Assembly (NCBI GenBank): GCA_030704615.1
Contig: CM060734.1
Coordinates: forward strand, 19,530,001-19,594,000
DNA from: Takakia lepidozioides
Lineage: Eukaryota; Plantae; Bryophyta
Direction of reading: 5' to 3'
Length of the DNA: 64,000 bases
Shown: positions 1 to 64,000 of the stretch, piece by piece
Layout: every line of letters starts with the position of its first letter
Numbering within the stretch: position 1 is the stretch's first letter
The notes under the pieces: model-generated
What the model was told of the DNA's origin: nothing
What the model saw: only the letters and a program-made list of their open reading frames with translations
The model's database searches: none
Made by a program: the position numbers and the translations under genes

Positions 1-548
1 AAGCCCGACCACATCACGTTTGTGTGCATTTGCAATGTGTGTGCAAACCTGTCAGCATTGGAAAAGGGCAAAGAGGTCTATGGCGACATTGTCAGATCTG
101 CAATTGTATCAAATGTCATTCTGAACAATATCCTCGTGGACATGTATGAAGGGAGTGTTCGACGGTATAGCTGAACGAGATGTGCTGTCGTGGAGTGCAA
201 TGATTGCAGGATATGCACAGCAAGGGCGCGGGATGGAGGCTTTGGAGACCTATGAGCAAATGATGTGCGAAGGGGTGAAGCCCGCACTTTGCATTGCATG
301 ATATTGAGGAAGAGCTTAAAGAATCGTCTCTTTGCCACCACAATGAGAAGCTGGCCATTGTTTTTGGGCTTATCAACACACCCTCTGGGATGTCTTTGGG
401 GATCATCAAGAATCTTCGGATGTGTGGTGATTGCCACACAACCACCAAATTCATCTCAAAGATAGCTAAGCAAGAGATTGTTGTACGGGATGCCAACCGC
501 TTTCACCACTTCCAAAATGGTGTTTGTTCTTGTGGGGAGTATTGGTGA
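1..548 (+). pseudogene. 3' end of PLS-class PPR-DYW RNA-editing factor, disrupted
   Basis: Frameshifted L/S/P motifs (KPDHITFVCICNVC.., DVLSWSAMIAGYAQQGRGMEALETYEQM). These are joined out of frame at about 284 to a DYW domain: [47 protein letters not shown]. The E domains and PG box are missing. Confidence 0.9.
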
Positions 549-939
549 AATGAAATGCTTGTCATCTTATTGAATGTATTGAACTCTGTCAGCTGCGAGT
601 CAGGTTGGACTCCAACAGTGGCAGCAAAGGCGCACGAAATTTCTTTTTGGAGAGAAATTCTCAACGGTAGGTTTTGAACATAATTGGACCTTGCGAAGGT
701 TGAAACTGTAGAACAAGTTCAGAAACTGTCCTAGTGGATGAATAGAGGTGCAGTGACTAAGGTCTTGAAGGTCTTCAAGAGGGTCACTCTCTGATGAAAA
801 TACCAAGGACTATATATCAGAAAATGAAAACTTTCTTCAGGCCTCTTTGCACATCGGGCATTGACAATGTCCCTTTCCTCTCTGCATCTGATTATTATTC
901 AAAGTGAGATTCCACAGCAAGTTTTATCGAGGGCAAATA

Positions 940-1247
940 GAATTTTTTTAATTAATTTATTAGATTTTATTCTATTTTAAAATGAATAAACTTGATATAA
1001 TATAAAAATATACATATACATATTTGAGGGTATTTTTATAATGATTGAAAATGAAAATATACATACAGAAGGGGGTACTTTTTAAAAATTACAAATTTCT
1101 ATATATTTACAGGAGGGGGTTTTATAATCTTCAAAATGTATGTACAGAGGGGGTATAAATGATCCAAGGACCCGTATACAGGGGGGTTTTTTATTAGGCG
1201 GCGAACGCACGTGATACAGACATTTTATAAAGAGTGCACCCCCCAGG
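940..1247. repeat. AT-rich segment with about 5 dispersed (CA)GRGGGGGT(A)TTTT motifs; probable DNA-transposon terminus
   Basis: Repeated G5-T-tract motifs at about 1025-1195, ending in AGAGTGCACCCCCCAGG. It lies next to a transposase remnant. Confidence 0.4.
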
Positions 1248-1449
1248 TTCTCACTTTAGTTTTGGTTGCTTGTTTGCAGGAAATCCAAGAATGGCGGGGG
1301 AAGTGAAGTCATATTGTCAGGTTGGTGTTCAAGAGCCTTCAAGAAGGTGATTTCACGGAGTCATACCATCTCGAGGCGCACTCCAACAAACAGACTAGTT
1401 AACCTCAGTAGCTTCAGGACCCTGAAAAGCACAAGCTCAAATTTCCTTT

Positions 1450-2700
1450 CGTCATGGAAGTAGGAAGGGTAAGGATACGAGATCGAAGAGTTGAATGCCC
1501 ATGCAAGATCTGCATTGTTATAGGTGGAAGAATGGTCACGGCAACAACTGCCGCAACACATATGCAGAGGCAAAAGACATCAGATCGTCTTTTTCGTGTG
1601 CGGGGGCAGACTGCTGCGGATCACATCGAGACACAAGAGAACCGGCTGCCACATCAGGGTTCGGTTCCTGAGGTTGAGGACACGGAAATGGGCTTAGATG
1701 AGGTTAGTGAGAATCCCTTACATCAAGGTCTTGATCAAGTGGCTGACCTCTTCCAGTAGTAATTGTTCAACAAGCTTTACTTCGTCAGCTTATGCATGTG
1801 CAATCAGTTTGGGATAGCCATGCTGCACCTATACAACAACAAGAATTCATGTTGGAACAACTCTTTGGAGGGTTCCAAGTGCGCGGTGGAGCTCAGGCTC
1901 ATTTGGAGAAGCAACCTCTCGAGCTTTTGATGTCACAGCTACCAGAGGATTGGGACAGAGATCTCGGTGGATTTCAAGCACCCACATCTTGGAGGCAGCT
2001 GATGAACCTATGATCAATTAGGGATGGTCACACCTGAGAGATGGCGCATGTGCGTTGGCACTACCGCACTTGAGCATGAAAGTCTTGTGTTTCCTCCGAG
2101 CAATGAGGACTGCTATAGAACTGGGAACGTTCAACAATGCCAATGTGGGATCCACAAATGGGATTGCGACCAATGCGCCCAGTCTTTCTGTGATGACATC
2201 TAAGTTTATGGAGACATCGCGCGAGGTAGAAGGGGAAAGCAGTCCATGAGGTCCCAGATAACATCGAAGATTTATGGGATGGCGAAAAATGGAGGATTTA
2301 TCAAGACTTTTGGAATCCCGAAATAGAATGGGAGCTTCTAGTCGTGTGTCCAAATAGGAACTGCAAGATGAGCTATAAAGCTTTTCCAAGAAAATGTACC
2401 CATCTCCTTGATGGGTGGGACCCTGTTGGGTAAGTGTATGACTTTCAATGTTGGAGATGCAAAACACGTGTGGTGACACTCAAGAGTATGTGCAAGGTCT
2501 GTTCTACATAACTTCCTCATGAATATGCTCTTCATTAGTAACGTGTGTTATTTATCTACAAGTCCTTGAAATTGGTTCAGAAGAATGGTGCAACAACGTG
2601 TGGTAATTTGTTTACTGCAACAAAGTACAAAGCCCTGGAAATTTCTTCCAACACGACCGCAACAAATTTGTAAGACGAGCTGAATTTTAAGCGAGCCTAG
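1450..2700 (+). mobile_element. Degenerate CACTA/EnSpm-like transposase remnant
   Basis: CPCKIC near 1495. At about 2200-2430 a stop-interrupted frame reads LSLWRHRAR*..PDNIEDLWDGEKWRIYQDFWNPEIEWELLVVCPNRNCK. The D-x-WDG-x-x-W motif resembles EnSpm-type transposases. Confidence 0.5.
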
Positions 2701-2724
2701 AAACCAGAAAATCTTAGAAAACAG

Positions 2725-2804
2725 CTGGAGTTCCATCATGATACATTCTTAGTCGTCCGTGATGATAGAATCATACAGCCTAACTATTTGTCTGCAACGG
2801 TATC
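2725..2804 (+). mobile_element. Short RTEX-like LINE fragment cut by the adjacent LTR
   Basis: ACATTCTTAGTCGTCCGTGATGATAGAATCATACAGCCTAACTA aligns with the LINE copy at about 13748-13795. It stops exactly where the LTR begins at 2805. Confidence 0.7.
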
Positions 2805-4115
2805 TGTTAACCGCTGGTTTATGACTTAGACAAAACATGTTATCAGCACTACTGCCCCATTTCCCAAGACATGCAACAGAGGTTGTCCGACGGTATGCTT
2901 TCAGAAACGATTACCAAGTAATCGTTTTAAGGATATCTAAACCATGGACATCGTATGAATCAATATCTCAGGTTGCTTAATCCTATTGATTAAGCCCAAC
3001 CTACAATCTCTTTGGCCTAAAAGATCTTAGTCGAAAAGACTGAAGCCTCTTTGTTCATATAATCAGATGGTAGTCAAGACAAAACAAGAGCTATTATGAT
3101 ATGATACACATTCTCACCATCTCATGTTCTCTCATAATGCACATTCTCTCCATCTCACGTTCACTCTACACAGAGATACTTCGAATAGCATGGCTTTACT
3201 TCAGAGTTCCTCACATCATCGCAGAAGTACACATCGAATCACTCTGAGTCCACCGAATACACACTGATCACTGATACCTTCTAAGTTGTGTGCAGCCTTT
3301 TTATACTATGCTCGAAAGAGCCATTACAGCCTGCAGTCGTTAATGACCGTTTGCCTAACTGCCTACGCAAACTAAAGGGTTTGCTAAAACAATGGCTCGT
3401 TGTAGTGGTCGTGTGCCATAGTGGTACACGGTCCACTACTTCCTCTATTAGTAAAAGCCGATGCTAACGTGGCCGTGTGATATCGTGGTTCATGGCCCAC
3501 GGTTGCTACACTACCCACTACTGCTCCCGTGGTAATGTACCCTTGTTCCGCCATTTGCTAAGTACCGCATACTTAGCCTTTTCTGCCCGTGACCAGGTAG
3601 TGTACACCAATCACTACCCGGTATGTCCCATCATGACCCTCGCTGTCTGGCCCTCGTAGCTTAGCCGTTATCATTTATTCCCCCCCCCTCTTTTGAAATT
3701 GTGTCCGCACAATTTCGTCAGTTCTTGTGCTTGCTGTATCTCTTGGGGATGTAGGGTGGTGGCATGACTGTCTACTGGGTAGGAATGCGTCCCAGGATTG
3801 TCGTGGTGGCAGCTTCTTGTTTCTGTTGTCATCACTGTCTGGTTGCTCCCGTGGTTCGTGAGTGGAGCTTTCGTCATCAAGGTGTTCTGCTATTCCGTCC
3901 CCACGTATCATGTCGATTTTGGTGGTCAAGGTTTCTCGGTAGGTTTGCAGCTCCTCCTTGGTCCAGGGTATAATGCTTTTTGTCGTCCTGCTGCCCATTA
4001 ACCAGTTAACAACTTGCGTCCCTGTTTCTCTGAGAGGGTGGTCTCTGTCCAAGACTAATGGTGAAAAGTGGTCTTTCGCCTGGCGCCATGCTTCAGCATA
4101 TAGTGGTCTGTTCAT
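2805..4115 (-). mobile_element. Truncated LTR retrotransposon: 3' LTR (2805-3673), PPT (about 3679-3694) and a short internal segment
   Basis: Termini on the + strand are TGTTAACCG...CCGTTATCA. The minus strand reads AAAAGAGGGGGGGGA just upstream of the LTR. ORF 3675-4115 runs into the PPT (..VRTQFQKRGGE), as Gypsy 3' ORFs often do. Confidence 0.75.
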
Positions 4116-4258
4116 ATATGATGAAGTGCCTGCGACTCTCTCTGGTGGCTGGAATTTGTCTTATAGCCATGGAAGAAGAGAAAAAAAGGAGGAAAGCCCG
4201 AGGGAAGTCATTCGCAGGAGGAACAGAGACCCATGAGTTAGTGCATGTGAGAGGTTGC

Positions 4259-6345
4259 CTGAGCAATTGCTGAGAAGACCATTTGCGAAAGGGCAGCAGT
4301 GTATGCCCCACCAAACGAGGTCCGGCTAGGATGAAGCAAACGTGTGTTGTGTTGCAGACGCCTATGATGAGAGTTCAATAAAAGTGTATGAGCCCCTGGC
4401 ACTTCACCCAGATTTTTCAGTGCACTTATTGCTGAACGAAGCTCCATTCCCCGGACATAAGGCTGTTGGCTTGCATTCCTCAAGTGGTCTACCAGCCTAC
4501 CTCTCCTTTCCAACAAAGCTGACTGCAACAGCAATGCTGCAACAGGGTGAGTGCCCCCAGAATCACCATGGTTAGAATGTCCTTTCACGATCAACCTCTT
4601 ACCTTCACCTAAAGCCACGATTACTTGTTCGAATTTCCTCTCAGCCAATAGGACATCAAGAATATCCGGCAGAGACTGTACACGTCTCTCAAACTCTGAT
4701 GGCTCTGGATCATCCCCTGCGTAACACAATTTGTCCCCACAGGACACTATTCGGTCCGCCATTGGTTTGGAAGCTCCGCCCATTGCTAAACTGTGAATGA
4801 GAGCTGCTTGAGAGCACAACATTGACCACACAGTCAGTGCCTTCTCCTCAAGACCAGATATCTCTCGGGCAGCCCTGTACATGCAGACATTTCGCCCAAG
4901 CAAAGTCAGAATTGCATTGGGTTATTGTATTACACTAAACTGATCTGTCAGAATATTTATCTCTAAAACAAACATTGCACAGCAATAGCCCACTTGTCAC
5001 TACAATATACACATCTGGTAACTAGCACAACTCCTGACCATAATAATAAACGACCAGTGGCAGCCCCCACATTTCGATATGATGACCTCCCCTGGTTCCC
5101 GCCGCCTCCAAAATCCTCAGAAGTGTAATTGATGCAAACTAGGTGATTGCCATTCAAAGGTGTAACCTGTGAGCGGCATGGGCATGGAAAGTGGTAGTAG
5201 GCATTTGCATGCAAGCAAGCATCTGAATCAAGCAAATGGACTCTGAAACTCCCCTGTGTAATGACCAAGTCCTCATAAAGTTCTTACGTGAAAGAACTAG
5301 GACGGATTATGAGATTCCAGGAAAACACTGCCTGAGTAAGGTCAATAGAAGGAGGCTTAACCAAAGAGGGGGAAGAAAGAGAACCGAATGAAGACGACGT
5401 AATTTGTTGTAACACTTCTCCTCATTTGTTCACCAGATGCCTTCTTCAATTCCTTCAGCTCCGCACACAGTGACCGTAGTCCCTGCCAATCTCAACGCTT
5501 ACATTAGAGGTTGACATGAACCCCCCTGCCCAGTGTCAACAAATTCCCAGTTACACAGATTGATATTCTTCCGGACTGAGATTTGTAGTTCTTCCCTATA
5601 TATTGAAATGTCTAGTGGATTTTGCCATGTTTCTGAGAGACGACAATCCATTTGCCTTATAAACTGAAGGACAGCTTTAGTTCCAAAGCAGAAGTTATTA
5701 TCAAATGGACCACTGTCATGCCAAAGGAGAACCAAAATGATGCCACAGTAATAAAGCTGCACACCTTACCCCCCTCCCCAGCACTAGCTATTAAGTGATA
5801 TATTTAAAACACCTAATATCTATCTACCTATTTAGGTCCTTCGGGGACAAGTTAAGAGACAAGAAGAGTCACACAGAAACATCAGCAGTAACTACATGTG
5901 ATGCTGGATAAGAGACCAGGAATGGCCCAAACCTCTTTCATGGCTGCTTCACGCTCAACTCCTGCTGACCTCCTCGGACAGCCAGGAGGACAAATGGAGA
6001 ATTTCCGAGAAACCTAAACCATGGAGACCACCAGCATGACAGATGTATCATAAGGAGACTGCAGGTACTGCTGGGGGTACAGATATTTATTTCGGTGAAC
6101 TCAAGAGAACAATCAAGCCAGGCCATTTTTGTTTGTCATACTTACCTTACGGTGATAGTTTGCAACCCATATAAACTCAGGATGGGTTCTTAAGCAGCGG
6201 TGACTGTGATTGTTGATGTCCCTTAAGGGAATTATAGGATATTCCACATACCACACACACACACACACACCTTCTCGCTTGAGGATTGACACCTGTCAAA
6301 AACATATGCTTGCGGCTCAAAGTCATCCTTCTCAAACACAGACAT
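4259..6345 (-). CDS. EXO84: Exocyst component EXO84 (EXO84b-like), exons 1-3, inverted relative to the rest of the gene
   Basis: Exon 6345-6271: MSVFEKDDFEPQAYVFDRCQSSSEK|gt, with an in-frame TGA 3 codons upstream of this ATG. Exon 5482-5385: GLRSLCAELKELKKASGEQMRRSVTTNYVVFIR. Exon 4874-4259: AAREISGLE..LDVLLAERK..GGAYTAALSQMVFSAIAQ|gc. Intron phases are consistent. Confidence 0.88.
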
Positions 6346-7058
6346 CTCCTTTCAGAAAGACTTATTTTCACCGGCAGTTCCAATTGAGAGGGGTGAAGAC
6401 GAAGCTTCCTGCCAGCCGAGATGACCCCAGAGATATGTCCCCCTGTTTGTGCTTTCCAGTCTGTGTGCATGCAGTAATCCCTATAAGTTAACCCCAACTT
6501 CCTCAATGCATCACTTGAAGAACCTCTCCCTTCCGAATCAACCATCCAGCAACGCATTCTAAGTAATCGGTTGTGATCTTCATTACCTCGTTGCCACCTT
6601 CATTGTGTCTGAGTGCCGCCTGCATCGAGGATGCAAAGGGAGTCCCCCATGGGTCATGACACAAGGTCGAGGACAATGTGGTGAGGGCACCTTCTTCTTC
6701 AACCTATTTCAGCCTGTTTTGCCCTCTCATCGGACTCATCCCTGAATTTGCATCATGTTGAATTCTGTAATTTAGCTTGTTGGGTGGATCTGCATGGGAT
6801 AGCTGAAGGAGCAGGGATAAAGTGTGGGTCCAGTTACAACAACCAAAGGCAATCCCTATCTCTCCCTTCATCCCTAAATCTGAATCCGTATGCACATTAA
6901 ATTCTGCTTCCTGGTTTTGTTTTGCATCAGCGGACAGGATATGTTCAAACCCGTAAGATCATTTTCCAAGGAGGATTGATCTTGTTAGTGGATTGCTGAT
7001 CTCATGTTGATTTGATCCAAAAACGAGGGTGTAGACTGTGTCCTTCAACCTTTTGCAG

Positions 7059-10000
7059 GCTGCAAGGGACTCTGTGACTGTGTTTGGGGAGGTGCCAATG
7101 TATGCATCAGAGCTGGTGGTTTGGGCAGGAAGTGAAACACAGCTGTTTGCTTCTTTGACAAAACAACATGTGCTGTCTTCAGCGGCGGCTGCTGGGATGC
7201 TGAGAGCTGCAGCTGAATGTGTGCAAATTGCCTTGGGCCACTGTTCATTGCTGGAGGAACAAGGCGTGGCAATGTGTCCACTTCTCTCCAAGCTTCTGAG
7301 GCCAAGTGTCGAGCAGGCAATGGAGGCAAATTTGAAGCGGATTGAGGAAAGCGTAGCTGCAATGGTGGCGGTTGATGACTGGGTGCTAACTCTCCCTGCC
7401 ACACTGTTATGTGGTTCATTACGATTTCTGGGGACATTTGGATCGCAAATCTGTAAGCAAGCAGCCAATTTGAAGCTGTCTAGCAGTGGGCATCGCTTCA
7501 ACGTTATGGTTCAGGTCCTCACTCTTTCTTGCTCTCTTGGCACAGCACAGGAGCTCCCCATGCATGTCACACAAACCCCATACTTTCTCTCTACAGAGCA
7601 AATTATTGCTGGGGTGGTCAGTGGAAAGTTCCTCTTGTGCAGCTAATTCTTGGTTCACATGAGATTACTAGTGGGTGCAGGATTTTCCGGAGGATGTCTT
7701 GCCCTTAATAAACATGCAGCTGGTGGGTGCCACCTTTGATGGCTTAAGTTTGGTCTTTGACAACTACATTGATCTACTCATTAAAGCAGTGCCCAGTGCT
7801 GGAGAGCAGGAGAGGATGGTCGACATTGCAGATGATCACACAGTAAGCATACATCTGTGAATCTTGGTTATTTCATGACACTTCCCCTACTTTCTGATCT
7901 AGTTTTAAGGCCTTCTGTGGTGCCCTTTCCCCCGAATGCAACCACAGCCCACATGCCTTCTCCACTGCAGGCTAGACGGTTAGGAGCAGTGTTGGAATCA
8001 ACCTGCCGTTTCTAGGGATTTTCATTGCTAGCCCATAATTAGACAATTAGGACCCCTATGGTCGGCCAAATATACTCTTGTGGGGTTGAACATGAGCCAA
8101 AGATTGTTTTAATCACAACCCTTCTGACAAGTAGAACTCTGTAATGACGAAGTCCTGTCCTGGAGCCTGGATCAGATGCTTACAACCAATGCTCCGGGTT
8201 CCCAGACAAAGGGATTTGCCCTTAAAATGTCATGTGTCTGAGGATTGTAAGGTATTTCAGCATGTATGGAAGTTCTCCACAGCTTCCTAGTTCAATGTTG
8301 AACTGTATCACTACTGAAAAGCCAAACTAGATTCCAAGAGGTAAAAGTTTCCATAAAATTACATCCGCCAGAGGAGATTATAATGAGGTGAAGGGCTGCA
8401 GTTTTTATCCCCAGTGATGTCCATCAAAAACCCTTGGGGTCAAATGCACCCAAGTCACAGCAGTTGTTTTTGAAGTGGGAGCTATCTTTACTAGCCTTGC
8501 ATTGGTGTTCTGACTGAAAATCAATGTGTTGTGTGGCTAGGTCCAAATTGCAGTTATCGAAGCTCAGAGACTCGCGCTCCTGGGCAATGCTTCTGCGCTT
8601 GCTGACGAGCTTTTGCCACAGTTAGCCACTAAGCTGGTGACAGGTGGTGCATCATCATCATTGGCAAGCAACAAAGAGGAAATCTTGGAGGCTGACCAGG
8701 CCCGGCTTCCAGAGCTTAAGGACTGGAGACATAAGCTCCAGAGAGGAGTGGATAGACTCAGAAATCATGTCTGTAGGCAGCATGTATTGCATATGATCTA
8801 CTATGCTGACATGCTAACCCCAGACATATATTTGATTCTCGATACGGATGGCGGAAACCCCTGGTTGGACAAGGATCCAATGCCTTCTACTATTTTCCAG
8901 GTTTGATTTAGTTGCTGAACTTCCTTTGTCTTTGAGCTTTCCTTGAAGACCTGTTTACGTTTCTTGTGCAGAGCTCTCTCTCTCTATGAAGCGCGCTATA
9001 AAACACCATTTCATTTCATTTCTCTTTCTCTCTCTCTTCCATATAAAGTACCATTTCATTTCATTTCTCTTCCATACCTGCACCTGAGTTGCAGGGATAA
9101 GCTCAACCCTGGTGGGTGCAAAACATGTTTCTTTCAGACCTCTTAACTTTGTCTTCAATGCTCTCAACGTGAGCAAGGCTGTGAAGAAATTGCAAAATGG
9201 CAGAGCTGTTGACCTTTCGGGATTATAGAGCGAATTCGTCAAACACGCAAGAGCCACTTCTGACTCTATTTAATGCAAATCTTTTCAATGAGGCAGTGCA
9301 TCACGGCTTCCAAAACGCAGCATCCACCTTGGTTTTCAAGAATGCTGATATGATGAATACTAATTACCGAACAATCGTGATCTTTTCATTGATGGCTAAA
9401 CTGTTGGGGGTGGTCATAGCCCTGGAACTAGAAGATTGGGCGGAATCCTCCGAGCTTAGAGCTATGGGGCAGCAGGTTTCTGCCATAAGCTGTCTACTCT
9501 CGATCACATGTTCACTCTGCAAACTATGGTGGACCAGGCTGTTTATGAGAGAATGGTGTATGCATGCTTTGTGGATTTCTGGAAAGCTTTGATTCTGCGA
9601 GCCAACCTTCTGGAGAGACTACACAGGGTGGTACCTGAGGACATCATATGGGCCACTTTATGCATGTATGGGTCTGTCACTGGCTCAGTCAAGGTGGCAG
9701 GGGAGTTCTCTGAAACCCTGGAACCCCAGCAAGCATCTTTCCTTCAAGGAATGCTTGGGTTTAGAGATTCAGCACCATCTCTGATTTTATATACTGAATT
9801 TGCTTGCTCGTAGCCATATGTTATTGACAAGGGTGCGATCTCACATCCCCAAGTGCCTGCCAGTCTGTGCCTTTATGAATGGTCAGGTCTCCAATTTCGT
9901 TGAGCCACACCGCCTGTCCGTCGCATCCCTACTGCCACAAAATACAGAAGGTCTGGAAATCTCTACCAAATATGACGGCAACAAGCTTATTAGAAGGAGC

Positions 10001-13000
10001 TGATCGACCTTCATGTGACAGAACCTGGAACAATCGTACAACAGAGCTGTAGTTCTGGCGCAACCTTCTTGATCCTCCACATGATAACTCTTATGACCCA
10101 ATTATTGTCTATCACCATCTCTTCTACAGGCATTGGGAGGGTTCCCGGTGGCCTGCAGATAGAGACTTGTAGATAGGACATTCTGGAGCTTGTTGACTGC
10201 TTGTTGACTGCTTGTGCCCAGCTTACACAAGAGATAATAAAGCGGAGATTGAGACTGAAGGAACATTTCGTCTTTCACTGTCCTCTCTACTAGATCCTCA
10301 CTGAGGTCTTTCATTGCAAGGATCAGAAAGGGCCTATGGCTCCTGTGGATGTAACAAATTTATTTCTCCAGGCTACTTTCCGGCAGCGGATGATTGGTGA
10401 AAACGAAGCATGGCACTCCATATACTCTGGGCTGTATTTGACACTCTACCTCGCGAGTACGAGGCAATTTTCACAATCTTCTTTGGACCCAGTCCCTACC
10501 AGAAGACTGGCTGCCGGTGAGGGCACTGTGCATGATTGGAGAAAGGATCCGAAACGTGCTGGTACTACCTCATGAGCAAGTTCCCTGCAAGCTTCAATCT
10601 TGACGGCACTAGTCTCCCTCCTTTCAACCCAACACCAGAGGTTGTATTTACAAGGAATGAGCGGAAAAGGCTAATTTGAGAGGAACTCTGGAAGTTTTAT
10701 GTGCCCCAAATATAGGGCCCAGAGAGACAACTCACCACCCCTCTCAAATTCTACTTAGAACTTCTTTGAAATCAGGGATAATCGGATAATCATGTCCTCC
10801 TACCTCTCTGGGGAATTTCCTGCAGCCCCCTCAGTCTCTTCTGAGTATTTTGAAGATTCAAAGGGCCTTGTGGCTTCTCTGTGGATGTTCAGAAGTTACT
10901 TTCTTCCTTTCTCTGACTAGAGCCTCTTCGCTTCACCTCCTCGTTCCGCTTCGCCGCGCGTGTTGGCGCCCGCTCACGCGCGTGGGCGCCCCAGCCCTCT
11001 CCACCATGTCCTCGTCCAAACAACAACGGACTGGGGACGATGATGGGGTCTCAACCTCGCCTCTCCCCGATACTCTTCTACTCCTTCTTCCTGCCTCGAG
11101 CTCTCAGCATACCTCTCCGTTGCGCCAGTATTCCACTAAGAGTGCAGACATTCAGATCCTGCGAGAGCAAGTGGCCATCCTGCAATCCCGTTGCGTCTCA
11201 GAGGAGACTCTACAGAATTTACTCGCAGCCAAAGACAGGGACATGGAGAATCTACGGGCGGAGGTGGACGTCTTGCGAGCTTCCCTTCTGGAGAGCAACA
11301 CCAAAGTGGAGGGCCTGCTGAAATAGCTCAATTCTACAACAACCACTGCACGTCTCTCTAAATTGGAAGGAGAAGTAAGGGCCTTGACAGAGAAGGACAC
11401 TTCAACTACCCTCATGGCAAGTATCCACCATCAGGTAAAAACACTTTCTAAGGAGCTCGAATCCCACAGGGCTGCGACATCGTCTATGGCTCAAGAGCTC
11501 CAAGCTCATAAGGCGGAGGCTTCTACTTGGGCTAGCATAGTCAAATGAAGCACTGGACCATCCAGCAGCACCTCCCGCATTTTGGAAGAGACAGTCTCAG
11601 CTACCCTTCGAGAAGAACAACAACGGGCTTTCAAAGCCCTTAACATTCGGGTCACTGGGAAGCTTGGGACCCTTGCAGAAGGTGACCCCCTTGAAGCAGC
11701 AACCACCCTCATCCAGCAAAACCTGGCTCTACTACGAGGAGCAAGTGGCATTGAACGGGCTTGGCGTGTAGGAACTCCGACACACAATGTCTTGTTCATC
11801 AGATTTAGGGACAAGGCTGCTCGGGAGATGGTTCTACGTCAGAGGACTCACTTGAGAGGTCACGCCATGTACCTCAATGACGACCTGACCCCCATGCAAT
11901 ACAAGGACATGCGGGCTCAACTCGCTCAGGTTAAGGAAGCTCGAGCACAGGGACACTACGCCGTGTTCTGTGATGGAAGAGTCATCATTCGAGAACAGCA
12001 AAGTTGACCCTCTAACTCTAAATAGGGGTTAGGGCCCCATGAGACCAACTCACGCTCGCATCTGCACATAGGCTCATGGAATTTGCAATGGTTCATTGTG
12101 GAGCCATCCTCAAGGGCTTCTTGATATCCTCACCAAATGTGATATTCTCTTTCTATTGGAAACACATGCATACGAAGGCAAAGAGCCTCCCCGGATTCGT
12201 GGGTATAGCTTTCAGTTAGTCACTCGTCCACGCGCAGGACTCAAAGGCTCTAGTGGAGTAACTTGTTACTATGTTGACTGGCTTCTCCCACATATCTCCT
12301 TCCCATACAAAGACCCATTGGCAAGGTACATTTGGTGTCAGATCAAAGGCTACCATCACCAACCAAACATTCTACTGGTGGGATGTTACTTTGCCCCGGC
12401 TGCATCTCCACACAGTGGCCTCCACATGCGAACTGATTCACCTTATGTTCCACTGGAAGAGGATATAGCCCGTCTCCGTACTCCACACACAGACATATTC
12501 TTGGTTGGCGACTTCAACGCTCGTACAGGTTCTCTACAGGCTCCAACCTTCGACCCCACGGACCCTCAACACATCCAACACTCACAGGGGACCTTGGAGA
12601 GGCAAAGTCCGGACGTCTCTAGCGAAATCACAAGCTATGGTCACCATCTACTTAAGTTTTGCGAGATTCAGGGACTTGTCATCTACAATGGCACGACCAC
12701 TTTCAATCCTCGAGCTAGTTCACCTGCCACACGTACAAAGGCCAGAGCGTGGTTGACTATCTCTTGGGGAGCCCCAACACAATTGATATAGTTAGCTCTT
12801 TCTACATCACGAGGTACCCAGATTCTGTTCACTCTTACGCCTTGGAAGTCTACATCTCAAAAAACCATGGAGTTGGTGTGCCATTGGATGGAGGACCAAC
12901 ACAATCAGATCTCCTCTACACGGATGATGTTGCCCTTTTGGCACAATCTCCTATCTTCCTACAACGCCATCTCGACATCTTGGAACAGTTCTCCAATGAT

Positions 13001-16000
13001 TATGGGTTGCAAGTCAACCTTACAAAAACCAAGATCATGATTTTCAATGGGCAGGCCGACCGCAGATTCTTCCTCAACAATCGAAAGGTGGAGATAGTCA
13101 AATCCTACCGATATCTCGGGCTGGTTATCCACTCCCCCAAATTCCACTTTGCAGCGACAGATTGACAAAAGGCAAGGCAGCCTCCATCCGCCTTCAGGCC
13201 AAATGCAAGCAGATACACATGCGCCACCCACCGACAAGAAGTGGTTGTTTGATAGCGTAGTCACCCCAAATGCCACTTTTGGTTGTGAATTTTGGGTACC
13301 TGCAGTCCCAGTTTCCTGGTGGGAAAACAATTTGGAACCATTGCAATCATCTTTCCTCCAAGCAATGCTCGGCGCCAGAGGCACAACTCCATCGCACATA
13401 TTGAATGCAGAATTCGCCTGTGTGCCACTCCAAACTGAGCCCTCTTCCGGCTTACAATTTTCCTGCATAGGTTACAAGCCCTTCCCCCCAAGGGGCTTGT
13501 GGCCAGGGCCCTCACCACATCTATGAGACTAAAAAATGCAGGCTTCAAACAATCCTGGTATGCCCGTGTGGATACCTTTCTTGAACGCCATGGACTCTCT
13601 ATAGCTTCACTTTTGCCAGTGAACCCAGAAGAGGTGGAAATCACATCCAGACATGACCGCAACCAACTCATTAGAAAGGAGCTCATGGAGTTACATGTCA
13701 AGAGAACTTGGAAGTTACCCACAACAAAGCTCTATTTCTATCGAGAAACATTCTTGGTTCTCCGGGATGATAGAATCTTGCAGCCCAATTACCTTTCAGC
13801 CTCTTTATCTCCTTCTCTCCTGAGGGCTTTGGGGCGGTTCAGGGTGGGCTCCCACAACCTACGGATAGAGACTGGCAGATGGGAAAACCTGCAGCGGGAG
13901 GACCGCCTATGTCCAGCTTGCAGAGGGCGCAACCAGGAAATTGAAACTGAAGAACACTTCTTCTTCTATTGCCCCCTATACTATGAGATTCGTGGGAGAT
14001 TCCATTGTCTATTCCGTGGAACCCAATCTCTCACTGAAGTCTTCCACTATGAGGATCAGAAATGTTTGGCAGCCTACCTACACGAGGCATTCACCCTTAG
14101 ACAATCGCTCAAATAGTTCTTTTCTTTGACTCTGGTTTTCCTATTTTCTCTCATGTTCTTCCTTCCATTTTGTCCCATAAGCTCTATGAGGTTTCCGCGG
14201 ACGTTATAAAGCACCATTTCATTTCATTTCATTTCTCTTTGTCTTCTCGTGTGGCATGAGTATGCCCAGTCATTGTATCATTCCCCAAACCAAACTCCCT
14301 CTCCCATAACCTCTAAACCCCTAAATGGCAGGGCATTGGATATTTCAGGGCTATGGGGTGAATTCATCAAGCACGCAACACCCACTTTGGCCCCGTTTAT
14401 AGGTTACCTCTTCAATGAGGCAGTGGAACATGGCTTTCCAACAGAGTGGACAAAGAACATCATCCATCCTCTTCAAGAGCGGTGAGAGGCTCGCACCGAC
14501 CAACTATCGCACAATTATGGTGTCATCGTTATTGGCTAAGCTGTTTGGGGCAGTAGTGGCCATGGAGTTGGATGATTGGGCTGAATCCTCTCACATACGG
14601 GCTAAGGGACAAGCTGGTTTCCGTCGCAACAGATCCACTCTTGACGACATTTTCACTCTTCAGGTCATGGTGGAAAGTGCTAGCTTTGACAAAAAACTGG
14701 TTTACGTCTGCTTCGTTGACTTTCACAAGGCTTTTGCACATCGGTACTCTGGAGCTGTGGGCACCATCGAGCTTGATGATTTCATACAAGAGTTTAATAG
14801 TTGGCGGTTCCTCCCGACCTTCTTTTCCAAAGGCTCCAGAGGGTGGGAGTCCCTCAAAACATTCTCTATGCTATTTCCTCCCTGTATGAGATCGTCACTG
14901 CATGATCAATGTCACAGGGGAATTCTCAGCTGAGGTCCATAGTAACATTGGGGTCAAACAGGGCTGCCCCCTCTCACCTACCCTATTCGAAATCTACATT
15001 GACGCCTTGGAAGTCTACATCTCAAAAAACTATGGAGTTGGTGTGCCATTGGATGGAGGACCAACACAATCAGATCTCCTCTACGCGGATGATGTTGCCC
15101 TTTTGGCACAATCTCCTGTCTTCCTACAACGCCATCTCCACATCTTGGAACAGTTCTCCAAAGACTATGGGCTGCAAGTCAACCTTACAAAATCCAAGAT
15201 CATGGTTTTCAATGGGCAGGCCGACCGCAGATTCGTCCTCAACAATCGGGAGGTTGAGATAGTCAAATCCTACTGGTATCTGCGTCTGGTTATCCACTCC
15301 CCCAAATTCCAATTTGCAGCAATGGCCCTGGACAGATTGACAAAAGGCAAGGCAGCCTCCATCCGCCTTCAGGCCAAATGCAAGCAGATACATCTGCGCC
15401 ATCCAACGACCAAGAAGTGGCTGTTTGATAGCGTGGTCACCCCAAATGCCACTTTTGGTTGTGAATTTTGGGCACCTGCGGTCCCAGTTTCCTGGTGGGA
15501 AAAGAATCTGGAACCATTGCAGTCATCTTTCCTCCAAGCAATGCTTGACGCCAGAAGCACAACTCCATCGCACATACTGAATGCAGAATTCGCCTGCGTG
15601 CCACTTCAAACTGAGGCCCTCTTCCGGCTTACAATTTTCCTGCATAGGTTACAAAGCCCTTCCTCCCAAGGGGCTTGTGGCCAGGGCCCTTGCGACATCT
15701 ATTAGACTCAAAAATGCAGGTTTCAAACCATCCTGGTATGCTTGGGCGGATACCTTTTTTGAACGCCATGGACTCTCTATTGCTTCACTATTGCCAGTGA
15801 ACCCAGAAGAGGTGGACATCACATCCAAGCATGACCGCAACCAACTCATTAGAAAGGAGCTCATGGAGCTACATGTCAGGAGAACTTGGAAGTTACCTTA
15901 CCTCACGACAAAGCTCCATTTCTATCGAGAAACATTCTTGGTTCTCCGAGATGATAGAATCTTGCGGACCGATTACCTTTCGGCCTCTTTATCTCCTTCT

Positions 16001-18230
16001 CTCCTAAGGGCTTTGGGGCGGTTAAGGGTGGGCTCCCACAACCTACAGATAGAGACTGGCAGATGGGAAAACCTGCAGCGGGAGGACCGCCTCTGTCCAG
16101 CTTGCAGAGGGCGCAACCAGGAAATTGAAACTGAAGAACACTTCTTCTTCTATTGCCCTCTATACTATGAGATTCGTGGGAGATTCCATTGTCTATTCCG
16201 TGGAACCCAATCTCTCACTGAAGTCTTCCACCATGAAGATCAGAAATGCTTGGCAGCCTACCTGTCCTTAGACAATCACTCGAACAATAGTTCTTTTCTT
16301 TGACTCTGGTTTCCTGTTCTCTCTCATGTTTTTCTTTCCATTTTGTCCCATAAGCTTTCCGCGGACGTTATAAAGCACCATTTCATTTCTCTTTTCCATA
16401 TCATTTCATTTCTCTTCACCCTTAGACAATCACTCGAGCAATAGTTTTTATTCTTCGCTCTGGTTTTTTGTTTCCTCTCTCATATTCTCTTCCATTTTGT
16501 CCCATAAGCTCTATGAGCTTTCCGCGGACATTATAAAGCACCATTTCATTTCATTTCTCATACTCTCTATGGACCTTCTTAAGTTTCTTTCATTTATTTT
16601 CATGTCTTTCTTGCCAGCTTCAGTGTTTTTCTTACATTCAAGAGGCCCTCTGGTTGTGCAGTCCCTGTTCACCCAGTTGACCTCCATATCTGAGACAGCA
16701 GCAGATGTACTAGCTAGCAGGGAGAACGTGGTTCTAAGCTTGCTGATGCGGCTCACAGAGACACACATCGTCTGGGTGGCAGAAGACAATAGTTTCTGGA
16801 TTGCCATTGAGGATGGACCCAAGAAGCTTGGCCCTATTGGCTTACAGCAAGTATGTCCTTGAATCATCATAGCCAGGAGAGATTGAAGACAGGTGGACAT
16901 GCACATAGTGTCATGCTTGCACAAGTATTGTCACCCTTTCTATGGCAACACTTGAACTCCACATTTTCAGTTTGGCCAGTTATTCTCTGCCATGGATTTT
17001 TGACCCCCCTAGGCCTCTGCTGTGCTAGCTGCTTGTTCGTTATGGGCTCATGTTGTTCGCGTTTTCTTCTGCACTAGAGTGCTGTTTGTACTCTCATACA
17101 GAAAGTCGATTGGACACTCCTTGTATTTTAACTTGTCAATCAATCTATCAGGCCACATCTGTACGTTGGTCACTAAAGAGGGTTGGCGTACATGAATTTC
17201 ACTTTGTTCACTGAGTTGAGTGAGGTGATTGTTCCAGATGCAGTAAGCCAGTTTGTATCACGAGCCAAGTAGCGCTGTTTTGAAGGCATCTATATTGTTT
17301 AGTGGCACGTCCTATATCAGATACTACTGATAATACTTCTTCTGAGTTTAAGACTAGGAAAGATTCAGCTTACCTGGGTGGAGTGGCGATCTGTTCCAAT
17401 GATGGGGTGGGTCAGTTTGTGTTAGACATGCAATTTGTGAGCCAATTAGCACTGAATGGGCACTATTCGTCAAGGCGTCTTCGTCAAGTGGTATCTGATA
17501 TGACATCTCGTGCTGTCCATGCCTATGCTTCAACAGGGGCTGACCCTGACAGGTCTGCAGTCTCTCTCTCCAGTTCTCAAAAGGTTGATTGGTGCTGTCT
17601 AGAATTTTTGTGGAATACTCCAATCAGTGGTCTGGAGTGTGTTGGTCAGAAGATGATGGAGATGAAGTTAATAGCAGCAACTTCTGACCACAAATTACAA
17701 GCATTCTTTTTCTAAGAAAGAAGTTTGCAGTCTAGAACTTGGTGCACTTTTAAACATGGGTGTTCACCTGTGCTTTCCTCCTCTGCAATTCCTTCAAATG
17801 GAAGCTCATCTCATCTCATTTTTTCTTGCATCTGCACTAAATTATGATGTGGGGGGTCTGATTATATTGGAGAATATGAGATTGTTCCATTGATCTTTGC
17901 CACCATGCTTTTCTCACAAGGATTCGTAGACAGCATAGCGAAGTACAATTGTAAAAATAGACGAATTGACCTAAGCTTTTACATATCGTGTGTTGCAGTG
18001 TCTTGCCTGAAGACGAGTGGTTTCTGCTAACAGCCCAGAATGCCCTCCACAAGCTCCTGGACCGCTGGAAGAAGCCAGACCCTCCAGCTTCTGATACTGT
18101 TAGCCCCGAAGATTCAATCTCCTTGGTACAGACTTCGGTTGCTCGCTGGAGCATTCTTGCCGGAGGAGTCGGTTCTCAACAAGAACATTCTGAAAGACAA
18201 CTGCTTGGGCTTGCTCTTGCCAAGGCATAG
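7059..18230 (+). CDS. EXO84: Exocyst component EXO84 (EXO84b-like), exons 4-9
   Basis: Exons 7059-7514, 7681-7842, 8541-8900, 16662-16850, 17416-17552 and 17999-18230, all GT-AG, in phase and without stops. Motifs: AAAAGMLRAAAECVQIALGHCSLLE, LALLGNASALADELLP, LLMRLTET..GPIGLQQFVLDM, DPDSVLPEDEWF. Confidence 0.9.
8930..10330 (+). mobile_element. Old RTEX-like LINE remnants: a 3' end with (CATTT)n tails at about 9007-9066, then a degenerate RT/C-terminal fragment
   Basis: ATAAAACACCATTTCATTTCATTTC matches the 3' ends at 14205-14235 and 16530-16556. Peptides NYRTIVIFSLMAKLLG and VYACFVDFWKA match the copy at 14250-16390. Confidence 0.75.
10900..14235 (+). mobile_element. RTEX-like LINE, near full length, with an internal deletion
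   Basis: ORF1 is 11006-12007 (coiled coil plus RRM-like NIRVTG..YLNDDLT) with two premature stops at 11324 and 11546. APE motifs: SWN, LETH, GDFNARTG, VDY. A deletion at about 12836 removes the N-half of RT. Then LLYTDD, GSHNLRIETGRW..C..C..ETEEHFFFYC, and a (CATTT)4 tail at 14215-14234. The 5' boundary is approximate. Confidence 0.85.
14249..16390 (+). mobile_element. Second RTEX-like LINE copy, 5'-truncated
   Basis: Frameshifted RT (NYRTIMV, QAGFR, FVDFHKAF, GVKQGCPLSP, LLYADD), the same C-terminal zinc motif and a (CATTT)2 tail. It is highly similar to 12837-14235. Confidence 0.9.
16415..16556 (+). mobile_element. Third, very short 3' piece of the same LINE
   Basis: TTCACCCTTAGACAATC..CCATAAGCTCTATGAG..AAAGCAC followed by (CATTT)3. 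Confidence 0.85.
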
Positions 18231-18502
18231 AGACAGAGACCCATGATCCTCAAACAAGAAAAACGGGAGCTGATGCTTGGTCCTATCAATCTCGAAACCG
18301 AAGGATCTTCCAGCTGGGTGATTCAGGGGAGGCTGGAACTGAACCTATTACAGTTTCAAAGCGCTCATCTTCCTGTCTGATCTCTTCCAGCACCATCGCA
18401 ACACCTCTCTTCACGAGAAACGACAAGCCAAAGGTGAGGCCGATGACTCGGAGACACGAAGCAGACGACCCACCACGTCAGAAACAGACTCTTCGGTGCT
18501 GC

Positions 18503-18597
18503 CATGTTTTGCTACTCACTAACTCACCAACTCTACGCGGTTAACGACCCAGAACTGTGCTTGTGGGTCGTTAACCGCAGTTGGATGGCGAAACATG
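18503..18597. repeat. Palindromic hairpin, possibly a tiny MITE
   Basis: Perfect 15-bp inverted repeat GCGGTTAACGACCCA (18537-18551) / TGGGTCGTTAACCGC (18564-18578), with imperfect outer arms. Confidence 0.6.
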
Positions 18598-18792
18598 AGG
18601 GGGTTGGCGAAACTATGTAGCATCCTGATCGGATCATCCTGCGCCGCCACGAAGATCGCGCCGTGTATGTAGATGGAATCGGATGGCTGTGAATTATCCG
18701 AAACAAAAAGCTATCTGTAATTTAAATGTTTTTTAAAATATTCTTTGCTTCTTGCGTAGAGGAACTCTTGTGTGTGTCTTTCTCGCTGTCGC

Positions 18793-18794
<2 letters not shown>

Positions 18795-18823
<29 letters not shown>
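18795..18823. repeat. (TG)n microsatellite upstream of citrate synthase
   Basis: Read directly from the sequence. Confidence 0.95.
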
Positions 18824-18826
<3 letters not shown>

Positions 18827-19338
18827 GTACTTCGTGTTGGAGTTGCAAAGAGATCGGATTGGACTCAGAGGTGGGGGAAGAGGATCGTCTGTTTCGGATG
18901 AGGTGGGTTCACTCTTACTGTGCTGCTTCCTTCCTCTATTTTGAAGTTTGGGTGAGACAGTATTTAGTACCAGTTTTGATGCTTGATGGTTTGTCGCCTC
19001 ATCTCTTTCTCACGCTGTAATCAAAATTCTTGGGTTTCGAAGCTTCACTTGTTACAAATTTTATCCATTTGGTTCTGGGGAAATTGTTTTGGGTTTTGGA
19101 ATTTGGTTGTTTCCGCAGATTTCAGCCACAGATTTAGTACCGTTTGTGAATTTTGATTTCTCTCTTTCGCTTCTGTCTCTCTCAGAACCAAGCAGGCACA
19201 CAAAATTTCTCAGGAGTAGTCGTTGTCACTACTGATTATCGTGATCATCGTCAATACTTTGTTTCTGAAAGTCATCACCGTCACCGTCATCACCAGCACT
19301 CTCTGTCCTGTTGAGTGAGAGTCTTCGAATTTTCAGGC

Positions 19339-24668
<5,330 letters not shown>

Positions 24669-27134
24669 TAAACTAGGCCTCCTGCCCACTATCATCTTGC
24701 TTCACAGAAAGAAAAGGTAGAAAAGAAGAGAGAAACCATTAGAAACTTTTAGAGAAATACATTTAAATGTCACAGACAGTCCATCTGATAGGGGAGGTTC
24801 TGTGGGCCTTTCTTGACCTCTTGTTCAAAGTGTGCAGAAGTCTTGGGAATGGTTAGAGAACCAAAATCTAACTTATCTGATTGTTTGGGAGGGCAGCTCA
24901 CTAAACTTATTCTAAGTGGCTGTACCCCTTCATACCCTGCATGTGAATCCTATTGAGGCGATTGCCAATGGTGCATGTGCCTTTGGGATTACATGACTTT
25001 CTTCAAGACAAGCATACGAGAAATGTCGTTGTTCCTTCCACATGAAGTTCATTTCAACATCTATAAGCGCCTATGCATATGGGTTATCGGCCCCTCCACC
25101 TGCCAAAGCCAGTATACGTCGATGTACACCCTCCAACATGCCCATGTAGATCTGACACCGTCACAGTGCCCTGACCACTGGGCTCTGTCGGTAGCTCTTA
25201 GCTCAGTCATCGGCTGAGCAGGGTACTGTACTTCATGTTGCTTACAGAGCACTCGGTCCTGTGTTTTTGTGGCCGGCCATGATGCGTGGTCAGCACTCTC
25301 TGGCGCTGGCTGGACAGTCGTGAAGGCATTCTGCAGGTTTACCCTGTGTCGGACGGACAATTTCTTCCAACAGGGGAGAAGTACCGTAGTAGAAAAGTAT
25401 GTGATCAGAATGTACAGTTGGGGCGAGCGTGCCCATCAGCCTTTCTGGCTCCAGTTGGCAGAGTAGATCTGGTGCAGTGCAGTCATGCAGACGATGTGCA
25501 AGCCAGGCACATGGTGTGCGAGGCACGCCAATATCCCTGCTCTTCGATATCATCATCTCCTCATGATTGGGAATATTTTTCTTCTGAATTTGAGCGAGAT
25601 TGAAAGAATGCAAAGGATGGGATTCTTAGGGATTTGAACCCAGTACCAGTCGGTCGTTGGGTCAGAGGACCCTAAGCACTGGGCATAGGCGATGGCGGTC
25701 TTGTCTCCTGAACGCCCAGATTTGCGCCCGCATGCCAAGGATCCGTGTCCAGAATCTCTGAGGGTTCAGGAACTCGTGAAGCTGCTCCAACTGTTCGGCC
25801 TGGCAACCCTTGACACTTCCAGTAGCTTTTCCAATGCCTGAAGAATCAACAGTCTTTTGAGATTGACAGTTTTGTGTCATTCTCTTCCTTCCCTCAGAAT
25901 TATGTCGAAGGGAAGGAAGGATCTACCAAATGTTCGAACTTTTCCCAGGTTAGAAAGATGGTTCACACTCTCGCGACAAGGCTCTGGGACCAACCCGTAA
26001 TACTAGAAAGGGATTTCACCCACAACATTAGTCCAAGGCACTTGAAATTGAATCTATGCAACAAGCACCAAAGTGAATCAGAGCATAATCGTGATCACAA
26101 CGGTTGAGAAGCTGTGCTCTTCTAGATACTTTTCAGAAACTACAAGTACCCCGAGGTAACTTCACTGAGAAAATCCCGGACTGGCATGCATAGCATTGCA
26201 TATGAGTTGGCAAGCATGGAGCAATTTGCAAAACTTTAAGATGAACCTGCTTCAATCACCTACATTTACACATCAATGCGACAGAAAAACGTTCGATTCA
26301 GAGACTACAAGCGAGAGGGATGTGGCTGCTGTAGCTTCGAGGCATTGGAGTCCAAGCTCACCTTTGGAGGCAAGTGTGGCAGCCAAACGTAGTTGTGACC
26401 TCCCCACTTTGTTGAAATTGATAGTACTGAGACTATAGTGATGGATGCTTCTATCACAGTCCGACCCATATTGAACCTTGGTAACCCAACCTAGTGGATG
26501 GTAAGTACTCCAGATGAGCTTCTACTCTCCAGAGGCTTTACATTCGAGCGAGTATGTGATGGCAATCAATTGTGATCCGTAGAATATTTCCAACATGGCT
26601 GGAACAGTCGATGCCCGATCAGAAAACATGAAGTCTGTATCTAGCACGCCCTTCATTAGAAAAGAAGGAGGCCGTCGAAAAAGGTATCTTATTGAAAATG
26701 GATAGCACAGTACAGTGATGAATGTAAGGCATGATGCATTCTACTTCTTAGAAAAATCTGTACACAAATAGATCGAAGTACCGTGGTGCTTAGAAATTAA
26801 GAAAAGTTGGATCCGATAGGATGAAAGACATAATCAAAACTCTTCAAGTTCCCCTATGCGGCCGGATCATGAAGTGCGGTAGCAACCCTTGGAGCCTTCG
26901 GTTGCGATTGAAACAGAAAACCTCTGAAGATTGAGCATGGAGACCAGACTGCAAATGTGCCGAATCCACTTGTGTCCAAGGAAGTGCAGACATGGAAGTC
27001 CAGATTAAGAAACACACCAGCTGGAAACACGTGAAATCTACCCATCCTCCACCTTCATAGCTGACCTCTTTCAATCATAGAGTCGTCCTTGCGTTGCTGA
27101 ACGATGGGTGACATAGTTGGAGAACTTTCTGCCT

Positions 27135-27341
27135 TTACAAGTAGGCAAAACCAGCAACGAACGCTAGCAGGCTGACTATCAAACCCGCAGCGATTGATGG
27201 ATGGAAGTTCGGGGTCACCCCCGAGTTAGGAGGTGGACTGGGGGCATCCGCTGCCATCGCCAGACCGCACTGCATTGTCACCGAAAGGACCACAATGGCC
27301 ACCATTACAGTCGTCGAGGCGGCCCAGCTCTTGCAGGCCAT
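27135..27341 (-). CDS. Arabinogalactan peptide (AG-peptide), predicted GPI-anchored, 68 aa
   Basis: Signal peptide MACKSW..GLAMA, short mature ADAPSPPPNSG and hydrophobic C-tail SIAAGLIVSLLAFVAGFAYL. Confidence 0.85.
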   Translation of the reverse strand: MACKSWAASTTVMVAIVVLSVTMQCGLAMAADAPSPPPNSGVTPNFHPSIAAGLIVSLLAFVAGFAYL

Positions 27342-28101
27342 GGTGAACGAACCGCTATTCGATCTTCTTCTCTGGCACAGGCAAACAAACACACGAACCT
27401 TCACCAACTCCGCTGTTAGCACTCCTCTTGAACCTCAATTATCTGATCACTCACGCCTCAGCAACCTCTGAAAAACAACAGAAAGTACAGCGGAAGAGCA
27501 CTTCTAGCACTGAAGTATTCTCCACAACCAGATTTGAGCGCATGCATGCATCAGAATGAAGAGCAGCCGATCCAGACAACAAGAAAGACGCGATCAGAGC
27601 ACAGTGTGAGACAAGACGAATCTCGCATTGCTATAACCACACCTCCACCCGTTACTCGTCCTTTTCACCGCCCTTACATTTACCCCCGGTAAACTCCCGT
27701 GTCCCTTCCATCTGCTCAGAGTTCGGCACGTGGCAGGCTACACTAATAGCTGACTATTTATTGATAAATACTTGCTATATTCCACTTTAATCCGTGCCAC
27801 CGCCTGCTGCCAGTCAGCGTGAATATGTCTGTTAATTCGGTAATAGGCTATTATTTAACTTGTACTATTCTAAATTACATTGATATCTCCTCCCTGGCGG
27901 GGCCCGCCACCGTCCCCCGTTTTGAATAACAATTATAATAAATAAGTAAATATCTTATCTTTGTAATTAACCATTTCTGATTCCTTCCTTCTGATACTTT
28001 TTTACGATTAGCTTGTAAAGCATCTCAGAATATGCTAGTGAGAATGAATATAGAACCAAGACAAAAAAAAGGTAACAGGAAATGGCATAAAAAGATAAGT
28101 G

Positions 28102-31100
28102 GTGTAAAGCCAGATTCTCGCCCACCCCGTTATTCCTCTTCCTCTCAGGGTATTGAGCTATAAGGGGGATATATGCTCGGTAAAGCAGCTAGCGAGATAG
28201 GCAAGATCCAACGCAGAGGAGTCAGAATCACTCACAGAGCTTCACAGCACATCCTCATTCACATCCTTTTCATCCAAAAACTCCCACATAGGCACAGTAG
28301 GGTTTCACACCAAACTTACACCGCCGCCTGCGTCGTGTTGATCTCTTTTATAAACGAAGGCCCACAATCTTATCTAACCAAGTGGCAAGCCCTGATTGGT
28401 CACCTGGATGCCATCCGGGTGTCTGTCCAGATTGGACGCCACCTCATTCTAATTTAGAGATAAACTACCTGTTAACATAAGACAATACTTAGTTTAAAAA
28501 TAGATTGTTTCCAGCTGTTTCATCCAAGCCCTTTTTCAATGGTCATCATCCAACGTCTGTTCATCCAATGACGAAAAGGTAGGTAGAAGGAATCTGGCAT
28601 TACATATGTAAAGCCTCCTGGCACACAGAGAAGCGAGCTCCAGTGCGCTAGCCAAATAAACACTATGCTCAAGATAGGGAGCAGGGTCACTCAAGGTCAC
28701 ACCAAGATAGGATGAAAAAACCGCAACAATGAAAACCTTGCTCTGCAATTTGAGCGAAGGACAAAACCTTGTTGTGGAAAAACCCTATCTTGTGAGGTGT
28801 GCAACATGAAGAACTATGAAGAAAACTGAGAGAGATCCTAGGTAGGGAGCAGCTGAATAAAGACAGTGTTATGAGGAAGTCTAGGTAGCAACTGAAGCAG
28901 AATCAAGCCGAGCACGCTTCTTCGGAGTTAAGACCACATGCCGATTCTCCACATTGATGCAGGTCAAATCAAACTGTAGCTTAGAAGGGACCAGTTGAGA
29001 AACATGAACAGTCCCCCCCGTTCTTTTCTAACAACTGGCACATGGTTTTGTTGAACCTCTCTGTAAGCCCGTTGCACTGGGGGTTGTAGGGAGCAGTCAA
29101 GCGATGCTTGACATCTAAATTAAAGCACACAACCTCCATAAGCTGATTACAAAACTCCGTACCATGATCAATTAAAATATCAAGGGGACAACCATGGCGT
29201 AGCAGGATTTCATCAAAGAAGAATTGAACCACCTCATCACTGTCCTTAGCAACCAACGGTCGGATCTCAACCCACTTAGACAGGTAATCAGTAGCCACAC
29301 CAATGTAGCTATTGCCCTTAGTCGTAGTTCTGAGGGGTCCAACAAGATCAAGACCAACTCGGGCAAACATCTCAGTCACCGGAATTGGTTGTAATTTAAG
29401 AGGACCTATGGTCCTAGGCAGCAGTGTTTTAGACTTACATGGAACACACTTAGAAATGAAATCTGCCACATCCTTAGTTAACCCCTTCCAATGGTACTTT
29501 TCCTGGACTCACTTGACAGTTTTGTCAACGCCTAAATGACCAACATATAGTGAGCAATGGTAAAGCTCAAGCAACGCAGGCATAGAGCTCCTAGTAGGGA
29601 CCTCCACGGCAGTCTCTTGCCCATGAACATGAACTACCTTAAGCAATTTACCTTCATGCTCTCGATGAGAGGGGAGATGATAGTTGACTTGCTTGAGGAG
29701 ACGGGAAGAGAGGCCCGACAGATGAGTGTTGGTCTTACACTTCTGGAGGAGGGCTTGGTGAAGTTGGTCCTCCATGGTTGCAGCTGCCATAGCCAGCCCT
29801 TGGGTTAGTGTGAGCCTATCGGAGTGTCCGCCTCAGTTATCTCCAGGGAAAGGCTGCCAGCTCAATTGAATGACAAGGGTGACTTCATGAAGATGCAACC
29901 AAGGACAATGAAGCACAGAAGCAGATTTCCCTATGGAGAGGATTCAGTGCCAAAACCATAACTAGAAGTAGAAAGGGACAGCGCAATCATAGAAGAGAGG
30001 GTGATATCATACCGAGAATATGACCACAGTGACATTACAACACTCTAAACCAACTTCAACCAGCAGAAAATGAGAGCAAATCCCATTCAGACATGAGATC
30101 AGGTGGAAGAAGAGGAACAGTGGCAAACAAGGCAAGTAAATCGGACCCTTCAGGAGAGGTAGAGGGTGAGGGTGAAGCACCAGATGGTAAGCAGTGTGCA
30201 AGGTCATCTATAGTAACATAAGGGTCAGAGGACTTAGTCTCCGTGCGTGTGAGAGCGTCAGCATTACTGTTGGCTTTGCCCTTCTTATACTCAATGTCGT
30301 ACTCAAACATCTGAAGAGTAAGTAACCAGCAAGCCAAGCGTCCCGAGAGTGCTCGTGGGGTTTTGAGAGCCTTCAATGGAAGATGATCAGTCTGAATAAC
30401 AAAGGAGCAGCCATGTAGATACTGCCGAAAATGTTTTACCCCAAAAATGACGGCAAGTCCTTCTTTATCAGTAATACTATAGTTCTTCTCATGTTTGTCA
30501 AGCCGCCTGGAAGCATAGGCCACCACATGTTCCCTGCCATTTCTTTTTTGGCATAGAATAGCTGAAACAGCCAGGTCAGAGGCATCAGTCTGAAGAATAA
30601 AGGGTAGGGAAAAATCAGGAAAGACCAGAATGGGTGCACTGGTGAGAGCAACTTTGAGTTTCTCAAAAGCAGTGATTTGGTACTTGCCCCAAAGAAAAGC
30701 GAACATCTTTGCACAACAACTGATTAAGCGCAGCGGCAATGTGAGCAAAGTGTTTAATGAAATGACGATAGTAAGAGGCTAACCCAAGAAAAACACGGAC
30801 AGAATTTTTGTCACGTGAAGTAGGAGAGTTCCAGACAGCCTGAATTTTGGCAGGGTTAGGGCTAATGCCTTGGGCTGAGAGAAGGTGGCCAAGAAAATGA
30901 AGCTCCGTCATGCACAAGTCACATTTCTTGGCTTTCACTTTGAGACCTGCTCCTCTAAGCCTGCACAAAACGCGCTTCAGATCCAGCATGTGAGAATCAA
31001 AGTCAGCTGAGTAAACGTTGATGTCATCAACATATACCAATGCACATTCCCAGCGCAAGTTCCCTAGAACAACATCCATGAGATGTTGAAAGGTGGCAGT

Positions 31101-34100
31101 GGCATTACATAATCCAAAAGGCATGGTTTCAAACTGAAAGAGACCCATCTTACAGGTAAACGCAGTTTTCTCCTTGGCTGACTCTGTGAGGGGAACCTGC
31201 CGAAAACCCGCAGCAAGATCCAAGGAAGAGAAGAGAGTGGCACCATTGAGTTGATCCAAAGTATCATTAATGCGAGGTAAAGGATATACATCTTTCTTAG
31301 TTAGGGCATTGAGCCGTCAAAAATCAACACAGAAACGGGTGGTACCATCTTTTTTGGCAACCAACATGATGGGGCTGGCCCAGGGGGAAATAGAGGGTTT
31401 AATAATGCATGCATCCAGCATCTTGGTCAGTTCGAGTTTCATAATTTCGCGCTCTTTGACGCTCTCTCTATAAGCATACTGCTTGACAGGGCTACCTTCA
31501 ATGATAATGTCATGGTGTAGAACCAGCACTGAAAACATCCAGATTGTCACGAATGATACGATATAAACGAGACCTCTCAATGTCAGTAAGACCAGAGCCT
31601 ATTTTGATATCAGTCAGGACTTGATCAAGATGAGCAGATTGCGCAGGAGTGAGGGGACTGACCTGGGGTGCAGCGACAGATTGTGCTAAGAGATGCAATT
31701 GATCAACAGGATCATCTGACAGGCCAATGTCAGCAAAACTTAAAGCATGTTGCACCTCTCCTAAATCTGTCAATGGGGTGGCAATGAGTCGAGCGAGGAC
31801 CTGACCCTTGCGGATGGTGATAGGGATGCGTTCTGGGTTGGCAACAAGAAGTCGAAGCTCCCCTCGAAAGCCCCGATCTAGCACCCCAGATGCAATCAAA
31901 CAATGTTTGGAAAACATCAAACGTTTCCACCCCTCAACTTCAAGATAATGACCTTGTGGACAAAGAAAGGTGAGGCCAAGAGAAACAATTTTTTGGGAGG
32001 AGGCAGGTATGACAAAGTCAGTGGGATTGCGAAGAAGAGTGGTGTTACCTGGGATTGGAATGGGAGGGCCACTCTTCTTACCAGGCAAAGGTGGCTGCCA
32101 TTGATATAGGGTGAAGGGAGCCGTCTTGGCAAAGTTAAAGTAGCGTGTCCAGTTGTATTGCTCACCCACCTGCCATTTTGTTTCACCAACAAGGGTTTGC
32201 ATGTGGGAGAGATATGAAGTGGCACAACCAACAGGCAAGGAGACAGAGTTGACCTGCACCTTGTGGGGGGAGGAGCTGCCACTGGCAAGCCACATGACGT
32301 TTTCAACCACATCAATTTTTGCCCCTGCAGCACACATCCAATCCAAGCCTAACAGCAACTGTTCACCAATGGTGACGATACAAGTCAGTGTGACCGACTT
32401 GCAATTGACCTTGATGGGGACGGTGACCAAACCTAGGGGTTCATAACGTGTGCCATCTGCAATGGTCACCTGGAGACCCTTGGCTGGAGTGAGCTTGAGA
32501 CCAAGTAGTCAAACCATGGACAATGGAACAACAGACATGGTACAGCCCGTGTCAACAACACATGAAAACGAGAGGTGCCCTATGTGACATTGAGTCATGA
32601 GAGGGTGCACTCTCTCCTTCCTAAGCTTTATATTGGCTTCACAATGCATCATCTTGAATTCCTTGGACAATATAACAGAAACAATGGAGTCATCCTTCGC
32701 AGGGTGTGGGGGAGACTGACCGCTTGGCCCCTTCACAAGCGATCGTGTTCGTTTAAAGGCTGTTTGCCCCTCTATTCACGTTGAATACGTTTGTGTTCTT
32801 CAATCATACCAGGGACAAGAGCGGCATAAGTGCAGAAGCGAGTCCAGTGCGCAAGTGACCCACAAATGAAACAGGCCACACGTTTACCTTGAACCTCGTA
32901 CCGTGGGCCAGTCTGAGTGTGGCCACGATGAGAGTCAGCCGGAGGAGGCTTGACAGGTGCACCCCTCCAGGATCATTCTGCCCTCACAGCCTGAAGCTGA
33001 GTATGCAGCTCTTGTTGTAGGTTTTTAACTTCCTCCAGCACTGTGGGAGAGGCCTCTGTAGAGCCACCCTTAATCATGGCAACCCCATGAGAATAGTCGG
33101 AAGCATGCTGATGAGCAGAATGAACAACAGGCTGACAACCTTTGCCTAGTTTAGCATTCTTAAACCGCATGCGCTCATCCATCAGCTCTACCATATGCCT
33201 CTCATTGCGATAAGGATGCTTTTGTAGGTAGACTTGATCAGAGGCAGACAATCCAGTAATGAAGTAGGTTTTAAGGATGGCAGTGCGTTCAGAGGGTACC
33301 GGAATGGCCTTGACCACCGTGGTTTTCAAGTCAGTATAGTATTTCTAAATACTCTCACCAGGTTGATAAGGACGATCGGGCATGGTGTAATTGATGGCCA
33401 TGTCTGCACGACACAACTGAAGCGCCAACTGCTTGGCCACTCCCCATCGCAACTCACCCTGATTCTTGATACTAGCTTCAAAGAGGTCACGAGCCTCACC
33501 TTTGAGACAAAAACGAAAGGAATCAGTAATCATAGAAGCTGGCAGCTCATTGAATTTGACACTCATCCCCTGAATATTTAGGTTAGGCACATTACCAGAG
33601 GCCGGAGGGACCCCTTGGGTCGGACTGGTATTATCACATGGCCGTGGCTCCTCAGGAGACAAGGTTTCAGACATAGGATCAGGAAGAGCGTCACCATCAT
33701 CTTTCACATCATCAGTAAGATCCACATCATGCAACTCATCTAGTACATTTCAGGGCTCATTGCCAGACGGAGTAGTGACAGGCATTGTAGTTGGTCGTGT
33801 TAAAAAAAACAAAGTGGTTACCTTTTACTAGAGGATCGTGCAGGACGCAAACAGTTCTTCGTCTACTTTGAGCCAGAAAGCCACGCGAACTATGGAGCGA
33901 ATAAGCTTTTCCTTGGAAGCAGTGTATGTACTAGATAATCAGTACCAGGAAAGCCAGGCAAGTAGTAACCCAGTCATTCCTGTCTAAACACAAGAGCAGG
34001 GAAAATCAAAATATCATGCACAGTATGAGGAAAGCGAGAGACGGGAATGCCTGCGATATGGCCATCCCAAGTGATGTCCACATTATAGTCAGGTTATTCC

Positions 34101-35339
34101 AGGTAGGCCGCAGGTTGGCCAAGACAAGTGAACTGCCACCTTTCACCAGCTCCCATAGACGATGCGCACTGGGTAAGTTGGGCGGAAGGAAGTTCTCACA
34201 CTCGCCAGCAACCTCCCCAGCTACGGTGAATTGCGGAATACCAAGTTCAGCCCACGACAGCCGGCAACCCTTCAAGAGCTTGTCTTTGGCCTCAGGTAGT
34301 GGAAGCTTGCGGGCTATCTCCGCAGCAAAGAGTCGCTGCAAGGCCTTGGCCGCTCGGGCCCCTTCAAAGGCTTGGATACACTTCCGCCGCTGCTCTGCTT
34401 CTTCTTGCGGGGTGTGTGTGGGCTTCAGACCCTCCAACGCAACGGTCAACTCAAACTGAGCCACCCAGTGATCAGAAGGTGTGTCAAGGACTAATTCAGG
34501 GCGTTCAACCGGGGCACCAAGGGGCGGATAATCAACTTCAACCACCAGGCTAGGATCAACCGAAGCACGCACAATGCTGGCGAAAATCTCAAAATGACCA
34601 GTAGGAGTTTCCTTGTACTCCTTGAGCTCAGCGTCAGTGGAAGGATCAGAAGACGAGGCCATTGCCGCATGTTGCAGAAGTGTAAGCAGATACCGTGAAA
34701 GCCGGGAGCAAGCAAAAACACGAGCGAGAACTGAACCAGAAGAGCGCCGCCATGGTAACAGTGTCAGCGTACAGCTACCTGACGTACAAGGAAGAATGTG
34801 CAGTTAATGATTAACGAAATCCTGCAACCCCATCTCCACCAAGATTCTCGCACACCTTGTTATTCATCTTCCTCTCGGGGTATTGAGCTATAAGGGGGAT
34901 ATATGCTCGGTAAAGCAGGATAGCGAGATAGGCAGGATCCAACGCAGAGGAGTCATAATCACTCACACAGCTTCACAGCACATCCTCACTCACATCCTTT
35001 TCATCCAAAAACTCCCACACAGGCACAGTAGGGTTTCACACCAAACGTACACCGCCGCCTTAAGCGTCGTGTTGATCTCTTTAATAAATGAAGGCCCACA
35101 ATCTTATCTAACCAAGTGGCAAGCCCTGATTGGTCACCTGGATGCCATCCGGGTGTCTGTCCAGATCGGACGCCACCTCATTCTAATTTAGAGATAAACT
35201 AGCTGTTAACATAAGACAATACTTAGTTTAAAAATAGATTGTTTCCAGCTGTTTCATCCAAGCCCTTTTTCAACGGTCATCATCCAACGTCTGTTCATCC
35301 AACGACGAAAAGGTAGGTAGAAGGAATCTGGCCATTACA
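28102..35339 (-). mobile_element. Ty3/Gypsy LTR retrotransposon with asymmetric LTRs, degenerate
   Basis: LTRs at 28102-28604 and 34842-35339, about 95-96% identical by hand count. GTGG flanks both ends (28098-28101, 35340-35343). Domain order on the minus strand: extra ORF, gag (CFICGSLAHWTRFC knuckle), PR (VVDTGCT), dUTPase-like, RT (LDLAAGF, VYVDD), RNase H (QTDAS), IN (HCSLYVGH, GLDLVGP, GLTERFNKT). IN is C-terminally truncated and there are several stops and frameshifts. Confidence 0.95.
34828..34841 (-). other. Primer-binding site, tRNA-Ala type
   Basis: TGGTGGAGATGGGG follows the 5' LTR directly and is complementary to a tRNA 3' end ..CATCTCCACCA, typical of tRNA-Ala. Confidence 0.7.
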
Positions 35340-38087
35340 GTGGCATGGTGGAATAAATCAAATAGTACCTATTCGAAAATAAAATAAACAAAAATAAAAA
35401 ACAGCGACTGGAAATAGGCAGTGAAAAACATGAGCACCATAATTAGAAAATAGCTGCGGAAGAGAAAAAAAAACAAAGGTGCGGTTACAGGCTCCAGTGC
35501 CCGGCCTAGCGCTGCACCTGCAAAGAGAGCCGCCTTTCTGGAACTGCGGCGCTATAGACTGGGCGCGCGGCAGGCTAACCGCCTGCGAATCCTAGCTGTC
35601 GGTACAGTCGCGCAGCTGTGCCGGTCCCGTCTGCGTCTTGGTATTTTATTATTGATAATTAAAAATTAATATTATTTAGTAATTTGTACGTGGCGCCCTT
35701 TCTACTCATTGTGGCGTATAGAGAGGGTTGGTTCCAGGAATGAGAGCTGTCAGGAATATACTTTGGGTCCCCGCATATCCTACGGACGCCGTCAGTACTG
35801 CCGTCATGTGGGGTACCAGAACCGTCGCCGTCACGCCTGTCCATGTCCACTGATGTGGATGATGCTTCGGTTTCTCGTCTAGAGTGGCTGTGATGGATGA
35901 GGTTTCGCAACAGAGGTGTCTATCCACGTGGGGTTGGGTTGGTGTTGAACGAGGGGTGATCAGGTTAGGTTAGGTTAGGGTTTGAAGCTCTGCAAGAAAG
36001 AGACGCTTGCCCGTTCGGATTGTTCGCAGGCGTGATCGATCGCGTTTGTGTTGCTTCTTATCTCGTGTTTTGCGAAGGATCATAACAGCGCCGCGATCTG
36101 TTTTGCTTTCCATTTGTTGTGCGCATGATAACTTACTTTGCCTTCAAAGCAGCCGCAACCGGTAATCCTAAGTGTGGTTATGGCATGCGCTTGAAAGTTT
36201 ATGATTGGGAAACAAATGATCCGGGGAAAATTATGCTTGGTTCGTCAGTTGTCAAAGGTGAGAGAAGAATTCGAATACGAGGAGACATTCTGATTGACTT
36301 CCAGCCTACGCATGCAGATGTCTATCTTTCAGGCACCTCTTAGAGGCAAATAACTAAAGCTCATTGATACAGGGAGTCGTGCAATCCAGCATTGTGTCTG
36401 TATGTGCTTCCATGTAAAATGTAGAAGGTTATCTGGAAGAGAAGTCGCTTAGTCTTCTGTTTAGCCACCGATCTTCCTGGATAATAGCATGGTAACCCGG
36501 CGCTGAGCATATTTGCTTCTACAGAGCAGCTCATAGAGTGTAAGACAGTTGGCAATCGATTTTACAGCAAAAGTACGTCCTGCCTACACATCAAATGTGC
36601 TGTTCTTCACACTCCCGAATTCAGTCATTGTGTAAACTCAAAAAGCTTGGCATATTTTGCTCCCGGCAACCTTTCGTTCTTTACCCTCTCTGACTGCCTT
36701 GTTTCTGGCATGGTTCTGTCGAACACACATCAACTGTGTTCTACGCTCACGGAGTAAAACCTAGTGACGATTGCTCTGTTTACAAAGTAAGGTCTTTCAA
36801 TCATACCAAGCCCCCGAGTGACAGCGAAACGGGCGGATAAACAGTAACTCTAAGGATACACCTCCTTCGATAACAACAGTGACTCTGTACGTCCCCGGAT
36901 TTTGGCATTATTTAAGCTACGGCTGCTTGAAGATCTCCAGTTGTAAGTTGGAAGGAAGCATTGTAGCAATTAAAGTAAGTTCGACAAACAAGAGATGCGG
37001 CAGAACTGCGACAGAAACTTACAATCTGCGAAAAGAAAGTGAAGGGTCGAAGCAGGTTGCTGAGGCCCCTTCTTCGGATTACAACACTGAAATGCGGGTT
37101 AGTGATTTGAGCGGCGTCGCGTCTACATGCTGTAAAGGATGTGCTATTCATAGAACAAAAAGTCCTTAAATCCCACAAACTTGACATTCCTTCAGTCCGT
37201 TTGAAAATTACTTCGGGTCCGTGTGCAATGTGAGTTGAAAATCTTCTCTCTCCTTACTATGCATTTCTGACGGGTCCCAGGACGAAGCGGAAAACAAACT
37301 TTGATGTGTGTATAGCTAAAAGGGATGTGGAAATTGAAGAAGCTCGAATCTGGTGCAATTGTGAGACTGATCACGTATGGAATCCAGAACTTTTTCCGAA
37401 CTGGGTGTGTGGATTAAATGTACTTGTGGAGGCATCGTCAGAAGTCTTCTACTACTGCAATTTTGACAGTAACATTATACTCAAGAAATACAGACGAATG
37501 GAACCTGCAATCTGGTGCTCCCTACACTGTGTAGAATGTACTGTGGAGCCAGGAGAACTTCTCAAGAGTCCAAACTGGTTGTGGAGATTGTGTTCTAAAC
37601 TGCATGGTTGTGTGACATGCTGTTGCATACAGCACTGTGAGCAAGATCTTCTTGTTCTCGTCCTAATGGGTCTGATGGTTTTCTGTAGACTACGGATACG
37701 TATCCCAAGACTGTGATCCAAAATGGAGAATTCTATCCTCAACCGCACATCCAGGAGCGCAAAGCTGACAGGCCAGAGCCAAGGGCTGTCACCAGGAGAG
37801 CTTCTAAAATGGAGCTTGCAGCATACGATATCGATGTTTTGGTCAGTCCACACATGCAGGTATGGTTGTAGCATACATCAACTCAGGAGTGTCTCGTGAT
37901 GCGATTTAGTTCTATTTGTCTCATTGTAGTTTTGGAATTTATCTCTTATGTGCATAAAGAGGAGGGATTTCATTTTTCACCTCTTACCTACCTGGAAGAG
38001 AAAACAAAGAAAGAAATCTAATGTCCACTGAAAGCCCAAAGAGCTTGTGTCACAAGAACTTACAACAAACAAAGACAGCAGTGGAAG

Positions 38088-38558
38088 ATGAATGAAATGA
38101 AATGAAATGAAATGGTGCTTTATAACGTCCGCGGAAAGCTCGTAGAGCTTATGGGACAAAATGGAAGAAAACATGAGAGAGGAACAAATGCAGAAACCAC
38201 AATTAATGTTCTAGCGATTGTCTAAGGGTGAAGGCCTCGTGTAGGTAGGCTGCCACGCATTTTTTATCCTCATAGTGAAAGACATCAGTGAGAGTTTGGG
38301 TTCCACTGAATAAACAGTGAAATCTCCCACGGATCTCGTAGTATAGAGGGCAGTAGAAGAAGAAGTGTTCTTCAGTTTCAATTTCCTTGCTGCGCCCTAT
38401 GCAAGCTGGACATAGGCGGTCCTCCCGTTGCAGGTTTTCCCATCTGCCAGTCTCTATCCGTAGGTTGTGGGAACCCACCCTGAACCGCCCCAATGCCCTC
38501 AAGAGGGAAGGAGATAAGGGTGCTGAAAGGTAATTTGGTCTCAAGATTCTATGAATGA
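38088..38558 (-). mobile_element. 5'-truncated RTEX-like LINE with target-site duplication
   Basis: C-terminal ORF 38203-38544 is nearly identical to the intronic copies and ends in a (CATTT)n tail. ATGAATGA is duplicated at 38088-38095 and 38551-38558. Confidence 0.92.
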
Positions 38559-38871
38559 CGGAAAGAATTTAAGTATGTCCCAGGCAGGACGCCCCAGGGT
38601 TAGAGAGAGAAGAGAGGAGAAGAATAATTGCGTCTGCAGGAGGCCGAGAGGGTCCATTGGGCACTGCAGAACCAGGAGAGAGAGAGAGAGAGAGAGAGAG
38701 AGGACAGCACTTATTAAACTTGCTTGCCATAGACTTCTCTTGCCAGGTTTGGATGGAGCAGACAAAAAGACAGGAGATTCAATGGTGGCCCGGATAGCAG
38801 CTGCGGCACACCCACAACAATGGGTTCCAGGGGATTGAGTGTTGGTCTGAGAGGTTGTCTTGTAATAAAGC

Positions 38872-41800
38872 ATGATGTTGATACCAGCACTGGGAATGGA
38901 ATGGCAGGATCGGGCTGGCACGGTGATCCAGGAAGATGGATATGATCTGTGCTCTATACACACAAAGGAAGTTGATAAGGTTGAGCGACAGTTTGAGAAG
39001 GTGGGCAGGGCATTCTGTGAAAACGGGAAAACGGAGCCTGTCAATGAAATCAAGCAATGCGAGAGTGTGACACAATTTGAGAGACAGCGGAAAGAGCTGC
39101 TAAAAGAGGCTGAGCAAGTGACGGAGACAGAGGATCTGCGGATAAGAGGATATGAACCACAGCTGGATGAGGCGGCTTCACAACAAGAGAATAAACAGAA
39201 ACGAGAACAGTGGAGGAAAGAGGCTGAAGAAGAGGAGAGGAAGCTTGATCTGCAGATCAAGGTGCTCTAATGACATTTCATAACGTTTGTTTATCACAAG
39301 ATCGTTTTGTGGGAAGTTTGCTAATCCTGGTACTTATAACTAGCAAAGAAGGCCCATGACGGAGTAGCGCACTCTTGAACATAGATTGAACATGTCTAAA
39401 ATTAGGTGAATAAGCTATTCATCAAACCAGCAATGACAAGCCATCTGTTTTGGAGAGTTCTACCACAATAAACATTACCCACGGAGTCCGCTTTTGTAAA
39501 TCACCTTTAATGGCAAGGAGAGTACTCTGTCTTACAAAGCTTACATCGAACTACTTCGTTCACAAGAGGGATGCCTCATCTATCTTTCTTGTGTCCATTT
39601 GATTGCTGTCCCTTCTCTTTTATGCCCCAATCCGATCCTCTAGAACCCTCTCAGAGAAATGGTTTTCTTGAATAGCAAAAGATCTCCTCTACACATAGTG
39701 TGAAACTGAGTGCAGGAAGCACTGGACAGTCGGAAGGAGGACTTGAGACGGATGCATGAGGAAGAAGAGACTCTGGGTGAAGTTAAGAGGTCCCACATGC
39801 TACTTAGGCTGAAAGAAGAATCACAAAAAGAAGAGGAGACGATGATGAATGCTGAACGGATCACCATGTCAAGGAGAGTACAGAACAGAATAAAGATGGA
39901 GGAAGGAACTTTGATCAGGTTACTTCTGTGGCTGATGCTTTTGTACAAGGCTCTCATCTTCTGCACATCAACCAGATGGTAACTACCAAATAATCATAAT
40001 CAAACATGGCTACTTTACGTACCACCTACTGGACTCCACTGAGGTTCATGTAGGATTGGATCCCGAAAATCTTAATTCCTTCAAGCTATGGTGGTCTGTA
40101 TGCAGGGGAATGAGAATGCAGATGCTAATGAGAGTGACAGAGACAACAGACCCTGAGAAGTGTGTCTTCCAGGAGGAGGAGACAGTGATACTTGTCATTT
40201 CCATTTGAAGGGTGTCTAGGAGTTCTGCAACAGACATTTTTTAATGAATTTGCTTCTGTGGTCTCATTGCAGGAACAGTTAGAGGCCAAGGTTGAGGCTG
40301 ACCTAGCACTACAGAAAGAGCAGGTCGAAGGAGGAAAGTCACATGACACATATTTTCAAAGGGAATTTTCAGGCCAAAGACATGGGTGACCAGAGTCACC
40401 AGGAAGGGGTGAGGACAGTACAGAACAAGATCACAAGGAATTCCTTCAGTACTACTCCATGAAACCCCATTTGGATGAACGAGAGGCTTGCCCCAGACCA
40501 GACTTTCAGTGTGAACAAGAGCACTCTGCTACAAGCCACGCTGCAAGAAAAGAAGAGAATTCTGAGTTTGAATTTCATTTTCTTGTCACCAATGGGTCTG
40601 AGCCCCTCAGCAATAACCGATCAAGGGAGTCAGGCTGTGGTCAATTAAAGGAGAAAGGTGCTCAAGGGAGCGTGGAAGCATCGGAGGGAGAGATTATGAC
40701 CATGGCTCAAGAGTTCAAAACTGATCTCATGGAGGAGAAGTTGAGATTGAGACGAGAGATAATGGACAAAGTCGTGAAGCTAGTAACAAGTGTAGTAACG
40801 AGTGATATCATCAGTGAGAGTCTTAACGAGGCCCAGTCAATAAAGCCAGGTCAACTGGCTCGATCAATACAAAGGGTGATGGCAGAAGAGAGCAGACTTT
40901 GGCGGTGTGTACTTAGGGACGCAGTAGAAAAGTACCAGATGCAAGGTGTGTGCAGGAGTTGGCACTCTCTTCAAGCTTCTGATGCCTTCTTTTCCCTGCA
41001 GTTGTCTGTGTCATAGTCACACCCCTCATTGCTACAGTACCATGTTGTGTTCATCTGCCTCATGCATTTTAAACTCAATCAATTGAACGGTTAGATGAAT
41101 TCCTTCTTACAGGCAAATTTTGGTTCGACCACACTGAGCATGCATTCCTTATAGATAGAAATATGATACGTTGGCATGTTGAGCGCAGAGAATGCACATG
41201 AGACTGAAGAATGCCAGGAAGATAGTCGCTGGCAGGAAATGTAGAAACCGAGGGCATCATGACCATACTCCCAGGGAATCTTAATCGAATCCCTCATAGA
41301 GGCAAGAGATTCCAATCTGCTTTCTTGGCTGGTTTCGAGTCTGGTAAGGCTACCTTAGGATGGCCCCATTTGACATGGAAAAGCAGACTGAAAGATCAGC
41401 TATTCAGGGAAGCTCTCAGAAGATTGAGTTTAGTCAAGGGACAAGAGCGGTTGACACAACTACCTGGAAGTTCCTATTATACCACAAAGAGAAGAAGCTT
41501 TCAAAGGCTGAAGAGCAGTGGTGAAGTAGAAATCAGGGAGGACATCACTCCATCGGATAGAGACACCAAATGTCTGAAGTCATTGAATTCGACCGAAAAT
41601 GAACTGGAGATTGTCCATGGGTGCAATTCACAGGACTCCAAACCCAGCCAGGTCCATTCTACTCTAGGAATGAAGTTGATTCCCTGCTCAGGGGAGGGCT
41701 ATGAATTGGGGTCAACCAATTCAAGTGGCCAAGCAAGTCTAGAGGGAGTACAGTTGGATGGTGAAGGGCTGGACCTCTGGGCACATGACAAAGGTCACAG

Positions 41801-43894
41801 TGTGGAGGAGGTGGCAGATATCAAGCAGCCCGATGTAGAAGCAACTTGTCATGAGCCAAGACTACCAAATCCATATTTCTGTTTGCTAGACAGTACAACA
41901 AATCAAGCAGTTGTGCTCAAGATCATTGAGATAGAGAAATTCAACTTGCCAGAAAGCAAACCAGAAGCGCATGCAATAGCTGAGGATGGGAAAGTGTTTG
42001 ATGATAGGGCAGAAGAAAGAAGTCCCAAATCACGCCCAGTTCTGTTAACTTGTAGGTTTCAGGAGCCAAGAAGAAAGGATGTTGAACACAGCATCAAGCC
42101 AAGGAGGTGGCCTTATCAAGCAACAGATACTGATGTTGAAGTAAGGATGTTACAAGCTACTATAATGCAATCAGTTGAGGAGGACCAGTTGGGTGCCATG
42201 CTAGCTGAAACAGGCATTGAAATGTGTCATGAAAAGAAGACATTCTGGCAAAAGCTCAAATCTGGATGGCGGCGAAAAGAAAGATGCTCGGGCTTTGGAA
42301 GACTGGAACCAAGCTGTTCCGTTGGAAGGTCAACAATGACAGACTAGCTGAAAGTAAGCCAAGAAATCGACAAAAGAATTCACAGACTGAACAGAGCCTG
42401 AGCTCCGTTCTACAGGTTCCATCAACAGGCTCATGGTGGTCTTGTAAAAGTTCGAAGAGAATAAGAGAGAAATGTAAAGGAAGACGTGTGCCATTTAGTG
42501 GTTTGCAAGAAAACCAAAGTCTGGGCTCCAAGATTGGAGAGGCTACTATAGAAAATGAAGTCGAAACATCAAATCTAGAAATCCATGGAGTGGAGAGTGT
42601 CTGCAGGGAAATCGTTTCAGCAGGTGATTCAACTGTTTCCTACAGAAGTTTTAAACTCTTTCGAAAGAAGCCAGAAGGCATGTCTGTGAGAAGCATTCGT
42701 TTACAAGAGGATCAGAGTATGAGGACTGATATTCGAGACATCACTATAGAGATGAAAGAAGTAATGAAGTCAAAGCCAGCAATTCAAGGCTTGTGGGAGG
42801 CCCATAGTCAATTTGTCTCATGGGTGTTGTGGGGGGCAATGCAGATATTGGAGATGCCTTATCGCTTGATCAGTTCACTGTCTCATGGAGATAGGGTAAG
42901 AGAGCAAACAATTGGGCCAGATAGAGAGCCAGCTAAATTTGAAGGATCAGATGCTATAGCTGTAGTCATGATACCTTTGACAGAAGACCACCAGGGTAGC
43001 TACCTAGGAAGTGTTGGTAAGGTGGTGATGGTCGACAGAAGAAGGCTTGCTGAATTGAGAGAAGACAGTAAGGCAGTCAAGACAGTAGAGATAGGCAAGT
43101 GGCAAGGCGAGCACAAGGAGCCTTCATGGACAGGACGTAAGGACAAATCCTTGTTGGCAAGCCTTTTCTCTAGAAAATCAAGTTGCAGTAGAAATACCAG
43201 TTCCAGTTCTATTCAGTGCTTAGCAGGGGAAATTTGGGATGATGCACAAAGGTCAGAAGGAGAGATCCCTCTCTGTGGAGGCAGGGTTCTGCATAGAGCT
43301 TCCGATGTCCAACAGGATGTGGTGGCAACCAGCAGTTTGTTCAGGAGATTGAATGAATATGATGAAGCAGACATGGCTAAGGAATCCAATTTCTCATTTG
43401 GGAACTGGAGTGATGCTGTGTCTAGAGAGTCCACTGCCAGAGCCTCACTGGCTGATGCCACTTGCTCAAATGGGATTGTGGAGGCGATAAGTAGACGTCA
43501 CCTTCAGGTGGGATCTGGTGATCCAGGGTTGCGATGTTTGGTCTCTCATGAGGATGAGAGGCAGCAGGTTTGTTATGGGCCTCTGAGCCCCCGTGCTTTT
43601 GAAGTGGTTCAGACCAGCACCTCAAACCTCATCACCATTGACACAATCTCTGATGAAGATGCAAGGCGGCAGGTGTATTATGGCCCTCTGGCCCCCCGTG
43701 CTTTGGAAATGGTCGAGGGCAACACCTCAAACCTCATCACCATTGACGCAATCTCTGATGAAGATGCGAGGCAGGGTGTTTCTTTTGGCCCCCCGAGCCC
43801 CCATGCTCTGGAAGTGGTCAAGACCAACACCTCAAATCTCATTACAAGAGACATGATCACGCAGGAACTATTGGACTCGGATGGACATTGCTGA
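38872..43894 (+). CDS. Unknown E/K/R-rich coiled-coil and low-complexity protein; probably partly pseudogenised
   Basis: A same-strand chain of purine-rich ORFs (38872-39270, 39710-39982, 40459-41016, 41259-42347, 42266-43894). No family recognised; exon structure not resolved. Confidence 0.45.
43544..43858 (+). repeat. Three tandem 105-bp (35-aa) coding repeats
   Basis: Units start at 43544, 43649 and 43754. Approximate consensus SDEDARRQVxYGPLSPRALEVVxxNTSNLITIDxI. Confidence 0.9.
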
Positions 43895-46358
43895 AAAAAT
43901 CAAGGCATGGCCACTGTCCACAATTTCAGCTGTCCAAACCTGGTTCTTGCAGTGACTAATGAGGGGCAGAAATGCCATGTAGTACCAATTTGTAAGTGGC
44001 TTGCACTGCTTTGTTAAGCAAGAAGAGCTAATTCTTGATTGGGGCTTACTTGAGGCTACATGAGGACTCTGCACAGCAGTTTCAACAGTGATCACAACGA
44101 ACAATAAGATCTGATTCTCCTGCAACTTGAGAAGACTCCTCTTGCCTTCCAAATAGAGTGCAAGAAGATTTGGATGTTCTGTCCACCAGAATTTATGGCA
44201 CATGTAAGCTGATTCCCCATTTCAATTACAGTATTTATGTCAGAGGTTTTCATATATGAGTTTAAGTGCCTGAGGATCGACCCCAGTGCACGCAGCATAC
44301 AGATGGCACAGGGGGGGGGGGGGGTATGCTCTTGGCTCTTGGTATGATTTTCCTGCTCCTTGTGGCCCAGGAGTTTGAAGGCCTTTACTTTCAAAAGTTT
44401 GAATTAGAATGAAGGAGCTTGGATAAAACAAAGTTGTCATGGATTTTTCCAAGCTGTTTGCTCCTCTGTGCTCACTGTGTGTAGGTTAGAAAATTATCTT
44501 TTTTCCTTTCTGTCTGAAATGTTCATGTCATGTGTGTTGCAGGGATGCGAGCAGTTGGGGTTTTCAGCTGAGGAGGAATAGAGTCTATCCGACAGTACCT
44601 GCATCAAGGACAGCACAGGCCTGGGGAATGTGCCTGAATCAAGTCACATCATTGGTAAATAATGTTTACACATTATTTCCTCTTAATCAGACCTTAGATA
44701 TTGGAGGAAAATGGCAATGAACTGTAGAGTCTTTATACTCCACAGTGTAAGGTCTCCAAATCTGATTCTTCAGGACCCACCATATCACAAAGCCTCTGGT
44801 ATCTTGAAGTGACGTCACTGGTCAATACCCTACCATAGGATATTTTGCGGTGCTTCGGCCTGCAGTTGTGCTTTCTTCCACTCTCTAAGACATCACCCCT
44901 CTGAATGGATACCTCCATAGTGCGAATGTACAATGTCATGTGTTAGCTTCTACCTTTCCATGGACTTCAATGCGTTGTGATTTGTCCTCCCTCAGTTACT
45001 CTGACACTTTCTTGAACCCTCTGCTGGATGGATAGTTCCTTGTCCATTAATCTGGAAAGGACGGGATAGGTATGGTGGCAGGAATGAGCTGAAAGAGGCA
45101 GGGATAGAGTGTGGGCACAAAATGATGCTGGACAGGACCAAGCTGAAGAGCATCCACAAGACACAATGATTGATAGCTACAAGAGACCTGCATGGCTTGA
45201 TGCCCGATTGGAGACTACTATAGTGAAAATAGTAGTCTGCAGTCAATTTCAAGAAAGAATCTTGCTCTTGCGTGCACTTTTGATCCCCTGCTTCCTACAG
45301 GCCAAAGTACTCGACCAGCTGACAGTATCCATCTATTCTGCCTGCTTCAATTCCAATTTGCATGAAAAATCTCTCCTGTGCACCAATGTGGAGCGCAGGA
45401 AAGTACAAAGACTCAGGCTTCCAAAGGAACCCTGCCCATCCATTTACACGGAATCGGCAATTGAGATCCAACATCAGACTTGTTCATGTGTCAGTTTTTC
45501 CGATACATTGTGGTCAAGATAAGGGTACAATCTCTCTCTGGTGTCTTAATACAACTCAAGGTACTGCTTACGCATGGGGAGGTCTAACTGACCACCAAGT
45601 ATATGCAATCAAGGGTGGAGATGAATTCGGCGAGATACCCCATGTTGCAGAAGGGGTGCAAGAAGAGGGTGTTTCGACCAGAAGAGGGCCATGACCCTTC
45701 AAAAAGAGTTTTCCAAGAGTCATAGCTTCTGAGTTCAAAGGACACTATATATTTCCATGGGATTTCCAGCCAGAATGTTTCACTCATTTGATGAAGACTT
45801 TTTCTCAGGATTGTGGAGCACTCTAGTCTGCATCTACCCTCTGGCAAAATCATTTTTTGCTACTGTAGAACTGATGATATGGCAGCTGATATTTTGACAA
45901 AGCCCCTTCCGAAACCCAAGCATTATGAGAAACTCTGAACACTTCAGTCAGCGACAGACAAAGTTGACCTGGCCTGGCCAAACTAGATTTTGAGTTCAAG
46001 TTTTTTGTTGTGGACTGGGTGGTGCAGTAGCTTTCTTCTACACCTATTGCCCAGCTCGAGTTGGTACTATCTGATTCTGGAGCTTCCTCCTTTGCGCAAG
46101 CTTGCCTTGTAATCGGCAATCAGTCTCCAGCTTGGGACTCCTTACCAAAAAACAAAAGATTTGCAGGTCCAGATCTTCATCATCTTTCTGGTAGTTTTTC
46201 AACATCGTAACTTTGTTGTCCGAGGGGCATCAAGGGTCTGCTCTTACAAGGCAGCGAAAAGAGTGTCCAGATAGCGCGATCATCTGAGTGGAATTGCTCG
46301 AGAGCAGAAAGTGATCACAACAACAAGTCAGAGTTTTGGTTCCTGAAGAATTGGAAAA

Positions 46359-46979
46359 ATGGAGAAGCCGGAGGACATCAAGGTGGAGAAGATTGTGGAT
46401 TTTCACATCAAGAGAGGGAGAGAAAGGGCGATAGTTGAAGAAGGAAAAGAGAAGCAACATGCGGCGTTGATGTTTCACGTGAACCACCGTCGCAGATGCG
46501 TATGCTACGCACCCCGCATGCCTCTTTACAGTTCTCTTTGGCCATTATACGGGCAAAGACGTCCTCACGAGCCCAAAGTACCCAAGAGGCACGATCATCG
46601 TCTCTTTGCATTGACAGGAATATGGAACTTTTCGGAGTTTAGATGGAAAACCATCGAAATACTTGAGTGTGACTTTGCAACAAAGGCGTGGAACCAGTTG
46701 GCCGCTATGCCTTATGATTTTCTCAGGGCTCATTTCAATGTTTCAGATTGGGACGTGATGAATGCACACTCATTTGAGGGTCGCATCTTCATTTGCAGGA
46801 AGGATGCCTGGCTGCAAGGCGCAATTTATGATATCGATAAGAAGACGTGGGACTTGGACTGGCGATTTCCCATTCAGCCAGGTGCTGTTGCCTGGTTCAG
46901 CGCCATCCCTCCCGTCGATCAGCAACTCGATCGGGTGCCTTGGGAGAAACATCTAAAACATTGCTTCACGCAGATTTGA
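46359..46979 (+). CDS. Divergent kelch/F-box-associated beta-propeller C-terminal fragment, possibly a pseudogene
   Basis: IEILECDFATKAWNQLAAMP..GRIFI..GAIYDIDKKTW pattern. No clear F-box found upstream. Confidence 0.45.
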   Translation: MEKPEDIKVEKIVDFHIKRGRERAIVEEGKEKQHAALMFHVNHRRRCVCYAPRMPLYSSLWPLYGQRRPHEPKVPKRHDHRLFALTGIWNFSEFRWKTIEILECDFATKAWNQLAAMPYDFLRAHFNVSDWDVMNAHSFEGRIFICRKDAWLQGAIYDIDKKTWDLDWRFPIQPGAVAWFSAIPPVDQQLDRVPWEKHLKHCFTQI

Positions 46980-47780
46980 CTTAGATTTGATTTCAAATCT
47001 CAAGTTTTGATGCTCATTACAACGGTAGCAATCTTACTCCTCCGCTATCTAACCATACAGGACATAATATTTCCTAGTACTGAGATGTAGTTGATGCGAG
47101 GTAGGTAGATCAGGGGGCTTATTACCCTTGGGAAAGGAGTAGGCACAAGATTTCAAGACTGATCAGATGCTTCAAAGGTTAGTACCTGCAGCATACTTAA
47201 CACATTTGAAGATTACAACGCCTTCCTACTTCTGGATGCCGGGAATGTTCTAGGGGAAGCTGGAACATCAGAATGGCCTTGGTTTAAACTGAAATTTTTT
47301 TATCTGTAAGTCCAGAAGTAAATCCCTTGTAGTTGTCCATCAGATGTACATCTAGAACACCATAAAAACACAATCACTGGAGTCCTTTGATGGAGGTTGA
47401 AATGCTAGATTCAAACCACAGCTTCTTGGCCGCGAGCTTGATATTATTAGAGATGGCTCGGCATGTACAGATTACACACAAAAGCAAGCTCAAAAAAATG
47501 TCTGCACTGCCAGAGAAAGGATGTGTCCCGATGGACGAAGAACCATCTACTGACCACGGGTTCAGCTGTCAATTAACTAGTGGATACACTATAACAGAAG
47601 CGCTGACAAGTAAGACTGTAAAGTGCATATATTCATATATATTCGATCTAGTTGTCCACTTCACGTTCTGAGCGACCCTCTGCATGTGATCATGCTTTCT
47701 CTTGAGTGATCGAATGCGTAGAAGCACCACAATTCTGGTTTAGACGTCGTCAACTATGTTTCAAGCAGCCTAAACAGTTC

Positions 47781-48446
47781 TTAAAGAAGCTTCCGGTTGA
47801 TTACACCTGAAGGAACCGCGACACCTGCACACATCACGAGCGCTTGTCACATCTCTCCCCATGTACAAATAATAAATCTGAAGAAAAGCTCTCCCTACGG
47901 AGGCTAACTATGTTGTTTCTGGGTTGAATAAAACATGGGTCATGTCGAACGGACCGAACACGAACCAAATGGAAACTCAAAAAATGTATCCAGGAGCGAG
48001 GCATCCACTAATCGATCGGCATGTCATCAATAGCAAAAAGAGAGAGAGAGAGAGAGAGCATTACAAGACAAATTCAACTTTCTTCATAAACGAAGCTAGG
48101 AAGGAGTGTAGCTGGAGAGACTAGTGAACGTACCAGCACATTTGAAGCCGGGGGGCACATAGCGATGACATTTGTGCGGTAGAAGAAGGGCCGCCCGCAT
48201 ATTGATTCCACCGGGATAGGTTCCAGATCCTTGGACGTTCTTGCAGAGACAGGTCGCGCTCACAGACCTCACGACTTGGCAACATCCTACGGAGGGGAAT
48301 GGGGGGTTAGCGCCCGACACAGCCGTTAGACAGGGTAGGAGAGCGGCAAGAGTGTTACTGGGGCAAGTTGTTTGAGCTTCAACAATTGTTGTCAGTCCAA
48401 CAAGCACCAGAAGAAAAACTCCCAGGGTCCTGGCAGTGGGCGCCAT
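47781..48446 (-). CDS. Non-specific lipid-transfer protein, type D
   Basis: Signal peptide plus an 8-Cys motif (C..C..CC..CLC..C..C). The intron lies 4 nt after the last Cys codon: exon 1 is 48446-48134 and exon 2 is 47824-47781, encoding GVAVPSGVINRKLL*. A TATA-like sequence lies at about 48555. Confidence 0.9.
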
Positions 48447-49867
48447 GGCCAGTTAGCCGAAGAGATACAGACACAGATAATCTGAAGGAGAGACAGATCC
48501 CCAACCAGACTCTACTCACCAAAGCATAGGTCTACGTACACAAAATGTGGGAGTTATATATATTGCAGACCTCTACTACGACGGCAGACGGAGGAGAGTG
48601 ATGAGGTCATTCAAAAGGGAACTAGTGATGCCGCGTGATCTCCTGTGCAGAGCACTCGTGCAGTAAAGGCTTGCACTGAATGCCATGCTCCTCATAAACT
48701 CCGATCATATTGGCCAACTCTGGCGCCCAACTGTTTTCAGATTCCTGCGCTAATGCACCACCCTCCTCGGATAGCAAAGTCCCTTTCTTTCCGAAAACTT
48801 TCACACACGGTTCCCGCCGTTACTTCAAATTTCATGTCTTAACTTCGACTCACTTTGGAATGAATCTTTCCTGCTAATTTTGGGTGCCCACCAACCCAGA
48901 GTGCAGTGGTCAGAAGGGTGCTTCCACGTTTGAGAACGTAATGCAAAACAGACTTATTAGTGAAGGATAACTGTGATGGGGTGTTGATGCTCGTTTGAAG
49001 GAGCATTTGGGGCGAAGAGTGTGCTGAAATCTTAGGAGGCTGCTTGTAAGAGCTGAAACTTGTATTGCCAAAGATCGCTGGGCTCAAGGGATGTTTCTTC
49101 ATGTGCATTGAAGACTCCAGGGAAAGAGAATACATAACATTAGAAAACTGATTAATGACGTTGCCGTCTGCAGCAGCATTGGTGCCGCCACAGTTGGAGA
49201 GTGGGGCCAGTCCATCATAAATTATAAATGGCCAAAACGAGTGGAAGTTGATGCACTGTGCCATGCTGCACCCACTCTCTCTCACTTCACATTTATGCTC
49301 TGCTTAGTCGCCACCTCACACACAACACACAACGCACAACCCACCTTGCATTATTTATTTTTGTAATACTGTTGTCTTACATGCCTATATCCCAACAGAA
49401 CTGGCAAGGAACTTTCACCACCCCTCCTCACTCCATTGAGGGTACACCTCTACCACATTTGATCCATGAAGATGAGCCCTGCAATACCTATGATGGGGCC
49501 TCCCACTTCTACTGGATTACCAAAATTTACAACTTTTCACCGTTGATTTTAGATATTATAATTCTAGCGACGACCGAAGGTCGGAAGCTAGTTTAGCGTA
49601 GAGCAGGAATAGGGTGCCAAAGTGCCACGTTTTCATCACCACGTCATCGTCGCCACGTTTCGTCGTCAAATTCTGTCGAGTCTGCCCGGACTGCCCGCCC
49701 AAAATACGCCAATAGAAATTGTCGCGCCAACGTTTTCGGAACTGCCCGAAATGCCCGAACTTGTCACTCGCAAGCGCTGCTGCTTCTTTCTCGCTCGCTG
49801 TCTTCGTTTGTGTTTGCATGTCTCTGTGCGCGTCTGCCTTGGTGCGCTAGGTGTGGTTGCTGAAATC

Positions 49868-52800
49868 ATGGCTGGTCTGGAGGGATAGCACCAACAATGC
49901 AGGAGAAATTCACAACGAGGAGGAGAAGAAGCCTTTGGAGGGGGGGAGGTCACATTAATCTGAAAGTGAAGGGTCAGGTAATGGAAGCCCGTGGCATTTT
50001 TGTAGGGTTTGTTTCCCTGTTGGGCTTGAAGTCGTTAGAGAATGGCACTTCTGGGCACGTGAAGATGCTTTGTGCGGCAGGTAGTCTGACAGAGCCTCTA
50101 TAGACTTTAAACCAAGGAGACATTTCAGCAGATTCGGACACATATGTCTGTCTCTTGCATCAAGATGGACGGTCTGGAAGCTGGAAAGCAGATGCACACT
50201 CACGGATATGTCATCCTGTAATCTATCCGAGACTATGCATAGTGTGTGGAATGCGCAATCCGGCAAGAACGGACGGGACCTGTATGTTGCCACTTCGGAT
50301 GCCATGGTCCGAGCGCTTTCGCAACACACACGGTACCGGGATTTCCTTCGTGGACGCGGTTCTGGTAAGGGGCCAGACAGGGCAGAGTTGCAGTTGAGGG
50401 CTGCAAACAGATGCAAAAATCCTGTTAGAATGGCAAAGGTTGTAAACGAATGCACAGTGGGAACACCTTTGCAATCCAGACATCCTCATCTAGAAGTGGA
50501 TTCGCTCCAAAAGTTTTTCTACTCGACACCCTTGTCAACATGTATCTTAAGTGCGGGAGCATCATGGATGCTCACCAAGTGTTCAACAGAATGCTTCAAC
50601 GTTCTTTTGATCACGTGGAATATAATGTTGGCAGGATTCACCAAGCATGGGTGTGGTAGGAATGCTTTGGAGAGCTATGAGCAAATGCTGCTCGAAGGGG
50701 TGGGTTGGACGATATGTGGTTTCATGGAACGCCATGATTGCAGAATATGCTCAGCATGGGTGTGTTAGGGAGGCTTTCGAGATCTATGAGCTAATGCATC
50801 GGTTGGGGGTGATGCCCAACAGGGTCACTTTCACTTCTGTGCTCAATGCATGTGCCAGTCTAGGAGACCTAGAGAAGGGCAAAGAGATCATGCTGATATC
50901 ATTAGAGGTGAAATTGCAGCAGATAGCATTCTGGAGATTGCCCTCACTGACATGTTTGTCAAATGCGGGGGCATGGAGAATGCGCGTCAAGTGTTCTACA
51001 AAATGGCGGAACGAGATGTTGTATTATGCTCCATGATTACAGGCTACATTGGAGGTGGGTTCTCAAGGTCTATGCCAGTGTGGCAGCCCTTGAGAAGGGC
51101 AAAGAGATCCATGCTGACATTATCAAGCCAAAATTGTGTCAGATACCAAATGTCATTCGACAGTATGGCTGAACGAGATGTGGTGTCCTGGAGTGCGATG
51201 ATTGCAGGATATGCACAGCAAGGCTTTGGAGACCTATGAGCAAATGATGTGCGAAGGGGGTGAAGCCACATGACATTTGTTTGCATTTGCAATGTGTGTG
51301 CAAGCATGGGAGCCCTGGAAAAGTGCAAAGAGGTGCACGGTGATCGTCAAATCCATCATCTTCAAATTATGTCTTAAGCGATCCATCGGAAGTTCCAGAA
51401 AGTAGTTGAAAAGCGATTACTTTTGCTCATGTTAGGGCAATTCAATTTTAAGCTTAGTAACGTAACCTCTCTCTTTGCCAAGCTACTTGTTTTGAAGTGG
51501 GGTACATTTGCAGGTTCTTTCCTGTCCAAAAAAATCGAGCACTGTGGGAGCATTGAGGATGCCAAGGGAGTGTTCAACCTATGGCTGAACGAGATGTGGT
51601 GTCGTGGAACGCAATGCTTGCAAGGTGTGCACAGCAGGGGCACGGGATGGGGCTTTGGAGACCTATCAGCAAATGATGGGAGAAGGGGTGAAGCTCGACC
51701 ACATCATGTTTGTGTGCATTTGCAGTGCGTGTGCAAGCCTGGCAGCCTAGAAAAGTGCAAAGAGGTCCATGGTTGCATCGTCAAATCTGGAATTGTACCC
51801 GGTGTCATGTTGAACACTGCCCTAGTGGACATGTATGTCAAATGTGGGTGCATTAAGGATGCCAAGGGAGTGTTCGACAGTATGGCTGAACGAGAGGTGG
51901 TATTGTGGAGTGCGATGATTGCATGATATGCACAGCAGGGACGCATTTGGGGAAAGCACGTCATGTTTGTGTGCATTTGCAATGCTTGTGCAAGTCTGGC
52001 AGCCCTGGAGAAGGGCAAAAAGGTGCATGGGGATATCGTCAAAGCTGGAATTGTACCAAACGTCATTCTAAACACTGCCCTGGCAGCTCTAGAAAAGGGG
52101 AAAGAGGTCCATGGCGACATCTTCAGAGCTGGAATTGTACCAGCTGTCATTCTGAACAATACCCTGGTGGACATGTTTGCAAAATGTGGGTGTATCTAGG
52201 ATGCAAAGGGAGTGTTCGACACTATGGCTGAACGAGGTGTGGTGCGTGCAGGGTATGCACAGCAGGGACGTGGGATGGAGGCTTTGGAGACCTATGAGCA
52301 AATGATGTGCGACGGGGTGAAGCCCAACCACATCACGTTTGTGTGTGTTTGCAGTGCGTGTGCAAGCCTGGCAGCCCTGGAAAAGGGCGAAGAGGTGCAT
52401 CGTCAGAGCTGGAATTGTACCAGATGTGATCCTGAACACTGCCCTGGTGGACATGTATGCCAAATGTGGGTGCATGGAGGATGCAAAGGGAGTATTCGAC
52501 AATATGGCTGAATGAAATGTGGTGTCGTGGAATGCAATGATCGCAGGATATGCACAGCATGGTTGTCATAGGGAGGTCCTGCAACTATTTGAATGAATGC
52601 AAAAGAACGGCTTAAAGCAGTATGTGTTCTCTCTGTATGCAGCCACACTGGCCTTCTGAATGAAGGAAGACGCTACTTCGATTCCCTGATTCAAGATCAT
52701 GGTGTCACTCCGACAGTATAGCACTTTGGCTGCATGGTGGACCTTCTTGGACGTGTGGGACAACTGGATGAGGCAGTGGACCTGAACGTGCGGCAACATC

Positions 52801-53048
52801 TATCCTCAAGTGGAATGAACAGGATGTCGCGACTTATGTTGCTATCAAACATCTATGTTGTAGCTGGCAGGTGGGTTGATACTGTAAAGGTGAAAAGAAT
52901 GATGAAGGTCAGAGGGGTTGAAAAGGAGCCAGGTCGCTGCTGCATTGAGGTTTGCAACAGGGTGCACACCTTCGTTGTAGATGACAAGTTGCATCCCAGA
53001 ATTAAGGAAATCCATGCTGAGCTGAGAAGATTGTCTGGAAAGATGAAG
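49868..53048 (+). pseudogene. PLS-E class PPR gene, heavily frameshifted and truncated before the DYW catalytic core
   Basis: Many near-identical P-L-S triplets (VVSWNAMIAGYAQ.G, VKPNHITFVC..ACASLAALEKGKEVH, NTALVDMY.KCG). E-domain and PG-box sequence LLSNIY..GRW..KEPGRCCIEV..HPRIKEIHAELRRLSGKMK stops abruptly at an insertion. The 5' boundary is approximate. Confidence 0.9.
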
Positions 53049-54890
53049 GTGATTTGCCAGGAGCCGTTTTCCAGATTACCTATGATTAAAAAATAAAAAA
53101 AATGGATTGTAAGAGCTTGCAGTCATGAATTTATTAAATAATTTCTTGAAAATTAGGACCGCAAGCTTTGGCGGTCCTGATTTATCCCATTTTTTTTTAA
53201 TATTTCGGGACCGCCAAAGCTGGCGGTCTCGATTAATTATATTTAAAAGAAAAATCAGGACCGCTACAGTTGGCTTTTCGGAATTTATAAAATAAGTTTT
53301 TAAAAAATCTTTGGCGATCCCGATTTATTAAATTTTTTTTTTAAATTTGAGACCGCCCGATTTATTATATATTTATTTTTAAATTTGAGGCCGCTAGATC
53401 TTGCGATCACAATTTTTTTTCTTAAAATAGTTTCTTAAAATTTTGGACCACCAGATATGATATGGCGGCTTACTGGTAAACTGTACAATATAAAAATTAA
53501 AATTAGAAAATAATTACAAAACATAAAGTCAATTTTTGAGGTGATGTGACGCACATCTGGACATGACTTCAAACGTGACGCTGACGTGTTAACGCCACAT
53601 CACGTCGTTTTGTGCAACTAGGGGTGATTGAATGAAAAAGGTTAAAAATGATTTCTAACAATTCCGTGTATTATCAAATTAGTGCCCAAGATAAATGATG
53701 AACTCATTTTCTTGTGGAATTGTCCTCTGGTTTTAATCCGACAACATATAGGGATTACAAAAATGGTCAAAGTGTTTCAATGTAGGCAATTGTAAAACTT
53801 GTGATTTCTAGATGTTTTTATAGTACGTCTAAATATCATCACTGATTGTTATCTATTCAAAAACTTTGGTTTGTATAGAGATCATTGCCTTCACGTGTGT
53901 CAAGTGTCACTAAACATTATCATGAACCACAACCAACTAAACAAATCACGTGCTACCACCCATAGAAGATGCACCCGAACCATCAGTGGCTTTCACACAT
54001 CCGCAAACAGAGCGGCTATCTGAAGCTTGGGTTTGCATTACCAACTCCCGACCTATTTCCTGATCGCTTTGAAAACTCTACGAGGTGATTCTCTCGGTCA
54101 TCGTCATCTTTAGCGTCTCCATTTATTTGATTCCATAACCAAACTCTTTGATGGCACTTGCAATGGCAGTAGAACCTCCAGACAAATGTCGCTTATTTGA
54201 ATTTAGACGACCTTGCACACCTGACAACTTACAAGTTGCCGTCCTATGAGTGACAGGTGCAGTGGAAGGATTGCCGGACGTAGTGCCTGCCATCACATTT
54301 GGTGTTGTTCCAGAACCAGTGCCTCTAAATATATGAGCCTGTAGTCGTAAAAGACTGAATGGGACATTATCAAATTGTGTATCTGACACGAATGCAACAT
54401 CATCAAGATCAATGGTTTGGGGAGGATTGTTGCGCACTCGCTAGTCAATACCTCCAAGAATCTCATTCACCTTTGTCATGCATCCAAGAACGCCATCAAA
54501 TGTTTGGTACCATGGCCACTCAGTAGGAGGAGCACCTATTGCATTACATTTTTGTTTTTTTTTCTTCTCCATACGCATCCTTAAGCTTGTTCACCTTGTC
54601 GCGGCACTGTTTCCAAGAACGATGGGGCGCATTGGGAAACCCTACATTAAGTCTGTCAGCAATGTATGTCTAATCTTTTGCTCTCAAAGGTGCACGCTCG
54701 TGATCCCAATATTTTTCCTCCCAAAGATCTAACAACAAAAGGGTTGTATCATTTGTCCAACCTCGTGCAACATTCTTCTTTTCAATATGAAGGTGTGGCA
54801 TTTTCACACCGACAATCACTAGCAACTGACTACTTTGAATTGAGCAATCGCTTTGAGGACCTTCCAGTCGAAACGGGAGGGTGAAGCTCC
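53049..54890 (-). mobile_element. DNA transposon fragment (PIF/Harbinger- or MULE-like) carrying a trihelix Myb/SANT pseudogene
   Basis: AT-rich end with repeated GGACCGC..GCGGTC hairpins (53155-53470). About 54790-54440 reads RGWTNDTTLLLLDLWEEKY..AKD*TYIADRLN..RSWKQCRDKVNKLKDAY..EWPWYQTFDGVLG. Confidence 0.65.
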
Positions 54891-55413
54891 GCAGGTTGGA
54901 AAATGTGTGCAAGTCCATAGGACATGTCAATGGATTGGAATAATATGAGTGAGTAAGCTGGAATGTATGGATAAGCAAGGCAAGAATATCTTGGGGTATG
55001 GCATGGTGTGCGCATGCCATTTCTAGTCGGGTGAGGGATCGTGGCTTCTTGGGGGGGGTGTCTTTGAGGTAGCAGTCTACGAGCCAATATAATTCGGTCG
55101 CGAAGTCTTGTTTTGGGGGTTGTAAAGATTGTGGGTAGGAGTTTGCAGCAGAATACTTCTCTCACAACCATGTTAATCTGTTATTAGGAATGAGTCCAAT
55201 GAAGCGGCCGTGTTGAGCGTAAATATTGGAAAGGCGGGGGCCCATGTGAATTAGAGGTTGGTCATGCTTGACATCTTTGTCGGGGTTACACTCAGTTATG
55301 CAGATGTGCACGTTAGGGGCAGAGATCAGCTGGTGAATGTATCGACTATCTGTAAGTTGGGCGGGGGTGGTGTGTTGTTGGTGAATGTGTGTTAAGTAGT
55401 CTATATTAGTATG

Positions 55414-55620
55414 TTTATGGAAAGAGGTGAGAAGGGCAAGATTGTGTTCGGGGTCACAATCGTCTTGTGGGCCAAATAGGTCATCTTCTATCTGCCATGT
55501 GTTGTCTTCTGAGGAATAACCAGCCCATTTACAGTGGTAGTAGGTGTCAATACAGGTGGCACCGAAGGCATCAATTGATGTTTGGGTTTTGACTCCTAGT
55601 ATGGCTTCAATGATGTATGC
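55414..55620 (-). other. Chromodomain within LINE ORF2
   Basis: AYIIEAILGVK..DTYYHCKWAGYSSEDNTWQIEDDL..LLTSFHK. Confidence 0.88.
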
Positions 55621-58600
55621 ATTATTATTGTCATCGTTGTGTGGAGAAGATGGGGGGGGCGCTGTGGTGAGTGGTTGGGAGTGGGTGGGGGAGCCTTGCA
55701 TATTAGGTGAGGGGTTGAATGGCACATTCGGGTTGTGGTCAAGTTCGGTATGTTGTGTATTAGGTAGATGAGAGGGGGAGCCGGGTTCTGTGACTGTGGG
55801 GGTATTGGCGGCATATGCCGTTCTAAGTGTTTGGTAGATGGAGGCAGTAGGGGAGGATCGGTACTGGGGGAGCAGGTCTTGAACCGTATGGGGATAGTAG
55901 AGACATGGGATATCGCAGTGGAGGGTGCAGATTGCTGAGGGATGACAGAAGAGGGTTCGGAGATGGTGTAGGTATTGAGTGGTTTTGGTCGTAGCTCGGG
56001 AGAATTTAAGAGTGAATTCGCTTGGTTTTAAAAGTCGATGGCCGGAGGCGGTGGTAAGTTGGGTGAGGGTGGTAATTTGACGTTCTTTGAAATAGGTGAG
56101 GATGGGGATTTTTTGTTTCGGATTAGAGATGTCGAATTGTGATAAGAAAAGGCTTGTGAGCCATGCGCATTCTAGGGGTGACGAGGTGTTAGGGTAATCT
56201 GGCAGGCCGGTTTGTATACTAATTTTCATTTGGCGTAGGATGAGTATTGTGCGGGCAGTAGGGGAGTGTAGGCAGGCTTGTGGGTGCAATGATGATAGTG
56301 AGTAAATGCTATTGTATTTTAATGCGAGGTGTTTGAGGAGGCCCTGATAGATGATACCGAGACGTCCAGGATCGTTGAGTGCTTCTTTTAATTGTGTGCC
56401 TAATGTGCGAGCGTATGATATGATTAAGGGGCTAGAACCGATTCCGTAGCTGTCAGTTGGGAGTTGCGTGAGGGCATTAGGGGTACTAGTTGGTAAACCA
56501 CATACGCGCTTTGTGAGTTGAATAATGTTTTTATCAAGTTTTTTTATGTCTGGGAAAGGGTGTGGAGTGAAATGAGTATTGAATTTGTGTTTGTAGTACG
56601 GATTGAATGATTGATAGTTTCGGACGGATGGCAATTGGGGATTTGAGCAGGGCCAGACTTTTGGTAGCTAGTTTGGATGATGTAGAGTCTTTTTGGATGT
56701 GCCAAGTGATGGAGGGTACTAATTGGATACCCAGGTAGGTATATGGCTCATCTGGTCCCAGGAAGGGGAAAGGTGTGTTTTGGTAGTGTACATAGAGTTT
56801 GCAATGTGAGGCTATGGCTGCTTTAGTGAGCCGACTGTGAAGTGTGGCGGCAGTGATGGCGCATTTGTGTAAGCTGAGTTCCATGCCTGACCATAGATTG
56901 AATCGAAATAGTTTGTTAACTTGTCGGTTTAGGTGTTGTGGTTTGTGTGCTAGGATGGCGAGATCGTCTGCATATGCTGCAGCTGAGATGTCACTTGAGG
57001 AGGTTTTGTATTGATACCCAAGTTTGCCACGGGCGAGCCAGCGGAGTAGGGGTTCTAGGAAGATAATGAATAGGTAAGGACTTAAGGTGTCTCCTTGGAT
57101 GGTTCCTCGGATGTGTTAAGATGTGATGTCCATGTACGTTTTTGAGTACGGGTAAGATAGCCACCATTTTGTTTTGAGCGTGGAGTTTGTGGGATTTCAA
57201 GAGGGGCAGAGCAGGTGGCAATGACACTTTTGGTCATTTCTTTCATTGAAGTTGTGAGTATGATCTCGGCTTCGATCCAAGCTTTGTCAGGGGATTGCGC
57301 GAGGTTTGCTTCGGAGAGTATGTCGGAGAGTTTTAGCATAAGGTGTGAGGATGTTGGTTGGAAGTGCTTTAGAAATGTGACTATGTTATTGTAGGGGAGT
57401 GGGGATAAAATTCTAGATTGCGGTGGTGGAACTTACATGGGTGGAATGGGTCTAAAGGGGATGAGGGATGGTGGGATGGTTACTGAAACGGGATAATGGT
57501 CTGAGTTGCATAAACTATTAATGTGCACATGACTGTTAAGGTACGTTGGGATGTCATTTTGTGTCTTGAGGTAGAAGCCGTCAAGAAGGCTTAAGGATGA
57601 GTAGTTGAGTCTACCTTGTCTAGAATAATGGTGGTCGGCGGGTATATAATGGAGGTGGTGTGATTGAGTAAATTTGGCCCATTCCTGGTCTGCGGGGAAT
57701 GGAGTTTTGCGTATACCGTTGTATGTGTGACCCATCAGGGCAATGTCCCTAATGAAATCACCTGCTTGAATGTAGTGCTGGGAGTCGGTGGAGGATTGGG
57801 TTAGTGTGTTGGAGATGGTAAATAGGATATCAGGGATCAGGGGGAGATCTTTGGCGTGTGTGGACATGTACAAGTGTATAAGTATAATGGGGAGGAGCGT
57901 GGGGAGGTGGAGTTTGATGATTTGAAGGTGTGATCGGAGGGGGAGAGCGACAGGTATTTTGACCGTGGTGCTAGGGGAGTGATGTGTGCGGAGAATACCA
58001 AAAACCACCCCGCCCCGGGTAGGATGGTATGGCGCGGAACGTCTAGTTAGGCATTGTGCGGCTGTGAATGAGCTACCATACAGCATATAATAGGCTGGAA
58101 GGAGTTTGTTGATATAAGAACTATTGGGGTTGTGTGTGTCAAGTTTAGTTTCTTGTGATAGGATGATATGCGGGGGTGTAGACTCTGTGAGATGGATAAG
58201 GCTTTGAATGTTGGTGGCAAGTGATCCTACATTCCAAGTAAGTATGTTGAGTGCGTGTGCTTGCTGTGAAGAGGAGGTGTGTGGGGGATTGTGGGATCTT
58301 GGGGGGGTTGGAGGTGGGTCACTGGTGGAGCTGGGCATGCAGGGTAGGGTAGTGGATGTCGGTATCATGGACGGGGGTTGATATCCAGGGATGCCTGTCC
58401 TGGCTTGAAGGGTTGCAGTGAGATTTTTTTTGGAGAGGAATGGGAATTTGTTGGCGACGATATCTAGTTCGTGAATGGTTGCAGGTGGGTGTGCCAGATG
58501 TTCGCCGAGAATCCTATGGATTACTCCAGGCTGGGCTTGTAGTAGGCCAAGAGATTCGTGGAGGTTGTGTAGGTAGCGTGGGGGTGCTAGATATCTGTGA

Positions 58601-58980
58601 GGTAGCGTGGGTAAATCCTGCAATTGTTGTAGTAGTGAACAAATGTATGTGTTTGGTTGGGTTTGAAAGTAGTCGTTGCATATTGAGGGTATTGGGGAGA
58701 TGATGATGATTAGTGAGAATATGAGGTGTTGTATGGGGTATCTGCTAAGTTTATGGGTGGCACTGACTAGAAATAGGTGTTGGCAGGCAGGGAGCCCAAA
58801 GGTGGCAATTGGGTGTGTGGGTTTGCGGTTATTGGTGGAAGGGGTGGGGAGAAAAGGAGAGAAGTGGCCACTAAGGTATTGATATGCAGGTACGAGTAAA
58901 ACAGTGTCTGTTTGGAAATATAGTGCATATCTGGCTTTATGGTCTTTTGAAAGCTTGTTGATGATGCTAGTGATGGTAGA

Positions 58981-59040
58981 GGGGCCTGGGTTGGGGTGGA
59001 TGTCGCCGCAGCTTAGTAGTATAAGCGTTTCACAGGCAAG
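58981..59040 (-). other. 2A-like (StopGo) peptide motif in LINE ORF2
   Basis: Translates as LACETLILLSCGDIHPNPGP, in the same open frame as the APE ORF 57433-58623. Confidence 0.8.
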
Positions 59041-60907
59041 TTTATAGGGCTTAAAGTGGGACGGTGGATGATGAGATGAGTGTTTAGATGCAAGAGGTTT
59101 TTGGTGATATCTCCTATGTGGGCAGTGGGTTATAAGTTGGATTGTAAGGGAACAGGGGGTAGGGGTGCGTGGGGGGTAGCTGATAAAAAGGTGTATGAGG
59201 GGGATAGATTTGGTGGTGTCGTGGTGGGGACGAGTGGAGCTGGTTTTTTTTGTGTGTGGGGGGGGGGGATTTTATTGTGTTGAGATTAGTGTGTGGATTC
59301 ATCCGGTGGCCATGGAAGGGGTTTGTTGTGCGGGAGCTCATATGGTGGGGTTGAATGTATGGTGGTTGGGGAATATAGATTTAATTAGAGTGGGGGAGAT
59401 TGGATAAGTGGGCGACATATTTGGATGAATGAGTTTGGGCAGAGGCGCGGATGAAGGAACCTGATTTTGGATGAAGTGTCGGTGATGGGTGAGAGAAGTG
59501 TGAGTGCAGGGGATATGGTTAGGGGTGCTCCATGTAGTGGCATATTATAAAGGTGTGGGGGAGCATGAGTCTACATAGGTGGGATAAGGGGAGCCGTAAC
59601 GGGGAGGGTTATGTGTATTTAGCTGGGTTGGATGAGGTACATTTATCCAAGTTTGCATGGTGTTCATGGGTAGGAATATGGGCTTATTATTTTTGTATAT
59701 GGGTATAATTGGGCAGGTAGTGAATGGATGTTTCCGCGGGTGACTGAGATGACGTTCGGTGGGGGTGGCAGTTATTAGTGCGGGGAGTATAAGGTGAGTA
59801 GGCGAGTTGCGTGGATGCATGGCGTTGGGTGAGGACGTGGATGAACGCATCCACGAATGAATGAAATACAGGTTGCGTGTTACGGATGTATGAGTGTGGG
59901 AAGGTATGATTTTATTTGGTGCAGGTGTATGAGTGTGGGGGGATATGATTTTATTTGTATTGGGGCTATTAGTAGGACCGTATACGCGGTAGGACCGTTA
60001 GGAAGTCTAGCGGATAATATGGTGGGTAGTGTAGGTGGACTCTGAGGGCCGTGGTGTGGGAATACAGGTTGAGGTGGACCGTACAATACACGAAGCGTGG
60101 TGTTGGCGTATGGGGATTTGAACACCAGGCTCTGGGGGGTGCCAGGCAATAAGGCCAGGAGACTTGAGGTGGCGGGGCGGGATGGGTGCAGTGATATAAG
60201 GTGCGAGGGTGGTAACGGGTGGGGGAATTTTATACAGATTTAAATTTGGGAGCATGTGGGGGGGGTCAAAAATAGAACGGGAGGGGTCGTTAATTTCAAG
60301 GGTGGGGAAGGTTGCACGCGCGGTGCATCCGTGGGTGGTAGGGTCAGTGTGAGTTGCAGGTGGGAGGGGCCAGCAGGTGGCGGGGTATGGTAGGTCCACG
60401 CTGGGAGAGGCGGGGTACAAACGGTCTCGGGTGCAGATATAGCTGGGGTTGAGGCGGAAGACGTGGGGGTGCTGAGATATAAACGTGCGTGGGGGAGAGT
60501 CAGCAGCGATCTGGTTATGGCACGTGGCGTGACTAGGACATGTGGCTAGGCAGGTGGCAGGACGTGGTTGGTCTAGGTTAGTAGTGATTGAGATTGATGG
60601 CTTTATTGAGACCGTGGGATGTGATTGTAGATTATTTTGGTGCATCGACAGGGTGTGTAGAGGTGAGGGAGAGTGGTGACAGGGGACAACAGTAGTGCAG
60701 AGTGACGATTGAGAGTAAGTATGTGAGAAAGTGAGAGTTTGTATTGAGTGTGCTATCGTGGTGGAATCATTCAGAGCTGTAGAGTAACATTTTGAGCAGG
60801 ATACATTGAAACATAAAAGTAAGAGAAATAAAACAACACACAGAAGAGAATAGAGTGCGGCTCGGAAGCTAGAGTAAGTCTGTTGGGTGTAGCTTGGCCC
60901 CAGGGAA

Positions 60908-63465
60908 TTACGCATGAGCATCGTTGTGTGCAACTGAGAGAGCGAGAGCTGCTGTAACGGCGTGTGTGTTGGGAGCAGGCGTCGATTCTCCGCTGCGTTC
61001 GAGGTTGACAGCCACGGTGGGGAGGCGTGATTTGGCTTGTTGGTGCAGCATTGCATTGAGTTCGGGTGCCGCATGGAAGAAGTTCGTTATGACAGGGCGG
61101 TGGCGATGAAAGAGAGCGCCAGGCTCCACAGGTGGTGGAGTCCCGTTGTCATGAGTAGAGGTGGAGCCAGGGAGCTGGGGCAGCTTTGCGAGAATGAGGT
61201 CCGCGTGATGGTAAAAGTTTGCCAGATTCTGGCCCAAGGACTCGGTGATGGATTTGTGCAGCGATAACATGTACTTATGGTATTCTAGGTGTTGGTGTGT
61301 GATAGAGTCTGCAAGCCGGGTCTCCATATCGTTGATGTCGGTGCGCAGGTCTGTACAGATAGATATAGAATGTGCCTCGAGCTTCCGGTCAATCTCTGCC
61401 ATCCAGTCCTTGTTCTCAGGTTGACGTTTATGCAGAGGCTGGATTGTGATGGTGTTTACAGTATCAAGAAGGGCTTGATTGATATTACCAACTTGCAATC
61501 TTTCGCTGTTGACGGTGGGGTGAGGCCCTTCAGACTGTTTTGGTGCGGGGAGAAATTGATGAAGCGGCCAAGCATAGCAACATGTGGGCTGTTGTACCAT
61601 TTAGTATAAATGATAGGGTTCTTGCAGGTCACATGCATCATCCCTATGTGTTTGACTCGCTCGTTGGGGGGCATCTGGCAAAAGTAAGTTTCGGTAATGT
61701 TGTCGGCACCCATCACACCTTGCAACTCCTTGAGAATGGTTTCTCGGGGGTGAAGTTGACACAGGTTTTTAACCACGACTGTGAGCGCGTCTCTTTCTGC
61801 AATCGCCTCCTTCTCCTTCTCGGAACCTTTGGCTCTTGTTTTGCCCTGCTTTTTGATCCGGATCTTTGGTTTGATTAGGACGTTATCGATACGGATCCCC
61901 TTGTCCAAAATTCGAGTTCTGGTATCCTCTGTGGCGAGATAGATAAAGGTGAAATTGGTGTCGGGGTTGGACTTGCCGACGTATAAGATTTCAAAGTTGT
62001 CGTCGTGATCAAATGTCTCCGTGATAAAGTGCATGGCCAGCTGCGTTCCTAGCGTGCCTTGTAGTACTTCGTCATTGCAATAGAGGGACAGCCATTCGGA
62101 GGTGGCTAGGAGATCATAAGCCTTCTTGACTTTTCCCTGCATTTTGACACCTGGCTCTACCTCCAACACAAAGGGCCTGTCTCCTCGAAGGAGGGCCAAA
62201 CCATCCCGTGCAGGATGGAAAAGCTCAACTTTGATAGTGCCAGACCATATCTGCGTAGTGGGTTTTAAGTAAACAGAGAGAGGAACGAAAAGAGTCGTAC
62301 CTAGTGGGATGTTCATGTCCATGAATCGTTGTGTGGGGCGGGTGTGAACCAGTTCTTTGGGTAGCTCGTAGGTAGAGTCGAAGCGAATAGTAATGTGGTA
62401 CGGGTTTGCCGGGAGACCGGTGTTGCTGGTGGTGAGCGTGCCCTTGGGCAGCTGGGTGAGATGGAGGAATTGTCCGTCGCTCCCATCCGGGCGCGTAGCA
62501 GGATAGAGGCGTTGAGGTACCCGTGGATATGCCTTCTTGCAGTTGAGCAATTCGTCACATTCTGTGGGTGGAGTGCCAAGCTGGAGCAGTTGCTCCCTAG
62601 AGCGGGTTTCCTTGAGTACAGGACGATTGTTCTCGTAAGCATATGTTTCCATGTTCTGAAATCCATACCATAACATGAGATGCAGCTTGGCACTCTCAAC
62701 TTCCAGGCCTTGGTGCTCCGGTGCGACAGATTGTTGGCTTCTCGATTTCTTTGTTTCGGATGGTGCCGGGGTAGTGGCACTGTGAAGCTCGCTTGAAGTC
62801 CTTTTGGTGCGCAGGTGACCTTGGACCTGGACTGTGATGAGTGGGTGACTGTGCGCTGTAGCGAGTACGTCAGCCGGCATGTCAGGCATGTCGGAATCAC
62901 CATTTTGTTGATGAAGAGCTTGACTCATATTGTTGTGTGTGAGCCTGAGAGTGGGTGGCGTTGGGGCAGGCGGATTTACTGTGAGCGACGAGTCCAGGAA
63001 CTCGGGTTCCATTGCTGGAGTGGCGGGCGGATGGCTGGCAAGAAGACTTCCTGGCGCCAGTTGCCTACTGAATTGCTGTCTGGGTCGACCCGTGAGAGAG
63101 GGAACACCGATTGCTGAAGAGAACATAAGAATAGGCGGTGGGGAGGATGATTGGGGAGTAGCTATGTGTCGATAGATACTAGCAGTGAGCTGAGCAGACA
63201 GGAGGGGGAAGATGTAATCTACCCGGGTGTGTAGTTCTGGATTTGTTGAGTAAGGGGGGGTGGAGATGGGGAGTTTTGAACGTAAAGAGTCCAACAAGCA
63301 AGTGAGCGGGGGGGGGGAGAGGGTGGCGGGATTTATATAGATTGAGAGTTCGGGAACTGGGGATGCCACAGTAAGCGTCGATTTTAATGCGGGTAGCAGT
63401 ACTGAGTCTAGTGTAATGATGTTTGAGAGGGCCGGGCAGATGGAGGGGCGAGCTGCGCACTTCAC
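60908..63465 (-). pseudogene. LINE ORF1 (RRM-like domains plus C-terminal coiled coil), one frameshift near 61510
   Basis: ORFs 61456-63465 and 60908-61600. RNP-like segments LTVVVKNL..HIGMMHVTC..GRFINFSPH are followed by the helical INQALLDTV..DINDMETRL. Confidence 0.65.
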
Positions 63466-64000
63466 TTAGTTGGGGTGCGGTGGAGAACGGCAGATTTAGC
63501 ATGCGTATCAATTCGTTGTCAGTGTAGCAAAGGCTTGAGTGATCAGGAGCTTTAAGAGCTGGGTATTGCCCAATGCAAGTTGGCAGCGGAAGGATAAACG
63601 AAGAGATTATGAAGGTGACTCGTAGCATAACTTTTGTGGGGCAGCACCTGTGCGAATGCACCATGTGTGTGGCCAGCGATGGAGAGTAAGACAGGGTAGA
63701 AAAATTAAATCAAGGAGCTGGCGGGATCTGGCTCTTGTGAGGGCAGAAGTGATGATGGATTAAGTAGTGGGAAGCGTTGTCAACTGTGAGGGTTATGCCA
63801 TGTGTTGACTGGCTGTAGGGGTGGGGCCAGTGGGGTGGCGAGAGAGAGGTGGCTGGGTGCACTGCATAGCTTTTATGTTCGAGAGACCATGAGTTATGGG
63901 TAGGGAGCCTGTATGTTGTGTTGCCAGAACGGCATCGTTTGGAGAGAGCCGTGCTATGGCTGTGTGTGCACGAAGGATTACAGGTAATCTTAGGAGTAGG

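Follow-up and report, generated by a model that had tools for sequence, protein, structure and literature searches.

Evidence for a decayed Dualen/RandI-type LINE with a chromodomain and a PCIF1/CAPAM-like domain in a land-plant genome

The region from position 64000 to ~54860 on the minus strand of the 64-kb stretch of DNA analyzed here (the window) is, with a probability that we put at about 0.85, a Dualen/RandI-type non-LTR retrotransposon copy in the genome of a land plant, no longer functional, truncated at its 3' end and carrying an internal deletion. The 5' side of the element lies at 64000 and its 3' break at ~54895-54860. An earlier note, made from the DNA sequence alone, had listed an RRM-like ORF1 followed by an ORF2 with a leader, a 2A-like motif, an APE, a reverse transcriptase (RT), a chromodomain and a further conserved block; all of these were found, in the claimed order and on the minus strand. 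The strand, an internal deletion of ~1.1-1.2 kb, two frameshifts and the in-frame stops were absent from that note. The same block order was observed in six independent loci colinear with the window element (L001, L007, L008, L009, L010 and L011; 27-58% identity). Relatives from five other assemblies, 27-50% identical to the element, share this order and run on into the rest of a PCIF1-like domain, followed by RNase H, CCHC knuckle and an RLE of the R2 type.

Organization and decay of the window copy

The 5' region (62701..64000, minus strand) runs past the window edge and comprises a 5' UTR and/or an N-terminal stretch of the ORF1 frame that is not conserved. No similarity to relatives was found upstream of ~62700, and the sense strand of this region contains little G (14-15%) and much C (36-39%). 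The ORF1 open stretch spans 669 codons (63465-61459, minus strand); its conserved part, with tandem RRM-like modules, occupies 61459..62700 and is followed by a stop codon at 61458-61456. Homologs of this ORF1 (P0308-P0311) were detected with E values of 1e-58 to 2e-26 and share the stop, and the ORF1 of L001 was matched by tblastn with E values of 6e-16 and 3e-10. Pfam RRM models gave no match in ORF1; the ORF1 family profile matched the tandem RRMs of nucleolin (E 3e-5) and PRP24 (E 1e-3) in the PDB, the alignment spanning an RNP1-like FAFITL and an RNP2-like TLVVKNL motif. The separate ORF1 is present in the window, and a conserved ORF1 lies colinear upstream of ORF2 in divergent relatives, e.g. 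L001.

A spacer in the same frame (61087..61458, minus strand; stops at 61458, 61287 and 61089) separates ORF1 from ORF2, whose frame extends from 61086 to ~54895 on the minus strand and measures ~6.2 kb, close to the 6 kb proposed earlier. ORF2 opens with a long low-complexity leader (59026..61086, minus strand), which had been described as His/Pro/Thr-rich and is indeed rich in P, T, S and H as well as poor in stops: six are present in the ORF2 frame compared to 17 and 27 in other frames, and 18.7 +/- 4.4 would be expected from a first-order Markov simulation. The leader sequence is not conserved. Leaders of relatives are K/T/N-rich, and that of L001, the sole relative in which both leader ends are bounded, is ~220 residues long.

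The leader is followed by the 2A-like motif LILLSCGDIHPNPGP (58981..59025, minus strand), which contains GDIHPNPGP and holds the only NPGP in the six frames of the whole window. The motif stands at the matching place in relatives, where it is canonical in L001 and L011 (GDIESNPGP), and decayed in L008 (GDIETNLGP) and L009 (GDIEINSGP). P0134 has GGVEKNPGP; the window copy itself, DIHPNPGP, has His in place of the Glu of the D(V/I)ExNPGP consensus. The 2A-like motif claimed earlier thus exists, but in a non-consensus form in the window, and on the strength of the motif the family may be capable of 2A ribosome skipping. 2A peptides are known from the Dualen ORF2p of Haematococcus (bioRxiv 10.64898/2026.06.17.732966), and L..L..GD(V/I)ExNPGP occurs shortly upstream of the APE in Ingi/L1Tc, metazoan Rex1/CR1/L2 and other LINEs (PMC3708506). 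The candidate 2A described here shares with these APE-LINE peptides its location a little before the APE, and differs in its land-plant LINE context and in the His of the window copy.

The APE (57472..58254, minus strand; ALNILTWNVGS to SDHYPVSVTIP) was located by tblastn with a leader+APE piece of L001, which aligned to the window over 462 residues at 31.6% identity (E 2e-38). Pfam gave no APE match in the window copy itself, where an ExoIII N-terminal match was weak (E 0.056); the APE claim is borne out by the alignment to a Pfam-positive relative, since the L001 APE piece scores 25.8 bits for Exo_endo_phos against a cut-off of 24.5. The APE of P0134 reaches 34.4 bits. Downstream, a remnant of the APE-RT linker (57110..57471, minus strand; stop at 57435-57433) with the sequence CSAPLEIPQ...GGYLTRTQKRTW corresponds to the linker start in L001, L010 and L011 and ends at the junction of the internal deletion. 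This deletion has removed RT domains 0-A, i.e. the N-terminal RT half, and the RT N-terminal piece of a relative had no tblastn match in any part of the window element.

What remains is the C-terminal half of the RT with the thumb (56176..57109, minus strand). The signature RGTIQGDTLSP...LEPLLRWL, of which RGTIQGDTLSP is motif B, was found from 57109 onward as had been noted, a YADD motif lies at 56974-56954, and RVT_1 matches with an E value of 2.7e-15, covering profile positions 117-204 alone. Identity of the window RT to P0002, L001 and P0178 is 45-50%. The conserved post-thumb linker with its Pro-rich spacer (55621..56175, minus strand) carries a Cys cluster, FCHPSAICTLHCDIPC, at 55953-55894.

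Ten in-frame stops lie between 63465 and 57085, from ORF1 to the RT stretch, and an additional one at 55164-55162 replaces a Trp conserved in relatives. One of the two frameshifts is located near 56560-56580, within the RT/thumb part. Moreover, the copy is missing everything beyond the start of its last domain, and no tblastn match to RNase H, CCHC or RLE was obtained anywhere in the 64-kb window, so its Dualen membership rests on homology to fuller relatives. The window locus is a dead copy without functional consequence; as it is a pseudogene, the earlier statements that the element processes its ORF2 and reads chromatin marks describe the family and not this locus. The window is rich in transposable elements: positions 12072-16300 are occupied by another, ordinary LINE and positions 28984-32508 by a Ty3/gypsy element. 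Signs of a land-plant host are the PLS-class PPR E and E+ motifs adjoining the window element and an intact DYW-type PPR gene adjoining L010. This evidence reaches as far as land plants; the narrower bryophyte lineage proposed in the earlier note goes beyond it.

The chromodomain and the PCIF1/CAPAM-like domain

The chromodomain (55474..55620, minus strand; AYIIEAIL...YHCKWAGY...NTWQIEDDLF) was recognized in the window itself by PF00385 with 27.0 bits (E 4e-6), above the gathering score of 25.1, and scored 36.6 bits in P0017. Its fold is supported by the AF2 model of a relative: in P0172, residues 11-54 form three strands and a helix, with pLDDT values of 85-89 over residues 11-50, and this block matched the CHD6 chromodomain in Foldseek with a probability of 0.96. 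In chromoviruses, an integrase chromodomain steers insertion into heterochromatin. The family resembles these Ty3/gypsy elements in having a chromodomain fused to its integration machinery, and differs in that chromoviruses combine LTRs and an integrase with a C-terminal chromodomain, whereas here a LINE with nucleases carries it internally, between the RT thumb and the PCIF1-like domain. By this likeness the chromodomain of the family may target chromatin. We consider it less probable, though far from negligible, that the block is a mere structural spacer which reads no mark, the two nucleases alone directing integration: the third aromatic of the cage is absent in most relatives (WILS, WTQP or WQVP instead of WxGY) and Pfam Chromo gave no match in the corresponding region of L001, but all three positions of the Y/W/Y cage are present in the window lineage and in P0017, the two sequences with the above Pfam scores, and the block is retained in all lineages examined.

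The further conserved block before the truncation extends from 55473 to ~54860 (minus strand), breaks off at ~54895-54860 and corresponds to the N-terminal half of a PCIF1/CAPAM-like methyltransferase-fold domain. It reads ECNPDKD...RLTWL, followed by the stop at 55164-55162 and by EKY...THSYYSNPLTCP..., and finishes with ...THSYYSNPLTCPMDLHTFSN exactly at 54895; a piece of L001 comprising the chromodomain and the PCIF1-like region matched it by tblastn (E 2e-31). Relatives score 31.2-32.8 bits with PF12237, barely above the cut-off of 31.1, and sequence profiles of the region did not reach PCIF1 in the PDB. With an AF2 model of the P0172 domain, which is of moderate quality (pLDDT 65.7), ranks 1-6 of the Foldseek PDB search were all CAPAM (6irw, 6irx, 6irv, 6irz, 6is0 and 6iry; E 4e-9 to 2e-8, probability 1.00, ~260 columns), and the next fold followed at 0.026. 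Modelling thus confirmed the PCIF1/CAPAM-like fold. Furthermore, the corresponding region of P0134 aligns to the family profile with a probability of 96% (E 2e-9).

The block had been tentatively taken for a methyltransferase; the fold bears this out, but the catalytic motif is probably missing. At the predicted NPPF site, in the loop behind strand 4 that holds (D/N)PP(Y/F/W) in N6-adenine methyltransferases, the family reads G[LY]A[HFY][PS][PHT][NDEY] and differs between lineages, with the loop variants AHPHN, AHPPN, AFPTD, AYPTE and AHPPY, and AHPG in P0134; the site (motif IV) was placed by secondary structure and fold topology of the model and not by residue-level superposition. In the window copy this region is deleted. 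The variable sequence at the site suggests that the domain is probably a pseudo-enzyme. A related case is DIRS1, whose elements carry a PCIF1-clade methyltransferase domain with degenerate catalytic residues that is probably inactive (PMC4738411). By description, the two have in common a PCIF1-clade methyltransferase-fold domain beside RT and RNase H in a polyprotein (PMC4738411); DIRS1 differs in its tyrosine recombinase, its terminal repeats and the position of the domain after RNase H, whereas in the family it precedes RNase H within an APE/RLE LINE.

Alternatively, the domain could be an active methyltransferase within a Dualen-type LINE, N6-methylating the cap-adjacent adenosine of its own mRNA, or else an adenine in some other RNA or in DNA, so that methylation stabilizes the transcript or marks it as self. 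The retained CAPAM fold speaks for this, as does the conservation over long divergence of strong blocks near the cofactor-side strands (SYYSSPLTCP, RDxIFGSxG and AIHWARxAA); the domain has also been kept from algal-type Dualen through the plant family, which points to selection for some function. Activity is nevertheless unlikely in view of the degenerate and lineage-specific loop, the inactivity ascribed on the same grounds to the related DIRS1 domain (PMC4738411), and the lack of a match in Pfam scans of family members to the WW domain, which in PCIF1/CAPAM is N-terminal and binds the phosphorylated Pol II CTD.

Colinear relatives and clade assignment

Dualen was originally described as a single long ORF. 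The family departs from this by its separate ORF1, seen in the window and in L001, which we treat as a variant feature and not as clade-defining. In the literature consulted, the hosts of Dualen/RandI are green algae and cryptophytes (PMC4438587, PMC5029228), the named ones being Chlamydomonas (DualenCr, RandI-1..5) and a cryptophyte (Dualen-1_GCr). The combination of APE and RLE defines Dualen (PMC9977147; PMC5029228), and assignment of the family to the Dualen/RandI-type LINEs, as the earlier note had proposed for a land plant, is supported by the APE in the window together with RNase H, CCHC and RLE in relatives, the RT being compared by pairwise scores.

RNase H and RLE, sought downstream in fuller copies, were both found. 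L001 has Pfam scores of 25.8 (Exo_endo_phos), 64 (RVT_1), 31.2 (PCIF1_WW) and 40.6 bits (RNase_H, PF00075); the RNase H of P0134 reaches 63.5 bits, and P0172 and P0176 carry RNase H too. CCHC and PD-(D/E)xK RLE motifs are conserved in L001, L007, L008 and P0134, with CCHC, RHN, KPD and IEFTY near-invariant in the RLE region. An AF2 model of this region from a relative (pLDDT 79, pTM 0.80) retrieved R2 proteins as the top seven Foldseek matches (E 4e-7 to 1e-3), followed by other PD-(D/E)xK nucleases. P0134 encodes the Dualen-type order 2A-OTU-APE-RT-PCIF1-like-RNaseH-CCHC-RLE in a single ORF.

In comparisons with the PDB, the window RT matched R2 with an E value of 3e-10 and L1 ORF2p with 0.01. 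Its identity to an OTU-APE-RT-RNaseH-RLE protein of 3777 residues is 38% over 206 residues, and its alignment with the ordinary LINE of the same window reaches only 41 bits, over 85 residues. R2 proteins (Bombyx, Platysternon, Taeniopygia) are the top PDB match both for the RT (E 9e-18) and for the linker-CCHC-RLE module (E 4e-7, TM 0.51-0.59). R2, however, lacks APE, RNase H, chromodomain and PCIF1-like domain, is rDNA-specific and has N-terminal zinc-finger/Myb DNA-binding domains. Membership in the L1 clade, the plant LINE with APE as sole nuclease and a poly(A) tail, was rejected: the RT is far nearer to R2, relatives carry an RLE, and the tail of L001 is (TTC)5. A 3' hairpin and a short (TTC)n tail close one relative.

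The family shares with Dualen/RandI an N-terminal APE and a C-terminal CCHC/RLE, the order of RT and RNase H, a very long ORF2, N-terminal accessory modules and 2A, and a short microsatellite-like 3' tail without poly(A), (TTC)5 in L001; RandI tails are (ATT)n and similar microsatellite-like repeats (PMC3747384). Differences are its land-plant host, the separate upstream ORF1 with RRM-like modules, the chromodomain between RT and RNase H, the lack of an OTU, C48 or SET module, and an extremely G-poor ORF2. No account of a land-plant Dualen, or of a Dualen with a chromodomain or PCIF1-like domain, was found in the literature consulted; the PCIF1-like domain is present here also in the OTU-bearing P0134.

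A mosaic of an ordinary plant L1/RTE-type LINE with nested unrelated fragments (a chromodomain from a chromovirus, a PCIF1 piece of DIRS-like or host origin, a foreign ORF1) might be suspected from the TE-rich surroundings, the stops, frameshifts and deletion of the copy and the different base compositions of ORF1 and ORF2, but is highly improbable, because nested insertion of ORF1, 2A, chromodomain or PCIF1-like block is excluded by the colinear blocks in divergent relatives and by single ORFs that cross the junctions unbroken (802 residues, RT-chromo-PCIF1-like, in P0178 of L010; 751 residues, chromo-PCIF1-like-RNase H, in P0172 of L011), and the RT resembles R2 and the APE+RLE protein far more than L1 or the other LINE of the window. 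The Dualen/RandI-type family in land plants is diversified and recently mobile, with 314 relatives of the RLE region, many on large contigs, and a second copy of the element at 96% identity.

Proposed mechanism and implications

As relatives show, an intact member of the family comprises a separate ORF1, encoding a putative RNA-binding protein with tandem RRM-like modules, and a long ORF2 with leader, 2A (GDIExNPGP), APE, RT, Cys cluster, chromodomain, PCIF1/CAPAM-like domain, RNase H, CCHC and R2-type RLE. Upon translation of the element RNA, 2A ribosome skipping would free the leader from the enzymatic polyprotein, and the RNA would be packaged by ORF1p and ORF2p. The chromodomain may anchor the complex at methyl-lysine-marked (silent) chromatin, by analogy with chromovirus integrases; APE and RLE would each cut one target strand, the RT would perform target-primed reverse transcription, and RNase H would clear the template. 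The PCIF1-like domain, which has kept its fold and apparently not the NPPF motif, would most likely act as a binding module instead of an m6Am writer, contacting the capped 5' end of its own RNA or the Pol II machinery.

To our knowledge, no LINEs other than Dualen/RandI elements combine the two nuclease types. These elements, which are considered algal or protist, have been used to argue for an origin of APE-LINEs from RLE-LINEs. We propose tentatively, at slightly less than even odds, that land plants harbor an undescribed Dualen-type (APE + RLE) lineage, with an independently gained chromodomain and a PCIF1/CAPAM pseudo-methyltransferase shared with algal Dualens. A diversified and recently mobile land-plant lineage widens the range of the clade, and the family is a putative source of natural plant-borne 2A sequences. 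If the proposal is true, this would be the first LINE bearing the chromatin-reading module known from chromoviruses, raising the question of whether the chromodomain steers a LINE into silent chromatin, convergently with those elements. Likewise, a PCIF1/CAPAM-derived pseudo-methyltransferase would no longer be confined to reports on DIRS1. A further question is why DIRS1 and Dualen, retrotransposons of unrelated classes, have both kept a catalytically degenerate copy of the m6Am cap-writer; under this proposal, each would have co-opted the cap-adenosine methyltransferase fold of the host, plausibly to recognize the capped 5' end of its own RNA.

Layout and decay of the window element

The decayed Dualen/RandI-type LINE is encoded on the minus strand, where every long stop-free stretch between 64000 and 54673 is found, and base composition shows 8-15% G and 32-45% C in this sense strand from about 55000 to 61000. 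ORF1 is an open stretch of 669 codons (63465-61459, minus strand), separated by a 372-nt minus-strand spacer containing three stops from the ORF2 frame, which runs from 61086 to 57085 (minus strand), continues in the same frame with seven further stops and, after frameshifts near 57110 (the deletion junction) and near 56570, extends to about 54860 on the same strand. A 2A-like motif, LILLSCGDIHPNPGP (59025-58981, minus strand), is the sole NPGP in any frame of the 64-kb window. The stop-interrupted pieces were searched separately throughout; in Pfam, the raw pieces matched only RVT_1 (E 2.7e-15, limited to profile positions 117-204) and Chromo (27.0 bits vs a cut-off of 25.1), while ORF1, the leader, the piece containing the apurinic/apyrimidinic-like endonuclease (APE) and the last piece gave no match at E < 0.1. 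The final conserved residues, ...HTFSN, stop exactly at 54895. Frames, Pfam matches and the motif search thus bear out the earlier note as to which blocks are present, the order in which they stand and where they end (54895); the strand and the state of decay are additions to it. No further copy of the element was found elsewhere in the 64-kb window with blastn.

The APE-RT linker is kept up to ...GGYLTRTQKRTW... and is followed by a direct jump to RT motif B (RGTIQGDTLSP); comparison with the related copies L001, L010 and L011 shows a loss of roughly 375-390 residues (1.1-1.2 kb), RT domains 0-A among them. A PCIF1-like domain has lost everything 3' of its first strand region. The window copy is a dead element, a pseudogene.

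The truncated LINE is followed immediately on its 3' side by a Myb/SANT pseudogene frame in the same orientation (trihelix, Myb_DNA-bind_4-like; 54547-54801, minus strand), which has an in-frame stop and may be what is left of a gene, or a piece of another transposon that took the place of the LINE 3' end. Beyond it is a decayed PLS-class pentatricopeptide-repeat (PPR) gene with many frameshifts (50400-53100, plus strand) and an 84-bp tandem duplication (52000-52167). Elsewhere, the window contains the pol of a Ty3/gypsy-type LTR retrotransposon (28984-32508, minus strand; RVT_1 95.8 bits, integrase core, H2C2 zinc finger), and a region of positive GC and AT skew (38000-44000, plus strand), whose long open frames (41226-42344 and 42233-43891) lack a Pfam match, may represent a further unclassified repeat.

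Relatives and the Dualen/RandI clade

A phmmer search of 1.84 billion representatives with the 501-residue piece from the RT thumb to the break returned just 213 matches at E <= 1e-3, almost all of them short pieces in ENA, JGI and Logan assemblies. Fragments covering the chromodomain and sequence past the window break match PF12237 (PCIF1_WW) with up to 32.8 bits vs a cut-off of 31.1. The contigs of the relatives represent six independent loci (L001, L007, L008, L009, L010 and L011); L003-L006 are the same locus as L001, and L002 is a second copy with 96% identity. L001, near full length at about 10 kb, encodes in order ORF1, the leader, LLKCGDIESNPGP, APE (Exo_endo_phos 25.8 bits), a complete RT (RVT_1 64 bits), a chromodomain-like block, PCIF1_WW (31.2 bits), RNase H (40.6 bits), CCHC and a PD...ExT block, followed by a 3' hairpin and (TTC)5. 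The GC-rich hairpin (CCGGGTC-CCTCA-GACCCGG; 13120-13165 of L001 with the repeat) is succeeded at once by (TTC)5 without poly(A), resembling the microsatellite-like tails of RandI elements (PMC3747384).

With L001 pieces as tblastn queries, the window element proved colinear with L001: matches were obtained for ORF1a (62577-61987), ORF1b (61812-61504), 2A plus APE (59019-57652), the C-terminal part of the RT (57109-56176) and the chromodomain plus PCIF1 segment (55785 to about 54860). The N-terminal RT piece had no match in the window, and RNase H, CCHC and the restriction-like endonuclease (RLE) were found nowhere in the 64 kb by the same search. The order APE, RT, chromodomain, PCIF1-like domain, RNase H, CCHC and RLE is kept in L007 and L008. 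L010 carries an uninterrupted ORF of 802 residues from RT motif A through the PCIF1-like domain, and L011 one of 751 residues comprising the thumb end, a Cys cluster, chromodomain, PCIF1-like domain and RNase H. Since these ORFs span the domain junctions, nested insertions as the source of the modules, the scenario that the earlier note had itself set against its interpretation, are ruled out.

In PDB searches, R2 proteins were the first matches of both the L001 RT (9e-18; L1 ORF2p 3e-7) and the window RT (3e-10; L1 ORF2p 0.01). No such preference for R2 over L1 was observed for the RT of a second, unrelated LINE in the window (12072-16300, plus strand; Exo_endo_phos 27.6 bits, RVT_1 59 bits, several broken frames). 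The window RT shows 45-50% identity with family members and, over 206 residues, 38% identity with P0134, an OTU-bearing single-ORF Dualen-type relative, and it matches the window's ordinary LINE with only 41 bits. P0134 is an ORF of 3777 residues with GGVEKNPGP at residue 843 and comprises OTU, APE, RT, a sub-threshold PCIF1_WW match, RNase H, CCHC and RPDIMLI...IIEVTY, a layout that corresponds to the dual-endonuclease hallmark of Dualen/RandI as given in PMC9977147 and PMC5029228.

For the C-terminal CCHC-RLE module 314 relatives were found, in whose alignment CxxC...H...C, RHN, CxC..RCHC, KPD and QFIEFTY.ND are nearly invariant. The seven best PDB matches of the AF2 model of this module (pLDDT 79.3, pTM 0.80) were R2 proteins (E 4e-7 to 1e-3, TM 0.51-0.59), with cap-snatching and other PD-(D/E)xK nucleases ranked next; the likeness to R2 came from the fold search alone, as the CCHC-RLE sequence profile had no match in the PDB. 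RNase H and RLE, which the earlier note expected downstream in intact copies, are thus present in the fuller relatives, and its RandI/Dualen-type interpretation is supported at the level of the family.

ORF1, leader and internal domains

ORF1 has four homologs (E 1e-58 to 2e-26) that share its stop. Its family profile matches nucleolin RRMs (E 3e-5) and PRP24 RRMs (1e-3) across RNP1- and RNP2-like motifs, and in view of these matches, obtained without a match in Pfam, an RRM-like ORF1 is plausible. Interpretation of the pre-2A region in single-ORF Dualens as a fused ORF1 was rejected, as hhalign gave the ORF1 profile a probability of 0.2% against P0134:1-900. The leader is conserved neither in sequence nor in length and is held open in the ORF2 frame well beyond expectation, with 6 stops vs 17 and 27 in the other frames and 18.7 +/- 4.4 in simulation.

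The ORF2 sense strand is extremely G-poor (9.5-11.6% G) in the window (55165-61086, minus strand), in L001 (5263-12900) and in L007 (7567-13600), and just 13-14% of family ORF2 residues are Gly, Ala, Val, Asp or Glu; ORF1 of the same elements (21% G) and P0134 have ordinary composition. Avoidance of CG/CHG methylation sites as the reason for the G-poor strand finds no support in the window, the element having 31.9 CG per kb vs 26 in the rest.

At the 2A position, five lineages have GDIESNPGP (L001, L011), GDIETNLGP (L008), GDIEINSGP (L009) and GDIHPNPGP (window), from which the ancestral 2A appears to have been canonical and the window version decayed. 2A peptides are known in LINEs, including a Haematococcus Dualen (PMC3708506; bioRxiv 10.64898/2026.06.17.732966).

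The canonical cage (Y...W.GY) is present and the Pfam threshold passed in the chromodomains of the window element and the relative P0017; other lineages keep the block and lack the third aromatic residue. Between RT thumb and chromodomain (55894-55953, minus strand; about columns 430-455 of the family alignment A1) lies the Cys cluster FCxxxxxCxxxCxxPC, conserved in most family members and without a Pfam match, which may form a zinc-binding knuckle.

The PCIF1-like domain was modeled with AF2 from the L011 protein (P0172:155-580, 29-row alignment; pLDDT 65.7, block means mostly 70-86 over the core). The six best PDB matches were all CAPAM/PCIF1, the cap-specific adenosine N6-methyltransferase (E 4e-9 to 2e-8; next fold 0.026), found by fold search alone, as neither A1 nor P0134:2900-3260 retrieved PCIF1 chains from the PDB by sequence. 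The family profile aligns with P0134 over the PCIF1-like domain (probability 96%, E 2e-9) and not over the chromodomain; this places the origin of the PCIF1-like module before that of the plant lineage, with the chromodomain apparently added afterwards. The post-strand loop that bears (D/N)PP(Y/F/W) in N6-adenine methyltransferases, positioned from model topology rather than residue-level superposition, is variable and non-canonical (AHPHN, AHPPN, AFPTD, AYPTE or AHPPY in the family, AHPG in P0134), and the blocks beside it, SYYSSPLTCP, RDxIFGSxG and AIHWARxAA, are strongly conserved. We infer that the domain is probably a pseudo-enzyme, a conclusion also drawn by Iyer, Zhang and Aravind about the PCIF1-clade domain in DIRS1 elements (PMC4738411).

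A Dualen-type family in a land plant

The PLS-class PPR gene, with its E and E+ motifs (52722-53093), adjoins the window element; L010 is flanked by an intact DYW-type PPR gene and L001, by eye, by a germin-like ORF. PLS and DYW PPR proteins are a hallmark of land plants, and the PLS-class gene marks the host as one. The Dualen/RandI hosts in PMC3747384, PMC4438587 and PMC5029228 are green algae and cryptophytes only, and in the literature searched no paper describes a Dualen element that carries a chromodomain or a methyltransferase of PCIF1 type. The evidence supports a land-plant family of Dualen-type LINEs in which ORF1 is separate and ORF2 has an internal chromodomain and a probable PCIF1-like pseudo-methyltransferase.
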